In this document: positions 1 to 64,000 of the stretch, one piece after another | How positions within the stretch are numbered: the first letter of the stretch is position 1 | How the letters are laid out: the number at the start of each line of letters is the position of its first letter | Origin: a virus | IMG/VR virus record: IMGVR_UViG_3300035670_000060 | Location: 32,001-96,000 of that record | Reading direction: 5' to 3' (one strand) | Length of the DNA stretch: 64,000 nucleotides | The notes under the pieces: generated by a model | Databases searched by the model: none | Told to the model about the DNA's origin: nothing | The model's input: only the letters and a program-made list of their open reading frames with translations | Made by a program: the position numbers and the translations under genes

Positions 1-649
1 TACCTCCCGTTCCGCCAGTTCCACCAGGTGCACCGCCTGCTGCACCATTATTACCATTATTAGTTGTTGTAGCATTGTGATCGCCGCCAGACACAGTATA
101 AGAACCTCCACCTCCACCACCTGCGACTAATAAAAATCCAAGGGCTATGCTTCCAAAATAAGAACCTCCACCGCCACCACCCGTTTGATAACCACATGGA
201 TTTGCAGTTGCATTTCCTTGTTGACCTACAACAAAAATATAAACTTCACTTTTGGTTAAAGAAAACGTTGCTTGCATGTATGCACCAGCACCAGTACCAG
301 AAAATCCAGTACCACCTTTTGCACCGATAGCAGTAATTCTATAAGTAGCGGTTTCAGGTACGGTCCACTCTTGATATCCTTGTGTTACAACATTAAAATA
401 TGCGGTATTGTTTATCCACGGATATGTAACAGCATTATAGAATGCTAAACAATTTGCTAGTGTTGGACCAGTTCTACCTGTTATATTAGCATTACTAAAA
501 GTGAATGACGTAAATGAGTAAAGTGGTCCGGTAGGTGATATTGCAGGATAATATCTAGATGTGTCCAAATCAATGATTCTACTAGAATTAAAGTTTACTG
601 TAGAATCATCTCCAATATAACTGCTATATCTGTAATAATTAAAAGTCAT
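1..649 (-). CDS. Glycine-rich (ALK/LTK-like Gly_rich domain) putative fibre-tip/adhesin protein, truncated at window edge
   Basis: Not in the ORF track. ATG at 649 reads MTFNYYRYSSYIGDD...QGYQEWTVPETATYRITAIGAKGG...GAGAYMQATFSL...VVGQQG...GGGGGSY...LLVAGGGGGGS and stays open to base 1. Confidence 0.7.
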   Translation of the reverse strand, partial: MTFNYYRYSSYIGDDSTVNFNSSRIIDLDTSRYYPAISPTGPLYSFTSFTFSNANITGRTGPTLANCLAFYNAVTYPWINNTAYFNVVTQGYQEWTVPETATYRITAIGAKGGTGFSGTGAGAYMQATFSLTKSEVYIFVVGQQGNATANPCGYQTGGGGGGSYFGSIALGFLLVAGGGGGGSYTVSGGDHNATTTNNGNNGAAGGAPGGTGGTGG

Positions 650-650
650 A

Positions 651-1013
651 TTAACTTATTTCTTCGTAACTCACGATACCATGTAAATCACTTACTGCAC
701 TCGCAATGAGTCTTATACTGTCATTTTCTTCAAGGTAGATAGAAGTATCTTTTGATATAACGACTAGTGTCGCATCAGCAGGAACAGTTACAGTATATGC
801 GAGATAGAATATTGTAGTTTGATTTTTATAAAGTTCAACGGTGACATCAGCGTTATTAGCACCATCACGATTTGCAATAATCAAAGAGTTTATTTTAAAT
901 ATTTTGCCGCTAGCCGCACTATTACTTACAATTGCTGATGCAGTAGTTCCAATATCTAATCCAGCTACTTTACCACGAATGTCTGAAACATTAACAATAT
1001 TTGGATTTGCCAT
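651..1013 (-). CDS. Small beta-rich virion/fibre adaptor protein (hypothetical)
   Basis: 120 aa, tightly packed between a fibre gene and the Gly-rich gene; RBS (AAGGA) upstream. Confidence 0.6.
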   Translation of the reverse strand: MANPNIVNVSDIRGKVAGLDIGTTASAIVSNSAASGKIFKINSLIIANRDGANNADVTVELYKNQTTIFYLAYTVTVPADATLVVISKDTSIYLEENDSIRLIASAVSDLHGIVSYEEIS

Positions 1014-1027
1014 TTATGTATCCTTTT

Positions 1028-4000
1028 TTAACCAAAAATCATTGCCATTGCAATGCTCTTACCTGTAGTTATGCCACCACCACCACCGCCAGATAACAGT
1101 GAACCGTTAACATATATTCCTGTGTCGTTTACGCAAATTCTTTGACATGTTCCAGCATAAATTGCTACAATGTTTTGTAGTCCGGAAGTTCCTGCCCAGT
1201 TTCCAATAATTGTATTATTAGATCCTGTCGTGACCGAAAATCCTGCATCTGAACCAAAGAAATTATTATGAATGCCAGTGGTGTTAGAGTAACCAGCATA
1301 ATTACCAATGAAAATATTACAACTACCAGTGGTGTTAGAGAAACCAGCACGATTACCAGCAAAGAAGTTATGACTGCCAGCGGTGTTATTTAAACCAGCA
1401 AATCGACCTAAGAAATTATTGTTAGAGCCAGTGGTGTTACAGCAACCAGCACTGTTACCAAAAAAGTTATTATGACATCCAGTGGTGTTAGAGAAACCAG
1501 CACGATTACCAAAGAAATTATTATAACAGCCAGTGGTGTTGCAGTGACCAGCAAAAACACCAATGAAATTATTATTACTGCCAGTGGTGTTGTTGTAACC
1601 AGCAAAACCACCAATGAAATTATTACAACTGCCAGTGGTGTTAGCACGACCAGCAGTTGCACCGAAGAAATTATTATAACTGCCAGTGGTGTTAAAGTAA
1701 CCAGCACCGTTACCAAAGAAATTATTAGAAAAGCCAGTGGTATTGCCATAACCAGCACTTGAACCAATGAAATTATTAAAATATCCAGTGGTGTTAGCAG
1801 CACCAGCAGCATTACCAATGAAATTATTGTTAGAGCCAGTGGTGTTACAGCAACCAGCATTGTTACCAATGAAATTATTATGACATCCAGTGGTGTTAGA
1901 GAAACCAGCACGATTACCAAAGAAATTATTATAACAGCCAGTGGTGTTAGAGCAACCAGCATAATGGCCAAAAAAAGTATTATGACTGCCAGTGGTGTTA
2001 AAGTAACCAGCACTACGACCAAAGAAGTTATTATATGCACCAGTTGTGTTACAACGACCAGTATAGCGACCAAAGAAAGTATTAGCGAAAGCAGTTGTGT
2101 TTGCCGCACCAGCACCAAATCCGAAAAAGTTATTATAACGACCAGTGGTGTTATTACGACCAGCAAATTGACCAATGAAATTATTATGACTGCCAGTGAT
2201 GTTAAAGTGACCAGCACAGAAACCAGCAAAGAAGTTATAAGTACCAGTGGTGTTACACAAACCAGCACATGCACCAATAAAAGTATTATGACTGCCAGTG
2301 GTGTTAAAGCGACCAGCACACAAACCTGCAAAGAAGTTATTACTACCAGTGCTATTGGCTAAACCAGCACTGTTACCGAAGAAATTGTTATAACAGCCAG
2401 AATTCGAATAACCAGCAAAATGACCAAACATATTATTATTACAACCAGTAATGCTAAGAAAACCAGCATAGCGACCAAAGACATTATTATGACAGCCAGT
2501 GGTGTTACTGCGACCAGCTTGATTACCAAAAAAGTTATTATAACAACCAGTGGTGTTAAGACGACCAGCAGCTAGACCAAAGAAATTATTAAAACTGCCA
2601 GTGGTGTTACTGCAACCAGCACTTTGACCAAAGAAATTATTACTAGAGCCAGTGGTGTTACGAAAACCACTATTACATCCTAAAAAATTATTAAAAGTGC
2701 CTGTGGTGTTAGCAAAACCTGAAGAAAAACCTGCAAAGAAGTTATGACATCCAGTGGTGTTACAGTAACCAGCATTGTTACCAAAGAAATTATTATTAGC
2801 GCCAGTGGTGTTATAGTAACCAGCACGATTACCAATGAAAACATTATTATTGCCAGTGGTGTTAGAGTAACCAGCATAAACACCAATGAAAACATTATGG
2901 CAGCCAGTGGTATTACAGTAACCAGCATTTAGACCAAAGAAATTATTATAACAGCCAGTGGTCATATAGCGACCAGCAGATGAACCAAAGACATTATTAT
3001 ACCTGCCAGTGGTGTTATTACATCCACTGGTGACACCAAAGAAATTATTGTTACTGCCAGTGGTGTTACATAGACCAGCACCACGACCAAAGAAATTATT
3101 AAAAGTGCCAGTGGTATTGTTGCGACCAGCATTGCAACCAAAGAAATTATTATTACTGCCAGTGGTGTTACATAGACCAGCAAATAAACCAAAGAAATTA
3201 TTAAAACAGCCAGTGGTGTTACTGCGACCAGCACATGAACCAAAGAAATTATTACTACAGCCAGTGGTGTTACATAGACCAGCAAACAAACCAAAGAAAT
3301 TATTATTACTGCCAGAGGTATTGCTATAACCTGCACATAAACCAAAGAAAATATTAGAACTGCCAAGCGTGTTAGACCTTCCCGCTTGATTACCTATAAA
3401 AATATTATTGGAGACGGTGGTATTGGAATAACCAGCACAATTACCAGCAAAGAAGTTATGACTTCCCGTAGAATTACTATAGCCTGTACGATTGCCTATG
3501 AAAATATTATTACTACCGATTGTATTATTATAGCCTGTATTGAAACCAAAAAAATTATTATCATTTCCAGATGTATTGTATCGACCCGTTTCAGCGCCAA
3601 TAAAATTGTTATTGATACCTGTGGTATTATTTCCGCCGGCCCAAGCACCAATAAAATTGTTACAATTACCCGTCGTATTGTAATAGCCAGCAAGAGGACC
3701 AAAGAAATTATTATAAGTGCCTGTGGTATTACATGTTCCAGCAAAATATCCAAAAAAATTATTACAGCCGCCAGTTGTATTACTACTACCAGCATCACGA
3801 CCAAAGAAATTATTATAACCACCAGTGGTATTGCAGGCACCAGTACATTGACCAGCAAAGAAGTTACCACTGCCAGTGGTGTTTTTGAAACCAGCACTGT
3901 TACCAAAGAAGTTATTATGAGATCCTGTGGTGTTATAGGAACCAACTTGGTAACCAATGAAATTATTGTGACAGCCAGTGGTGTTACAGTAACCAGCATT

Positions 4001-7000
4001 TATACCAAAGAAATTATTATAACGACCATTGGTGTTATATTTTCCTGCTGATCGTCCAAAGAAATTATTATAACGGCCAGTGGTGTTACGGTAACCAGCA
4101 TAATAACCAAAGAAATTATTATTCTGGCCAGTGGTGTTAAATGAACCAGCACCACAACCAAAGAAATTATTATAACGACCAGTGGTATTACAGCGACCAG
4201 CATTTAGACCAAAAAAGTTATTCCAACCGCCAGTTGTGTTACTGTAACCAGCGCATTGACCAATGAAAACATTATGGCAGCCAGTGGTATTACAGTAACC
4301 AGCATAATAACCAAAGAAATTATTATAAGCGCCAGTGGTGTTCTTGTAACCAGCAAATAAACCAAAGAAATTATTACTACGGCCAGTGGTGTTATAGTAA
4401 CCACTACCTTTACCAATGAAATTATTATGATTGCCAGTGGTGTTACTGTAACCAGCACTACAACCAAAGAAATTATTATAAGCGCCACCAATATTACAGA
4501 AACCTGCTTGACGACCAATGAAGTTATTATGTCTAGCATAAGTTCCATGTCGTCCACTATTAATACCAATGTAAATATTACCACATCCAATGGTATTACA
4601 ACAACCAGATAAAGAACCAATAAAAATATTTTCAGAAGCGGTGTTAATGCGACCAGCACACAAACCTAAGAAAATATTATAGCCGCCAGTCGTGTTACAG
4701 ACACCAGCATTTTGACCAATGAAAATATTATGATTACCAGTGGTGTTACAGACACCAGCACATTGACCAGCAAAGAAGTTATTTGTTCCGGTACCACCGA
4801 TTCCACTTATGCAACTTACTATATTATTTGATCCACATACATTAAATACTGACGATCCACCTCCTATACCTGTCAAAGATGATCCATCACCAAAAAATTT
4901 TGTAGCGGTTATGTTATTGGCAGTAAAAGATCCTGAAGCATCTCTAGCAACAATCGTTGAAGCACCATTAGCTGATGCTGCACTAGTTCTAGCGTTTGCT
5001 AAAGTACCTGAAGATATATTAGATGCATTTGTGGTATCTGTTGTCGCTGATGCTGCTAATCCTGAAACTGCACTTGAACTAATTGCAATGTTTACGTTTG
5101 CTACACTCGTCGCTCTACCGTATGTATCAACAACAATTCGTGGTACAGATGATGCTGATCCATAAGTGTTTGCACTGACACCTGATGTTGGAAGTCTTGC
5201 AGCATTTAAAGTACCTGAGGATATGTTTGATGCATTTGTTGTATCAGTTGTAGCTGACGATGCTAAACCAGAAACTGCACCTGAACTAATGGCAATGTTT
5301 ACGTTTGCTACACTTGTTGCTCTACCGTATGTGTCAACGACAACCTGAGGTACTGCTGATGCTGAACCATAAGTACCTGCTGTTGCACCTGATGTTGGAA
5401 GTCTTGCGGCATTTAAAGTTCCGGAAGATATGTTGGATGCATTTAGTGTTGTTAATGATGCGCCACTACCAGAGAATCCTGTACTTGCAGTAATTGTATT
5501 TGCTGTTAAGTTTGCAATTCTAAATTGTGTATTTGATGTATCAATGTTTGTGTTTGTTCCAGGCTCAATAGGATAATTTTCAAAAAACTTCCATATACCG
5601 TCTGAAGCATCCCTAAACAAGCCAGCATGTACATTTGCACTATCCGAAAGTCTTCGATAATGTCCAATAAAACCAATATCAACTGCATCGGTTAGATTAT
5701 CTTTTCCTAATTGAATAATGTTATCTTCAATCACAAGATTATTTGCAGTTACGGAAATAACGTTACCTGTGAATGATACGTTTCCTGTTACAGTTAAATC
5801 TTGAAGAGTTACATTACCTGCTGAAAATGCTCCTGACGCATCTCTCAAAACAATTGTTGATGCCGTATTAGATGCCGTAGCAGTTGTTCTAGCGTTTGCT
5901 AAAGTACCTGAGGATATATTAGATGCATTTGTGGTATCTGTTGTAGCTGATGATGCTAAGCCTGAAACAGCACCAGATGAAATTGCAATTGAGACATTGG
6001 CTACACTCGTCGCTCTACCATATGTATCAACAACAATTTGTGGTACTGCTGATGCTGAACCATAAGTACCTGCTGTTGCACCTGATGTTGGAAGTCTTGC
6101 AGCATTTAAAGTTCCGGAAGATATGTTGGATGCATTTAGTGTTGTTAATAATGCGCCATTACCAGAAATAGTTGTTGATGTTATAACGTTTGCTGTAAAA
6201 GATCCTGAAGCATCTCTAGCAACAATGGTAGAAGCACCATTAGCTGATGCTGCACTAGTTCTAGCGTTTGCTAAAGTTCCGGAAGATATGTTGGATGCAT
6301 TTGTTGTATCAGTCGTCGCTGATGATGCTAAGCCTGAAACAGCACCAGATGAAATTGCGATTGAGACATTGGCTACACTTGTCGCTCTACCATATGTGTC
6401 CACAACAATTTGTGGTACAGATGACGATGATCCATAAGTGTTTGCACTGACACCTGATGTTGGAAGTCTTGCGGCATTTAAAGTTCCACTTGAAATATTA
6501 GATGCATTTGTTGTATCAGTCGTCGCTGATGTTGCTAAACCAGAAACTGCATTTGAACTAATTGCAATTGAGACATTGGCTACACTTGTCGCTCTACCAT
6601 ATGTATCAACAACAATTTGTGGTACTGCTGATGCTGAACCATAAGTACCTGCTGTTGCACCTGATGTTGGAAGTCTTGCAGCATTTAAAGTTCCGGAAGA
6701 TATATTAGATGCATTTGTTGTATCAGTCGTCGCTGATGTTGCTAAACCAGAAACTGCATTTGAACTAATTGCAATTGAGACATTGGCTACACTTGTCGCT
6801 CTACCTTTAGTGTCCACAACAATTTGTGGTACTGCTGATGCTGAACCATAAGTACCTGCTGTTGCACCTGATGTCGCTAATCTATCAGCACTCAATGTAC
6901 CTGAAGATACATTAGAAGCATTTATATTTGTAAGAGTTGAGGCATTTATATTTGTTAATGCTGATCCATCACCACTAAATGTTGTAGCTGTAATAACGTT

Positions 7001-7393
7001 CGCTGAAAATGATCCAGCACCATCTCTGAGCACAATAGTAGAAGCGCCGTTCGCTGAAGATGCTGTTGTTCTTGCGTTTGCTAAAGTTCCGGAAGATATA
7101 TTAGATGCATTTGTTGTATCAGTAGTCGCCGATGTTGCTAAACCAGAAACTGCATTTGAACTAATAGCAATGTTTACGTTTGCTACACTTGTTGCTCTAC
7201 CTTTAGTGTCCACAACAATTTGTGGTACTGCTGATGCTGAACCATAAGTACCTGCTGTTGCACCTGATGTCGCTAATCTATCAGCACTCAATGTACCTGA
7301 AGATACATTAGAAGCATTTATGTTGGTTAAGGTATTACCAGAACCAACAAAATGTAAAGCCGAAACGGCTTCTTTGACTTTAAAATTTGCCAT
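1028..7393 (-). CDS. Giant fibre protein: N-terminal Ser/Thr/Ala repeats plus ~14-aa Cys-rich NTTGxxNxFxGxxAG beta-roll repeats
   Basis: 2121 aa; repeats resemble trimeric-autotransporter/YadA-head-like beta-rolls; GAGG RBS upstream. Confidence 0.8.
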   Translation of the reverse strand: MANFKVKEAVSALHFVGSGNTLTNINASNVSSGTLSADRLATSGATAGTYGSASAVPQIVVDTKGRATSVANVNIAISSNAVSGLATSATTDTTNASNISSGTLANARTTASSANGASTIVLRDGAGSFSANVITATTFSGDGSALTNINASTLTNINASNVSSGTLSADRLATSGATAGTYGSASAVPQIVVDTKGRATSVANVSIAISSNAVSGLATSATTDTTNASNISSGTLNAARLPTSGATAGTYGSASAVPQIVVDTYGRATSVANVSIAISSNAVSGLATSATTDTTNASNISSGTLNAARLPTSGVSANTYGSSSSVPQIVVDTYGRATSVANVSIAISSGAVSGLASSATTDTTNASNISSGTLANARTSAASANGASTIVARDASGSFTANVITSTTISGNGALLTTLNASNISSGTLNAARLPTSGATAGTYGSASAVPQIVVDTYGRATSVANVSIAISSGAVSGLASSATTDTTNASNISSGTLANARTTATASNTASTIVLRDASGAFSAGNVTLQDLTVTGNVSFTGNVISVTANNLVIEDNIIQLGKDNLTDAVDIGFIGHYRRLSDSANVHAGLFRDASDGIWKFFENYPIEPGTNTNIDTSNTQFRIANLTANTITASTGFSGSGASLTTLNASNISSGTLNAARLPTSGATAGTYGSASAVPQVVVDTYGRATSVANVNIAISSGAVSGLASSATTDTTNASNISSGTLNAARLPTSGVSANTYGSASSVPRIVVDTYGRATSVANVNIAISSSAVSGLAASATTDTTNASNISSGTLANARTSAASANGASTIVARDASGSFTANNITATKFFGDGSSLTGIGGGSSVFNVCGSNNIVSCISGIGGTGTNNFFAGQCAGVCNTTGNHNIFIGQNAGVCNTTGGYNIFLGLCAGRINTASENIFIGSLSGCCNTIGCGNIYIGINSGRHGTYARHNNFIGRQAGFCNIGGAYNNFFGCSAGYSNTTGNHNNFIGKGSGYYNTTGRSNNFFGLFAGYKNTTGAYNNFFGYYAGYCNTTGCHNVFIGQCAGYSNTTGGWNNFFGLNAGRCNTTGRYNNFFGCGAGSFNTTGQNNNFFGYYAGYRNTTGRYNNFFGRSAGKYNTNGRYNNFFGINAGYCNTTGCHNNFIGYQVGSYNTTGSHNNFFGNSAGFKNTTGSGNFFAGQCTGACNTTGGYNNFFGRDAGSSNTTGGCNNFFGYFAGTCNTTGTYNNFFGPLAGYYNTTGNCNNFIGAWAGGNNTTGINNNFIGAETGRYNTSGNDNNFFGFNTGYNNTIGSNNIFIGNRTGYSNSTGSHNFFAGNCAGYSNTTVSNNIFIGNQAGRSNTLGSSNIFFGLCAGYSNTSGSNNNFFGLFAGLCNTTGCSNNFFGSCAGRSNTTGCFNNFFGLFAGLCNTTGSNNNFFGCNAGRNNTTGTFNNFFGRGAGLCNTTGSNNNFFGVTSGCNNTTGRYNNVFGSSAGRYMTTGCYNNFFGLNAGYCNTTGCHNVFIGVYAGYSNTTGNNNVFIGNRAGYYNTTGANNNFFGNNAGYCNTTGCHNFFAGFSSGFANTTGTFNNFLGCNSGFRNTTGSSNNFFGQSAGCSNTTGSFNNFFGLAAGRLNTTGCYNNFFGNQAGRSNTTGCHNNVFGRYAGFLSITGCNNNMFGHFAGYSNSGCYNNFFGNSAGLANSTGSNNFFAGLCAGRFNTTGSHNTFIGACAGLCNTTGTYNFFAGFCAGHFNITGSHNNFIGQFAGRNNTTGRYNNFFGFGAGAANTTAFANTFFGRYTGRCNTTGAYNNFFGRSAGYFNTTGSHNTFFGHYAGCSNTTGCYNNFFGNRAGFSNTTGCHNNFIGNNAGCCNTTGSNNNFIGNAAGAANTTGYFNNFIGSSAGYGNTTGFSNNFFGNGAGYFNTTGSYNNFFGATAGRANTTGSCNNFIGGFAGYNNTTGSNNNFIGVFAGHCNTTGCYNNFFGNRAGFSNTTGCHNNFFGNSAGCCNTTGSNNNFLGRFAGLNNTAGSHNFFAGNRAGFSNTTGSCNIFIGNYAGYSNTTGIHNNFFGSDAGFSVTTGSNNTIIGNWAGTSGLQNIVAIYAGTCQRICVNDTGIYVNGSLLSGGGGGGITTGKSIAMAMIFG
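1200..4790 (-). repeat. ~42-bp degenerate coding tandem repeat (approx. 85 units)
   Basis: Recurrent ccagtggtgtt...accagca...accaaagaaattatt on + strand. Confidence 0.9.
4880..7330 (-). repeat. Long coding repeats NASNISSGTL / GTYGSASAVPQIVVDTYGRATSVANV / ASANGASTIVARD
   Basis: Multiple near-identical copies visible in both protein and DNA. Confidence 0.9.
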
Positions 7394-7435
7394 TACCTCG
7401 TCCCATTAGTTATAAACTCAGAGGTCTATATTGTG

Positions 7436-9760
7436 TTACACTGTGCTGTAATTTGTTCCTACTAGTTTCACTGTGATAGTTGCATTAGTTCCTTGAGCAA
7501 AAAGTCTTAGATTTCCGGAACTAATGTTTGCAGTGAAGATTACTAAATCATCATTTACATTAGTCGATACGATACCATATTCTGATATATATACGTTTGT
7601 ATCATCATGTACAACATGAATTTTTCCAGTTGAAAAATATGGTGTGCCTGTTGTAGTTTTTATATGGTATGTATATTCTGCCGTTCGATATGTAGCAATC
7701 GCAAAACTATCAACAATTGTTGCTGATCCTGTTGTTATGCCAGATGTAGATGATTCTAAAGAACCTGCACCTGTAAATACAATATTATCACCAGATTTGC
7801 TTACTGTGACTGTTCCAGCGCCAACAAAGTTTACATTACTCGTTGCACCACTTGTCAATGCTGTTAGTGTAAGATTTGCACCAGATGTCGCTGTTGTAGT
7901 TGATATAGAATATGTATCATATTCAACCGGAATAGGTACATTATAATAATTAGTACCATTATTTGTAAAGTTCCAACGATCACTAGATTCGTTCCATAAA
8001 AATTTAACGTTTGTTGATGTGCCACGCTCAACTTCAATACCTGCGTCTTGTGACGGAGAACCAGTCTCATCACTGTTCAACAATAAAACGCTGTCACCAA
8101 TGTCAACTTGATTTGAATTAACCGTTGTAGTTGTACCATTAACAGTTAGATTTCCTGTAATAACAGTATTACCGTCAACACTCAGATCATTGACTGTTAC
8201 ATTACCCGCTGAAAATGCTCCAGCAGCATCTCTAAGAACTATCGTTGAAGCGCCGTTTGCTGAAGCAGCGGTTGTTCTAGCGTTATCTAATGTGCCTGTT
8301 GATATATTTGATGCGTCTAGATTTGTTAACGCTGCGCCGTTGCCAGAGAATGTGGTAGCCGTTATAGCGTTTGCAGCAAAAGATCCTGAACCATCTCTTG
8401 CGACAATTGTGGATGCACCGTTAGCGGATGCGGCTGATGTTCTAGCGTTTGCTAAAGTTCCTGTTGAAATATTTGATGCATCTAAATTTGTTAATGCTGC
8501 ACCATTACCTACATGAGTTCCTGATAATGTTGTACTCGTTATAACATTTGCTGCGAATGAACCAGAAGCATCCCTAGCAACGATGGTAGAAGCACCATTT
8601 GCTGATGCTGCTGTTGTTCTAGCGTTATCTAATGTGCCTGTTGATACGTTAGATGCATTTAAATCTGTAAGTGCTGCTCCGTTACCTGAAAACGTTGTCG
8701 CTGTTATAGCATTTGCAGCAAAAGATCCTGAACCATCTCTTGCAACAATAGTCGAAGCACCATTTGCTGATGCTGCTGTTGTTCTTGCGTTATCTAATGT
8801 TCCAGTTGCTACGTTAGATGCATTTAAATTTGTTAATGCTGAACCATTACCAGAAATTGTTGTTGATGTTATAGCATTAGCTGTGAATGATCCTGATGCA
8901 TCTCTTGCGACAATTGTTGAAGCGCCGTTTGCTGAAGCGGCGGTTGTTCTAGCATTGTCCAGTGTGCCAGTTGATACATTTGACGCATTTAAATCTGTAA
9001 GTGCTGCACCATTACCAGAAATTGTTGTTGATGTTATAGCATTAGCTGTAAATGAACCAGAAGCATCTCTAGCAACAATCGTTGAAGCGCCGTTTGCTGA
9101 AGCAGCAGTTGTTCTATCATTTGATAAAGTTCCTGATGTTACGTTTGATGCATTTAAATTTGTAAGAGTTAACCCATTACCTATAATATAAGTTGCTATA
9201 ACATTTCCTGATATCGTTAAGTCAGCATCAGACGTTGTTAAAGTTGTACCACCAATTTTTAAGGAACTGCCTGAAAGATATAAATCTCTGAATCTATGTG
9301 TGTCATCACCTAGATCGTAAGTTACATTAGCATCTGGTAAAATATGACCTGATACAGTAAGGCCGTTCAAAATTCCTACTTGAGTAATATTTGATTGTGT
9401 TGTTGTAATTAATGTACCAGTAATTTGATTTGCGCTAAAATTTCCAGCCGCATCTCTTGCAACAATCGTTGAAGCACCATTTGCTGAAGCTGCCGTTGTT
9501 CTAGCGTTTGCCAAAGTACCTGATGATATATTGGACGCATTTAAATCTGTAAGTGCTGAGCCATTACCAGATATTGTTGTTGATGTTATAGCGTTTGCGC
9601 TAAAACTACCAGAAGCATCTCTAAGAACAATGGTAGAAGCGCCGTTCGCTGAGGCCGCGGTTGTTTTATCATTTGTTATTGTCGAACCTATCCAGTATCC
9701 AGCTGAATTAACAACATCTACGCTGTTAACCTTGATACCACTTTTGACCTTAAATGTCAT
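7436..9760 (-). CDS. Fibre/structural protein with ~49-aa tandem repeats
   Basis: 774 aa; repeats LNASNVSTGTLDNARTTAASANGASTIVARDASGSF; shaft motif GNLTVNGTTTTVNS...DAGIEVERG; late promoter and RBS upstream. Confidence 0.75.
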   Translation of the reverse strand: MTFKVKSGIKVNSVDVVNSAGYWIGSTITNDKTTAASANGASTIVLRDASGSFSANAITSTTISGNGSALTDLNASNISSGTLANARTTAASANGASTIVARDAAGNFSANQITGTLITTTQSNITQVGILNGLTVSGHILPDANVTYDLGDDTHRFRDLYLSGSSLKIGGTTLTTSDADLTISGNVIATYIIGNGLTLTNLNASNVTSGTLSNDRTTAASANGASTIVARDASGSFTANAITSTTISGNGAALTDLNASNVSTGTLDNARTTAASANGASTIVARDASGSFTANAITSTTISGNGSALTNLNASNVATGTLDNARTTAASANGASTIVARDGSGSFAANAITATTFSGNGAALTDLNASNVSTGTLDNARTTAASANGASTIVARDASGSFAANVITSTTLSGTHVGNGAALTNLDASNISTGTLANARTSAASANGASTIVARDGSGSFAANAITATTFSGNGAALTNLDASNISTGTLDNARTTAASANGASTIVLRDAAGAFSAGNVTVNDLSVDGNTVITGNLTVNGTTTTVNSNQVDIGDSVLLLNSDETGSPSQDAGIEVERGTSTNVKFLWNESSDRWNFTNNGTNYYNVPIPVEYDTYSISTTTATSGANLTLTALTSGATSNVNFVGAGTVTVSKSGDNIVFTGAGSLESSTSGITTGSATIVDSFAIATYRTAEYTYHIKTTTGTPYFSTGKIHVVHDDTNVYISEYGIVSTNVNDDLVIFTANISSGNLRLFAQGTNATITVKLVGTNYSTV
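8190..9680 (-). repeat. ~147-bp coding repeats (ASANGASTIVARD unit)
   Basis: About nine copies of the unit in the translation. Confidence 0.85.
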
Positions 9761-9792
9761 AATTTTCTCCTACCTTTGATTAGGTTTTTTAT

Positions 9793-9800
9793 TATTTATA
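9793..9800 (-). promoter_or_regulatory. T4-type late promoter TATAAATA
   Basis: Exact consensus 33 nt upstream of the 9760 start. Confidence 0.75.
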
Positions 9801-10917
9801 ATAATCTTCTAAACTTGAACGTATAAAGCACTGCTCCGGAAGTGTTGATAGTGCCAGATATTTGAAGTTTCAAATCATCACTATCAGATGTTTCGGTGCG
9901 TTGAACTCTTAAGAATAGAACACCAGAACCTGGACCTCGCCCTGCACGATGCAAAACGATTTCATCAAAGATTGTTGAATCTGTATCCGAAGAAAACCAT
10001 GACATAAGTCCAGAGTAATATTCGTTATAATGTTCTCCACCAACTAAGTTGTCGTTTGCAAAAACTTGAACAACATATGTTCCAGTCGGTAAAGATGTTG
10101 ATTTAATAGCTGTGTCTTGCCAGGAATCAGTAATTTGTAAACTCACGCTTGTTTCATAATATTGATCAATATTTGTTCCTTGTGTCATTACAAGGCCGCT
10201 ATGCTGAACTGTATTAAAAGTTACATCAGATGTAACTTTTAACGGTTGACTCAATCTCACTTGACTTGTATTTCCACTAGGAATTACATTTAAACCGTCA
10301 TCAATATTGAATTGAATTTTGCCTACGTTTGATATTGTATTTGAAGTGGCGCTCGTATTATTGACATTTTCAACTTCAATTTTTAAATCTAATGTTTCGC
10401 CAGGAACTAAATTTATACCAGTGTCTAAAAGCGATTCTACATAGTTATAGTCTATAATACCGCCTGTTGTATTGCTTGTAAAAATATTACCATTACTTGT
10501 TACAATAAGTGCAGTAGGATTAGGATTAGATATAGTTGAGTTAGGAACAATTCCTATAACTCCGCTATTTGAATTTGTTGAAAATGTTGAACCGCCGAGA
10601 TTTATTGTATTACCACTTAAAAATAAATCTTTAAATCTGTAAGAACTGGAACCAATGTTATAAACTGAATCAACTGTCGGTATAATATTACCCGACATAT
10701 TTAAATCTGTAACATTAATTGTATTTGCTGTAAGTACATCTACATTAGCTGTTGTAAATGTTACATTCGCTGAAACACCTACTGTAATACCACCAACTGT
10801 ACTTCCATCACCAATAAAAACTGTTTTAGTGTCGGTTGAATAGATGAGTTCGCCTTCAGCCGGAGTTATCGACAATCTTTCAGCATTCGTTCCTCTTCTA
10901 AGTTTAAGACCAGACAT
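9796..10917 (-). CDS. Fibre protein with major-tropism-determinant N-terminal (Mtd_N/hyaluronidase-N-like) domain
   Basis: N-terminus LKLRRGTNAERLSITPAEGELIYSTDTKTVFIGDGSTVGG; YNIGSSSYRFKDLFLSG shaft motif. Confidence 0.7.
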   Translation of the reverse strand: MSGLKLRRGTNAERLSITPAEGELIYSTDTKTVFIGDGSTVGGITVGVSANVTFTTANVDVLTANTINVTDLNMSGNIIPTVDSVYNIGSSSYRFKDLFLSGNTINLGGSTFSTNSNSGVIGIVPNSTISNPNPTALIVTSNGNIFTSNTTGGIIDYNYVESLLDTGINLVPGETLDLKIEVENVNNTSATSNTISNVGKIQFNIDDGLNVIPSGNTSQVRLSQPLKVTSDVTFNTVQHSGLVMTQGTNIDQYYETSVSLQITDSWQDTAIKSTSLPTGTYVVQVFANDNLVGGEHYNEYYSGLMSWFSSDTDSTIFDEIVLHRAGRGPGSGVLFLRVQRTETSDSDDLKLQISGTINTSGAVLYTFKFRRLL

Positions 10918-10925
10918 ATATATCC

Positions 10926-13379
10926 TTATACAAAAGAACCAAAATCAACTGTAAGACCGGCTGTAGGTGAAGTAAAAGATCCAAAATCAAGTTCAATGAT
11001 TGCGTTATTGGAAGGTGTTATGCTATTTATCGAATCAAATCTTATTGATTGATTTATACTATTCGCTGTAATTGTTATACCAGTACCAGCTAAAAAATTT
11101 ACTGTGTCTAAACCAACAGCAGTCAATCCTGGATTTGAATTTACATTCCAATATTTAAATGAAGTAATTGTATTTGCGTAATCATAAGCTGCTTGTGCTA
11201 AACTGTTTGCAGTGTTTGCTGTATCATATATGCTATTTGCATCAGTTCTTAGCAAATATTGTGGATGATCATCGTCCGTAAGGCCCGTAAGTAAACCATG
11301 ATCACTCAAAGTTGCTGGTAAAGTTGTTATAGAATTAAAACTTCTTAAATCCCAAACAGAAACTAATCTTGCATTGACGCTGTTTATATAACTTGTTTTG
11401 CATTCGTAAACAAGTTTGTATAACGGACGCATTTCAACAACAGGAAATCCCGTAAGAATCAAATCTGAGAATTGAATTCCTTCAGCATCACCTATGTTAG
11501 ACCTTTGATCTTGACCAATAATACCTATAACAGGATAATTGATGTTGTTTGTTGCAACAATAAAAGTTACACCAAATTTATTGTTATCAATGTCTACGGT
11601 AGACCATGTACCACCGCTGAATTGATTATATTGTGGTCTTGCAGATCCTTGTTTAATTGGAAAGTTAGTTGGTGTATCAATCACCCAAGCATCATTGCTT
11701 AAATAAAACATTGGAATTCTTGCGGGGCCTTGCAAGTCTTGTTCCCATGTATTTGCTGTCGGTGTGTTTGAATGCGTGATATCAACTTGCAAATCTTCAT
11801 CAAAAAACGTACCATCCTGAATATCAATTTGAAGGTGTGTATCAAGAGAACCATCGCCATTAACTATATAATTTGTAGCACCAAAACCATTTGCAATCGC
11901 TGCACCTCTTGTACGATGCAAATATTCGTGCGTCTGCCAATCTAAAGTAATGCCGTGACGTTCATCTGCAACAAACGGCGCTGTTTGTGTATTTTGATTC
12001 CAATACACATAAGCAACCATACAATCATCATCCCAATCAAAAAATGTTGTTCTATATTGAAGAACACCACTAGGATCAAAATAAATGTAATAAAGACCTG
12101 TTGTATTTGGTATAGTGACGGATCTGCTATTTGTAATCTGTCTTTTGATACCTTTAGTGTAAATGTAATATGATGCACTAACTGGTGATATAGTAAATGT
12201 CCTTGATACATCATTAAATGATATAGCGGAATCTGTTCTTTCAACAATTCCCATTGGCTCTTTTGTATCAGCAAAAATTGCATTGATTGTATCAAGGAAT
12301 GGTGAAGAAATTGTTAGTGTGTCAGTGCTCGCATCAGTAGTAATAACAATATTATTGCCAGCAGCAATAGTTAATGTATCAGTATTTGAATCAGCAACTA
12401 TATCATCTTGTCCTGTTACTGATATTGTTTTAAATAAAATAATTGTATTAGCATAATCATATGCCGCTTGAGCTAAAGAATTTGCGTTGTTGGCTTGGTC
12501 ATATGCTGAATTTGATGTATTCCAAATTTGATATACTGTAGTATTAACTGCATATCCAGTTAAATCAACATCAAATGTTAAAGAGTCTGCTACCGTGTCT
12601 GTTGTTATAATTAAATTATTACCAGATACAACACTCAATGTAGCGTTTGTAGAATTCGCTGTAACTAAATCGGTATTGTTTACTAAAACATTTCTAAAAG
12701 CTGGACCACCTTCTCCTGTGCCAGTTTGTTGTATAAAAGTAAATTTTTTAGTTGCGTTGTTATAAGAAAGAACATAACCTTCTTGAATACTATCACGGTC
12801 AACATCATCTAGCCAACGAAAATTAACTTCACCACCACCAGAACTACCGCCTACAATATTTTTAGATATTATAGCATTGACTTTATTTTTGTATTGAACA
12901 ACATCTTTGAGAACTAATGATTTAAAGTTTTTAAAATCTTTTTCAAATTCTTTGGTATCAGCATCTCTGCCAGAATCACCTTTATCACCTTTTTCGCCTT
13001 TATCTCCCTTTTCACCTTTTGGACCTTGAATTCCAGGAAGACCTTTGTCTCCTTTAGGACCACGTGAACCTGTCTCACCTTTCTTACCTTGCGGACCCTG
13101 GATACCTTGAGGACCTTGCTCGCCAGTATCACCTTTTTCACCAGAAAATCCACGTGGACCAATTTCGCCTCTATCACCTTTTAAAACACGAACGAGTCCT
13201 TCCTGATCAGTAGGATCTTTTATTGCACCTGATTCAACAATTGTTTTTGCGTATTCTTCTAAAGATTCTAGTCGTTTTAAAAGTTTATCAACTTCTTTTT
13301 TTGTATATGCTATAGAAGTTGCTATAGATAACGCTTCATCAATTGCTTTTACATGAAGATTACTTTTCTCCTCGCTCAT
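10926..13379 (-). CDS. Collagen-like (Gly-X-Y) fibre protein
   Basis: [17 protein letters not shown]...GDKGDSGRD stretch; duplicated [15 protein letters not shown]; overlaps the portal gene end. Confidence 0.8.
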
Positions 13380-15018
13380 TTCTTGTCTCTTCTGTTAATG
13401 TATCAAAAAATCTAGTCATAGATTTTGCTAAATCTTTTTGGTCACTATCATCAAATTTTCTAGATTCTAGATTTTCTTTTTTTACACTCACAACGACTTC
13501 TTGAGGAGGTGGCGGTGAAGGTGGTGGAGGTTGAACTGGCTCCATCGGTTCATCTTCCATATTTGCTTTATCTTCTTCCATTTCTTTGTCCATATCTTTG
13601 ATTTCATCTTCAGATTGACGAAGAATGTTCTTACGAATATAAGCAACGGAAAAATATTTACCTACATACGGATCAATTTCACCGAGCAGTCCAAGTCTAT
13701 CTTTCATAATTTCAGATTGTTTCAGTTCTACAAAATAAGAATCAGAAATGAAATCATAATTGATTTCTTCTTTGAGTTGAAGCCATTCTGCCCTTGTGCA
13801 TATACCCTTAAGAAGTAATTGTGTTTCTAAAAGTTTATCAAATAAATGTGTAAAACGCAAGCGCAGTCTTGAAACAAATTTTGAAAACTTGATTTCATCT
13901 CTAGAGATTTCACTTGCACGACCTAAAGAGAAACCTTGATCCGATTCTAATCTTGAAATTGGTACGTTCAATGATTTATAAAGTTTCTTTTGAAAGTATA
14001 GAACGTCTTCAATCTCACCTAGATTTTGACCAGCAGGAAGCGTTGTAATTTCTGTACCTTTACCACCTTCTCTACGTGGCAACCAGAAATCTTCAAGCAT
14101 TGTTTGAAATCTTCTATCATCACGAATTTCACCAGTTTGTGCATCATAGACAAGTTTGTTCTTGTATTTTTGCATAATCTCACGGAGATATTGCTCTGCT
14201 TTTATTTTAGGTAAATTACCGACATCGATATAAAAAATTCTTCGTTCAGGTGCTCTTGAGATTCTGTAAATGACTGTAGCATCTTCAAGCATTCTTAACT
14301 GATTCAGTGGCTTGATTGCCTTATGTAGATGTGATATAACAACTTTACCATCTTTATCAAACTGACCGCAATGAACATAGCAAATGGAATCTGCTGCTAT
14401 CTTAAGACCTTGTGCACCATCTTTTGCAAAACCTTTGTCTGAAAAAATATAATACTCATTTGGTTTAGTATAAATTTGTGCAATACCAGTTGTATCTTTC
14501 TTCTTTACTGACTCACGGACTTTGCGAATCTTTCTTGGATCAATGTAACGAATCTCACGAAGACCTGAGCGTGGAGATTTTTCATCAATAATCATGTGAT
14601 AGTATAATCGTCCATCAATGTACCAGCGTCGAAAAATGTCATAGCCCATATTATTGAAATCAAGAAGTTTCATAATGTGTGTATATTCATCACGAATTTT
14701 CTTTTTGATTGATTCTGGCTGTTTAAGTTCGTCCAGTACAATTTCAACAGGATACTTATGTTCTTCGTATACAATCGCTTCGTTAACTATATCATCAATC
14801 GCTAAATCACACTCTGGCTGCATAGCCATTTCACGATACTTATTGATGAGTTCAGAGTCGGAACGTATTTGACCTTCTAAGTCAACATATGTACCATAGA
14901 TTCCGCCTGCTGATATTGCAACAGCACCATCATCTTCCGCTTTAGGCACAAATGATTGTACTTGTGATTGTTCTGGCTCATCTTTTCCAATTTTAAAACC
15001 AAATAAACGAATTGCCAT
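13360..15018 (-). CDS. gp20: Portal vertex protein
   Basis: [64 protein letters not shown]. Confidence 0.97.
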
Positions 15019-15035
15019 TTAAGTCTCTCTTTAAA

Positions 15036-15060
15036 ATGAAAAGGGGCGTAATAGCCCCTC
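15036..15060 (-). terminator. Intrinsic terminator after the tail tube genes
   Basis: Minus strand GAGGGGC-TATTAC-GCCCCTT followed by TTCATTTT. Confidence 0.65.
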
Positions 15061-15114
15061 TTGTGAATAACTATTACGCAACTATTTATTCGTTGCGAAA
15101 AGTTTCTTATAACA

Positions 15115-15711
15115 TCATACCGATGCCGCTGAATTTACTTCAGTTTCATCTGAAATTGAACCATTACTTACAGCCGTCAATGAATGATACTGGAATGTAA
15201 CTGTAAATTCAGAAATTGTATCAGATGAATCATAAGATAAATCAATAGCGCCAATATCCGTAGGAAAACATTCAAATAATTGATATGATCTGGAAACTGT
15301 ATTATCTTGTTTTAAATGATCAACTCTTAAATCAACCATATAATCAAAACCAGATGATCCTGTTGGTCTAATTGCTTCATTATCATAGTTATTTAATTTG
15401 ATGTAGCTTACCCATTGATTGAATAATCCTCTAAGTGTATGAGCATCGTCAGAAATAAATGTTGCTGTCCAGTCTGCAAACGTTCTATCTCCAGGAACTT
15501 TAATTCTTCTACCACCACGATAAGGAACTTCAATAACACCTAATGTGAATGCTGGTATCGCTGCTGATTTACATAGATATTTTGCTCTATTGGCCGCTGA
15601 TATAATATTTACACCAACACTTGAAGGCCATAAAAAAGTAATTTCAAATAGATTTGGTCTAGCACCAATTCCTAACTGTTCTTTTAAATTTGAAATCGTC
15701 GATAGTGCCAT
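15115..15711 (-). CDS. gp19: Tail tube protein, paralog 2
   Basis: GARPNLFEI, GRRIKVPGDRTFADWT, FPTDIGAIDLSYDSSDTISEFTVTFQY. Confidence 0.9.
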   Translation of the reverse strand: MALSTISNLKEQLGIGARPNLFEITFLWPSSVGVNIISAANRAKYLCKSAAIPAFTLGVIEVPYRGGRRIKVPGDRTFADWTATFISDDAHTLRGLFNQWVSYIKLNNYDNEAIRPTGSSGFDYMVDLRVDHLKQDNTVSRSYQLFECFPTDIGAIDLSYDSSDTISEFTVTFQYHSLTAVSNGSISDETEVNSAASV

Positions 15712-15726
15712 TTTATTTTCCTTTTA

Positions 15727-16284
15727 TTATAAATTTATATTAGCTTCATCGCCTACGAGATAATAATCGTAAGACCAAGTAACTGTAAATTCTTCGACGG
15801 TATCTGTTGTATCAAAAGACAGATCAATAGATGATATATCGCTGGGCCAACAATTAATTAATTTATACTCAGCATTTGGCCCAACAGAATTACCATCGGC
15901 ATCTAATTGAAATATTTCAACGGTGCCTGAAACGAGAGTTCCTGTTCCAACTGTTCTATTGCCCACAGAAGGTAAATTGTAATTAGTTTTGGATATTGTT
16001 GATTGCCATTCCTCAAATCTTGATCGAATGTAAAAATTTTCGTCATTGAGTACCGTTGTTGTCCACTCAGCAAACTGTCTATCACCACCCATTTTTAATC
16101 TTCTACCACCTACCGTTGCAACTTCAATTAATCCAACGGTTGCTGATGGTAGAGATGCTGAACGGCAAACATATTCAAATCCAGTAAAAGTGAACGCTGC
16201 TGGTGGATTAACTTTGACAAGAAACAGGTTCGGACGTGAACCTGCTCCTAATGCCTCCCTAAACGCTTGAATTGTAAATGCCAT
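15727..16284 (-). CDS. gp19: Tail tube protein, paralog 1
   Basis: GSRPNLFLV, GRRLKMGGDRQFAEWT, WPSDISSIDLSFDTTDTVEEFTVTWSYDY; follows the sheath gene. Confidence 0.9.
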   Translation of the reverse strand: MAFTIQAFREALGAGSRPNLFLVKVNPPAAFTFTGFEYVCRSASLPSATVGLIEVATVGGRRLKMGGDRQFAEWTTTVLNDENFYIRSRFEEWQSTISKTNYNLPSVGNRTVGTGTLVSGTVEIFQLDADGNSVGPNAEYKLINCWPSDISSIDLSFDTTDTVEEFTVTWSYDYYLVGDEANINL

Positions 16285-16311
16285 ATTGTTTCTCCTTTAC
16301 TCTATTTCTAT

Positions 16312-18201
16312 TTAAGCGCCAATTTCAGCGAAAGCGGCTGCACCTCTAACAGAAACAAAGTTCAATTGAATGAAGTTGACTGATCCAATTGGTTGTACAA
16401 AGATATCAGCAACAAATCCATTTGAATTTACAATGTCTTCAGTGTTATTTGTTTCATTACATATAACTCTGAAATCAACAATACCACGTCTTGCTTGAAC
16501 ACTTCTTAGATATGGTGTTACAAGATTAACAAACGTTGATCTTGTTGTTGCATCATTTTGATCGAATAGAATACTTTCAGCAGTAGCAGTAATTGTTTTC
16601 TGAAGTTCAATAAACAATTTACGAACGTTAATTCGATTGAGTGATTGATTCTTTGTAATAAATGTTTTGTCACCATATAAAACTGTGCCACGACCAACTT
16701 TATTGAGTACAGCATTTACTGAGATTTTATATAGCGCATCTCTATCTGTTGGGCTTGGATTGTAAGCAAGTTTTACAACATTTGAAATAACGCCATTTGT
16801 TGTTCCTGCTGGTGAAAGCCAAGGATCTCTTGTACCATCGTTACGTGCAATAACTCCAGCAATATCTGGATTTAATGGAACATAAACGTATGTATCGTTA
16901 TATCTATCGTATTGATATTTCCAGCCTGTATCAGCAAAGCCGTATGTAGAACGTGTGATTCCACCAAACCATGTTTCAAGATTTGCAAGTGGACTTGGCA
17001 CGTTTACAACATATGATTTTGGTGGTGAGAACGTAACGATAGCATCTTTTCTGATTTCAGCAATGTCTGAAATTAAAGAATTAATAACGGTATTTGATGA
17101 CTGACCAGCAATTATAACGCTAACTTCAACAGATTCTTTACTTTCGAATTTATCGTAGCCTGAAAGTCTTTCTGTGTCGCCAATGTCTGTGCCATCTGCA
17201 CCGCCACTTAAACTAAAATTGATTGTATTTGAATTTCTACCAAATGCACCTGCATTGATAAGTGAAGTGCCCCATGCAGTAGCAGAATCAGGATTTGTAT
17301 TTGTTGAATCATGCCCTACCCAGTAAATATACTGTGAACGTGCGTTAATTACATCTTTATAATAATTTGTACCGCCGTCTGGTGAACGTGCATCAACACC
17401 TTTTGAAAGACCTTCGTATTTTTCTAAAACAAGACCAATTGTTCCTGTGATTGCAGCATCTTCATCAACAACTGCTACGTGAAGTTCATCATACAATGCA
17501 TTTGCTGAGGCTGCACTAGCTGAAGTACCTGGTGCTGCTGCGAATTCATCGTAATATTCCCAACGACGTTTTCCTGTTACGCCTGTTAATGTCACAGGAT
17601 ACGCTGAAGTGAGCGTGAAATGTGTAGTATTAGTAATCGAAGCAACTTTAATTGAACGACCTTCACATACGAAATAGTCTCCAACTCTCATTTCAGTGTT
17701 TGCTGCTGAACTTGTTCCTACAACTAAAGTGGATGCTGCTGTAGTGGCATAAGTTCCAGAAAGGTCGCTTTGCCAAGCATTTGCTGATGAACATACGGAA
17801 ACTTTAAGTGAATTGCCTAATGCGCCTGGATACTTAGCAATCCATAATCCATTATTAAATGATGTCGTATTATTATAATCGTCAATATTTTCAACAAGCG
17901 TGGCTGAGCCAGTAGACACTGCATTAAATGCTGTAGTGGTATTCGCTGCTCTAACTACATAGAGATTTCCAGTATAATTTAGAAAGTTACCGGCACAAAG
18001 AAAATCAACGATACAGTTTGAATTTGGCTTACCAAATTTTGTTGCCAATTCATTTTCACTTGTAATTTGAGTGACTTCGTTCACTGGACCCCAACGGAAT
18101 TGTCCCGTAAAGGCACCAGCAACAGTACCAGTAGATGGCGCTACGGAAGTAAAGTCTCTTTCAGTAACCTTTACTCCAGGTGAAACTAGACTGATTGCCA
18201 T
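16312..18201 (-). CDS. gp18: Tail sheath protein
   Basis: LVSPGVKVTERD, FRWGPV, AKYPGALGNSLKV, WKYQYDRYND, RINVRKLF. Confidence 0.96.
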   Translation of the reverse strand: MAISLVSPGVKVTERDFTSVAPSTGTVAGAFTGQFRWGPVNEVTQITSENELATKFGKPNSNCIVDFLCAGNFLNYTGNLYVVRAANTTTAFNAVSTGSATLVENIDDYNNTTSFNNGLWIAKYPGALGNSLKVSVCSSANAWQSDLSGTYATTAASTLVVGTSSAANTEMRVGDYFVCEGRSIKVASITNTTHFTLTSAYPVTLTGVTGKRRWEYYDEFAAAPGTSASAASANALYDELHVAVVDEDAAITGTIGLVLEKYEGLSKGVDARSPDGGTNYYKDVINARSQYIYWVGHDSTNTNPDSATAWGTSLINAGAFGRNSNTINFSLSGGADGTDIGDTERLSGYDKFESKESVEVSVIIAGQSSNTVINSLISDIAEIRKDAIVTFSPPKSYVVNVPSPLANLETWFGGITRSTYGFADTGWKYQYDRYNDTYVYVPLNPDIAGVIARNDGTRDPWLSPAGTTNGVISNVVKLAYNPSPTDRDALYKISVNAVLNKVGRGTVLYGDKTFITKNQSLNRINVRKLFIELQKTITATAESILFDQNDATTRSTFVNLVTPYLRSVQARRGIVDFRVICNETNNTEDIVNSNGFVADIFVQPIGSVNFIQLNFVSVRGAAAFAEIGA

Positions 18202-18250
18202 TTATATTCTCCTTGTTATAATGATATTCAATCTTGCGATTTGTTTATTT

Positions 18251-18258
18251 TATTTATA
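18251..18258 (-). promoter_or_regulatory. T4-type late promoter TATAAATA
   Basis: Exact consensus in the intergenic region upstream of gp18. Confidence 0.8.
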
Positions 18259-18270
18259 AAAAACGCAATT

Positions 18271-19914
18271 TTATAATCTGAAGAAGTCTTTTTCTCGCCT
18301 TTCCAAGTCTCTATCTATTTCCCAAAGTTGACCGGAACCATCAACAATTCTATCTTCATCGTGGCCATCATTAATAATTCCAAATGGAGTGACTTCATCC
18401 TCGATTGCTTTCATTCTTTGTTCGTACAATTCTTTTCTTATATTGGTATTTGTTAGTTCTTTAAAATATGGATTGGTTGTAAGCCAAGAAAAGAGCACCA
18501 GTGGCATGACTAAATCATCATGATAGCCTTCGTCTGCACTGTAACTATTTTTTCGTTCAATAAATGTTGAAATTTCCGCAATGGTATCCGCATCTTGAAT
18601 CAGCATTTTCTTGCCTTCAACAAGCGATTTAAAATTCATACAGCCAATCCGTTTGACTTTTTTATCTGTATTCACGCCCAATTGTGTCTTACCACCACCA
18701 AATCCACCCGAAACAACTTGACCCTGTGGTGTTCGATTGACGAATATAATGTTCTCATATTCATATTCACTATGTAGAATTTCTGCTACTTGCTCTGAAG
18801 TGTTGGTTTCAATGAGTACCCAAGCACTGTTATATTCTTTAGCAACTTTATAAATCATAGAAGGGTATAATAGTGGACTGATTGTATTGTCTCTGAATTT
18901 ACCAACTTGACGATAAGGCATTTCAGTTACATCAAGCACTGTAAATGCTGAATAGTCTCCACCGACACCTTTTGCAACATCGGCAACCAACACATAAGAA
19001 TGATCACGTTCTACTTTATCATAAACATCTAAACCATCTTTACTGTAAATTGGACTACCTGCTGACATCTGTGCTATAGAATCTGCATCAATTAATGTCA
19101 GACTTGATCCTAAGAATGCACAAAGAATCTCTTGGTTAAACTTAAGATTACCCAACTGTCTACGCTGTTCTTCAGCCCATTTCTCATCACGCCCAGGTAT
19201 CTTCCAGTATGGTATAAACAATGGTACAAAATCGTTTCTCTTCTTTTCAGCATCGTTCCAGAATTTCCAGAAGTGGTTGTATCCAAGAGGTGTAGAAGAT
19301 AGTAGAATTTTGGTTGTAGAACCAGCAGAAATGGTTGGTGAAACTGCTGTAAAGAATTCTTCTGCTATATTATTTGGTATAATTGCTGTTTCGTCAACAT
19401 ACAATAAATTAACAGACTTACCACGAATACCCTGGCGACTTGTTGCTGCTGTGAAAACAATCGATCCATTTTCAAGTGCAATGTCACCTTTGTTCCATGT
19501 CTTGACGCCTTGCTGCAACCATTGCGGAAGGTGTTCGTACATAAGTTGATAACGTGATAAAACTTCTCTTGCTGCTGTTGCTTTGTTTGCAAGGATTGCT
19601 ACAGTTTTGCTGCCCTGAAAAAGTGTGTACCAAAGAATATATGCAGCCGAAGTTGTAGTCTTTCCTTGCTGCCGTGGCTCCATCAGAATGACTTTCCGGT
19701 TGTTATGGATTATATCCAGTTTTTCTTTCTGACAATCGTAAAGATTGAACGGCTGCAAACCATAATCTAATGTTACAATTTTACAATATTTTTCAATAAA
19801 GTAAATGTAATCCTCTGAACACTTAATATATTCTTCGATGTTCTCTTTTGTAAACGGTACTGAAACACCCGCTGCTTTGAGGAGCGGATTTCCTAAATAA
19901 ATTTTCTTAGCCAT
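18271..19914 (-). CDS. gp17: Terminase large subunit
   Basis: YLGNPLLK, PRQQGKTT Walker A, LLYVDE Walker B, ADVAKGVGGDYS, GYHDDLVM. Confidence 0.97.
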   Translation of the reverse strand: MAKKIYLGNPLLKAAGVSVPFTKENIEEYIKCSEDYIYFIEKYCKIVTLDYGLQPFNLYDCQKEKLDIIHNNRKVILMEPRQQGKTTTSAAYILWYTLFQGSKTVAILANKATAAREVLSRYQLMYEHLPQWLQQGVKTWNKGDIALENGSIVFTAATSRQGIRGKSVNLLYVDETAIIPNNIAEEFFTAVSPTISAGSTTKILLSSTPLGYNHFWKFWNDAEKKRNDFVPLFIPYWKIPGRDEKWAEEQRRQLGNLKFNQEILCAFLGSSLTLIDADSIAQMSAGSPIYSKDGLDVYDKVERDHSYVLVADVAKGVGGDYSAFTVLDVTEMPYRQVGKFRDNTISPLLYPSMIYKVAKEYNSAWVLIETNTSEQVAEILHSEYEYENIIFVNRTPQGQVVSGGFGGGKTQLGVNTDKKVKRIGCMNFKSLVEGKKMLIQDADTIAEISTFIERKNSYSADEGYHDDLVMPLVLFSWLTTNPYFKELTNTNIRKELYEQRMKAIEDEVTPFGIINDGHDEDRIVDGSGQLWEIDRDLERREKDFFRL

Positions 19915-20314
19915 TACCTTTGAGCAATTTCTGTAACTCTGCTGTACTACCTACAAATAAAGCGTTGGTTACATGACTTGGTTGCTTGTCTTCTTCTTTG
20001 TGTTTGATTTCTTTGACTTTCTTAGAAAGTTCTAATAAATCTTTATTTGTTTCTGCTAATGTTTTGATAAGTTGACCGACAACTTCAAATGCTCTTGGAG
20101 ATTCTACGTCTTTGGCCAAATAAAGAGCATCTTCCATAGCCTCTTTACCACGTTCAATAAAATGGCGAAGATTGTCCCGAGCATATTCAAAATCATCGTC
20201 AATAGAATCATTCTGTTTTTCCATAATAGATGCGACAGGATATTCTTTAGGGCTATTTTCAATATAAGGTATATCCAATGCATCGCTTAATTTTTTGTCT
20301 ACGGGAGTTTTCAT
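19907..20314 (-). CDS. gp16: Terminase small subunit
   Basis: DDFEYARDNL, SPRAFEVVGQLIK, NALFVGSTAELQK. Confidence 0.93.
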   Translation of the reverse strand: MKTPVDKKLSDALDIPYIENSPKEYPVASIMEKQNDSIDDDFEYARDNLRHFIERGKEAMEDALYLAKDVESPRAFEVVGQLIKTLAETNKDLLELSKKVKEIKHKEEDKQPSHVTNALFVGSTAELQKLLKGNG

Positions 20315-21057
20315 GGTGTTGTCAATGTTGTTGAAAATCCAAAATCGGAGTTTGAAACTATGGATGTTGTACTTACGAGTGCTGGTTCTGTTACGCTTTT
20401 TGAATCATTCTTAATGTTAATTGTAGCATTACCGATATATCTATTTGTTGTAACTGGTCCAAATAAGTATCCTTTTACGACAAATGATAAGTCCCAACTA
20501 ATGATTCTGCGAGAATCAAAATCTCCTTCGTATGTATCTTCGGAAGAAATTGATAAAAGTTCTATAGGAATGTCCATATTCAGCGACAGACTTGGCAAAA
20601 CTTTCATCGTAACAGTGAAATCTGGTGCAAAAAATGGTATAATTTTTTCTATAATTTGCGTTCCGTCTTCAGCATTTCTTACCAACGCACTCAGTGTAAA
20701 ATTCATATCGTAAGGAACTGGAGAATATACGCTTGTAAAGTTTATTGCATCAGGATTTAAATTCTTTTTTATCTTAAATCCGGTGTTTAATTTTCTTGCT
20801 GGAGCATAAGTTATACCGTTCATTTCAAATCCTAATCGTGGAAGTTGTGTGCTAAATTGTTCTCTTCCGATTTGAGGATCAGTTGTAACTCTACGAATAA
20901 ATTTTTGTTTTGGTCCATATTCTATAGGAACATTCACGTTTTGTATGACGCTCCCATTTGAATCATATCGCTCAACTTGAATTTCATTGAAGATATTTCC
21001 AAACATTATAATATATCGACGTAGCGTGCCGTGATAGAAATCATGACCGAATATCAT
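20311..21057 (-). CDS. gp15: Tail sheath stabilizer / tail completion protein
   Basis: FYHGTLRRYIIMFGNIFN, VPIEYGPKQK, LPRLGFE, QIIEKIIPFF; synteny. Confidence 0.92.
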   Translation of the reverse strand: MIFGHDFYHGTLRRYIIMFGNIFNEIQVERYDSNGSVIQNVNVPIEYGPKQKFIRRVTTDPQIGREQFSTQLPRLGFEMNGITYAPARKLNTGFKIKKNLNPDAINFTSVYSPVPYDMNFTLSALVRNAEDGTQIIEKIIPFFAPDFTVTMKVLPSLSLNMDIPIELLSISSEDTYEGDFDSRRIISWDLSFVVKGYLFGPVTTNRYIGNATINIKNDSKSVTEPALVSTTSIVSNSDFGFSTTLTTP

Positions 21058-21903
21058 TTACCACTCCTTAGTTGAAGCAAATGGATTCGCTTCGCTAAAA
21101 TCTAAAATGTCATCATCATTAATTTGTGATGTAATGAAATCATTATCTGCTGTATTTGCTCTATTTTCAAAGAAATATCCTTCTAGTAGAATACTACTTA
21201 AATCTTGATGGACTAATTTATATCCATCTTCCATTAACAATTCATCAAGGACATTTGTAGCGAGACTGTAGGAGTCTTCGATTTCGTCAATGTCTGAAAC
21301 GTCAGTATCAATAACTTCTGCTGAGTAATCAAATCTATCACATCGTAATTCGTATGTATATGTTTTACCTAATTGAAAAAAGTATTCATTATCTTCACAA
21401 AATTTAATTTCATACATTGATTTTACCAAAGGCAACCAAATTAAGTCACCCTCTCTTGGTCTGTAGATACCTGAATAATCGTAATCTGAGTTTTTTCTGC
21501 CATCTATCTGTGATAGTTCTTCATCTTGAAACAGCAATTCATTACCATCTTCAAGCAAAAGATTGTAATTATATTCCGTCATGAGGCATGGTTTCATTGC
21601 CTGTTGAAATCTTTTTTGCGGCAATGAAAATGTAATTTGTTCATCGACTTGCAAACCAAACTTTGATATGAAATCCAATTGACCTTGAAAGCCGTCAAAT
21701 GTTTTAATATACATTTCAAGTTCTATAGCATCATCAAAATACATTGAACCATCTTCGCCATAAAGTTTGTCAAGATTGACATGTGTTCTTGGTAAATAAT
21801 AAGCTGGTACACCATAAATCTTTATAGCTTCAATAATCAAATCTTCATAAACATTTTGTTCAGTGGATGTTGAATATTGATTGAAGTGCCTATTTCGTGC
21901 CAT
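21058..21903 (-). CDS. gp14: Neck protein
   Basis: EAIKIYG..YYLPR, SKFGLQ, RPREGDLIWLP, FFQLGK, FSEANPF. Confidence 0.92.
   Translation of the reverse strand: MARNRHFNQYSTSTEQNVYEDLIIEAIKIYGVPAYYLPRTHVNLDKLYGEDGSMYFDDAIELEMYIKTFDGFQGQLDFISKFGLQVDEQITFSLPQKRFQQAMKPCLMTEYNYNLLLEDGNELLFQDEELSQIDGRKNSDYDYSGIYRPREGDLIWLPLVKSMYEIKFCEDNEYFFQLGKTYTYELRCDRFDYSAEVIDTDVSDIDEIEDSYSLATNVLDELLMEDGYKLVHQDLSSILLEGYFFENRANTADNDFITSQINDDDILDFSEANPFASTKEW
21165..21265. repeat. 101-bp exact direct repeat, copy 1 (in gp14)
   Basis: Identical base for base to 45533-45633. Confidence 0.95.
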
Positions 21904-21905
21904 GA

Positions 21906-22649
21906 TTATCCAATCATATCAGATACAGGTAATGAATATGAAGATATCATCTCAGCTTCTAATGCTGTTATTTCATCTGTTGCTTCATCCCAAATTTTTT
22001 GACCGTTGAATGTCAGACCACCCGGCATTTGGAGACCTTCAAACTTTTTTAAATTTTCGCCCCACTGTTTTTTAATTTGTGCTGTTGCATATCGTTGAAG
22101 CCATCTGTCACCCCATACATCTGAGTATGTATCAGGATCCACTTTCTGGTATGCTTCAATAATAATATATTCGCCAGTCACAACTTTTGCTGACCAATCC
22201 ATATCGATATAAAGTCTGTTTACATGGCGATTATATCTGAGACTTTGGCGCCCAACAAAAAGTTCTTCAGCAAGCGCAACATTCTGAAGTGCCATGTAGT
22301 ATGGTGCGAAAGGTCCATAATTGAATGCAAACAGATCGTTCAGTGCGATTTGATATCGAATGTTGAACAGATTGTTTGAAGAATAAGAGTCACCAATATC
22401 AAATATATTAATGATACCAATGACTGCTTCTGGAATGGTTATGTATTTGTTTGTCTTGTCTTCAGCAGTGACTGGATGTGCTAAATAAACTTTCTGTGTA
22501 CCATCAAAATGATAATCGTGATAATACGCTAATGCTTCGTCAATTCTATCTTCAACTTGTTCATCCGCTACATTAATTTCAAGTACAGGTTTCCCTAACT
22601 TACGTAAGCAATATTCTTTAAATTCATCTCTACTGGTAGGTTTAGCCAT
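21906..22649 (-). CDS. gp13: Neck protein
   Basis: YCLRKLGKPVLEINV, HFDG, KKQWGENLKKFEGLQMPGG. Confidence 0.93.
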   Translation of the reverse strand: MAKPTSRDEFKEYCLRKLGKPVLEINVADEQVEDRIDEALAYYHDYHFDGTQKVYLAHPVTAEDKTNKYITIPEAVIGIINIFDIGDSYSSNNLFNIRYQIALNDLFAFNYGPFAPYYMALQNVALAEELFVGRQSLRYNRHVNRLYIDMDWSAKVVTGEYIIIEAYQKVDPDTYSDVWGDRWLQRYATAQIKKQWGENLKKFEGLQMPGGLTFNGQKIWDEATDEITALEAEMISSYSLPVSDMIG

Positions 22650-22675
22650 GGCATTTTCCTTTAATGCGACATGAC

Positions 22676-22683
22676 TATTTATA
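22676..22683 (-). promoter_or_regulatory. T4-type late promoter TATAAATA
   Basis: Exact consensus upstream of gp13. Confidence 0.8.
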
Positions 22684-22685
22684 AT

Positions 22686-22898
22686 TTAACAGATTAGTGC
22701 TTTGCCATCAATCAATAGTAAATTGCCTTTGCATGCCAGATTCCATTTTTTTACACCATGCTCGTAAGTACATTCGTCATACACGGGCACGTTGATTTCT
22801 AAACTTTTAGCTAAGACTTCTTCGCCATTTTCAAAAATTCTCCAGAAAAAATCAGTGTCGCCGTGCTGTGTATTAAATCGAATATGGTATTGCTTCAT
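22686..22898 (-). CDS. Hypothetical protein
   Basis: 70 aa; start overlaps the stop of the upstream kinase gene (ATGA). Confidence 0.6.
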   Translation of the reverse strand: MKQYHIRFNTQHGDTDFFWRIFENGEEVLAKSLEINVPVYDECTYEHGVKKWNLACKGNLLLIDGKALIC

Positions 22899-23731
22899 TC
22901 AATTCCCATTTCTTTTCGAATTTTGGTTGCTGAAATAGCATGTATCGTATCATCGAAAACTTCTTGTTCAATCTTGTAGCCGACATCTCTACCGTATGTG
23001 ATGTTTACAATGTTTGGAACAATCAAAATTTCATACTGACCTTGATAGAGTGGATCTAAGTCTCTTCGAATATAGTTTTTAACTTCTTCAATTGCAAATG
23101 GATTACTTCCATTCCAACCCTGACAATCACGAATCATGATACATACTTGACCAGTTTTTGCTAACGCTCTTTCAAATAACGCACGATGACCTTTGTGCCA
23201 TGGTTGCCAACGACCTAACATCTGCACAGTTTCTTTGCGCCAATCAAAAGTTGGTCTTCTTTTACGACTTAAAATTGCTTCACCTACATACTGCACCCAC
23301 TTTTCAGCATTCTTTTCGTTGATTCTAAAATCATAGATTTCTGGTGGCACAAATGCTTTGTTCGTATCTTCATAACGACCAGCATCAATCGTATCCATCC
23401 AGATTGTCCAGTCTGCTTTAAAGTTGTGACGCATTTCAGCAAGTGGTGCTACAAAATCACAAATGACATATTCGCCAGTGCATCGCATTGCAAATTCTGC
23501 CATCCTCAACGACTGCCGAATGCGACCTTCTTTTGAAAAGTCCCAATCATTGAATCGCTTTCGAATGTCATCAGCATTGAACCAATCAACTCGTGCGTTC
23601 ATTCGAGGATATGGAGCGTCACTAAGTGTGTTTAAAGGACGCTCTCCGTGAATCTCAAGATAAGTCTTTAATCGTTCTGCAAAATATGTTTTACCTGAGC
23701 CAGGCAAACCCATAATCAATATTTTTTCCAT
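22895..23731 (-). CDS. Adenylylsulfate (APS) kinase-like domain fused to an HxGH nucleotidyltransferase domain
   Basis: P-loop GLPGSGKT and ADDIRKRFNDWDFSKEGRIRQ (CysC-like); C-terminal GRWQPWHKGH and ISATKIR. Start moved to ATG 23731, which has a GGAG RBS. Confidence 0.75.
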   Translation of the reverse strand: MEKILIMGLPGSGKTYFAERLKTYLEIHGERPLNTLSDAPYPRMNARVDWFNADDIRKRFNDWDFSKEGRIRQSLRMAEFAMRCTGEYVICDFVAPLAEMRHNFKADWTIWMDTIDAGRYEDTNKAFVPPEIYDFRINEKNAEKWVQYVGEAILSRKRRPTFDWRKETVQMLGRWQPWHKGHRALFERALAKTGQVCIMIRDCQGWNGSNPFAIEEVKNYIRRDLDPLYQGQYEILIVPNIVNITYGRDVGYKIEQEVFDDTIHAISATKIRKEMGIE

Positions 23732-23748
23732 TATATAAAACTCCAAAA

Positions 23749-23994
23749 TTATTGAGCGATTGCTGCACTTCCCTGAGTGATTGCGTTATGCAAATCAGAA
23801 ATGTCTTCGCCAGATCCGGACACATCTGGATTTCCAACTACTAGTTTAAGATGCTCAACATTTCGATCAATGTTTCCACGAAGTTCGTCAGAAAGTGTTG
23901 CGCCTGCTGCAATCTTTGCTAAAGAATCTTCAATGACCCAAACGCTATCTCTTGCTGCTCGAATTGTATATAGAACTTCTGGTGTTGCTGGCAT
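23749..23994 (-). CDS. Small helical hypothetical protein (possible fibre-associated chaperone)
   Basis: 81 aa, GGAGG RBS, IDRNVEHL motif. Confidence 0.55.
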   Translation of the reverse strand: MPATPEVLYTIRAARDSVWVIEDSLAKIAAGATLSDELRGNIDRNVEHLKLVVGNPDVSGSGEDISDLHNAITQGSAAIAQ

Positions 23995-23995
23995 A

Positions 23996-24946
23996 TTAGC
24001 CTCCTATGAGTTTAGTATCTTCGGTTTCTGTTGGTGCATCCGATTCGGATGTTGGTTCTTCAAAATTTGCGTCAATCTCTTGTAGATTTCTCCAAAATGC
24101 TGTATTTTCACATCGCTTTAAAATTTCTTCTGAAAGAACTTCTTTAGGATCGACTGACGCTCTATTTATTGTACTACGAACTTCATGCATGTCTGCAAGC
24201 CCATAAACTTCAGCATCTTTTTCTTTATGTATGTTTTCAATTTTGCTAAAGTCATGTGCGAAATATTCTTCACCAAGAAATTCATAAATCTTTCGCATTG
24301 TATCATCTGGATTCTCAAGCAAATCGTTATATTCAATGAAGTGAAGATTTTTCTGTCTACCTTCCATTAGTGCTTGTTGAATGCCAAAATAGCTTTGGCC
24401 AAGAATTCCATTTGGACTAGCTAAGAACGTACATCGATTATCATCGTTTAAAGGCGTGTTTGTTTTGATAAGCATTTCATCAATGAAATTAATCTTACCT
24501 TCACCGCCGTATGGATTTCTGCGTTGCATTGTAATAAATGATGTAAGAATTTCTTCAATGTCACGAACTGGGCATAAAACTTTTGGTTCAATTCCAAAAT
24601 ATCCAGGAATGTAATGTAGTCGATTCACCCATGACCGATTCTTGTCAATGATGACAGGCTTATCTACGTCAGAATAATAATTATCCATGACACTAGAAAT
24701 AATTTTTGCAGCTTGTGGTAACTTAGGAAAAGCCATAAAAAGTTCATCGTTTGAAAAAGAATTTTCAAGCGTGAGCATTGTAGGTACCACAGGAGAACTT
24801 GGACCAGAATAGACTCTTGGATTTTGATTTAGAATCGATGATAGAAGTGTACTTCCTGATCTTGGAAGCCCAGACATAAAGTAGTATGTCTTCATTGACG
24901 CTCTCATCATTTCTTCTCTTATAATTTCTTTAATCATTTCTTTCAT
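23996..24946 (-). CDS. PAPS-dependent sulfotransferase
   Basis: 5'-PSB loop SGLPRSGSTLLSSILNQNP; IIDKNRSW; VRDIEEILTS; YNDLLENP. Confidence 0.85.
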   Translation of the reverse strand: MKEMIKEIIREEMMRASMKTYYFMSGLPRSGSTLLSSILNQNPRVYSGPSSPVVPTMLTLENSFSNDELFMAFPKLPQAAKIISSVMDNYYSDVDKPVIIDKNRSWVNRLHYIPGYFGIEPKVLCPVRDIEEILTSFITMQRRNPYGGEGKINFIDEMLIKTNTPLNDDNRCTFLASPNGILGQSYFGIQQALMEGRQKNLHFIEYNDLLENPDDTMRKIYEFLGEEYFAHDFSKIENIHKEKDAEVYGLADMHEVRSTINRASVDPKEVLSEEILKRCENTAFWRNLQEIDANFEEPTSESDAPTETEDTKLIGG

Positions 24947-24957
24947 TGTTCATCACC

Positions 24958-25860
24958 TCATTGTTGATTGTTTACAGATTCTATAATTTTATTTATATCA
25001 AATAATTTAACGTCATCTGTATAAGGATATTCAATTTCATTTCCGTTGAAGTCAAAGTCAAATAAGTAACTGCCAGGAAGTTTGAAGTTATATGGCACAT
25101 CGGTACAAATATTATCATGCATATCATAACCAAAAACTTTAGGGCTTGTACCATTCCATAAAACAGTGGATTTCTTTCTAAGTGCTGCTGCTGCATGTTG
25201 CAACGAAGAGTCTATAAGAATTCTCTTTTTGCTATGTAAAAGAATACTAAAAAATTCCATTAGACTGAGTGCTTGTTGCTGCGTAGCAAAAACATGTTCA
25301 GCGCCTTCAAGTTTTGGTGAGTTCATCTTGGTAACTTGGTAAATATGATAGTCTTTTTTGTAATAGTCTATCAATTCTTGTGCTAATTCTGGCGGCATGT
25401 CTCTTGTCCATGAATAAGGCTTAGCATCTGTTGTCATTGGACCGCCACTTGTATGTATAACCATGATAGGCTTTTTTCTCAACCAAAATTTTCTTGAAAG
25501 ATCCCATTGAAGTTTATTAAACTTTACCTCTGGGCGCTCATTGTCGAATTTTAATTGATGCATTTCGCACCAATTTTCAATCAGTCGTTTCCGTTTATGT
25601 ATATGATTTGTCGTATAGTATGGTTCGTGATGAAAAATCAGAGAATCTTTATCTTGAATGTATTCTTGGTAGAAATATTGTGTGCCACCTAACAGAAAAA
25701 CTCTGTCAACAAAAGAAAGATTAATAAAAATATCAGGATATGCACATACGACAATGAGTTTTCTGTCAGGAAAATTGTTTTTAATTGCTTTTGCAACAGC
25801 GGTTGCTGCTACGTGTTTTCCAATACCGCCTTGAAGATGAAAAATACTATATTTCTTCAT
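24958..25860 (-). CDS. GT-B glycosyltransferase, GT9/heptosyltransferase-like
   Basis: GGIGKHVAATAVAKAIKNNFPDRKLIV N-terminus; ILIDSSLQHAAAALRKKSTVLW. Confidence 0.75.
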   Translation of the reverse strand: MKKYSIFHLQGGIGKHVAATAVAKAIKNNFPDRKLIVVCAYPDIFINLSFVDRVFLLGGTQYFYQEYIQDKDSLIFHHEPYYTTNHIHKRKRLIENWCEMHQLKFDNERPEVKFNKLQWDLSRKFWLRKKPIMVIHTSGGPMTTDAKPYSWTRDMPPELAQELIDYYKKDYHIYQVTKMNSPKLEGAEHVFATQQQALSLMEFFSILLHSKKRILIDSSLQHAAAALRKKSTVLWNGTSPKVFGYDMHDNICTDVPYNFKLPGSYLFDFDFNGNEIEYPYTDDVKLFDINKIIESVNNQQ

Positions 25861-25861
25861 A

Positions 25862-26590
25862 TTATAACCTTTCTTTTGTTGCTTTCACGATGTCCCACGT
25901 TCTCGCATTTTTGATATGATGAAAATGATATGCATTACTTGCGTCTAAAGCTAGTCTTTTAGTTATGTCATAATTTTTATGCTCTGAAACAAGCGTTTTT
26001 GATATCTCACCTTTGATCCTATTCGTCTTGAATATGTATATATGTTCGTTGTTCTGCGTCAGATATTCATCACCGAACCAGATTTGATATAGTCTTGGTA
26101 TCACCTTATACGAAGTTCGCTTTATAAACATACATACACCAAATGCATATCCTTGACCACCTATAGGTTGAGTTTTATCATGTTTGAGTTTGAACAATTC
26201 ATCTTCACCTTCATGAACACCAACTGTATAATTATCTGGTGTGTTTTTTAAATGAACGCCTACAACATCAATCTCTTTAAAATCTACTGCTGAGAAATCA
26301 CGAAATACACTCGATTCAACTTCTATGTCATCATTGATAATGGAAAGAACATTCGCTTTTGATCTATAGTAACCTTCATTCCACGAAGGATTTACGTAGT
26401 TGTTTTTACCATAACAAATGATATGCAACTTAGATGAATTCAATTCGTCAACTCTTTTTGGTCGATTTGCTTTGTCATTGTCAATCAAAAAGATATTTCC
26501 AATATACTCGCATTCAATGTAGGTGTCAAGTGCGGATAGAAAATTTTTAGACTTCCACATTGTAGGAATTACAACGTCAATTGTATTCAT
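25862..26590 (-). CDS. GT-A glycosyltransferase (GT2-like)
   Basis: DVVIPTMW, LIDND, YVNPSWNEG, IINDD (DXD-like), IWFGD. Confidence 0.75.
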   Translation of the reverse strand: MNTIDVVIPTMWKSKNFLSALDTYIECEYIGNIFLIDNDKANRPKRVDELNSSKLHIICYGKNNYVNPSWNEGYYRSKANVLSIINDDIEVESSVFRDFSAVDFKEIDVVGVHLKNTPDNYTVGVHEGEDELFKLKHDKTQPIGGQGYAFGVCMFIKRTSYKVIPRLYQIWFGDEYLTQNNEHIYIFKTNRIKGEISKTLVSEHKNYDITKRLALDASNAYHFHHIKNARTWDIVKATKERL

Positions 26591-27249
26591 AAATCTTCTA
26601 TGTTATAATTTTTCATTGTCGATTCAAAATTACCTTTATACATCTTATTGCCTAAATGGTAAACTGTATGATTCGGTTTGATCCAGATTTTGTAACCGAG
26701 TTCTCGAATCTTATTTGAAAGTGTAATATCTTCACCAACAAAAGCTCCGTTTATGTATGTAAATTCACATATGTTTTTTAATTTCTTACTACGAAAATCT
26801 AATTCAACATTAGAGATCCATAAATCTTTAATGACTTTTTTGGAAAGTTTTAGAAAGCCTGTTCCTACACGAGATGCTGTCAGATAACCATCTTTCGGAT
26901 CTCTCTTGACCACACTGTTAAAATAAACGTTATACTGTATATTTGTATCACCTTTATTTACAACTGGTATAGCGATGACATCTTTTGGTGAAGAAAGAAT
27001 TTCAATCAATGCTTTCTCATCCCACATTTCATCATCGTCAATGAATACCATTGCATCATAATTTTCTTTGTATGCTAAATTAAAGAGTTCATTTCTGGCC
27101 ATTGGAAGAATACTTTCATTGGCCAGAAACACTACATTGATTGACAAATCGTGTTTCAATCCTAACTTAATAGATTCACATAAACTATGAACGAAATATG
27201 CGTCTACTTTTTGATCTAAACATGGTGTAGCAATTAATATACGTTTCAT
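26587..27249 (-). CDS. GT-A glycosyltransferase-like protein
   Basis: ILIATP, ARNEL, FIDDD, VGTGFL, GEDITL, HLG. Confidence 0.75.
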   Translation of the reverse strand: MKRILIATPCLDQKVDAYFVHSLCESIKLGLKHDLSINVVFLANESILPMARNELFNLAYKENYDAMVFIDDDEMWDEKALIEILSSPKDVIAIPVVNKGDTNIQYNVYFNSVVKRDPKDGYLTASRVGTGFLKLSKKVIKDLWISNVELDFRSKKLKNICEFTYINGAFVGEDITLSNKIRELGYKIWIKPNHTVYHLGNKMYKGNFESTMKNYNIEDL

Positions 27250-27309
27250 AACATACCTTTTCTTTCATCATTGTTCACACAGCCATTGTATATATTGTCA
27301 CATAAAATG

Positions 27310-30300
27310 TCAAGTAACTCTTTTCTCTAGTGCTTCAAGTCTACTCTTAAGTGCATCTATTTCATTCGACATCTCATTAATTGTATTGACAAGAACTGGT
27401 ATCAAATGATCATTTGTCATTTGAAGTTTTTCCGGCATCTCTTTACTTACGATGACAGGATTGTCACCTTCAGCCTCTAGAATGTTTTGTGCGCTGAAAC
27501 CATATCGTTTTCTGGTATCCGTAATTTCACCAGTGTCTCGATTTTTAAATGAGAATTCAATTGGTGTAATCTTTCGAAGAAAATCTCTACCGTGTGGAAC
27601 AGGTCCGAAGATTGTTTTGTCACGAACATCTGAAACAGTAGTCCAACCAATTTGAATTTGAGCGCAAGTATGTGCATTATTGCCCATGATGATGCGATTT
27701 GATTCAGTTGTGATATTAGCTAGACCAATTGTTCCAACAGCAGCATTGCATCCAAAGAAAAGATTGTTGCTGCCAGTGGTGTTACAGTAACCAGCACATT
27801 GACCAGCAAAGATGTTATTATTGCCAGTGGTGTTAGCAGCACCAGCAGCATTACCAATGAAATTATTGTTAGAGCCAGTGGTGTTATTTAAACCAGCACT
27901 TTGACCAAAGAAATTATTACTACAGCCAGTGGTATTGCCATAACCAGCACTTGAACCAATGAAATTATTAAAACCGCCAGTGGTATTGTAGCGACCAGCA
28001 CTTGCACCAAAGAAATTATTACTAGTGCCAGTGGTGTTGTTTAGACCAGCACTTGCACCAAAGAAATTATTACTAGTGCCAGTGGTGTTACTGCAACCAG
28101 CATTCACACCAATGAAATTATTGTAACTGCCAGTGGTGTTCTTGTAACCAGCACGATTACCAATGAAATTGTTATGTCCGCCAGTTGTGTTATAGTAACC
28201 AGCACGATTACCAAAAAAATTATTTTGGCTGCCAGTGGTATTATAGTAGCCAGTTTGCCTACCAAAGAAATTATTATAATTGCCTGTGGTATTATAGAAA
28301 CCTGCTAATGGACCAAAGAAATTGTTACAATTACCTGTTGTGTTACAGTAACCAGCACATGCACCAAAGAAATTATTAAAAAATCCAGTGGTATTATTGT
28401 TACCAGCCACGTAACCCATAAAATTATTATAAGCGCCTGTGGTGGTATTGCGACCAGCACATAAACCAGCGAAGAAGTTGTAACAGGCATCGTTACAGTA
28501 ACCAGCTGCTAAACCAATAAAAATATTACCAATGCCTGTGACGTTAAAGCGACCTGCATCTTTTCCAAAGAAAGTATTATTGCTACCAGTTGTATTTTTA
28601 CAACCAGCAAGATTACCAATGAAAGTGTTATAACTGCCATTAGTATTACAGAGACCAGCACATTGACCAATGAAAGTATTGCCACTGCCAGTGGTATTGC
28701 CATAACCAGATACAAGACCAAAGAAATTATTATGACATCCAGTGGTGTTGCTGGAACCAGCTTGATTACCAAAGAAATTATTACAACTGCCAGTGGTATT
28801 AGTTATGCCAGCAGCATTACCAAAGAAATTATTATGACAGCCACTGCTATTGCCGCGACCAGCATATCGACCAAAGAAATTATTAAAACAGCCAGTAGTA
28901 TTGTAGCGACCAGCACAACAACCAATGAAATTATTATAACTGCCAGTGGTATTGTAGCGACCAGCACAAAAACCAATAAAATTATTACTAGTGCCAGTGG
29001 TGTTAGAGAAACCAGCACATTGACCAAAGAAATTATTATTACAGCCAGTGGTATTGGAGCGACCAGCACTTGGACCAAAGAAATTATTATTGCTGCCAGT
29101 GGTGTTACAGAAACCAGCCCATCTACCAAAGAAATTATTAAAACAGCCAGTGGTGTTATTGCGACCAGCACATAGACCAAAGAAATTATTATAGCTGCCT
29201 GTTGTGTTAACCAAACCAGCACTATTACCAATGAAATTATTATTGCTACCCGTCGTGTTACAGTAGCCAGCCGACTCACCAAAGAAATTATTATGACTGC
29301 CTGTTGTGTTAAAGCGTCCGGTATAATAACCAAAGAAATTATTATTGCTGCCTGTTGTGTTCAAACAACCAGCACTTCCACCAAAGAAATTATTCTTCCA
29401 GCCTGTTGTGTTACATAAACCAGCACAACGACCAAAGAAATTATTATAGCTGCCTGCTGTGTTAAAGTAACCAGCACTTAGACCAAAGAAATTATTACAG
29501 CCGCCTGTTGTGTTACAGAAACCAGCACTTTGACCAAAGAAATTATTATTACAGCCAGTGGTGTTACTGTAACCAGCAGCGCAACCAAAGAAATTATTGT
29601 GATTGCCAATTGTATTGGAAAAACCAGCACTTTGACCAAAAAAGTTATTCCAAGCACCACTGATATTACACATACCAGCACAAAGACCAGCAAAGAAGTT
29701 ACAACCGCCAATGATATTGTAGCGACCAGCATTTAAACCGATAAAAGTATTATGACAGCCTGTTGTATTACAGAAACCTGCACATCGATTAATAAAGGTA
29801 TTATATTTGCCATTGGTATTAAAACGACCAGCATCACGACCAAGGAAAATATTATCATTACCATCGATATTAGCGTAACCAGCACATTGACCAGCAAAGA
29901 AGTTATAACTGCCAGTGATGTTACAGTAACCAGCAGCGCAACCAAAGAAATTATTATTACATCCAGTGGTATTATTAATACCAGCAAAATGACCAAAGAA
30001 ATTATTAAATCTAGCAGTGGTGGTAGAACGACCTGCTTGATTACCAATGAAAGTATTACCAAATCCAGTGGTATTAGCGTAACCAGCATAGTAACCAATG
30101 AAATTATTAGAACCACCAGTGGTGTTACAGTAACCAGCACATGTACCAGCAAAGAAGTTATGACAGCCAGTGGTATTACTGTAACCAGCAAGATAACCAA
30201 AGAAATTATTCATACTGCCAGTGGTGTTACTGTAACCAGCACATAAACCTGCGAAAAAGTTATGACTACCAGTGGTGTTACATAAACCAGCACATGCACC

Positions 30301-31839
30301 AATAAAAGTATTATGACTGCCAGTGGTGTTAAAGCGACCAGCGCATAAACCTGCGAAAAAGTTATAGCTACCGTAGTTATTGGCTAAACCAGCACTGTTA
30401 CCGAAGAAATTATTGTGACTGCCAGCATTCAAATAACCAGCAAAATGACCAAAGCTATTATTATTACAACCAGTAATGCTAAGAAAACCAGCATAGCGAC
30501 CAAGGTAATTATTATGACTGCCAGTGGTATTGGAGCGACCAGCTTGATTACCAAAAAAGTTATTATAACAACCAGTGGTGTTAAGACGACCAGCAGCTAG
30601 ACCAAAGAAATTATTAAAACTGCCAGTGGTGTTATTGCAACCAGCACTTTGACCAAAGAAATTATTACCAGCGCCAGTGGTGTTACGAAAACCACTATTA
30701 CATCCTAAAAAGTTATTAAAACTGCCAGTGGTGGTGGCAAAACCTGAAGAAAAACCTGCGAAGAAGTTATGACATCCAGTGGTGTTACAGAAACCAGCAC
30801 ATTGACCGAAGAAAATATTACCAGCGCCAGTGGTGTTATTGTAACCAGCATATTGACCAATGAAAATATTAAAACATCCTGTGGTGTTGTAGCGACCAGC
30901 ACAGGAACCAGCAAAGAAGTTGTGACTACCAGTGCTATTGGCATAACCAGTATAACAACCAAAGAAATTATTATGAGATCCTGTGGTGTTATTGAGACCA
31001 GCAGCAAGACCTAAAAAATTATTCCAACTACCTGTAGTGTTATTTCTACCTGAATTATTACCAATGTAATTATTATTACAGCCTGTAGTATTGTTACGAC
31101 CTGTATATTTTCCAATAAAATTATTGTTAGATGCTGTTTCATTATATAATCCAGCACCTTTACCAAAGAAATTATTGTAAGAACCTGTGCTATTATACTT
31201 ACCAGCTTCATGACCAAAGAAATTGTTATAACATCCGCTACTATTACATCGTCCAGCATTTAAACCAAAAATATTATTAAAACATCCTGTAGTGTTAATA
31301 CAACCAGCATTTTGACCTAAGAAAATGTTCCAACTACCAGCTAAGTTGCATCGGCCAGCAGATTCACCTAAAAAGATATTACTGACGCCAGTGGTGTTAC
31401 AAAAACCAGCTCGTGATCCTGCAAAAAAGTTGCTGCTTCCTCCACCAAAATTACATGACATGCCACTTATTATATTGCAATTACCTTTAGTTACAAATGC
31501 ACTTGTAGTTTTTTCTGTATACCATGCACCACCTGATGCAAAAATTCGTGTGCCTTGTTCTCTATACAATATAATAGATGCTCTACCGTCATCGATAGTT
31601 TCAGCACCTTGCGGATCAATAGTTAAATTAAACGCTACGTTATTGAAAATTTTAAATGACATTCCCTCGGAACTTGCTGCTGGAGGTAAATTGATCGTCC
31701 CCGCTGCTGTTCCGTTATAAACAATGATGTCATTATTATCTTCAGGAGATACCGTATATGCACTCGCAGTGATATTTTTGGTAAGTTCTCTATAAGGAAC
31801 TTGACTGTTGAGTGCCGATATCTGATAAGGTCTTGCCAT
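27310..31839 (-). CDS. Giant Cys-rich beta-roll tail fibre with C-terminal peptidase S74 intramolecular chaperone
   Basis: 1509 aa; NTTG repeats; WTTVSDVRDK cleavage motif, YGFSAQ, terminal coiled coil LVNTINEMSNEIDALKSRLEALE. Confidence 0.85.
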   Translation of the reverse strand: MARPYQISALNSQVPYRELTKNITASAYTVSPEDNNDIIVYNGTAAGTINLPPAASSEGMSFKIFNNVAFNLTIDPQGAETIDDGRASIILYREQGTRIFASGGAWYTEKTTSAFVTKGNCNIISGMSCNFGGGSSNFFAGSRAGFCNTTGVSNIFLGESAGRCNLAGSWNIFLGQNAGCINTTGCFNNIFGLNAGRCNSSGCYNNFFGHEAGKYNSTGSYNNFFGKGAGLYNETASNNNFIGKYTGRNNTTGCNNNYIGNNSGRNNTTGSWNNFLGLAAGLNNTTGSHNNFFGCYTGYANSTGSHNFFAGSCAGRYNTTGCFNIFIGQYAGYNNTTGAGNIFFGQCAGFCNTTGCHNFFAGFSSGFATTTGSFNNFLGCNSGFRNTTGAGNNFFGQSAGCNNTTGSFNNFFGLAAGRLNTTGCYNNFFGNQAGRSNTTGSHNNYLGRYAGFLSITGCNNNSFGHFAGYLNAGSHNNFFGNSAGLANNYGSYNFFAGLCAGRFNTTGSHNTFIGACAGLCNTTGSHNFFAGLCAGYSNTTGSMNNFFGYLAGYSNTTGCHNFFAGTCAGYCNTTGGSNNFIGYYAGYANTTGFGNTFIGNQAGRSTTTARFNNFFGHFAGINNTTGCNNNFFGCAAGYCNITGSYNFFAGQCAGYANIDGNDNIFLGRDAGRFNTNGKYNTFINRCAGFCNTTGCHNTFIGLNAGRYNIIGGCNFFAGLCAGMCNISGAWNNFFGQSAGFSNTIGNHNNFFGCAAGYSNTTGCNNNFFGQSAGFCNTTGGCNNFFGLSAGYFNTAGSYNNFFGRCAGLCNTTGWKNNFFGGSAGCLNTTGSNNNFFGYYTGRFNTTGSHNNFFGESAGYCNTTGSNNNFIGNSAGLVNTTGSYNNFFGLCAGRNNTTGCFNNFFGRWAGFCNTTGSNNNFFGPSAGRSNTTGCNNNFFGQCAGFSNTTGTSNNFIGFCAGRYNTTGSYNNFIGCCAGRYNTTGCFNNFFGRYAGRGNSSGCHNNFFGNAAGITNTTGSCNNFFGNQAGSSNTTGCHNNFFGLVSGYGNTTGSGNTFIGQCAGLCNTNGSYNTFIGNLAGCKNTTGSNNTFFGKDAGRFNVTGIGNIFIGLAAGYCNDACYNFFAGLCAGRNTTTGAYNNFMGYVAGNNNTTGFFNNFFGACAGYCNTTGNCNNFFGPLAGFYNTTGNYNNFFGRQTGYYNTTGSQNNFFGNRAGYYNTTGGHNNFIGNRAGYKNTTGSYNNFIGVNAGCSNTTGTSNNFFGASAGLNNTTGTSNNFFGASAGRYNTTGGFNNFIGSSAGYGNTTGCSNNFFGQSAGLNNTTGSNNNFIGNAAGAANTTGNNNIFAGQCAGYCNTTGSNNLFFGCNAAVGTIGLANITTESNRIIMGNNAHTCAQIQIGWTTVSDVRDKTIFGPVPHGRDFLRKITPIEFSFKNRDTGEITDTRKRYGFSAQNILEAEGDNPVIVSKEMPEKLQMTNDHLIPVLVNTINEMSNEIDALKSRLEALEKRVT
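27740..31450 (-). repeat. ~42-bp degenerate coding tandem repeat (approx. 85-90 units)
   Basis: Same repeat family as 1200-4790. Confidence 0.9.
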
Positions 31840-31841
31840 TT

Positions 31842-32324
31842 TTAGTAGTCTCCGCCTATTGCGTCTATTGCGATTGCGATATTTGTGCCGCCAGCAGCGA
31901 CAGTAGTTCCCGCATAAATTCTATAAGTTGCAGGTAAATTCAATCCACCTAATGGAAGTAACAATGGGTATGTAGTCATTCCTGCTGTCGCTAAAGCTGC
32001 AACTGCTGTTGCAGGAATTGTAACTTCACCAAAAAATATATTGTTTCCTGCTGTCGTATTTGCTGATCCATTATTTATCCAAAATCTTACAACGGTTGCA
32101 CTTGATGTTCCTGATGCTGTTGCTCCGTTAGTAGATGCTAATCGACAAGTGATTTGATCAACTCTCGAACCATTTGCACCAGCAGTATATATAAGTGCCA
32201 TGGCCGTGCCTGTCGCTTGTGTACCGTCAAATGCTCCAGTGTTTGTCATTGCGGTTGATAGGCGAACATTTAAGGCACCTACGTTTGGCGTTTGTGCGAA
32301 GATTGGTGTTGCTGTTACTGGCAT
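31842..32324 (-). CDS. Small beta-rich virion/fibre adaptor protein (hypothetical)
   Basis: 160 aa, 2-nt spacing to both flanking fibre genes. Confidence 0.6.
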   Translation of the reverse strand: MPVTATPIFAQTPNVGALNVRLSTAMTNTGAFDGTQATGTAMALIYTAGANGSRVDQITCRLASTNGATASGTSSATVVRFWINNGSANTTAGNNIFFGEVTIPATAVAALATAGMTTYPLLLPLGGLNLPATYRIYAGTTVAAGGTNIAIAIDAIGGDY

Positions 32325-32326
32325 GA

Positions 32327-35300
32327 TTAAAATCCTCCAAAATTAGTTGCTAAGTATAAATTGCTTCCCGGTGAAGATCCTGAAGATCCTATGGGAGATC
32401 CATTGACACACATACCTGTGCTGTCCACTCGAATTCGTTCTGTTGATCCTGCTGCAAGAATGATTGTACCCGACAAAGTTGATGTTCCTGATACACTACC
32501 TAAAATAATATTATTATTACCTGTTGTAATTGATGAACCTGCACTTTGACCTATAAAAATATTATTGTTTGCTGTAGTATTGCCAGTGCCCGCACCAGAT
32601 CCAATAAAGGTGTTATAAGATCCAGATGTATTATTCCATCCAGCAATAGATCCCATAAAGATATTATTGTTTCCGATCGTATTTTGAATGCCAGCACTTG
32701 GCCCCATAAAAATATTGTTAACACCTACTGTATTTCTGAAACCTGTTAAATGACCAATAAAAGTGTTATAACTGCCAGTAGTATTGCAGCAACCTGCATT
32801 ACGACCAAAGAAATTATTACTTGCACCTGAAACATTAAAGAAACCAGCACCACAACCAAAGAAATTATTATGACTGCCACTGGTGTTACAGTAACCAGCA
32901 CACAAACCAGCAAAGAAGTTATAACTGCCAGTATTATTATTGTAACCAGCACTGTTACCAATGAAATTATTATGACAGCCAGTGGTATTGGAGCGACCAG
33001 CAGTTAGACCAAAGAAATTATTATGACATCCAGTGGTATTATTTTGACCAGCATACGAACCAAAGAAATTATTACAACTGCCAATGGTATTATTACGACC
33101 TACTAGATAACCAAAGAAATTATTATTAGAGCCGGTAGTACTAAAAAGACCAGCACAAAAACCAAAGAAATTATTACAAGTGCCAGTGGTGTTACTGTAA
33201 CCAGCACATGCACCAATGAAATTATTATTACTGCCAGTGGTGTTACAGAAACCAGCACTTCGACCGAAGAAATTATTATAACTGCCAGTGGTGTTAGAGA
33301 AACCAGCACAGAAACCAAAGAAATTATTCTGACCGCCAGTGGTGTTAGAGCAACCAGCATTTCTACCAAAGAAATTATTAGAACTGCCAGTGGTGTTAAA
33401 GATACCGGCACGATTACCAAAGAAATTATTCTGACCGCCAGTGGTGTTATATGAACCAGCAAAAACACCAAAGAAATTATTATAACTGCCAGTGGTGTTA
33501 GAGAAACCAGCACGATTACCAATGAAATTGTTATAAGCGCCAGTGGTGTTACAGCGACCAGCTAATTGACCAAAGAAATTATTAGAACTGCCAGTGGTGT
33601 TACTGCAACCAGCAAGATTACCAATGAAAACATTATGGCAGCCAGTGGTATTACAGTAACCAGCACAATTACCAGCAAAGAAGTTAAAACAGCCAATGGT
33701 ATTATAGCGACCAGCACTTGAACCAAAGAAATTATTGTGACTGCCAGTGGTGTTACAGTAACCGGCACTTGCACCGGCAAAGAAGTTATTTGTTCCTGTT
33801 GATGCTTGTGCTGGTGCTCCATAACCAGCATTTTCACCTAAAAATATGTTATTACTACCAACGTGTCTGGTTCCAGCAGCCTGTCCTATGACAACATTAC
33901 ATGTTGGACCACCAAGGGCAAAACTGCCTGCTGCATGACCTATATAAACATTTCCCACTCCTGTAGTCATACATTGACCTACAAGAGTGCCCATTAGAAC
34001 ATTATTACTGCATGTGTTTTTTCGACCTGCGTTCCAACCTAAATATACGTTATAAAACGCTTCAGCATTACAATGTCCTGCATAAGCGCCTAAAAATGTG
34101 TTCCCGGAACCACAAGTATTGTATCTACCTGTATTAGTTCCAATAAAAGTATTTAATTTTCCGTATATGCCGTCTGGTTGAATTGTTCTTTCACCAGAAA
34201 ATCTACCTATAAAAATACTATCTGCGCCAGTAGTATTACAATAACCAGCACATTGACCAGCAAAGAAGTTATAACTGCCAGTAGTGTTATTTTGACCGGC
34301 ACTGTTACCAAAGAAATTATTACCTGCGCCAGTGGTATTGAAGCGACCAGCATACATACCAAAGAAATTATTATAACTTCCAGTGGTATTGCAATAACCA
34401 GTGCTTTGACCAATGAAATTATTATGCTTTCCAGTGGTATTGAAGGTACCAGCACATGCACCAAAGAAATTATTGTAGGAACCTCCGTTAATTCTATATC
34501 CTGCAAATGCGCCAAATAAATTATTATGACTGCCGATGTTTAATTGAGTCGAATTGAGACCATAACCAGCACTACAACCAAAGAAATTATTATTAGATCC
34601 TATTGAATTACAAAATCCAGCAAAAGATCCTATGTAATTATTATTGGTACCTGATGTATTAAATCTACCAGCACATTGACCAGCAAAGAAATTGCGTTCA
34701 CCGTGACCTAAACCTAAACATCCTCTTGAATTACAGAAGCCCGCTTCAAGACCAATAAAAGTATTATGACAACCTGTTGTGTTTTTGAAACCAGCACAAC
34801 GACCAGCAAAGAAGTTATGACTGCCAGTAGTGTTATATGCACCAGCTTGAAAACCAAAAAAGCTGTTATGTGCTCCAGTTGTATTACAAAAACCGGTTCC
34901 ACATCCTATGAAAATATTACAACCGCCAGTTGTATTATAATTACCAGCACTTGATCCAGCAAAGAAGTTAAAACTTCCAGTAGTGTTACATGCACCAGCT
35001 GCTGATCCTAAAAAAGTGTTATCTGATCCAGATGTGTTTTTATATCCTGCACTGTCACCTACAAAAATATTTCTTACACCAACTGTATTACAATAACCTG
35101 CGTTACATCCTAAAAAAGTATTCCAGCGACCTGATGTATTGCTAAAAGCAGTACCACAACCAATGAAAATATTATGATTACCAGTGGTGTTACAGATACC
35201 AGCACATTGACCCGCAAAGAAGTTATCCGTTCCAGTGCCGCCAGTTCCGCTCAAACAGCTTGTAATATTTCTTGTACCACATACGGAAAATATGGAAGCT

Positions 35301-36664
35301 GGTATACTGATTCCTGTTAATGATCCACCATCACCAAAAAATTTTGTAGCGGTTATGTTATTAGCAGTAAAAGAACCTGAAGCATCTCTAGCAACAATTG
35401 TTGAAGCACCATTTGCTGACGCTGCTGTTGTTCTTGCGTTATCTAATGTTCCAGTTGCTACGTTAGATGCGTTTAAAAATGTGAGCCCAGAACCATTACC
35501 AGAAATAGATGTTGATGTTATAGCGTTAGCAGTAAAAGAGCCTGAAGCATCTCTAGCAACGATTGTTGAAGCACCGTTAGCGGATGCTGCTGTTGTTCTT
35601 GCGTTATCTAATGTTCCAGTTGCTACGTTAGATGCGTTTAGATTTGTTAAAGTATTTCCACTTCCAACAAAATGAAGTGCAGATACGTTTCCTGATACAG
35701 ATAGACTATCGCCAACTGTGTTTAGTGTAGCATCTCCAAGATATAATGTGGATCCAGAAAGATACAAGTCTTTAAATCTGGATGAACTACTTCCTAAATC
35801 ATACGTGACATCTACTGAAGGTATTACATTTCCTGATACAGTAAGATTTCCAAGAGATACGTTCGCAATTCTATACTGTGCATTTGATGTATCAATGTTT
35901 GTGTTTGTTCCAGGCTCAATAGGATAATTTTCAAAGAATTTCCATACGCCATCTGTAGCATCTCTGAACAAACCTGTGTGTACGTTAGCACTATCCGAAA
36001 GTCTTTGATAATGTCCAATAAAACCAATATCAACTGCATCGGTTACATTATTTTTTGCTAACTGAATAATATTATCTTCAACGATCAGATTGTTTGCTGT
36101 AACGGAAACTACATTACCTGTGAATGATACGTTTCCTGTTACAACAAGGTCCTGAAAAGTAACTGATGATGCTGTTCCTAAATCTTGGCCAATCGACGCT
36201 ACATAGGAGCCACCATCTGTTGTTACAATTTGAAAGTTTGCATTACTGCTATGATAATTATACGCTGATACTGACGCAACGTCTACGTTTGCTGCTGACG
36301 TTACACGACCCTGAGCATCAATAATAAGTTGAGGTATTTTTGTTGTTGATCCGTATGTTCCTGATGTTACCGTTGTATTATCTAAATTAATGATTAAATT
36401 ATTAGAACTTGTAGCTATGCTTGTTGAAATTCCATTCGTGCCACCAATTGTAAAAACTTCTGATGAAATTGCTACATTATCTGTGCCAGTATTCGCTGAA
36501 ACTTGAAGTATGCCTGCATTGCCAAGAATACTATTTGCCGTAACAACGTCTACAACAAGCGTTCCTGTACCATCACTGAGTTTGTTAACTTCAGAAATGA
36601 TATCATTGGTGCGAATTCTAAATTCATTGAATGTATTTGAAGTGACTACATTTGCAATTGCCAT
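32327..36664 (-). CDS. Giant fibre protein (baseplate-proximal), Cys-rich beta-roll repeats
   Basis: 1445 aa; N-terminal NTFNEFRIRTN anchor-type motif; shaft blocks shared with 1028..7393. Confidence 0.8.
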   Translation of the reverse strand: MAIANVVTSNTFNEFRIRTNDIISEVNKLSDGTGTLVVDVVTANSILGNAGILQVSANTGTDNVAISSEVFTIGGTNGISTSIATSSNNLIINLDNTTVTSGTYGSTTKIPQLIIDAQGRVTSAANVDVASVSAYNYHSSNANFQIVTTDGGSYVASIGQDLGTASSVTFQDLVVTGNVSFTGNVVSVTANNLIVEDNIIQLAKNNVTDAVDIGFIGHYQRLSDSANVHTGLFRDATDGVWKFFENYPIEPGTNTNIDTSNAQYRIANVSLGNLTVSGNVIPSVDVTYDLGSSSSRFKDLYLSGSTLYLGDATLNTVGDSLSVSGNVSALHFVGSGNTLTNLNASNVATGTLDNARTTAASANGASTIVARDASGSFTANAITSTSISGNGSGLTFLNASNVATGTLDNARTTAASANGASTIVARDASGSFTANNITATKFFGDGGSLTGISIPASIFSVCGTRNITSCLSGTGGTGTDNFFAGQCAGICNTTGNHNIFIGCGTAFSNTSGRWNTFLGCNAGYCNTVGVRNIFVGDSAGYKNTSGSDNTFLGSAAGACNTTGSFNFFAGSSAGNYNTTGGCNIFIGCGTGFCNTTGAHNSFFGFQAGAYNTTGSHNFFAGRCAGFKNTTGCHNTFIGLEAGFCNSRGCLGLGHGERNFFAGQCAGRFNTSGTNNNYIGSFAGFCNSIGSNNNFFGCSAGYGLNSTQLNIGSHNNLFGAFAGYRINGGSYNNFFGACAGTFNTTGKHNNFIGQSTGYCNTTGSYNNFFGMYAGRFNTTGAGNNFFGNSAGQNNTTGSYNFFAGQCAGYCNTTGADSIFIGRFSGERTIQPDGIYGKLNTFIGTNTGRYNTCGSGNTFLGAYAGHCNAEAFYNVYLGWNAGRKNTCSNNVLMGTLVGQCMTTGVGNVYIGHAAGSFALGGPTCNVVIGQAAGTRHVGSNNIFLGENAGYGAPAQASTGTNNFFAGASAGYCNTTGSHNNFFGSSAGRYNTIGCFNFFAGNCAGYCNTTGCHNVFIGNLAGCSNTTGSSNNFFGQLAGRCNTTGAYNNFIGNRAGFSNTTGSYNNFFGVFAGSYNTTGGQNNFFGNRAGIFNTTGSSNNFFGRNAGCSNTTGGQNNFFGFCAGFSNTTGSYNNFFGRSAGFCNTTGSNNNFIGACAGYSNTTGTCNNFFGFCAGLFSTTGSNNNFFGYLVGRNNTIGSCNNFFGSYAGQNNTTGCHNNFFGLTAGRSNTTGCHNNFIGNSAGYNNNTGSYNFFAGLCAGYCNTSGSHNNFFGCGAGFFNVSGASNNFFGRNAGCCNTTGSYNTFIGHLTGFRNTVGVNNIFMGPSAGIQNTIGNNNIFMGSIAGWNNTSGSYNTFIGSGAGTGNTTANNNIFIGQSAGSSITTGNNNIILGSVSGTSTLSGTIILAAGSTERIRVDSTGMCVNGSPIGSSGSSPGSNLYLATNFGGF
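32500..35230 (-). repeat. ~42-bp degenerate coding tandem repeat (approx. 60-65 units)
   Basis: Same repeat family as the other two fibres. Confidence 0.85.
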
Positions 36665-36909
36665 TATTCTTTACTCTTTGTTATTGTTAGCAACAATTCC
36701 TTTATTTCTTGCAACTCAGATTTTAATTGTACAACTTCATTTCGAACTAACTCAATTTCGTTTCCTTGTTGAGAATTTCTTCTTCGTTGAATTCTGTATT
36801 TTAATAACGAATCATAGTCATTATTTAATAATGCTTTGGAATTTACATCACGTTCACCAAGACCAGAAACAACTTCTTTCATTTTTAATTTATCATGTTC
36901 ATATCTCAT
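36664..36909 (-). CDS. Small coiled-coil protein
   Basis: 81 aa; RDVNSKALLN...LKSELQEIKELL; overlaps both neighbours. Confidence 0.7.
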   Translation of the reverse strand: MRYEHDKLKMKEVVSGLGERDVNSKALLNNDYDSLLKYRIQRRRNSQQGNEIELVRNEVVQLKSELQEIKELLLTITKSKE

Positions 36910-39900
36910 GCTAATGCTATCGCCCTTAGATTTCGAATTCTTGGTGCATATGCTTTGTTATTCGATAAGAATACAACTTTTACAGCATAATATTTAAAGC
37001 CCTCAAACACTCTACCATCAGGTGTCTCGTACTGAACTTCATTATTCAAAACTTTAAAAATATCTTGTGTATTTGCTGTTGTTGTAAATGCACTCTCGAC
37101 TGTCATGTATGTATTATTTACTACATTCGTCACGACTCGTTGAACTCTAGCTGTGCCAACTGCAACCGTATCTCCGATTCTTATATCTTCAGTGAATCGT
37201 GTAGAGGTGCCTTCTACAATATTGTTTGAAGTTGAAATCAAAACTGAACCATTGAGCAATCTACTTCCACCAATTTTTATTGTGGTCGGCACAACATATC
37301 TTTCTTCACTATATAGTGCTTCATTTTGCGATGTTGTTTTTGTTGTAACTAAATCCATTTCTTGATAAAGTTTACTATCGAAAGAGTCAGCGTCGTTTTC
37401 ATTCAAAATTTTGTAATAAACTTTAATGTCTGTTCCTGATGGTCGATTTACATCAACATAAACAACCAAATCAGTGGCTTCAAATCCGTCATTTAGTGCA
37501 ACTCTACGTGATATGTATCTTGAATCTGAAATGTATGGTCCTTCTGGATTCTCTTCGTTTTCAATTGATATAGTTTGACTTGCTGCATTATTTTCATTGA
37601 ACGTTCCAACAATTGTCATGTGTGTAGCATTCACGACATCACCTGCAATTCGATAATTGTCACCAAATTTTACATATTGTCCACCTTGTATTTCGCCGAT
37701 AAAGTTTGTACCTGTTCCTATTACTGTATTACTTCCAGACGTATATGTTACTGTACCAGAAATGCTTGTGTTTGAAGTTAGATTATTTATTTCAAAATCT
37801 TCATAAATTGCATTACCTCTTGTCAGATCAATATACGGTGAAATATATCGACTTCTTGTTGACATTGTAGCCTTCAGAGACAATGATTTAATTGAATATG
37901 TTGTTTCATTTATTGTATTTGAAACTTGCTTTTGTGCAGGCAATTTAATGCGCTCAAGATTTTTAATTGGTATATAATTATCTAAAGTAAACGACGGTGT
38001 AGCAGTTCTAATTTCATAATTGATAGATGTTTGTGAAGGCACCAAGTCTTCCATATTAGTCTGTACTGTGCTATATGTAAAGTTTGTACCAACTCCTATA
38101 TTTTCAAAAGTTGCTAAAGCAGATGTTGTTGTAGAAAATACAGCAATCTTCATATTGAATTTAATATCGAGATTCTGTCTTGGTGTCCATGTAGAATCAT
38201 TTGAACTTGTAAATAATACACCACCAATCAGTGCGTTGTTTTTATCAATTCGAGTATTCAAGTTTGCATTTGTGATATCTAATTGACCAAGTTCTGCTGT
38301 GAAAATTTCAAAGTCTGTTGAATTACCTTCGGGTTTAGCTACAAAGCAATATTCATTTCCAGGAAGTAAGAATATTGGATTTAAAAATGTAAACGTTGTA
38401 GGTGTTTGAGCAGTTGCATTTACAGTAATTCCACTTGACGGTTTACGTACAATTTCACCGCCTATAGTCTTTCTTGTAGGTAATCCATTATCCATTTCAC
38501 GAATTTCAACTGAAACTTTTAGATTTGGATTTGAAGATTTTTTCTTAAAATATAAATCTATTGACGTTACAAAAACACCATCTGGATATGTAATCTCATC
38601 AACATAAAAACTTTGAGCAACAGGATCATATACTTGATTAGTTATTACCGTTGTTGTTGTTGTACTTTCTCTTTGTCTTGCAGTTTCAACCGTTGTTACA
38701 CTATCAGTTCTTGTTTTTCCTGTCGCAGTTCTATTACCGAACGATATTGTTGAAGGTCTTGTGTTATATGTAATAGAACTTTTAACTTGTGTTAAACCTG
38801 ATGCTTGAATTGATGTTCTAGCATAAGTAGTGGTATCTGATAATCTATTTGTTGGACTATCACTTATTTTAAATTCTCTTGTTCCAACGTAAAATGAATT
38901 TGCAGGAACTCTAAAAATTCCATAGATATCGTTTTGTTCAGAAACTATCAATGATCCATCTGAAACAATCGTATAATAAACTCCGAGTGCGCTAGAAGGC
39001 AACAAACCGTCATTATCACACAAATCGGCTAACTGCTGAATTGTTGTAGATCCTAATAATCTAATTTGTTTACAGTGTTGTGTGACGAGTTCTTCATTGA
39101 AGAATGCGTACATTTTTGTGCCGGCTTTAACTCCTGCTGCATAAAATATAAAATCTCTCGATCTCATAACTTGAGAAACCGAAACATCAACAACTCTGTC
39201 CACCGTTTGAGATGTTGCTTGACCAACTCTTACGTCTGCCGTATTGATGAATTCAGACGATCTATTTGTGGTGGTTTGTCTTGTTACTGCATCTACACCT
39301 GTTGTTGTTGTTTGAGTAAAATTCCACCATCCACCTCCACCCCATACCCAAGACTGATTCGTTGTTCCTAAATTGACGTTTTCTCTTGTTGTTGATGATG
39401 TTACTTGAGCGGGTTGTCCAATCCAGTAAGCATTTTGTGGTGCAATTTCTGTGTTCCATGCATTCGCCAACGCTCTCCAATTATCAGCATCGGCTGAAGT
39501 GTCAATGACCAAATCTTGTTCTGGATTTCTTGTTGTTGATAACCATGTGTCTGATGGTGGAAATATATCCATATCTCCAACCCAAGTAAATGTCAATTCT
39601 TGTGCAAGATTTATGAATGTTGAAGCGTAGGGCTGAGTAATAAAATTTTCAGTGGTATAGTTTAATATTAATTTTCTTCCTGGTAACAAAGTTAAACCTG
39701 AGGAAAGTGTACTATTATAAACAAATTTTGTTTGATTACTGTTTATAGAATATGCAGTTGCATATCGGTCAGTTCTTTCTATTGCAGCATGATAATTACT
39801 AGATTTTACGTCTGCAACTGCTGATCCTGTGAATGGATCAACTAGAACACCATTCTTAAACCTATCAATGCCAGTATCGTCAATAACAATTTTTTCCGAT

Positions 39901-42900
39901 GCTTGGCGTTCAAGTAGATTAAGTGATGAGTAATATTCAAGTTTATTTACACGGCTATCTATTTTTCCAACATCAGCCATTGTATATCGTTTATTTTTAA
40001 GTAACTTAACAGGTACACCGATAGGTTTTGATGGATACGGAGGCACAAATATTTCAGCGATCTCCATTGTATCAGGTAATGGCGGAGGAGTTTGTTGAAT
40101 TGGATATCCAGGCGATCCGTTATTAAACCCAAGTTCACCTCGTGAATTGATATAGAGTTTAGCTATACGACCTTTATAGAATATTAAGTCTGCATCGAAG
40201 TCTGATCCAGCTAATGGTGTATGCAAACCTCCAGGAGGTATTTGATATACGCCTGTGTCGACAGGATTTAAAGATGTGTTTGCTGTTTTGATTGGTCTAA
40301 AATCTATACAGTTTCTTAAATCGTATACTATAGAAGTTTTTGGACTTATATAAACTGGAATGTTTGAAGTTGTAATCGTTGTGTTAGATATAACAGAATC
40401 GTTAATAGGATAAGAATCTACTGAAAGATATCCAACACCCTGTGTAACGTCATGTGTAAAGTGATCATAAACAACATGTAAACGACCTGTGGGTTTATAT
40501 CCAACTCGTGGTGTAATTGTCGCATGTTCATAGCTATTGTCACGCTGACCATTATCAAAAATGTAATTTGATGTGACTATAGTATTAAAACTTGTATTCG
40601 TATTTGCTGCTGTTACAAATGTTGTATCATTAGATTGGTAGATTGCGTGAAGTTGATAAACATCAGCACGACCAAGACTATATGGTCCAGTAAATAATGT
40701 TGAATGTGTATTTGGATTGATATTAGTGTTTGCTTGATAATTTAAAATCTTACGCATTTCTTTTGCGTTTGATCTATCCATTGTAGTAAATACTTTTGCA
40801 CTAAATGTTGTTGCGTGTGCTTCTTGAATATCAATCGTTACAGAGTCTGGTGCTGTTACATTAACGCTTCTTGTTGTACCACTACCGCCGTATCCTGACA
40901 AATCTATAATTGATCCTGTAGGAAGAATTTTTGTAATATTAGAACCAGCTGCTCCTGTAGAATGCGTAGATGTTAAAATGATATGATTGGCATTAGGTAA
41001 ACTTGCAATCGTTTTATTTTCACCATTTATTTGAATAATTTCACCAACATTAAATCTTGTTCGTGGATCAACTGAGACTCCTGATATGGTGTTTGCACCA
41101 ATTAATATAGTTCCTGTTGCAATTGTTGATGTTTGTACGTTTGCACCACCGTTTGTTATTACAACAAAATAGTATTCATCTTTTTGTGCTGAAGAAAGTG
41201 CACCAGTTCCTACAAATGTTTCCGATGAGTCTGTTGAAGAAATGACAGCTTGACCGCTTGAAAAGTTTACATTGTAAACTTTTCTAAATCTAAAACCGGT
41301 CTCAAGTTGACCCTGCTCATCCCTCAAAGTTTTAATTGCAGAATATGGTAAATTAAAAATTAATTTACCAAAAGATTGTTCTTGAAGAACTGCATTACCA
41401 TTTGAGTCTAATACGATATCTGCGATTCTATTTGGTGTGGAATCACTATATAATGATCTAACTTGTGAAAATGTATTTCCAGAATTAACGATAACATCTG
41501 TTAGATACAAATAGTATGATGCTGTGTTTTGACCAGGATTTCCGCTTACGTAATCGATACCTTTAACTCTAGCTGTGCCAATTTTTGTACCTGACAAAAC
41601 TGACGCTGTGTTTTGACCTAACGTGATAGTTTGTTGAGGTGCGTTATAAAGATCAACAGAGGTTGCTTCCATTATATCCCAATCACCCATGACTTCATTG
41701 ACTTCAACATAATTACCAGAGTTGATTTGAGTTCTAACTTGTTCAACATACTGAGTAGCAAGACCTTTTTCTAAAGTTACCTCTTGCTTTATAATAAATT
41801 CATTTCTAAATCCTGAAACATATGACGTAAATGGATCTACTTCAACCAAAAGAAGATTCGTATTTCCACCGTCAACTGACTCATATCTACCTCCGTTGTT
41901 ATTCAAAAGCAAATGTTCACGTATATTTAATTTTGGATCTGATAATGTGTAATTGCCAGATTCTTCGAATGTTCTTTTTGCTACAACTTGACCAAGTTTA
42001 CTTTCAAGTCCAACATCTTTTCTTTTCTTTACAACTCCATTTTCAACTTCAAGTAAACTTATAAATTCGTTTTCATCAGTAGATGTTCCAAAAGGAACTT
42101 TGGTAAGAACTGTATCAATTTTTAATCGGTCTGCACCCGGTGCCTGAAAGTTTGGTGTGCCCGCTGCATTATCCAATAAACTTGTATCATCCAAATAGTC
42201 AACAAAAGATTTTTCAGGAACAAGACCTATTTTATATGAGGGTTCATTTGAATACTTGTCAAGAATTAAAGTTTGTCTGCTATTTTTAATAAAGTGATCT
42301 GAAATATAGACAATACCGTCACCAATATTGACTTTTGAACCTCGATTAAAAATTCTTTCATTTTCTGTGCCTGGATTTTCAACATATCTTGTTGCATCTG
42401 AAGTGGCTGTTAATGCATAAAATCTGGATGTTGCATTTGATGTGAAAATTAATTCATTATTTTCAAACTCAATAGAAGTTCTTTTATCTGTAACTAATGT
42501 TACATCAACAGTATTTGATGAACCATTATTTAATATTGTGTTCGCTGTTGTTGCCGTCAAATTGCCAACTGCATCACCAACATGAATATAACTATTTTCT
42601 GTAATAGGATCTGTATAAAATGCTCGAATAACCGCTGTGTTTCCTGTAGAAAATGTTATTGTATTTCCTATTGTTAGAAGGGTTGATACAGCATTAACGG
42701 AAAGAATGTATGCACCCGAAGACGTATAGTTAATAAATAACGTCTTCGGATCATTATTTTCAAGATCGCTTACGATGCCAACATATGCTTTTACGCCTGT
42801 ATTTGCGGAAATAATTTCTTCATGTAAAAAATTTGTAACGTTTGCTTCAGTCTCATCGTATTCTTGTTGAAGTTTTACATATGATACTGAATAGTCTAAA

Positions 42901-43118
42901 TTTTGTTCACAGCCATCTAAAATATAACCCGGCTTGAAAAAATAATTTGCAAATCTTTCAATTTGTTTTTGCTGAAGTGATTGTGCTTGAGTTAATTCTC
43001 TGGCCTGAACAGCACGTCCAGGCACAAAGAGAACCCTTGCAAATTTTTTATCTTCATCAAAATCATCATAATACGGACTGTTGTTTAAATCCAGTCCGCC
43101 AGGATTCGTATTAGCCAT
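36906..43118 (-). CDS. Large baseplate/structural protein, DUF4815 (VrlC-like)
   Basis: SPYYDDFD...RVLFVPGRAVQARELTQ, APGADRLKI, RTFEESGNY, DPVAQSFYV, PRIRNLRAIALA. Confidence 0.85.
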   Translation of the reverse strand: MANTNPGGLDLNNSPYYDDFDEDKKFARVLFVPGRAVQARELTQAQSLQQKQIERFANYFFKPGYILDGCEQNLDYSVSYVKLQQEYDETEANVTNFLHEEIISANTGVKAYVGIVSDLENNDPKTLFINYTSSGAYILSVNAVSTLLTIGNTITFSTGNTAVIRAFYTDPITENSYIHVGDAVGNLTATTANTILNNGSSNTVDVTLVTDKRTSIEFENNELIFTSNATSRFYALTATSDATRYVENPGTENERIFNRGSKVNIGDGIVYISDHFIKNSRQTLILDKYSNEPSYKIGLVPEKSFVDYLDDTSLLDNAAGTPNFQAPGADRLKIDTVLTKVPFGTSTDENEFISLLEVENGVVKKRKDVGLESKLGQVVAKRTFEESGNYTLSDPKLNIREHLLLNNNGGRYESVDGGNTNLLLVEVDPFTSYVSGFRNEFIIKQEVTLEKGLATQYVEQVRTQINSGNYVEVNEVMGDWDIMEATSVDLYNAPQQTITLGQNTASVLSGTKIGTARVKGIDYVSGNPGQNTASYYLYLTDVIVNSGNTFSQVRSLYSDSTPNRIADIVLDSNGNAVLQEQSFGKLIFNLPYSAIKTLRDEQGQLETGFRFRKVYNVNFSSGQAVISSTDSSETFVGTGALSSAQKDEYYFVVITNGGANVQTSTIATGTILIGANTISGVSVDPRTRFNVGEIIQINGENKTIASLPNANHIILTSTHSTGAAGSNITKILPTGSIIDLSGYGGSGTTRSVNVTAPDSVTIDIQEAHATTFSAKVFTTMDRSNAKEMRKILNYQANTNINPNTHSTLFTGPYSLGRADVYQLHAIYQSNDTTFVTAANTNTSFNTIVTSNYIFDNGQRDNSYEHATITPRVGYKPTGRLHVVYDHFTHDVTQGVGYLSVDSYPINDSVISNTTITTSNIPVYISPKTSIVYDLRNCIDFRPIKTANTSLNPVDTGVYQIPPGGLHTPLAGSDFDADLIFYKGRIAKLYINSRGELGFNNGSPGYPIQQTPPPLPDTMEIAEIFVPPYPSKPIGVPVKLLKNKRYTMADVGKIDSRVNKLEYYSSLNLLERQASEKIVIDDTGIDRFKNGVLVDPFTGSAVADVKSSNYHAAIERTDRYATAYSINSNQTKFVYNSTLSSGLTLLPGRKLILNYTTENFITQPYASTFINLAQELTFTWVGDMDIFPPSDTWLSTTRNPEQDLVIDTSADADNWRALANAWNTEIAPQNAYWIGQPAQVTSSTTRENVNLGTTNQSWVWGGGGWWNFTQTTTTGVDAVTRQTTTNRSSEFINTADVRVGQATSQTVDRVVDVSVSQVMRSRDFIFYAAGVKAGTKMYAFFNEELVTQHCKQIRLLGSTTIQQLADLCDNDGLLPSSALGVYYTIVSDGSLIVSEQNDIYGIFRVPANSFYVGTREFKISDSPTNRLSDTTTYARTSIQASGLTQVKSSITYNTRPSTISFGNRTATGKTRTDSVTTVETARQRESTTTTTVITNQVYDPVAQSFYVDEITYPDGVFVTSIDLYFKKKSSNPNLKVSVEIREMDNGLPTRKTIGGEIVRKPSSGITVNATAQTPTTFTFLNPIFLLPGNEYCFVAKPEGNSTDFEIFTAELGQLDITNANLNTRIDKNNALIGGVLFTSSNDSTWTPRQNLDIKFNMKIAVFSTTTSALATFENIGVGTNFTYSTVQTNMEDLVPSQTSINYEIRTATPSFTLDNYIPIKNLERIKLPAQKQVSNTINETTYSIKSLSLKATMSTRSRYISPYIDLTRGNAIYEDFEINNLTSNTSISGTVTYTSGSNTVIGTGTNFIGEIQGGQYVKFGDNYRIAGDVVNATHMTIVGTFNENNAASQTISIENEENPEGPYISDSRYISRRVALNDGFEATDLVVYVDVNRPSGTDIKVYYKILNENDADSFDSKLYQEMDLVTTKTTSQNEALYSEERYVVPTTIKIGGSRLLNGSVLISTSNNIVEGTSTRFTEDIRIGDTVAVGTARVQRVVTNVVNNTYMTVESAFTTTANTQDIFKVLNNEVQYETPDGRVFEGFKYYAVKVVFLSNNKAYAPRIRNLRAIALA

Positions 43119-43138
43119 GTTTTATTATTCCGATTGAA

Positions 43139-44467
43139 TTAGAACTCAACAATTAACTTTACATCCTCAATCTGATCATCTGCTCTAGAAATTGGACTTC
43201 TATATTCAGTATACAATACATCACCGCTATAAGGCTGTAGACCTGGTGTATTGTTTGCACTAATGTTACCAGAACCACCAGATGAAGTTGTAAATGATGT
43301 ATTCAAAAAGTTCATTGGATATGGTTTTGTTGTGTAAACATAGCTGTTAACAGTATCAACTTCAACAACTTTTGCTGTGTTAGAACCAACAGTCATTGTA
43401 GAATCAACTGTAATATCTGTTGTACTGCTTACAGTGTATCTAAATGTTTGACGATAATTTGTTGCAAGTGCTCTTGTTGTTGTACCGTATGTATATGGAT
43501 CACGAATCAATCCCACTTTTCTAAAGTCGTTTGCAGTAGAAATTGTACCACCTTCGGTACCATCTAAACGAACATTAACCATAGCATATTTGCCACCAAG
43601 TTCTTCTACTGGATCTGCACCATGTCCACCTTTTGGACTAATTACTGCTGTCGCTGCACCACTAGATCCTGTGCCACCAATCGAAACAGTTGCATTATTA
43701 TAACCAGTGCCTTTGTTTGTAACCGTAATACTTCTAATAATACCAGAAGTAACGTTAGCCGTTGCAGTTGCGCCTGATCCATCACCAGTAATTGTAACTA
43801 TAGCTTGTGCACCACCGTCTGTATAGCCTGATCCACCATTAGTTACCTTGATAACATAAATTCCACCATCTTCCGATGCAGCCGCACTTTGAACATCCCA
43901 TTGATCAGAGCCGTCATCACTTGTTAGAAGTTTTACTGGAATGTAATCATTAGTTAGAAACTTCAGTGCGTCTGAAGTTGTAACTTTATACATAAACTTC
44001 CACACATAGTTATCAGCCGTTTCAAAAATATCAGTTGAAACACCTGTTGGTTTTACTGATGAAGGAACCGCTGTAACGCCATTTGCAGAATTACGAAGAC
44101 ACTTATACACATTGTATTCATCTGTCATAACATAAAAATCATCACTCTCAATTAAGTTAGTGTCAACATCATCGTACATTTTATATGTTGTGCCTGATGT
44201 CCAATTGTATCGTGGAATCGCTAATGAAACGTCCGCTGCTGTAGCACGTTTTGCAGCAACCATATCATTCCATGGTAGATATTCGACGTTAGCTGTTGAT
44301 GTTGTTGGTGTAGGTGGACTAGAATCAGATCCACCATCATTTGATGCGCCAAATGCTGATGGTCCGCCTATGTAAAGATACACAACGGTATTTGCTGCTT
44401 CACTGAAACCTTCAGCGAATTGTTGTGCGTTATGAATTCTAAATTTGTGACTTACTGTTGCAGGCAT
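43139..44467 (-). CDS. gp8: Baseplate wedge subunit
   Basis: IPRYNWTSG, FYVMTDEYNVYKCL, DNYVWKFMY, QIEDVKLIVEF. Confidence 0.88.
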   Translation of the reverse strand: MPATVSHKFRIHNAQQFAEGFSEAANTVVYLYIGGPSAFGASNDGGSDSSPPTPTTSTANVEYLPWNDMVAAKRATAADVSLAIPRYNWTSGTTYKMYDDVDTNLIESDDFYVMTDEYNVYKCLRNSANGVTAVPSSVKPTGVSTDIFETADNYVWKFMYKVTTSDALKFLTNDYIPVKLLTSDDGSDQWDVQSAAASEDGGIYVIKVTNGGSGYTDGGAQAIVTITGDGSGATATANVTSGIIRSITVTNKGTGYNNATVSIGGTGSSGAATAVISPKGGHGADPVEELGGKYAMVNVRLDGTEGGTISTANDFRKVGLIRDPYTYGTTTRALATNYRQTFRYTVSSTTDITVDSTMTVGSNTAKVVEVDTVNSYVYTTKPYPMNFLNTSFTTSSGGSGNISANNTPGLQPYSGDVLYTEYRSPISRADDQIEDVKLIVEF

Positions 44468-44491
44468 AATAATCTCCTTAAATAACTAGTT

Positions 44492-44499
44492 TATTTATA
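44492..44499 (-). promoter_or_regulatory. T4-type late promoter TATAAATA
   Basis: Exact consensus upstream of gp8. Confidence 0.8.
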
Positions 44500-44507
44500 T
44501 GTTTTGT

Positions 44508-47500
44508 TTAACGGTATGCATAAACATCCGTATAACTGCTTTGAGATGGAACATTTAGTTCCATGTATACATTATTGGCAACGCTTTTAACTACAAATTT
44601 TTCTGTGTTGTCAATAACAATTGGTGTATCTTCTATAAAATCTGACAAGAATGTTGTACCAGTTCCAAAAACAACATTTGAACTTACATTGACTGTGCCT
44701 GTTATTTTTGACCACACATCGACTGTTGTTAAATATTCGGTGTCAAATGTTATATCTTGTAATGATGAGATTGGTGATAGCGCAAAAACTATAATTTGCT
44801 GCTCACCGTATGTAGAAGTGATTGGTCCAGCTGGTGCACCAACGGCTGCATTTGCACCATCTAATTCTTGTTGTACTATATATTCTGTTATATTATCAGG
44901 TACAACATCAACTAATAGATGATATTCTTTTTCTATACTTTCAGATATACCAACTGAATTGTCGAATTTCGTTCCAATAGATGGTATTTCTTTTTCAATC
45001 TTTTGTGGATCAGAATTAATAGCTGTATTTGCTTCAGTCTGATAATATATCAAATACTCTTTATTTGATGTGATATGAACATCAATTGGTAATTCATATT
45101 CTTTTTCGACCTTTTGACTATGTGGTGCTAAATCACCAGCAAAACCCTCAATAGCAAATTTAATAATGTATTCTTTATCGTTTAATGTGCTTACGTCAAC
45201 ATCTCTTTCTAAGATGATTTCATATTCTTTATTTGATGTAATATGCACATCAATTGGTAATTCATATTCTTTTTCAATCTTTTGACTATGTTCATCACCA
45301 GTTAAATCAATATGTTTTTCAATGATAACTACAGGATCTATATTGGTATCGTTTGTTAATGGTGCTGGATTTAATGCCTCAAGAGGTATTTCTTTTTCAA
45401 TTTTTTGTGGATCAGAATCAATGTGTATATCAATAGGTCTTTCTATGTTTACGATATATTCCGTATGTTCATCACCAGTTAAATCAATAGGTTTTTCAAT
45501 GATAACTACAGGATCTATATTGGTATTATTAGTTTCAAAGAAATATCCTTCTAGTAGAATACTACTTAAATCTTGATGGACTAATTTATATCCATCTTCC
45601 ATTAACAATTCATCAAGGACATTTGTAGCGAGAGGTATTTCTTTTTCAATTTTTTGTGGATCAGAATCGATATGAACGTCAGCAAGTGAACGGATGTATA
45701 TGAAGTAATTTTGAATTGCGCCAACAACATCAACAATACCGGTAAATGTTGGTGTAACATTGATTTCGTTGTAAATAAGAATTTCGCCGAAGAATACGGT
45801 ACCGGCTGGATGTAAAATTTCTTTTACGATACTCGCATATCTTTCAATAACAAGACCGCTTCGTATAACGTATGAAAAATCTTGCCAATACTCAGAATCT
45901 TGAATAACTTTATAATCTATTTTTCCGTCATCATTTTTCCAAAAACCTCTAGACGTTCCAGATCCAACAATAATTGGTATTAAATTAGCATTGCCGTCAC
46001 CTGATCCTGTCATGTCAACAGTTGCAGTTGAGTAATCTAATCCAAAATCAATAATTTCAACGTCTCGTATAGAACCTACACCATATCTTGACTCTACGTT
46101 CGCTGTATCAACTTCTATGTCAGCACTTCTACCTTGAATACCTGTAACCGTAAGTGATGCATCAGCACCACCAGAACTTGTAATCGTAACTGTTGGAAGA
46201 TTTAGATAGTCATATCCTCTACCATAATCAGTTAATTCTATTCTTAAAATTGCACCAGTCGATAAAGTTCCTTCTTCTTTTAATATATCTTGTTCATTTT
46301 CATAAAAAATTAACGTTTCATTTTCTATACTTTCAAAACCATAAAGAATTCTATCTAGTGCATTGTCGAATATAATATTTGTAGCATCTTCTAAAAGAAT
46401 ATTATTTGAGCCGGCTACAGATGCTACACTGCCAATAGCCGTTGCAGTATTAGATCCAATAAAATTTAATCCGTCACCGATAGAATAACCACTACCGCCA
46501 TCATCAATTACAATTAATCTTTGATGTAACATTCCTAGTGGTTCTATGATGGGATCAATAAGAGTGATTACAGGTTTCTTTGCGTAATTTCTACCTCTGT
46601 TTAAAATTGAAATTTTATCAATCTGACCTACTTCATAGTATGTTCCAGCAGGCTCTTCAATAACATATGTGTTCGCTATAGATTCTACAGCAACAATCAA
46701 ACCATCTCCACCAGTTCCTGTATTGTTTATTGATGCGAATAAGTTATTTCTGTATCCATAACCTATGTCATTAATTTTAAGTTTATAAATCGGAGATTTT
46801 CTTATGCTAGAAACTTTTGCCGATGCTGCTGAACCATCTCCAGTTAAAACTATATTATCACCAACATCATATCCAGATCCGCCATCATGAATTGTAAATC
46901 CACTAATTATACCATATAAATTTGCTGACAATGATGAGTCGGCAACATCGTAAATTTGTTCTCCAGCTGCAAATGTACCTACGACAAGACCAAGTTCCAT
47001 TTGTGCAACTTCTGTTTCTGATATAATAATTTTACGTATTTCTACGACTGTACCTAATGCTCCGCTTGTTGCACCAGCTATAGTTTTGTTTAAAAACGAA
47101 AATATATTTTCAGTTACTTCTACTCTAAGAGTATTTGTTTGTTCAAATTTACCATCAGAAATTCGTAAAAGATCTTCACCAGGATACTTAAGTTCAATCT
47201 CCTCTCCAAATAACATTCTAAAGAGAAACCTATACGACTCGTCATTACCTTTTGATTTATAAAAGTCTCTAAGTCTTCTTGCTATAGTTCTTTCGTCGGC
47301 AACTGAACCTTTAGGAAAAGTATCATAAAGTTCTTGTTTCAAAAAATTTACATATTTGTCAATGGTCTTTTCAGGATCACGATATTCTAAAAGTCTACCA
47401 GACTTTCTTATAACATTATCGGAAATGTCTTTAATAATGCCACGTTTTGTAGTGACATCAACGATACTCGAAACATTGACGTATGGTCCAAGTTTTACGA

Positions 47501-48023
47501 TGTGTGCAGTTCTCGCTCCAGCTACATGATCACTTTCTATAATGATGGCTGTAGAATTTATATTGTCTACAATATGATTTTCACCACCAATTCTAATTTC
47601 ATCGCCAATGCTTATTGAACTTATAACGGTATTAGCATATATTTCAGAATAGCTGATAACGTTACTTGAAGCAGTTATATCAAATCGAACTTCTGGTATA
47701 GATTGTGCAAAAATTTCTTCATTATTAAATTGCTTATTGGTCAACATTGTAACAATAAGCTGATTATTTGCCGTATCTAATTGATCAATTTTGGCTTGCG
47801 CTAATGTAGAAGTTCCTACAATAATTTCATCTTTATTAAAAGTTTTTTCAGTTACATTTGAAGGAAAACTTTCATTTTGAAATTCATAAGTTATATTTGT
47901 TGTCTGTAACCATTCATAATATGCAGTTAAAAATTGAAGGAAATTCTGCGAATCCTCTCTCAAGTCCTCACTTAAGAGTTCTTCAATTATAATTGAAGGT
48001 TTAAAATATCCTAAATTTGACAT
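44508..48023 (-). CDS. gp7: Baseplate wedge initiator (gp7-like) with repetitive acidic C-terminal extension
   Basis: FLTAYYEWL, FYKSKGNDESYRFLFRMLFGE, IQDSEYWQDFSYVI, ILHPAG; lies between gp6 and gp8. Confidence 0.75.
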   Translation of the reverse strand: MSNLGYFKPSIIIEELLSEDLREDSQNFLQFLTAYYEWLQTTNITYEFQNESFPSNVTEKTFNKDEIIVGTSTLAQAKIDQLDTANNQLIVTMLTNKQFNNEEIFAQSIPEVRFDITASSNVISYSEIYANTVISSISIGDEIRIGGENHIVDNINSTAIIIESDHVAGARTAHIVKLGPYVNVSSIVDVTTKRGIIKDISDNVIRKSGRLLEYRDPEKTIDKYVNFLKQELYDTFPKGSVADERTIARRLRDFYKSKGNDESYRFLFRMLFGEEIELKYPGEDLLRISDGKFEQTNTLRVEVTENIFSFLNKTIAGATSGALGTVVEIRKIIISETEVAQMELGLVVGTFAAGEQIYDVADSSLSANLYGIISGFTIHDGGSGYDVGDNIVLTGDGSAASAKVSSIRKSPIYKLKINDIGYGYRNNLFASINNTGTGGDGLIVAVESIANTYVIEEPAGTYYEVGQIDKISILNRGRNYAKKPVITLIDPIIEPLGMLHQRLIVIDDGGSGYSIGDGLNFIGSNTATAIGSVASVAGSNNILLEDATNIIFDNALDRILYGFESIENETLIFYENEQDILKEEGTLSTGAILRIELTDYGRGYDYLNLPTVTITSSGGADASLTVTGIQGRSADIEVDTANVESRYGVGSIRDVEIIDFGLDYSTATVDMTGSGDGNANLIPIIVGSGTSRGFWKNDDGKIDYKVIQDSEYWQDFSYVIRSGLVIERYASIVKEILHPAGTVFFGEILIYNEINVTPTFTGIVDVVGAIQNYFIYIRSLADVHIDSDPQKIEKEIPLATNVLDELLMEDGYKLVHQDLSSILLEGYFFETNNTNIDPVVIIEKPIDLTGDEHTEYIVNIERPIDIHIDSDPQKIEKEIPLEALNPAPLTNDTNIDPVVIIEKHIDLTGDEHSQKIEKEYELPIDVHITSNKEYEIILERDVDVSTLNDKEYIIKFAIEGFAGDLAPHSQKVEKEYELPIDVHITSNKEYLIYYQTEANTAINSDPQKIEKEIPSIGTKFDNSVGISESIEKEYHLLVDVVPDNITEYIVQQELDGANAAVGAPAGPITSTYGEQQIIVFALSPISSLQDITFDTEYLTTVDVWSKITGTVNVSSNVVFGTGTTFLSDFIEDTPIVIDNTEKFVVKSVANNVYMELNVPSQSSYTDVYAYR
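45533..45633. repeat. 101-bp exact direct repeat, copy 2 (in gp7-like gene)
   Basis: Identical base for base to 21165-21265. Confidence 0.95.
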
Positions 48024-49840
48024 TATCGATTAACTAAACTAATTGTTCTATCATCCACAACTTCAACATTAATATCAGCATCACGAATAGAAACTATTTG
48101 ATTTCTTAAAGGCAAAATGTCCAAAGAACTAGGATTAGCAGTAAGTTTCAAAGTTACACCGCCATCAGAAAATGCTGTAGGAAGAAAACTGTTTAGTGTA
48201 ATTTTTCCTGTATTGTAGTCAATTGTTCCTGTATTATTATTAACACCGACTTTACTTGATCCTGAAATTCTATACACACGTATAATGCCATTATTATCTT
48301 CTAGATAACACTGATTAAATCCTGCATAACTAAATTCATTTGATGTAAGTTGATTTCCTGCACCGTAAGGGTGAGATGATGGTCTGCCCTCTGTAGTCTT
48401 ATTAATTGGATTTGAGAAAGATACATCATATTTTTTTGATTGTCCAACTTGAACTTCAAATTCTTTTCGTAATGAAATTGTGGTTGTATTGTTTATAATT
48501 GATCTATCCGAAATATCAATTAATCTGGAAAGTTTTGAAAATCTGAAGTATTTTGAAAATTCATTAATATCATCATCGTTGTATTTTTTAATCGTTTCAA
48601 TAATTTTTGATGTTAAAGAACTTTCAGTAATTAATAAATTTCTAGAATCATATTTTACAATACAATTTATAATAACATAAATGTATTCAGGATCAACGAT
48701 TGTGTTTCTAACTGTTAAAATTTTCTTAGCTTTTAATACGTTATTAGTTAAAGTGTCTTTTTCAGAAGACGTTAAAAATTCACCGGTAATTGGTTTAACT
48801 GCAATATAAACTGTGCCGTATGTGGGTGGATCATTATCTTCACCGCCCCAAATTGAAACACTCTGAACATTAGGCTGTCTTAATACAATTGATTTATAGT
48901 CTTCAACGGTAACGGCTCTGTTTTGAGCCTCATAAGATTTTGGTGCATTAAATTTAATTTTGTTTGTCGTTTCAGCTTCAGCACCGCCGTTTGAGCCAAT
49001 ATTTTCTATAAAATTGATATCTGTAACATTAGTAACTGAACCGGTGTAATCAAGTTCCTTTACATCATTTCCATCTGGGCCACTTGAAACCAAATAATCA
49101 GCAATAATCACATTGCCGTCATCCAAAGAAACTCCAAAAGTTCCGTCACCGAAAATTATTTCATAATATCCATCCTCAACTTCTTCAATAAAAAAGATTT
49201 GAGAGTCTTCTTTAACTTCTACTAGATTGTCTGGCTTTGTAAAAATTCTTGTTGTAGCGTCAACCGAAGAATTTTGCACACGAATAGATAGTGTTGTTGT
49301 GTCTAAATTTTTGTTAGAAATTATAAATCTTTGATCTGGATCAGATTTGTTTACGGTAATTCTTTCGTTTCTATATCTACCCTCAGTCAATGTAATTTCT
49401 TTAGAATATACACCAGAAATCGGAACTACAGTTATCGATTCGGTTGTATTAAATGTATATACTGTACCATCAACTTCGCCATCAAATGATGTATAAGCCG
49501 GCAATGTTACGAATGATGGGCTTCCGACTACTGATAAAACGGCAAGACCTGTGATCTTGGCCGAAGATATTGATCTTGGAGTATAATTTAAGGATCTTGC
49601 AAGATTAATTACAGAATTTCTTTTTTGAGCGGTGGCAAGAAACGCTTCATTAGCTATCATATTAAGATAAAAAGAATTGTAATATGTGTTATAAGCAAGT
49701 AAATCAAGGAGAACTTGCAGACCTGAAGCATCAAAATTATAGTCTCTAAATTGATCTTGACTTTTCAAATAATTAATAAAATTAGATTTAATCGCTTCAA
49801 AATCTAAACCATCTACTCGTAAATCCTTGACTAGTGCCAT
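48023..49840 (-). CDS. gp6: Baseplate wedge subunit
   Basis: LDFEAIK, DYNFDASGL, LLAYNTYY, QNRAVTVEDY, WGGEDNDPP. Confidence 0.93.
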   Translation of the reverse strand: MALVKDLRVDGLDFEAIKSNFINYLKSQDQFRDYNFDASGLQVLLDLLAYNTYYNSFYLNMIANEAFLATAQKRNSVINLARSLNYTPRSISSAKITGLAVLSVVGSPSFVTLPAYTSFDGEVDGTVYTFNTTESITVVPISGVYSKEITLTEGRYRNERITVNKSDPDQRFIISNKNLDTTTLSIRVQNSSVDATTRIFTKPDNLVEVKEDSQIFFIEEVEDGYYEIIFGDGTFGVSLDDGNVIIADYLVSSGPDGNDVKELDYTGSVTNVTDINFIENIGSNGGAEAETTNKIKFNAPKSYEAQNRAVTVEDYKSIVLRQPNVQSVSIWGGEDNDPPTYGTVYIAVKPITGEFLTSSEKDTLTNNVLKAKKILTVRNTIVDPEYIYVIINCIVKYDSRNLLITESSLTSKIIETIKKYNDDDINEFSKYFRFSKLSRLIDISDRSIINNTTTISLRKEFEVQVGQSKKYDVSFSNPINKTTEGRPSSHPYGAGNQLTSNEFSYAGFNQCYLEDNNGIIRVYRISGSSKVGVNNNTGTIDYNTGKITLNSFLPTAFSDGGVTLKLTANPSSLDILPLRNQIVSIRDADINVEVVDDRTISLVNR

Positions 49841-50220
49841 TATGAGGCCCTTCTTATAGTTGTTTGTATATTTCCTGGAAAATTAATATTTTTTATAATA
49901 TAGTCAATTTTTATATCAATTCCATTACCGTCAATTTTAGAATTTATTTCTGTAACAGCCACCCTAGGTTCATTTTTAATGATCGTATCATATAAACTTC
50001 TATTCAATTCATCCTCTGCAAAAACACCTGAGTCAAACAAATAGTTATAAATGTTTGAGCCATAATCAGGTCTAAACGGTCTTGTGCCTTTTCTTGTTTT
50101 GATTAGATTTGACAATGATCTTCTAATGGCAGTTTCGTCCGTAATAGGCCTAATATCACCGGATATTGGATGTGGTGTAAAATCTAACGGTAAATCTTTA
50201 TAAAAAATTGTTTTAGCCAT
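49840..50220 (-). CDS. gp25: Baseplate wedge subunit
   Basis: YKDLPLDFTPHP, AIRRSLSNL, RPFRPDYGS, EPRV. Confidence 0.92.
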   Translation of the reverse strand: MAKTIFYKDLPLDFTPHPISGDIRPITDETAIRRSLSNLIKTRKGTRPFRPDYGSNIYNYLFDSGVFAEDELNRSLYDTIIKNEPRVAVTEINSKIDGNGIDIKIDYIIKNINFPGNIQTTIRRAS

Positions 50221-50227
50221 ATACTAT

Positions 50228-50407
50228 TTATGATGCTGTTTTGGTATCCTGAATCTCTTTTCTACGTTCTTTAATAACTTTTGATATTTCTGATAACGCT
50301 TTTCTTGCCCTGGTTCCAGCAGATTTGTTACCTTTTTCTTCAAATTTTGCATTTTCTGCAATATATGTGTCAAAAAGATTTACTAAATTTTCATGGTGTG
50401 TCATCAT
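50228..50407 (-). CDS. Small basic protein resembling histone-H1-like Hc1 family
   Basis: KFEEKGNKSAGTRARKALSEISKVIKERRKEIQ; start reassigned to ATG 50407 with GGGAG RBS. Confidence 0.6.
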   Translation of the reverse strand: MMTHHENLVNLFDTYIAENAKFEEKGNKSAGTRARKALSEISKVIKERRKEIQDTKTAS

Positions 50408-50417
50408 ATTCTCCCTA

Positions 50418-50729
50418 TTATGAACAAAAAACTGTAGTTGCTCCAGATGATATAGCACCAAAATCAACAGGATCTCCAATTCTACCTATTGGTATGCCAT
50501 TTGCTCGAACAGTTGCAGATCCACCGCTGTACACGACGGGATGATATGCTCCACAAGGATTTTTGCCTGCTGGACCAAATGGATGTGCTCCTGAAATTGT
50601 CGCACCGCTCAAAAGAACTGGTGTGCCCTGAACAAAAACAGTTGTGACTGTTGTATTAATCAATGAATCAACTGGTGTACACGGATGACCAGTTGTAAAT
50701 GTTGAACCATTGAGTGCTACAAGTGCCAT
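50418..50729 (-). CDS. PAAR-type spike tip protein (gp5.4-like)
   Basis: TGHPC, TVFVQG, GSATVRANGIPIGRIGD, SGATTVF; follows gp5. Confidence 0.85.
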   Translation of the reverse strand: MALVALNGSTFTTGHPCTPVDSLINTTVTTVFVQGTPVLLSGATISGAHPFGPAGKNPCGAYHPVVYSGGSATVRANGIPIGRIGDPVDFGAISSGATTVFCS

Positions 50730-50738
50730 ATTTTTCTC

Positions 50739-51881
50739 CTAATTTAGATTGATCAATGCGCCATTAATATTAACAAGTGCAGTTGCATTAATACCAACAT
50801 TTCCACCTAAAGAATTAACGTTTACTCCTACGCCACCATTGACATTAACATTTCCAGCAGAATTCAAATTAATACCGCCTAAGAGTGTAGAGATTGTAGT
50901 TGTTCCGCCCGATGTAATTGTTGTAATTCCACCTGATGTGATGCTTGTTAAACCACCTGCGGACATTGTTGTTGCGCCAATCGATGTTACAGAAAGTGCT
51001 GCACCTGATGTAATGCTTGTTAGTCCGAGTGATGTTAATTTTGTAATAGTGGAATCTATGTTTACGGTATTTCCAGAAATATTTATTTCGTTGCCTGAAA
51101 GATTTAAATCTTTTCCTTCGGCTGGAGATATGGTAATATTTCCATCCTTATCAATTTCTATAACTGCACCGGTTTTGTGCTCAACGGAAGTTGTTCCTAA
51201 TGTATCATTAATAGTAAGTGATGTGCCATCTGAACTTGATACTTTGATAAAGTTATCATTTTTTACATCACTCAGTGTTATTGTATGATTATTTGATGAA
51301 GTTACAAAAAATTTTTCATTGTTTTTAGAATCAATCATTCGAATCATATGATTGTTCGACGAAGATAAGAAAAGTTGTTCATTATCTTTTTCATCATAGA
51401 ACATTAAGAAATGGCCATGGTTGTTTTGTGACTTAATGTCTGACTTAGATTCCCATATAATAGTGTTTGCTAACTTAAAATTAGGATCTAAATTTTCAAC
51501 ATAGTTTACAATAGATGAAAAAGATCGTACAAGTTTTTTTGAATCTATGAATCTTCTTGGTTCTGCACCAAAGTATTCAGTCGATTCTGTTGGTATACCT
51601 GGTATAATGCCCATGATAGCCGGTTCTTGTGCATTTTCAGCATCTAAAAAGAATCCAAATACCCAATCACCAATTTCAGGTGCACTATACATGCCCCACG
51701 TATTAGGCGAATGAATAACTAAAGCCCATGGTAAATCTGTCGTCTTAACAGCAGTATCTTTAATTGGTGGATGATATCCGAAACATCTAACACGGCATCG
51801 ACCAAGTTTCAACGGATCGTCATTGTCTTCGACAATTCCTAACCACCAAATAAATCCGTCTTGACCTAAAAAGTTTTTCAT
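50739..51881 (-). CDS. gp5: Baseplate hub spike protein (OB-fold plus beta-helix, no lysozyme domain)
   Basis: WWLGIVEDNDDPLKLGRCRVRCFGYH, LPWA, GDWVFGFFLD; C-terminal beta repeats. Confidence 0.9.
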   Translation of the reverse strand: MKNFLGQDGFIWWLGIVEDNDDPLKLGRCRVRCFGYHPPIKDTAVKTTDLPWALVIHSPNTWGMYSAPEIGDWVFGFFLDAENAQEPAIMGIIPGIPTESTEYFGAEPRRFIDSKKLVRSFSSIVNYVENLDPNFKLANTIIWESKSDIKSQNNHGHFLMFYDEKDNEQLFLSSSNNHMIRMIDSKNNEKFFVTSSNNHTITLSDVKNDNFIKVSSSDGTSLTINDTLGTTSVEHKTGAVIEIDKDGNITISPAEGKDLNLSGNEINISGNTVNIDSTITKLTSLGLTSITSGAALSVTSIGATTMSAGGLTSITSGGITTITSGGTTTISTLLGGINLNSAGNVNVNGGVGVNVNSLGGNVGINATALVNINGALINLN

Positions 51882-52111
51882 TTCATATGTTTAAAAAATT
51901 GAATTCTGCGTTCTTGTTTTGCTACCCATTCGTCAGATGGTTTACCTTCTCCATCATAATACGCTAAAGGTTTGCCAGTTTTCTTTGATACTAATGCCCA
52001 TTTACCATCCACTTGTTTGAGCACCTCTGAAATTTCTACACCAAATACTGCTTCTTCCCACTCTTCTTGAGATAATGGTGCAGCATGAATATAATCTTTA
52101 AACCGTTTCAT
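51878..52111 (-). CDS. Hypothetical protein, possible internal head protein
   Basis: 77 aa; MKRFKDYI...E leader, then basic domain ending ERRIQFFKH. Confidence 0.6.
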   Translation of the reverse strand: MKRFKDYIHAAPLSQEEWEEAVFGVEISEVLKQVDGKWALVSKKTGKPLAYYDGEGKPSDEWVAKQERRIQFFKHMK

Positions 52112-53067
52112 AGTTTGTCTAATTCTGAGGTGTCTAATGAATTTGGTGGAACATTGTCTTTAATCCATGCAAACAACTCTTTCTTTACATTTACATCTGG
52201 TTCCATCGTTTTGCCTGGTCTCTTTAATGTAATATACTTAAAATCTTTTACAATCAAATCATTCTTCTCATACTTACCCATGCTCTTATATGGCTTGTTT
52301 GTTTTTGGATCAAGCCATATAACAGTGTTCTCACGATTGTTTAGGACTACATAGAAACCACCATCAATTTCCTTTGGCAATCCAGTCTTAACTAACTCAA
52401 ATACTGTTCTTGCTGCACCTTGATGTGTCTGAAGGAGAATGTCAGCAGGAACAACTCGTGATCTTTCTGAATTGTTTTTAATTGCTACTTGATAATTTGT
52501 AAGCACCCAAGTGATATGTATACTCTTTGGATCATAGCCCATCCGCATAAGTTTTGGCACGTATGTATTCAAATCATCCATATCTTTGAATGTTGTATCA
52601 AATATAATGTTAGGCAGTTTACCTTCTTTAGCACCATTCAACATCAAATCAATGAGTTTATCTTTTGCACCAGTTGCTCTGACTAATACATGAAGTGCAA
52701 AGACATGCTCAGGCGTTCTTAAATTTAGATTCTTCATGCTATAATCACGATCCAGGACTTGTTTCTGAACAATTTCCATTTCATGTGGCTTAATCTTGCT
52801 GCCATATTTGTCTAGCAGTTGCTTCATGGTAAACTTATTGAGATAGTCCAATTTCTGGAATGCCATCTTTAATTCGTCAACGTCAATGACTTTGAACTTA
52901 GGACCTTCCATAAAGTTGCTGATAGCAAATCCTTTACCGCTACCAGCACCACCTGCTAAGAAAACAACTTGACCATATGCTTTACCACCGTTATAGACAA
53001 TTTGTTTTTCATGTAGATGTTCTAAGTATTCATATTCTTTTTTATGAAAAAACTCTGTAAATTTCAT
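52108..53067 (-). CDS. P-loop kinase, Zeta-toxin/AAA_33-like
   Basis: VVFLAGGAGSGKG, IDVDE, IIFDTT, NSERSRVVP. Confidence 0.7.
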   Translation of the reverse strand: MKFTEFFHKKEYEYLEHLHEKQIVYNGGKAYGQVVFLAGGAGSGKGFAISNFMEGPKFKVIDVDELKMAFQKLDYLNKFTMKQLLDKYGSKIKPHEMEIVQKQVLDRDYSMKNLNLRTPEHVFALHVLVRATGAKDKLIDLMLNGAKEGKLPNIIFDTTFKDMDDLNTYVPKLMRMGYDPKSIHITWVLTNYQVAIKNNSERSRVVPADILLQTHQGAARTVFELVKTGLPKEIDGGFYVVLNNRENTVIWLDPKTNKPYKSMGKYEKNDLIVKDFKYITLKRPGKTMEPDVNVKKELFAWIKDNVPPNSLDTSELDKL

Positions 53068-54794
53068 AGGTTTTCCTGTATCTTGGATCTAATTATTGCT
53101 GCGTCTGTACCAGACAATCTTCTAATGTTTCCTGGATATGTTACATATATCGCATCATTTAAGTTAACAAACTCACCATTTTTAATCGCTTGAGCTAAAA
53201 CTTTGTATGATCGCTCGGTCAATAAGCTGCCAGACAATTCAATTCCTAATGCATTTACAATTGCGATTGAATTAGAGTTTAAAACACCATCAGCATTTCT
53301 CGTAATACTAACAGGTGTTTGTGAAATTTTAACATCAACTGTTCTATTTAATAAATTTGAAAATCTTCTTCTTGAAAAAATTGTAAATGGTTTTATAATT
53401 CTATTTACAGCCGTAACTATAGTTTTTGATGATTTTTTGGCAAGAGTGGTTGCTCCTAAATTCACTGGTGATGAACCTCTACTTAATTCTAGAGTTTTGA
53501 TATAATTTTCGAGAGTGATTTCATGTTTTACAGCAGTTACAAGATATTTTCCTGAATAAAATATATCATTGGTAATTTGAGGATTTTCAGGATTCGCTAA
53601 TTTTCCGTAGTGTGAAGGCACGTTTAAATTTATTACTGTGCCAGTTCCTATATTATTTGTTCCACCTTCTATGATAGTTTCAACTTTAAATATGTTTTTA
53701 CTTAAATATCCATACATGTAGTTTGTAAGCCATTTGTTTTTAGAATACTTTGCTGATTTTGTTGTTGTAAGAAGTCTTTCTCCTGGAAATTCATACTTTG
53801 TATCATCATATTTCGAAAATAAAACACTTCCTGCTATGACTGGATTTGAGTAGAAATCTCCAATCACATTTTTTGTTATATAAGAGTTTTTAACAATGTC
53901 CCATGTTTTTTGAATAGGATCAATCGTGGTGACTTTACTATTGTATGCACCACTTAACATTGCTTCTATGTGATTAAAGTTTGCAAGCCTAGAAAACGAT
54001 GACGTTCTAATTATATTTGATCCTAAATCTGGTTCAATTAGACCAGTAGTTTTTTCACGATATGTAATAGTATACACATCATTTCCTGGAGATCCAATCA
54101 AATTTTCTACACTACCAAAATAATGCGATGCAGCATCTCTAACATTGTCGGCGCCATTAAATGTAAATGGTGATGCACGTTCAAAAAATACATAAAATTT
54201 ATTTTTAGAACATGACATCTTAGCCATGTAATCAATGGCTGAGTGTGGATTTAATCCTGGACAAACGTAAGGTTCATCAAAACTTAATCCAGGATTATCA
54301 ATTAGTATACCATTTGGACTAGTTTCTGAATATAAATTTTGTATTGCATTATAAAATGTGATATTTTTAAATGATTTAAAAACTCTTTTTTTAGATGCGT
54401 TGATAAATGCTTTTGTTGTAAAGTATATAATAAAAGAAGAACTCAAATCATCTTTCATCGTAGCTTTTGAAATTTTGTGGACAATTAAATCTTTTCTCCA
54501 TAATATAAGTTGGTTTGTTTTAGGCTTTAAAATTTTAAATTCAATTTCTTCGCCGCCAGAAAACAGATGCTTTTCAAGCATACCAGACTTATCTAAAATT
54601 GAAATTGTACCATATATTGAAGATGAAAACATGTTTTCAAAAATTAATAACTCCCTAAATGATCCTAGTAAAGTTACAATTTCACCATAAACAGTTTTGA
54701 TATCTAAAATGTCAATCTTGACTTTACCGCCGACATGTGCACCAATGTTAGCATCGATATTTTCACCTACAACTGGACCGACTGTGACTGACAT
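53064..54794 (-). CDS. Baseplate hub protein (gp27-like)
   Basis: IFENMFSSSIYGTISILD, SGKYLVTAVKHEI; position between gp53 and gp5. Confidence 0.65.
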   Translation of the reverse strand: MSVTVGPVVGENIDANIGAHVGGKVKIDILDIKTVYGEIVTLLGSFRELLIFENMFSSSIYGTISILDKSGMLEKHLFSGGEEIEFKILKPKTNQLILWRKDLIVHKISKATMKDDLSSSFIIYFTTKAFINASKKRVFKSFKNITFYNAIQNLYSETSPNGILIDNPGLSFDEPYVCPGLNPHSAIDYMAKMSCSKNKFYVFFERASPFTFNGADNVRDAASHYFGSVENLIGSPGNDVYTITYREKTTGLIEPDLGSNIIRTSSFSRLANFNHIEAMLSGAYNSKVTTIDPIQKTWDIVKNSYITKNVIGDFYSNPVIAGSVLFSKYDDTKYEFPGERLLTTTKSAKYSKNKWLTNYMYGYLSKNIFKVETIIEGGTNNIGTGTVINLNVPSHYGKLANPENPQITNDIFYSGKYLVTAVKHEITLENYIKTLELSRGSSPVNLGATTLAKKSSKTIVTAVNRIIKPFTIFSRRRFSNLLNRTVDVKISQTPVSITRNADGVLNSNSIAIVNALGIELSGSLLTERSYKVLAQAIKNGEFVNLNDAIYVTYPGNIRRLSGTDAAIIRSKIQENL

Positions 54795-54795
54795 T

Positions 54796-55332
54796 TTATT
54801 CTATTGCAAGTTGAATCGTTGAACTCAAATCAGATTCAATCCTTTTAACTGCATCTGAACGTATTAACTTTATTTTTGATTTGTTGATATTCATTCTTAG
54901 TTCAAATTCATATGCATTTTCAATCTTTGATAGATTTTTTTCATGTTGAGAGAGAAGATTGTATTCATAAAAAGCAATCGAATCACCGTATTTATTATAA
55001 TAATTTACAATGCTTTCAGCTTTAGCAATGCTACCATATTTACGAATAATGTATTGTTCTAAAGATTTTGAACTTTTTGGCCAGTCATCGTAAATGCTAT
55101 ACATATCATTCGTCATTAGTATAATCCAATCATAATATGGATTTCCATAAAATACAGTTGAAACTTGATCTGGTCTTTCACCATCAGAAACTACATAAGG
55201 TACAAAAGCTATACTAGTATAACTTTTAATTGCCGATTTAATACGGACCGACGTTGATATATCAATTGAACGAATTGTGCTATAATCTGAAATAGCATAG
55301 TCTATTTTTGGATAAAAATTAAATATTGACAT
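54796..55332 (-). CDS. gp53: Baseplate wedge protein
   Basis: GERPDQVS..FYGNPYYDWIILMTN, WP, YIIRKYG. Confidence 0.9.
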   Translation of the reverse strand: MSIFNFYPKIDYAISDYSTIRSIDISTSVRIKSAIKSYTSIAFVPYVVSDGERPDQVSTVFYGNPYYDWIILMTNDMYSIYDDWPKSSKSLEQYIIRKYGSIAKAESIVNYYNKYGDSIAFYEYNLLSQHEKNLSKIENAYEFELRMNINKSKIKLIRSDAVKRIESDLSSTIQLAIE

Positions 55333-55335
55333 TTT

Positions 55336-56343
55336 TTATACGATTGTATGTTCGGCTTTTTGATAATCTTGAAAGGCATCACTGTGTGTATGATATACAG
55401 TTTCTTTAAGAGTAATTTGGAGATTCACATCGCTTGGATAATAATTTACTCCTCCAACATTATCAAAAAATGTAAGTTTATTTTGAGATCCATATGTAAC
55501 ATTCACACCTTCTATAACACATAACTTAGATTCAAATAATACTTGAAGTTCTGCACCATAATAAAGTAAAACTCTAAAACTACATGTATTTGGATAACCG
55601 AATGTAAAATTTGTTTCATTTGACAGTGCGTTTGTCAAATCTACTCTTAAAGAATTTCCTCCCTGCAATACCTCATATCCTTGTTGACCATTACCAATGT
55701 CTCCTATTTTATTCGCATCAACTACTTTCAATTCTGCTCCGTTGGAATCTTTTAATGCGCTGTTTAAAATACTAGAATAAGGACTAGATAATCCGGCTCT
55801 CGCACTTGAAGCCATTTTAAATGTGCTTATGATATCTCTCATGGATTTTGCTTCCGATCCGCTTGTCGGTCTCATAGTAAAAGGAAGTTGATACGATCTG
55901 AATTGTGGTCCTCTATATATTAACTGCTGAAAGGTATTCATTACATTTCTAGTCAAAAATTCAAGTTGACTTTTTCCGGATGCTCCAGCTGAAGCTAAAA
56001 ATCCTGCTGCTGCACCACTTGCATTAATCGCTTGTCTTGTTAATGCTTCAAGTCCACTAGATCCTAATGCGCCAAGAGCACCCGTAATAGTTTTTATATC
56101 TCCTCCGGGTTGACCAAAAATTCCGTCAGTTTCTTGAAAGGGACTTCTTGTTGACGTTTCGAAGGAGCTGGTCATTCGAATATATATATTCTGAGACGGA
56201 TTATCTCCTTTAGCATCATAGAAAGTAAACGCTATGACAGGCATAACATATTCCGAGTGAGCATCCTTTGTGCCGAATTCAAGTCTTTGAAATCCTGTAG
56301 AGTCTAATGAACCTGATGAAAAATTTGGTCTAAATGATGCCAT
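55336..56343 (-). CDS. gp48: Baseplate tail tube cap
   Basis: QLIYRGPQFRSYQLPFTMRP...EA...II..FK, YP, CVIEGVNVTY, LKE. Confidence 0.75.
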   Translation of the reverse strand: MASFRPNFSSGSLDSTGFQRLEFGTKDAHSEYVMPVIAFTFYDAKGDNPSQNIYIRMTSSFETSTRSPFQETDGIFGQPGGDIKTITGALGALGSSGLEALTRQAINASGAAAGFLASAGASGKSQLEFLTRNVMNTFQQLIYRGPQFRSYQLPFTMRPTSGSEAKSMRDIISTFKMASSARAGLSSPYSSILNSALKDSNGAELKVVDANKIGDIGNGQQGYEVLQGGNSLRVDLTNALSNETNFTFGYPNTCSFRVLLYYGAELQVLFESKLCVIEGVNVTYGSQNKLTFFDNVGGVNYYPSDVNLQITLKETVYHTHSDAFQDYQKAEHTIV

Positions 56344-56369
56344 CTCTATTCCTATAACTTAATGTGAAT

Positions 56370-56377
56370 TATTTATA
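56370..56377 (-). promoter_or_regulatory. T4-type late promoter TATAAATA for the leftward baseplate operon
   Basis: Exact consensus in the 33-bp divergent gap upstream of gp48. Confidence 0.75.
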
Positions 56378-56820
56378 TGTCTTATAAAGGTCGATTTGTA
56401 CCAAAAAACTATAAAAAATATAAGGGAGATCCTACAAATGTGATCTTTCGAAGTTTGCTTGAACGTAAGTTTATGATTTACTGTGATACGAACGATTACA
56501 TTCTGCAATGGAGTTCAGAAGAAATCATTGTACCTTATTATTCTCCAGTGGATAAAAAGTGGCATCGATATTTTCCAGATTTTTATATTAAATATCGTGA
56601 TAAATCTGGACAAATTTGTGAAAGTTTAATAGAAATTAAACCTAAAATACAGACTTCAGCACCACAAGTAAAAACAACACCAAAGGGGCGTCCAACATCT
56701 CGATTTCTTCGTGAAGCTATTACATGGGAAGTCAATCAAGCAAAATGGAAAGCAGCACAAGAATATTGTCTAGATCGAAAATGGGAATTTAAAATCATTA
56801 CCGAGAAAGAATTGAGATAA
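56377..56820 (+). CDS. gp4: Head completion nuclease
   Basis: YKGRFVPKNYKKYKGDP, RSLLE, WSSEE, HRYFPDF, IEIKP, VNQAKW. Confidence 0.95.
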   Translation: MSYKGRFVPKNYKKYKGDPTNVIFRSLLERKFMIYCDTNDYILQWSSEEIIVPYYSPVDKKWHRYFPDFYIKYRDKSGQICESLIEIKPKIQTSAPQVKTTPKGRPTSRFLREAITWEVNQAKWKAAQEYCLDRKWEFKIITEKELR

Positions 56821-56827
56821 ATAGAGT

Positions 56828-57418
56828 ATGGCTATATTCGATAACGTACTTCAACAAGGCATTAGGCAAGGCATAGTTCCTGCGAGAACCAAATTCGCTC
56901 GGGAATGGTATCGTTCAGCCGCTGAAAATTTGTACAGTAGAAAAGTTACATCTGCAACGCTTTTAAAAGATGAAACAAGACTTGTAGATAACATTACATA
57001 CGGATATATGTATGGATTTGTTTACGATCCAAAATGGAAAAAAGAGTTGCCATATTACGATAGATTTCCACTTATCTTTCCTGTTGAATTTGATAAGGAT
57101 GGATTTTTAGGAATTAACTTTCATTATTTGCCACACATTCTTAGGGCTAAATTAATGGACGCTTTGTATACAACTGTAAATAACAGAATATATGACGCTA
57201 CAACTAAAGTTAGAATTTCTTATGATCTTTTAAAAGGTGTATCAAAATTTAAAGCATTTAAGCCAACACTTAAAAAATACTTACGCAATCACATACAATC
57301 TAATTTTCTTCAAATCTCATCTAAAGAATGGGACATTGCTTTATTTCTACCAACAGAAAATTTCAAGAAAGCAAGTGTAGATCAAGTATGGTCAGACTCA
57401 AGAAAAAGGATAAAATGA
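56828..57418 (+). CDS. gp2: DNA end protector protein
   Basis: YDPKWKKELPYYDRFPL, GINFHYL, WDIALFLPT. Confidence 0.93.
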   Translation: MAIFDNVLQQGIRQGIVPARTKFAREWYRSAAENLYSRKVTSATLLKDETRLVDNITYGYMYGFVYDPKWKKELPYYDRFPLIFPVEFDKDGFLGINFHYLPHILRAKLMDALYTTVNNRIYDATTKVRISYDLLKGVSKFKAFKPTLKKYLRNHIQSNFLQISSKEWDIALFLPTENFKKASVDQVWSDSRKRIK

Positions 57419-57421
57419 TCT

Positions 57422-57967
57422 ATGGTCTTTAAAATTTCAGAATTTAGATCGGCATTCCCTGAAGGGCTTGCAAGACCAAATTTATGGTATGCAGAAATAT
57501 ATGTTACACCATCTGTATCATCAGAAACTATTGCAAATTTTAAATTTAGATGTGAAAAAGCAGATTTGCCTGGAAGATCAGTTGCAACAGTTGATGATGT
57601 TGGTTCAGGACCTGCATTAAAAATTCCTTACGACATAAATTATAATGATGCTGAAATCACGATTATATGTGGAAACGATTTTTCAGAAAGAAAATATTTT
57701 GAAGATTGGATAAACAAAATTGTCACTCCAGCAGGAGATCGAGGTGCCAAAAACTCAGGTCTTATAAATTATTACAGTAACTACGCTAAAGGAAATACGT
57801 TAGCATTACGTCAAATTAATGATGAAGGCAAAACGACAATACAATACACACTTCATGATATATATCCAATTTCAATTAGTCCAATGAATTTATCATGGGA
57901 AGAATCAAACACCTATCAACGATTTAGTGTAACATTTAATTACAGACACTACAGTTTGAATAAGTAA
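57422..57967 (+). CDS. Tail tube initiator / gp19-family protein (gp54-like)
   Basis: GLARPNL, CEKADLPG, YFEDW, YPISISPMNLSW, VTFNYR. Confidence 0.75.
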   Translation: MVFKISEFRSAFPEGLARPNLWYAEIYVTPSVSSETIANFKFRCEKADLPGRSVATVDDVGSGPALKIPYDINYNDAEITIICGNDFSERKYFEDWINKIVTPAGDRGAKNSGLINYYSNYAKGNTLALRQINDEGKTTIQYTLHDIYPISISPMNLSWEESNTYQRFSVTFNYRHYSLNK

Positions 57968-58002
57968 GTATACAACATAAGTTTTATTTTTGGAGAATTA
58001 TT

Positions 58003-58737
58003 ATGCCTTTACCTAAAATTAATGCACCTATTTTTGAATTGATTTTGCCATCTACAGGTAAACCTGTCAAATATAGGCCCTTCCTAGTCAAAGAACAAAA
58101 GATTTTAATGATGGCCCTTGAGGGTGAAGACAATAAAGATATGACTACTGCAATGAAACAAGTTATCAATAACTGTGCAGTAGACGATGTTGACGTTGAA
58201 AAAATGCCAACTTTCGATTTGGAATACTTTTTTACTCGGTTACGAGCAAAGTCCATAGGTGAAAACGTAGAACTCATCATGAGACATGAAGGTACTAAAA
58301 ATAAATCTGGTCAAGAATGTGATGGCGAAACTAAAGTTAATGTTAATCTTATGGACATTGAAGTAATAAAATCCGAAGATCATACAGATAAAATTATATT
58401 GGATGACGTAACAGGTATTGGAATTAAAATGCGTTATCCAACCATGAATTCTTTCGATACTTCAGAAGCAAAAACAGATTTAGACCTCGCTGCAATATCA
58501 ATATTAAATAGTATAGATTATATTTTTGATAAAGAAGAAATCTATAAAAAAGAAGATCAGACTAAAGAAGACTTGTCGGAATTTATTGACAGTCTTTCAC
58601 AAGATCAATTTGAAAAACTTGCAAAGTTTTTTGAAACTATGCCGAAACTAAAACATACAATTAAATGGACTTGTAGCAAATGTGGTGAAAAAGACTCGAT
58701 TGATTTGGAGGGAATGTCAAATTTTTTCGCCTTCTGA
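58003..58737 (+). CDS. gp26: Baseplate hub assembly protein
   Basis: MPLPKI, LPSTGKPVKYRPFLVKEQKILM, LRAKSIGE, FFETMPKL. Confidence 0.92.
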   Translation: MPLPKINAPIFELILPSTGKPVKYRPFLVKEQKILMMALEGEDNKDMTTAMKQVINNCAVDDVDVEKMPTFDLEYFFTRLRAKSIGENVELIMRHEGTKNKSGQECDGETKVNVNLMDIEVIKSEDHTDKIILDDVTGIGIKMRYPTMNSFDTSEAKTDLDLAAISILNSIDYIFDKEEIYKKEDQTKEDLSEFIDSLSQDQFEKLAKFFETMPKLKHTIKWTCSKCGEKDSIDLEGMSNFFAF

Positions 58738-58943
58738 TGGGGCATGAGAAGTTAGTCAATTATTATAAAACTAATTTCTCCTTAATGCAACATCATAAAT
58801 ATAGCATACACGAATTGGAAGATATGATACCATTTGAACGTGATGTTTATATCATGCTACTTTCTCAATTCATACAAGAAGAAAATAAAAGAATAGAGCA
58901 AGATCAACAAGCATTTAAACAACAAATGAGGAGTAGGCGATAA
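58737..58943 (+). CDS. gp51: Baseplate hub assembly catalyst
   Basis: YYKTNFSLMQHHKYS..ELEDMIPFERDVY. Confidence 0.88.
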   Translation: MGHEKLVNYYKTNFSLMQHHKYSIHELEDMIPFERDVYIMLLSQFIQEENKRIEQDQQAFKQQMRSRR

Positions 58944-59497
58944 TGGCATTTCAATTCGGCACAAAAAAAGAAGAGTCTAAAAAAGAAGAAGAATCAAAAG
59001 ATTCTTCACCAGAAACTGCAAGTAAAGAAGATTGGATGACAAAGAAGTGGCGTCCAATGATGGCAATTATGTACATGATTTGCTGTCTTGCAGATTTCGC
59101 TATATTTCCTATTATGTTTACCATCGTTCAGTTTTGGGAAACTCAAGCAGCCAATGACGCATTTCGTCAGTGGGTGCCTATTACACTTCAGGGTGGTGGT
59201 CTATTTCATGTAGCAATGGGCGCAGTCTTAGGTGTAACGGCATTTGGTCGTACACAAGAAAAAATTGCTGGTGCTACCAGTGGCACACCGACACCAACGC
59301 TAAGTTCTACGCCACCTTCGATGGCAAATCAACCTCAAATGAGTGGATATGCTCCACAGCCATCGACAATGCAGAGAAGTGTGCCATCATATAATTCTGA
59401 TCCCTATGTAAGTAATGCAAATCCATCACCGACTGGCGCACCAAACTTAGCAAGAATTCGCCAACTTGATCCAGACAATGTATTTGAACGTGGATAA
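58943..59497 (+). CDS. Membrane protein, GTA_holin_3TM-like putative holin
   Basis: WRPMMAIMY hydrophobic helix; TLQGGGLFHVAMGAVLGVTAFGRTQEK. Confidence 0.65.
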   Translation: MAFQFGTKKEESKKEEESKDSSPETASKEDWMTKKWRPMMAIMYMICCLADFAIFPIMFTIVQFWETQAANDAFRQWVPITLQGGGLFHVAMGAVLGVTAFGRTQEKIAGATSGTPTPTLSSTPPSMANQPQMSGYAPQPSTMQRSVPSYNSDPYVSNANPSPTGAPNLARIRQLDPDNVFERG

Positions 59498-59502
59498 ATT
59501 GA

Positions 59503-62500
59503 ATGGCTAACTATGCAGCAGCATTAGGTAAAATGGCGGCCGAAAAATCGGTAGAAACTGTCAAGGGATTTGTTAGAGGTGTTAAAGGTGCTGCTATGGC
59601 AGAAATGCCTGCGTTTGCAGCCGCATCAGGATTTGCTTCGTCGATAAGAAAGTATGCAAATCAAAAAGAATCACAAACTCAAAATCAATCTGAAGTTGTA
59701 AAAGAGCAGCGAGCGAATAATGTAATAAGTCTTGAAATGGTCAGACAACTACGATCAATGAATGCTGCTATCACAGTACAAACAAGACTTGCAGCAAATG
59801 CAGATAAACGTGCAACTGCGGCAGCACAATTTGCGGAAGAAGTTGAAAGAGAAAAAGCACTTCGTGATAAAGAGTTGGTCGATGCAATTAAGAAAATTAA
59901 TGCTGGAAATGGAATCGTTGAAAAAGGTGAAAGAGGATCTGGATTTTCTTTTGATGGTTTAAAAGATATACTTAAAGATGCATTTAAAAAATTTCTTTAT
60001 GGATATATGGGTAAGCAAGTTTTAGATAAAATACCACTTCCTGGATCTATGGGTGGATCTGGCGGTGGTCGACAACCACCGCCAGCTGGTGGTGGTCAAC
60101 AACCACCAAGAACACCTCCAGGAGGTGGACCACTTCCTGAATCTACGGGTGGATCTGGAGGTGGTCGACAACCACCAAGAACACCTCCAGGAGGTGGCGT
60201 AGCCGGAGCATTCGCTAACATTGGAAGATATGTTTTACAAGCATTAAGAGCCGTTATGGCTGCTATTACAAGCCCCGCTGGTTTAGCAATTATAGCGGGT
60301 TCTGCGATTGCATACGGCATAGCAAAAATATTGGGCAAACTTGGTGGCGGTGGTCCAGAAACAGGTCCAGAAAAAGGTGGTCCATATGACTATGGATCGG
60401 AAGGCAATGATCCCAATCAACCAACTCGACCTGCACCAAATGCTGCTGGAGGAGCTGGTTCAGGATCAAACTCAACAGGTCAATCAAGCAGCAGTCAAGG
60501 TGGAACGCCAGGTACGAGAGCCACCTCAAGCGAATTGAAATGGACAGTTCCTATAACAGGTAAATTTGTTGTAACAAGCCCCTTTGGAGTACAAAGAAAT
60601 ACAGGTACACATAAAGGCGTCGATTTAGCACCGGCTGTTAAAGGTACAGCATCAATGGCCCTTGCAGCCGCTAATGGAACTATCACCGAAGTTCGTTCAA
60701 GTGGTTCTTATGGTAATTATGTACAGATTTCTCATGGTGACGGAGTTACATCGGTTTACGCCCATTTAAACGATTTCACAAGAGGAGTTTATAAGGGCCG
60801 TAGAGTTACCGCAGGATTTCCATTAGGTAGGGTTGGAAATACTGGCAGGTCAAGAGGCATACATCTTCACTTTGAAATTGCTGTAAAAGGCAATCAACAA
60901 GATCCAGCAAATTACATACCATCACTTCGTGCAGGAAAAGAAAACGAACCAGCCATAACTGGTGCAAGTGGTGACGTTCCTGCTCCTGGTGCTAAAGCTG
61001 GTGGCGGTGGTCCAAGTGTGGGTGTTGCGCCAAACACAGCTGGAGGTACAACGCCAGCAGTCATAACACCGTCCGTATCAGCAGCAGCACAGGCTGCACA
61101 GGGTGATCCTAATCTTGAAAGAAAACAAGATCAATTATTGAAAGATAGGGATCTGATTCGTGCAGCAGAAAATAAAATGTCGTATGGTACAGAAATAAAA
61201 GCAAAAGAATCAACTGTACCAAAAGATATAGAAGGAATAAGAAAAAATACTGGTACCACAAATACAGTTCTGAATCAAATAAAAAAAGATCAGAAGTTTT
61301 CTGCGCTTAAATTAGATGGAATTGATAAAAATTTAAAACCTATTCCTGGTTCTGGAATGGGCACTGGAATGGGCAGTCAAGCGAGAGGTCAAATAGATCC
61401 TGTCCAGAGATATTATGAAGATAAAATGAGATCTTTGAGTCAACAGTTTGAACAAACTACGAATAGACTCATTAATACGACATTGACAAAAGCATTATTC
61501 CCTGATGGTAAAATTACGGGAGTTTCGAGAGAGCAAGCAAGTCGCCCAGGATACATCGGCGATATGGTTCTAAGCAACGTAAATCTACAAAAGAAACTGA
61601 CGCCGGCAATGAATAGAGTTTTCGGCAAACAATTTGGTGGGCAGTATGCATCAATGTTATCTCAAGCAGGTGGATTATTAGCAGACAAAGCAATAAATGC
61701 ACTTGGTAGTTCTTTACCTTTCCAAAATGATGCTTTCTCATATCAGCAAATTGCAGGAAATCTTTTGACAAAAGGTAAAGAAGGTAAAGCAGCAAGAAAA
61801 ACTGGCCGTGAACAACTCATTTATGCAATGACTGGAATTCCTACTGGTGCACAATCTGGATTAGCAGCAATGCAGAGTTTTTTTTCCCAAGCCTTTTTTG
61901 GTGGTCAAACTGGTCCGATGACACCACAAAAACAAATTGGTTCTATAACAGATACTATTATGGGCAAATTTGGACTTAAAGCTGGATCTAATATGATGAG
62001 CAGTAATAGTCTTCTTGGTGGTATGATGAATATGATTCCTGGTAGAAAAGTTCCGCAGTCCCGTGACGGTTCAATTCCTGTAAAAGTTACAAATTTAACA
62101 GGCAGTGGCAGTTGGTCTGAAAAATTAGATGAAACACTTGGTGACGGATTTGGTGATTTTTCTAAAAAAGCTGAAGAGACTGTTGGCGGATTCTCAGGAA
62201 TTGCTAAAACAGGCCTTGAAGGAATGTTTAACGGTATTAAAACTTTTGGTAGTGCAGTAGGTTCGACTATGCAGAATCTCTTCGGCGGCGTAGGAAAAAC
62301 AATGTCGGGACTTTTTGATGGAATGGAAACAAAAAATGATGGTTTCATTGGATCATTGGTTAAATCTACGGGCAATTTTATGTCAGGTCTTGGATCATTA
62401 TTCAGTACAGGTTTGAGTGCATTGTTAAAAGGTTTGATAAGTATATTAAGTGGTTTAGGTGGTGGCAGAGGTGGTGGTGGTGGATTCTTTGATAATATCA

Positions 62501-63570
62501 TGAACATGTTTACAGGAGGAAACACCGGCAGTGGCGGTATCTTTGAAACTGTCGTTAATATGTTTCGTGGCAATAGCCCGGGTGCTGGTGGTAGTGTAGC
62601 TGGCAGTATACTAAGTACGGGTTTAAATGCTATAACTGGAGGTGGATTTGGTGCCCATGCGGGTGCTTTGGCTGGAGGTCTTGATTTTCCTGTACCTGGA
62701 ATGGATATGGCAGGCGCACTGGCACCAGGTGGATTTGGTGGTGTCGTGTCAAGTTTAGGATCTTATTTAACATCAAGTGGTATGTCAACACTGGGCAGTC
62801 TAGCATCTAGTCTTGGTGGTGGCATAAGTGCAGTATCGGGTGCAATCAGTGGTGCTATGAGTGGTGTCGGTAGCGCACTTGCAAGTGCATTTCCTGGAAT
62901 TGCAAGTGCAGTGGGTCCGCTAGCGGCTATACCTGGCATTGGTCCTATTCTTGCAATCGCAGCATCATTTGCTAAACCACATACTGTCGTAGGTAAAATT
63001 GTTGGCGGTATTGGTAAAGCTGTTAGTAAAGTTACTAGTGGTGTTAAAAAAGTATTTAAAAAAATATTTTCCGACGAACGTCTAAAAAAGAATATAAAAC
63101 CTATAGCTGAACTTCCTAATGGTCTTACACTTTATGAATACGAATGGAAAGATAGTATACAATCCGTATTGGGTGATGCAAAACAAACAGGATTTATAGC
63201 GCAAGAGGTTCAAAAAGTTTTTCCTGATGTGGTTTCGCAATCGAAAAGCGGATTTAAGATGATTGATATTGAGAAGTTGCATAACAATATGGTTTCAACT
63301 ACACCGACATTAGATATAACACCTAATGCGTCTTCAACTTCATCTGTATATGGTCAAGTTCAAAGTCAGGCAAATGCACTGCGAGGCACAACAGTTAGCA
63401 GTAGCATGATGAGTTCGCAATCTGGTGCACAACCAAATGCTACAGTAGTTACAAATAGTGGAAATGATAACAGTTCACAAACAACAGTTGTAAATCAAGT
63501 TGTTGATAACGACTTTGTTCGATATGGCGCATTTAGAACTTCAGAAATGGGTAGACTTTCTTTTGGATAA
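59503..63570 (+). CDS. Tape-measure/gp29-like protein with M23 peptidase and S74-like domain
   Basis: Helical and Gly-rich 1355 aa after gp26/gp51; M23 motifs HKGVD, YGNYV, YAHL, HLHFE; SDERLKKNI...GFIAQEV. Confidence 0.7.
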   Translation: MANYAAALGKMAAEKSVETVKGFVRGVKGAAMAEMPAFAAASGFASSIRKYANQKESQTQNQSEVVKEQRANNVISLEMVRQLRSMNAAITVQTRLAANADKRATAAAQFAEEVEREKALRDKELVDAIKKINAGNGIVEKGERGSGFSFDGLKDILKDAFKKFLYGYMGKQVLDKIPLPGSMGGSGGGRQPPPAGGGQQPPRTPPGGGPLPESTGGSGGGRQPPRTPPGGGVAGAFANIGRYVLQALRAVMAAITSPAGLAIIAGSAIAYGIAKILGKLGGGGPETGPEKGGPYDYGSEGNDPNQPTRPAPNAAGGAGSGSNSTGQSSSSQGGTPGTRATSSELKWTVPITGKFVVTSPFGVQRNTGTHKGVDLAPAVKGTASMALAAANGTITEVRSSGSYGNYVQISHGDGVTSVYAHLNDFTRGVYKGRRVTAGFPLGRVGNTGRSRGIHLHFEIAVKGNQQDPANYIPSLRAGKENEPAITGASGDVPAPGAKAGGGGPSVGVAPNTAGGTTPAVITPSVSAAAQAAQGDPNLERKQDQLLKDRDLIRAAENKMSYGTEIKAKESTVPKDIEGIRKNTGTTNTVLNQIKKDQKFSALKLDGIDKNLKPIPGSGMGTGMGSQARGQIDPVQRYYEDKMRSLSQQFEQTTNRLINTTLTKALFPDGKITGVSREQASRPGYIGDMVLSNVNLQKKLTPAMNRVFGKQFGGQYASMLSQAGGLLADKAINALGSSLPFQNDAFSYQQIAGNLLTKGKEGKAARKTGREQLIYAMTGIPTGAQSGLAAMQSFFSQAFFGGQTGPMTPQKQIGSITDTIMGKFGLKAGSNMMSSNSLLGGMMNMIPGRKVPQSRDGSIPVKVTNLTGSGSWSEKLDETLGDGFGDFSKKAEETVGGFSGIAKTGLEGMFNGIKTFGSAVGSTMQNLFGGVGKTMSGLFDGMETKNDGFIGSLVKSTGNFMSGLGSLFSTGLSALLKGLISILSGLGGGRGGGGGFFDNIMNMFTGGNTGSGGIFETVVNMFRGNSPGAGGSVAGSILSTGLNAITGGGFGAHAGALAGGLDFPVPGMDMAGALAPGGFGGVVSSLGSYLTSSGMSTLGSLASSLGGGISAVSGAISGAMSGVGSALASAFPGIASAVGPLAAIPGIGPILAIAASFAKPHTVVGKIVGGIGKAVSKVTSGVKKVFKKIFSDERLKKNIKPIAELPNGLTLYEYEWKDSIQSVLGDAKQTGFIAQEVQKVFPDVVSQSKSGFKMIDIEKLHNNMVSTTPTLDITPNASSTSSVYGQVQSQANALRGTTVSSSMMSSQSGAQPNATVVTNSGNDNSSQTTVVNQVVDNDFVRYGAFRTSEMGRLSFG

Positions 63571-63594
63571 AAAAAGGTGGCATTTCTGCCACCT
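63570..63594 (-). terminator. Intrinsic terminator for gp32 at a convergent junction
   Basis: Stem AGGTGGCA/TGCCACCT with 4-nt loop, followed by a T-run on the minus strand. Confidence 0.8.
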
Positions 63595-63635
63595 AAAAAT
63601 CAACCAAGGAGAAACTAAATCAAATCAACCATCAA

Positions 63636-64000
63636 TCAATCCTCTTCTGCTAACTTTTCAAAATAACTCAAGTCTTCATCATCACCATCGTCAGCAGCAG
63701 TCTTTGTAACAGGTGCAACCTTTTGTTGTGCAACTCTTTCAACAGCTGGAGATCCACCAGTAATTGCACCAACAGCACTAGCAATTCCTAGAACAACATT
63801 CAAACGCTCTTTAATTTGGTCATAAGACTTAAAGTTAGTCTTATCCAAGAATTCTGCAAGTTTATATTCAGACTTCCAAATACGTTCTAAATCATCGTCA
63901 TCTTTAGACAATGGGCTTGGCTTATCAAATTCTGATTTGTCATAGTTTTGATAACCTTCAACTTTGCGAATCTTCAGTTTGAAGTTAGCACCTTCCCACA
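63636..64000 (-). CDS. gp32: Single-stranded DNA-binding protein, C-terminal part (5' end outside window)
   Basis: WEGANFKLKIRKVEGYQNYDKSEF, FKSYDQIKERL, acidic tail DDEDLSYFEKLAEED. Confidence 0.95.
   Translation of the reverse strand, partial: WEGANFKLKIRKVEGYQNYDKSEFDKPSPLSKDDDDLERIWKSEYKLAEFLDKTNFKSYDQIKERLNVVLGIASAVGAITGGSPAVERVAQQKVAPVTKTAADDGDDEDLSYFEKLAEED

Follow-up and report, generated by a model that had tools for sequence, protein, structure and literature searches.

A candidate phage-encoded cassette for glycosylation and sulfation beside the giant fibre genes of an uncultured marine T4-like phage

TibC and Aah are bacterial autotransporter heptosyltransferases (BAHTs) that occur with the adhesins TibA and AIDA-I, respectively (PMC4358343; PDB 4rap/4rb4). 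They are soluble GT9-fold enzymes, each encoded beside a long, Ser/Thr-rich β-solenoid repeat protein that is modified in the cytoplasm. Among viruses, actinobacteriophages are reported to glycosylate their virions with glycosyltransferases from the structural operon (cited in PMC11256854). There, as in STIV (A197) and the chloroviruses, the virus encodes soluble glycosyltransferases in the midst of its structural genes, and the targets are capsid or tail-tube proteins. Here we analyze a locus of an uncultured marine T4-like phage that shares features with both groups. Its GT9-fold enzyme, GTB300, is likewise soluble and encoded beside a Ser/Thr-rich β-solenoid repeat protein that would be modified in the cytoplasm, but it is a phage protein of 300 aa that has neither of the defining features of BAHTs, an N-terminal β-barrel and a four-Cys iron finger, and, unlike TibC and Aah, is paired with a sulfotransferase. 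The viral systems are not known to include a sulfotransferase, a donor-supply gene, or a GT9-fold enzyme, whereas the cassette has a sulfotransferase, a candidate donor-supply gene, and a GT9-fold enzyme. We found no publication on such a cassette in the literature.

The window, that is, the whole stretch of DNA analyzed, comprises 64,000 nucleotides (positions 32,001 to 96,000 of the 113.6 kb IMG/VR record IMGVR_UViG_3300035670_000060). In it, seven genes separate the fibre gene FIB1509 from the neck gene gp13, and the order of transcription is FIB1445, p160, FIB1509, GTA220, GTA242, GTB300, SULT, p81, KIN, p70, gp13, gp14, and gp15, with all cassette, fibre, and neck genes on the − strand. 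Intergenic spacing inside the cassette is −4 to 17 nt, and the wider gaps are found after FIB1509 (60 nt) and before gp13 (36 nt). The downstream anchor is a gp13-like neck protein (21906..22649, − strand; phrog_211, E 1.8e-42), followed by gp14 (PF11649 T4_neck-protein, E 1e-29) and gp15 (PF16724, E 5.5e-71). The original prediction was of five co-oriented, tightly packed enzyme genes placed after an S74-type fibre and before gp13, inside the late structural block, and the gene map confirmed both the packing and the position; the range given for them, 22686-31839, does contain the five enzymes but also takes in the fibre and the small conserved ORFs p81 and p70. The predicted families held as well: the sulfotransferase through Pfam, the APS-kinase fusion through strong profile and fold matches, the GT9/heptosyltransferase-like GT-B enzyme through its fold, and the two GT-A glycosyltransferases through profile or orthologue matches. 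None of the seven cassette proteins has a hydrophobic segment (maximum KD19 < 1.4), which points to action in the same compartment as virion protein folding, the cytoplasm.

Two giant fibres lie upstream of the enzymes and are candidate substrates. FIB1445 (32327..36664, − strand) is a repeat fibre picked out by its composition and 25 NTTG motifs, with matches to PHROG virion structural protein and tail spike families (E 6e-41 to 5e-39). FIB1509 (27310..31839, − strand) ends in a Peptidase_S74 intramolecular chaperone domain (PF13884, E 3.2e-5) and also matches virion structural protein and tail spike PHROGs (E 4e-105 and 4e-67, the former being phrog_23837 at 3.7e-105). Its repeat unit of ~17 residues, NTTG..NNFFG..AG, carries 50 NTTG motifs, and the protein has 77 N-x-S/T sites, 17.6% Asn, 4.7% Cys, and 4.3% Tyr; Asp and Glu are scarce in the fibres (1.2% and 1.4%). 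The small ORF between both fibres, p160 (31842..32324, − strand), had no Pfam or PHROG match and no homologue among 80 related loci.

The assignment of GTB300 (24958..25860, − strand) as a minimal GT9-fold, heptosyltransferase-like GT-B enzyme comes from its fold, as the Pfam GT9 match fell below threshold (E 0.026) and no other Pfam match rose above it. When its AF2 model (pLDDT 78) was searched with Foldseek, the top matches were exclusively GT9 enzymes (3tov, E 2.8e-10; WaaC, 6.6e-9; TibC, 3.8e-8 with TM 0.62; WaaF, 1.3e-7), while non-GT9 GT-B families scored above 1e-4; in the PDB, its family profile (A1) found WaaF and WaaC at ~0.01 over the nucleotide-sugar motif. By homology searches the family looks phage-restricted: it turned up in at least 274 viral loci, while 185,579 cellular species genomes yielded one weak match (25% identity), and this near-absence from cells speaks against an LPS gene borrowed from a host. 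No heptose-nucleotide pathway is encoded in the record. GTB300 would place a sugar, probably heptose taken from host ADP-heptose, on Ser/Thr of the repeat fibres during folding, in parallel with the action of TibC and Aah on β-helical adhesins, and the two GT-A enzymes would then lengthen it. Of these, GTA220 (26587..27249, − strand; Anp1/A197-like) had no match in a Pfam search, but the best PDB match of its profile (A2), and its closest solved relative, is A197, the GT-A enzyme of the archaeal virus STIV (E 2.4e-4), followed by Mnn9 and β4Gal-T1. D71 and D73 are conserved in a DxD-like arrangement, the closest ESM Atlas clusters are viral Anp1/GT2, and phrog_1574 matches at E 1.9e-15. GTA242 (25862..26590, − strand) had no Pfam match itself; its orthologue in locus L016 (429 aa, 40% identity) matches GT2 (35.3 bits against a cut-off of 23.3, E 1.4e-8) and also bears Methyltransf_24, an extra C-terminal methyltransferase domain being present in GTA242 orthologues and absent from GTA242. 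Its profile (A3) matched a GT2-like glycosyltransferase in the PDB (E 0.01), and its closest Atlas clusters are viral GT2 (0.99).

To follow the cassette across viruses, we seeded a co-occurrence analysis on GTB300 alone and obtained 51 dereplicated viral groups. In 47 of them SULT directly adjoined the GT9-like gene, as it did in 35 of the 36 whose flanks reached 4 kb or more. An ORF of at least 480 aa lay within four genes of GTB300 in 35/51 groups, whereas an NTTG-type fibre did so in only 17/51, so the specific link to NTTG-repeat fibres that had been envisaged was not borne out; other lineages have RCC1, Kelch, or other giant proteins in its place. The GTB300/SULT pairing spans at least three unrelated genome backbones: a T4-like one, one with ThyX, PhoH, and glutaredoxin genes, and one with "c19" giant proteins. 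The order fibre, GTA220, GTA242, GTB300, SULT, p81, KIN, gp13 recurs in ~10 independent viral contigs, and at the same spot relatives carry additional enzymes for sugar tailoring and protein modification, among them NodU-type carbamoyltransferase, FkbM methyltransferase, 2OG oxygenase, and rSAM-SPASM array genes, a PfkB gene with a cytidylyltransferase (an ADP-heptose-type supply), or a sulfotransferase fused to an Asp/Asn β-hydroxylase. A hypervariable island for host range, in which cargo genes gather, could by itself account for the adjacency.

These observations bear on whether the target belongs to the virion or to the host envelope. It is possible, if unlikely, that the enzymes synthesize or modify a sulfated glycan of the infected host's LPS, capsule, or surface glycoproteins, leading to receptor masking, exclusion of superinfecting phages, or altered lysis debris, and that the fibre region merely tolerates them as cargo. 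The LPS core is the classical target of GT9 enzymes, KIN homologues of SAR11 single cells lie in surface-glycan islands (GT2, NeuB, SIS, epimerase, sulfotransferase), and the sulfotransferase of S-SRM01 adjoins a glycosyltransferase and a sugar epimerase away from the neck genes. Against this reading stand the scarcity of the GTB300 family in cellular genomes, the preservation of its pairing with SULT near giant virion-type proteins on unrelated backbones, and the composition of the cassette, which has no flippase, polymerase, or lipid-carrier genes and no membrane segments. Putative promoters fall on both sides. A sigma70-like promoter matching at 11/12 positions, which is not conserved among relatives, lies in the 60-nt gap before GTA220; it could indicate early expression and counts towards envelope remodelling. 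The T4-late-promoter-like motif TATAAATA has six matches in the window, all on the coding strand, five of which sit 31-56 nt upstream of a start codon. One (24990..24997, − strand) lies within the 3′ end of GTB300, ~50 nt before SULT begins, and another (22676..22683, − strand) lies 33 nt upstream of gp13, at the downstream border of the cassette. The motif before SULT also occurs in several orthologous loci; as it falls within coding sequence, this conservation is no independent evidence. We propose to count the motifs upstream of SULT and gp13 in favour of late expression.

SULT (23996..24946, − strand) is a PAPS-type sulfotransferase of the Sulfotransfer_3 family (Pfam E 8e-15, above cut-off), with a 5′-PSB loop (GLPRSGSTLL) and a 3′-PB motif (VRD...S) that align to TPST. 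The enzymes TPST1/2 and NoeE, in or near the same family, are its best solved or curated matches and share its PAPS-binding fold and motifs, but identity is low and SULT is a cytoplasmic phage enzyme. Its profile (A5) matched TPST1 at 1e-14, the CurM sulfotransferase at 9e-12, TPST2 at 6e-11, and a third tyrosine sulfotransferase at 1e-10 in the PDB, the TPST alignment spanning ~200 residues, and no carbohydrate sulfotransferase at E ≤0.1. The closest solved relatives thus act on tyrosine or a polyketide hydroxyl and not on sugars, and the earlier proposal that sulfate is placed on the glycan is not supported by this ranking, which is biased because few bacterial sugar sulfotransferases have solved structures. 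Accordingly, there may be two separate modifications, with the glycosyltransferases acting on Ser/Thr and SULT sulfating a tyrosine or other side chain of the fibres, as TPST and RaxST do. We regard this as rather doubtful. Besides the profile matches, the Tyr content of FIB1509 and the SULT relative fused to Asp/Asn β-hydroxylase, a protein-modifying enzyme, speak for it. However, known TPST sites are acidic and the fibres are poor in Asp and Glu, SULT does match NoeE, a Nod-factor sugar sulfotransferase, albeit weakly, and the strict GT9-like/SULT pairing and the carbamoyltransferases and FkbM methyltransferases of relatives resemble sugar-tailoring chemistry. Next to SULT, the small acidic conserved ORF p81 (23749..23994, − strand) had no Pfam or PHROG family match; its homologues, in 17/80 and 19/79 related loci, always adjoin SULT or the fibre.

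In the fusion protein KIN (22895..23731, − strand), residues 1-158 form an APS-kinase domain and residues 165-278 a minimal HxGH nucleotidyltransferase; its true start is the ATG at 23731, which gives a protein of 278 aa matching its homologues. Pfam APS_kinase scored 28.7 bits against a cut-off of 21.1, and the family profile (A4) matched at least 17 solved APS kinases (E 4.5e-16 to 1e-12) and, over the C-terminal half, an archaeal NMNAT (2.5e-11). Among the ~40 best Foldseek matches listed for its AF2 model (pLDDT 93), nearly all were APS kinases, with a few gluconate kinases, and a comparison with VIA gave Z 17 for APS kinases and Z 10.6 and 10.4 for PPAT and NMNAT over the C-terminal domain. 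In the alignment K14, R57, H179, H182, and R272 are invariant and D54, F65, and R70 nearly so. KIN shares its kinase-then-adenylyltransferase order and kinase motifs with PAPSS, and PAPSS1 aligns over both domains (249 residues, Z 16.1), though in a different arrangement. Bifunctional PAPS synthases (metazoan PAPSS1/2; Aquifex and fungal Sat-APSK fusions) have ~620 residues against the 278 of KIN, whose second domain has ~110, is NMNAT/PPAT-like rather than close to Sat, and lacks a PF01747 match and a PUA-like domain. KIN is followed by p70 (22686..22898, − strand), which overlaps its stop codon (−4 nt) and has homologues after KIN in 14 loci.

The predicted supply of PAPS by KIN was strengthened by split forms and cellular genomes, and KIN probably makes this sulfate donor. 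In another phage lineage its halves are two adjacent genes beside the GTB/SULT pair, in the order GTB, SULT, kinase (Pfam APS_kinase E 5e-19), nucleotidyltransferase, p70; elsewhere p70 homologues are fused to a DUF2061 membrane domain, and this fusion follows a split pair. Similar pairs are found on SAR11 and SAR86 chromosomes, in SAR86 immediately after a gene for a Sulfotransfer_3 protein (E 1e-43) or for a putative sulfate transporter of the YeiH type. Seven of eight SAR86 genomes have 1-4 sulfotransferases, yet none of the eight has a Sat-type ATP sulfurylase (PF01747), and their two weak CysD matches (PF01507; ORFs of 453-532 aa) are not credible; in the complete SAR86 genome APS_kinase matched nothing but the KIN-like kinase. 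The SAR86 and SAR11 genomes also have genes of the size of canonical CoaD and NadD, so neither CoA nor NAD synthesis requires the mini-nucleotidyltransferase. Sulfotransferases without Sat or a credible CysD make it a candidate new ATP sulfurylase.

The association of KIN with the cassette is not obligate. In ~39 of 55 loci with enough flank, SULT is found up to 6 kb upstream of KIN, but KIN is absent from 4/5 large contigs bearing SULT and a GT9-like gene. Conversely, in five large KIN contigs, including one that is 100% complete, nothing matched Sulfotransfer_3 or the SULT family, and KIN sometimes lies there among queuosine-type genes. Distant orthologues in Xylella and Stenotrophomonas phages (Sano-like, DLP_6) lie among DNA-metabolism genes (MazG, DNA methylase), adjoining a NADAR gene. 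KIN might instead act on nucleotide cofactors, for instance by combining an NMNAT-like adenylyltransferase with a ribose kinase, and perhaps rebuild NAD-type cofactors against NAD-depleting defences, its adjacency to SULT being incidental or requiring the APS-kinase half only. The resemblance of its C-terminal domain to archaeal/NadM NMNAT and PPAT and the canonical APS kinase also present in SAR11 isolates agree with this. We nevertheless find it quite improbable, as the kinase half resembles APS kinases specifically (E 1e-16, Z 17; NRK, shikimate, and adenylate kinases score ≥1e-4, and Z for other kinases is ≤14), and the nucleotidyltransferase reaches 26-52 bits where NMNAT equivalog cut-offs are 127-181 and is ~26 residues shorter across MJ0541 residues 63-110, the segment that holds the nicotinamide pocket. 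The NadD- and CoaD-sized genes, and the sulfotransferase and putative sulfate-transporter neighbours recurring in phages and SAR86, also speak against it. That the genes serve sulfur assimilation or DNA modification is highly implausible: APS kinase is part of assimilatory sulfate reduction and DNA can be a substrate of GT-B enzymes and kinases from phages, but the record has no PAPS reductase/CysD family or Sat gene, in line with the original prediction, the cassette lies in the structural block and not among replication genes, and we know of no DNA-sulfating enzyme.

Decoration of the phage's own fibres therefore appears to us the most likely role of the cassette. On the sugar built by the glycosyltransferases, or possibly on the protein directly, SULT would place sulfate from PAPS provided by KIN, whose NMNAT-derived mini-domain would convert ATP and sulfate to APS and whose N-terminal domain would phosphorylate it. 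If so, KIN would be a miniature PAPS synthase, and we hold with moderate confidence that this phage carries a late-expressed, cytoplasmic cassette that modifies proteins post-translationally and serves its own giant surface proteins.

The window belongs to a 113.6 kb viral contig (completeness 63%, as estimated by CheckV) from a T4-like myophage whose tail sheath is 42–45% identical to those of the Pelagibacter phages Mosig and HTVC008M and of an Ochrobactrum phage. The original prediction placed a co-oriented, tightly packed enzyme cluster between a fibre and the neck gene gp13, and our analysis confirmed this arrangement. The order, all on the (−) strand, is p2070, p81b, the fibre gene FIB1445 (32327-36664), p160 (31842-32324), the second fibre gene FIB1509 (27310-31839), the GT-A glycosyltransferase genes GTA220 (26587-27249) and GTA242 (25862-26590), the GT9-like GT-B gene GTB300 (24958-25860), the sulfotransferase gene SULT (23996-24946), p81 (23749-23994), KIN (22895-23731), which encodes an APS-kinase domain joined to a minimal nucleotidyltransferase (NTase), p70 (22686-22898), gp13 (21906-22649), gp14, and gp15. 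Gaps within the cassette range from −4 to 17 nt, and the cassette is separated by 60 nt from the fibre and by 36 nt from gp13. None of its seven proteins has a hydrophobic segment, and a blastn search of the cassette against cultured phages gave no match. Upstream of the fibres, p2070 (36906-43118, −) codes for a 2070-aa protein of a family of unknown function (phrog_358, E 1.5e-303), and the 81-aa ORF that follows it matches phrog_473, a PHROG virion structural protein family.

In PHROG, both fibres have matches to families with the annotation virion structural protein or tail spike. FIB1509 carries a Peptidase_S74 chaperone domain at its end and consists mostly of NTTG..NNFFG..AG repeats, Asn and Cys making up 17.6% and 4.7% of its residues; the NTTG motif occurs 50 times in this protein and 25 times in FIB1445. 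The role of Asn and Thr in repeats of this type may be structural alone. We considered NTTG as an N-glycosylation sequon and dropped the idea, as the cassette shows no sign of an NGT (GT41) or an oligosaccharyltransferase. Regarding expression signals, the window contains six matches to TATAAATA, each of them on the coding (−) strand (9793-9800, 18251-18258, 22676-22683, 24990-24997, 44492-44499, and 56370-56377), and five of these sites precede a start codon by 31–56 nt, gp13 and SULT being two of the genes concerned. The sites are consistent with predicted T4-type late promoters. The one before SULT sits within the GTB300 coding sequence, where it encodes D-I-N-K, and recurs in relatives; because the site is coding, this conservation is not independent evidence. 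A sigma70-like site (TTGACA, 17 nt, TACAAT; 11 of 12 positions) is found at 27285-27313, within the 60 nt that separate the fibre from GTA220. We set it aside as a promoter, since orthologous loci do not conserve it and such sites are not in excess in the region.

The five enzymes proved to be of the kinds initially claimed, three of them on profile or fold evidence only. GTB300 falls under the Pfam GT9 threshold (PF01075, cut-off 22 bits), scoring 14.3 bits with E 0.026, and matches the NCBIfam RfaC model at E 0.03, while a 13-sequence profile of its family matches WaaF and WaaC at about 0.01, across the nucleotide-sugar motif. When its AF2 model, with a pLDDT of only 78, was used in Foldseek, at least the top 12 matches were GT9 enzymes or GT9-fold proteins (E 2.8e-10 to 1e-7), led by 3tov (2.8e-10), WaaC, TibC (3.8e-8), and WaaF, and other GT-B families appeared at E values above 1e-4. 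As modeled, GTB300 is a two-Rossmann GT-B fold nearest to GT9 structures. Like the genes of the BAHT enzymes TibC and Aah, GTB300 lies beside the gene of a repeat protein, which in the window is a candidate substrate. However, BAHTs are characterized by an N-terminal beta-barrel and a four-cysteine iron finger (PMC4358343), and GTB300 lacks both. The barrel of about 95 residues is absent, the 300-aa model opening with the first Rossmann lobe (strand 4-8, helix 13-29), and of its three cysteines none is invariant in the family alignment. For these reasons, we ruled out that GTB300 is a BAHT. For ADP-heptose as a possible donor, the signs are indirect: PfkB and cytidylyltransferase genes are found at the cassette position in relatives, and none is present in the record of the window itself. 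Outside phages, a GTB300-seeded scan of one genome for each of 185,579 prokaryotic species, which was pattern-based and hence of limited sensitivity, returned a single weak match (25% identity).

GTA220 and GTA242 have no Pfam match. The GTA220 profile matches GT-A structures, including viral STIV A197 (2.4e-4) and Mnn9, an orthologue of GTA242 (40% identical) scores above the Pfam GT2 threshold (PF00535), and the ESM Atlas neighbours of both proteins agree with a GT-A/GT2 assignment. GTA242 orthologues of 425–431 aa carry a C-terminal Methyltransf_24 domain (e.g., L016:6763-8052) that the 242-aa protein of the window does not have. In other relatives, the two GT-A genes are instead separated by an additional gene of 333 aa. 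SULT, in turn, exceeds the Pfam Sulfotransfer_3 threshold (PF13469, 56.1 bits against 27, E 8e-15), and its 5′-PSB loop PRSGST and 3′-PB element VRD...S align to tyrosylprotein sulfotransferase (TPST). By its sequence, it is a member of the PAPS-dependent sulfotransferase family. TPSTs are its best solved relatives (1e-14), and its acceptor site is too weakly conserved to read. According to a 2023 paper, the function of phage sulfotransferases is unclear (PMC10580990).

A set of at least 274 viral loci seeded with GTB300 was dereplicated to 51 groups, which cover at least three different genome backbones. SULT is adjacent to GTB300 in 47 of the 51 groups (35 of the 36 with a flank of at least 4 kb), and an ORF of at least 480 aa lies within four genes of it in 35. 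An NTTG-family fibre is that close in only 17 of the 51 groups, so a link to NTTG-repeat fibres specifically is not supported. Carbamoyltransferase accompanies GTB300 in 14 groups, and KIN, whole or split, in 12. From these counts and the number of backbones, it follows that the invariant unit is the GT9-like enzyme plus the sulfotransferase, beside varied giant proteins and not NTTG fibres specifically. Moreover, among 80 IMG/VR loci seeded with KIN, the whole cassette appears in unchanged order in about ten independent contigs, and a sulfotransferase is encoded on the same strand within 6 kb upstream of KIN in about 39 of the 55 loci with enough flank. Relatives carry alternative genes here: giant proteins with RCC1 and fn3 or Lcl_C and fn3 domains, FkbM and other methyltransferases, a NodU-type carbamoyltransferase, PfkB, a cytidylyltransferase-cupin, an epimerase, and 2OG oxygenases. 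Upstream of KIN, L035:8114-9433 encodes a fusion of a sulfotransferase with an Asp/Asn beta-hydroxylase domain, and loci L057 and L033 contain five tandem rSAM-SPASM genes of about 440 aa each, then a carbamoyltransferase. The varied genes of this hotspot, with the beta-hydroxylase fusion and the rSAM-SPASM arrays, thus suggest a broader protein- or glycan-modifying toolkit.

Our main reading, which we believe and doubt in about equal measure, is that the cassette works in the cytoplasm to decorate giant surface proteins of the phage itself with a sugar that is tailored and probably sulfated, using PAPS from KIN. The GT9-fold transferase and the sulfotransferase would together coat the fibres with the sulfated sugar, and KIN would supply the PAPS for sulfation. 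Two other explanations appear unlikely to us, and to a similar degree. The enzymes could remodel the host envelope, a role that would suit the likeness of GTB300 to WaaC and WaaF and fits poorly with a sulfotransferase and GT9-like pair found repeatedly beside giant proteins. The sulfotransferase could also act directly on tyrosine in place of a sugar, a sub-variant of the main reading; its TPST-like motifs speak for this improbable version, and the adjacency of GTB300 in nearly all groups speaks for a sugar. Obligate coupling of KIN and SULT was rejected, since each is found without the other. As evidence against the decoration reading, a sulfotransferase is absent from five large viral contigs that carry KIN, one of which is complete; conversely, among five large contigs that contain both SULT and a GT9-like gene, four lack KIN, although these are only 36–59% complete.

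KIN (278 aa, starting with the ATG at 23731) scores above the Pfam APS kinase cut-off (PF01583, 28.7 bits against 21.1), and its 48-sequence profile finds no fewer than 17 solved APS kinases, with E values of 4.5e-16 to 1e-12, as compared with 1e-4 or worse for other P-loop kinases. Its AF2 model is confident (pLDDT 93), and the top 40 or so Foldseek matches listed are nearly all APS kinases, with a few gluconate kinase entries. Residues 1-158 align to APS kinases in VIA with a Z of 17.0 and an rmsd of 1.8–2.4 Å, the next kinase family reaching 14.1. Across the 48 sequences, K14 and R57 are invariant, and conservation is 90% or higher at D54, F65, and R70; the conserved positions align to solved APS kinases, and we take them to be the P-loop (K14) and the D-x-x-R, F-S..R, and F/V-x-P substrate motifs of these enzymes. 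With 25.9 bits, KIN is below the NCBIfam cut-off of 127 (PRK05541); it represents a divergent APS-kinase subfamily. Other conserved motifs are GRxQPxHxGH, YGR[DG]VGY, and ISATxIR. As a family profile, the C-terminal half matches archaeal NMNAT at 2.5e-11, and residues 165-278 gave Z values of 10.3–10.6 against PPAT and NMNAT in VIA. KIN is under the curated NMNAT cut-offs (TIGR01527 and PRK01153; 26.5–28.4 bits against 127–181), as is a stand-alone phage NTase (48–52 bits). The KIN NTase profile aligns to NMNAT as two blocks, with about 21 residues where MJ0541 has 47, and the structural alignment spans 110 of about 165 residues (VIA). The Sat-type ATP sulfurylase model PF01747 has no match in KIN or anywhere else in the record, and no ATP-sulfurylase structure emerged as a separate top fold match of the C-terminal domain in VIA, which is an absence only. 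KIN is not a member of the Sat family, and we propose that it may nevertheless work like an ATP sulfurylase.

KIN is very abundant and conserved in metagenomes, where clustering at 90% identity gives at least 8000 clusters, the best 120 of which are 76–97% identical. Among cultured phages, identity to KIN does not exceed 40%. In one phage lineage, its halves are separate genes, in the order GTB, SULT, kinase, NTase, and p70::DUF2061, and the split kinase matches Pfam APS_kinase with 69 bits (E 5.4e-19). The p70 homologues after these split genes are fused to a predicted membrane domain, DUF2061 (Pfam E 2.8e-13; L149:12597-13037, L153:6942-7382, and L159:9119-9580), on which the literature offered nothing informative. 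A cofactor-type role for KIN would agree with its distant orthologues (35–40% identity) in cultured Sano-like siphophages and DLP_6, which are counter-evidence to PAPS supply: their neighbours are a NADAR-domain gene, MazG, DNA methyltransferase, and DNA ligase, and tblastn with SULT found no sulfotransferase at these loci (L084:4565-5741 of Stenotrophomonas phage Bhz60 and L083 of DLP_6). We regard this role as somewhat less probable than the two alternatives above, given the APS-kinase matches and the sulfotransferases upstream of KIN. In a separate group (L014, L031, L040, L042, and L062), KIN lies among FolE-, QueD-, and QueE-like genes, as judged by N-terminal sequence only; nearby are a cytidylyltransferase-cupin, an epimerase, a gene whose weak GT1 match stays under the Pfam threshold, and a gene that looks GT-B-like, likewise from its N-terminal sequence only, and there is no sulfotransferase.

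Finally, we searched cellular genomes for KIN with family alignment A7 as a seed, alignment A4 being too diverse. Homologues with 45–60% identity came from Pelagibacteraceae (the isolates HIMB1495, HIMB1587, and HIMB1709 among others), from SAR86 (CP097973.1, a complete genome, among others), and from SAR116. Most consist of two overlapping genes for an APS-kinase-like protein of 136 aa and a mini-nucleotidyltransferase of 124 aa, as in CP097973.1 (L202:7998-8775) and Pelagibacter sp. HIMB1495 (L227:8001-8782). The SAR11 isolates carry the two genes in a conserved core context with a Rieske oxygenase, a dimethylglycine-dehydrogenase-sized gene, an M24 peptidase/creatinase, a HalD-like oxygenase, and an enoyl-CoA hydratase, and in some SAR11 single-cell genomes the copy is fused and belongs to a surface-glycan island that also encodes GT2, NeuB, SIS, an epimerase, and a sulfotransferase. 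Immediately upstream of the pair, six SAR86 genomes have a Sulfotransfer_3 gene (E 9.7e-44). In CP097973.1 that position (L202:7049-7948) is occupied by a relative of the YeiH family (TIGR00698, E 6.8e-31, below cut-off), whose members are putative sulfate export transporters. Seven of eight SAR86 genomes encode one to four sulfotransferases each; none of the eight has a PF01747 match, and PF01507 (CysD/CysH family) gave only two weak matches in them, in ORFs of 453–532 aa. The KIN-like kinase is the sole APS_kinase match in the two SAR86 genomes searched (G013, which is complete, and G014), and cytidylyltransferase-family genes of CoaD, NadD, HldE, and RibF size are present in these SAR86 genomes. 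With sulfotransferases present, no Sat, and no credible CysD, the mini-nucleotidyltransferase is therefore a candidate for sulfate activation by a missing-gene argument. As further counter-evidence to PAPS supply by KIN, SAR11 isolates also have a canonical APS kinase, and Sat is present in one SAR11 single-cell genome.

Taken as a whole, we tentatively suggest, with more doubt than confidence, that the 278-aa KIN is by itself a complete PAPS synthase, in which an NMNAT-derived domain of about 110 residues represents a third class of ATP sulfurylase, common to a very large clade of aquatic phages and to SAR11 and SAR86 that lack Sat and CysDN yet have sulfotransferases, and that the phages coat their own fibres with sulfated sugar by means of a phage-specific GT9-fold/sulfotransferase pair. 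Our literature search found no description of such a decoration system, nor any paper tying phage sulfotransferases to heptosyltransferase-type enzymes or PAPS supply. The kinase/mini-nucleotidyltransferase pair offers a testable answer to the puzzle of SAR86, which has several PAPS-type sulfotransferases and no recognizable ATP sulfurylase. If the suggestion is true, phages would have their first known sulfated virion, and the ATP sulfurylases a class not recognized before. A chemical coat on the receptor-binding fibres would then be common to many abundant phages of marine and fresh waters, and this coat would bear on host range, on particle stability, and on how fibre sequences are read.
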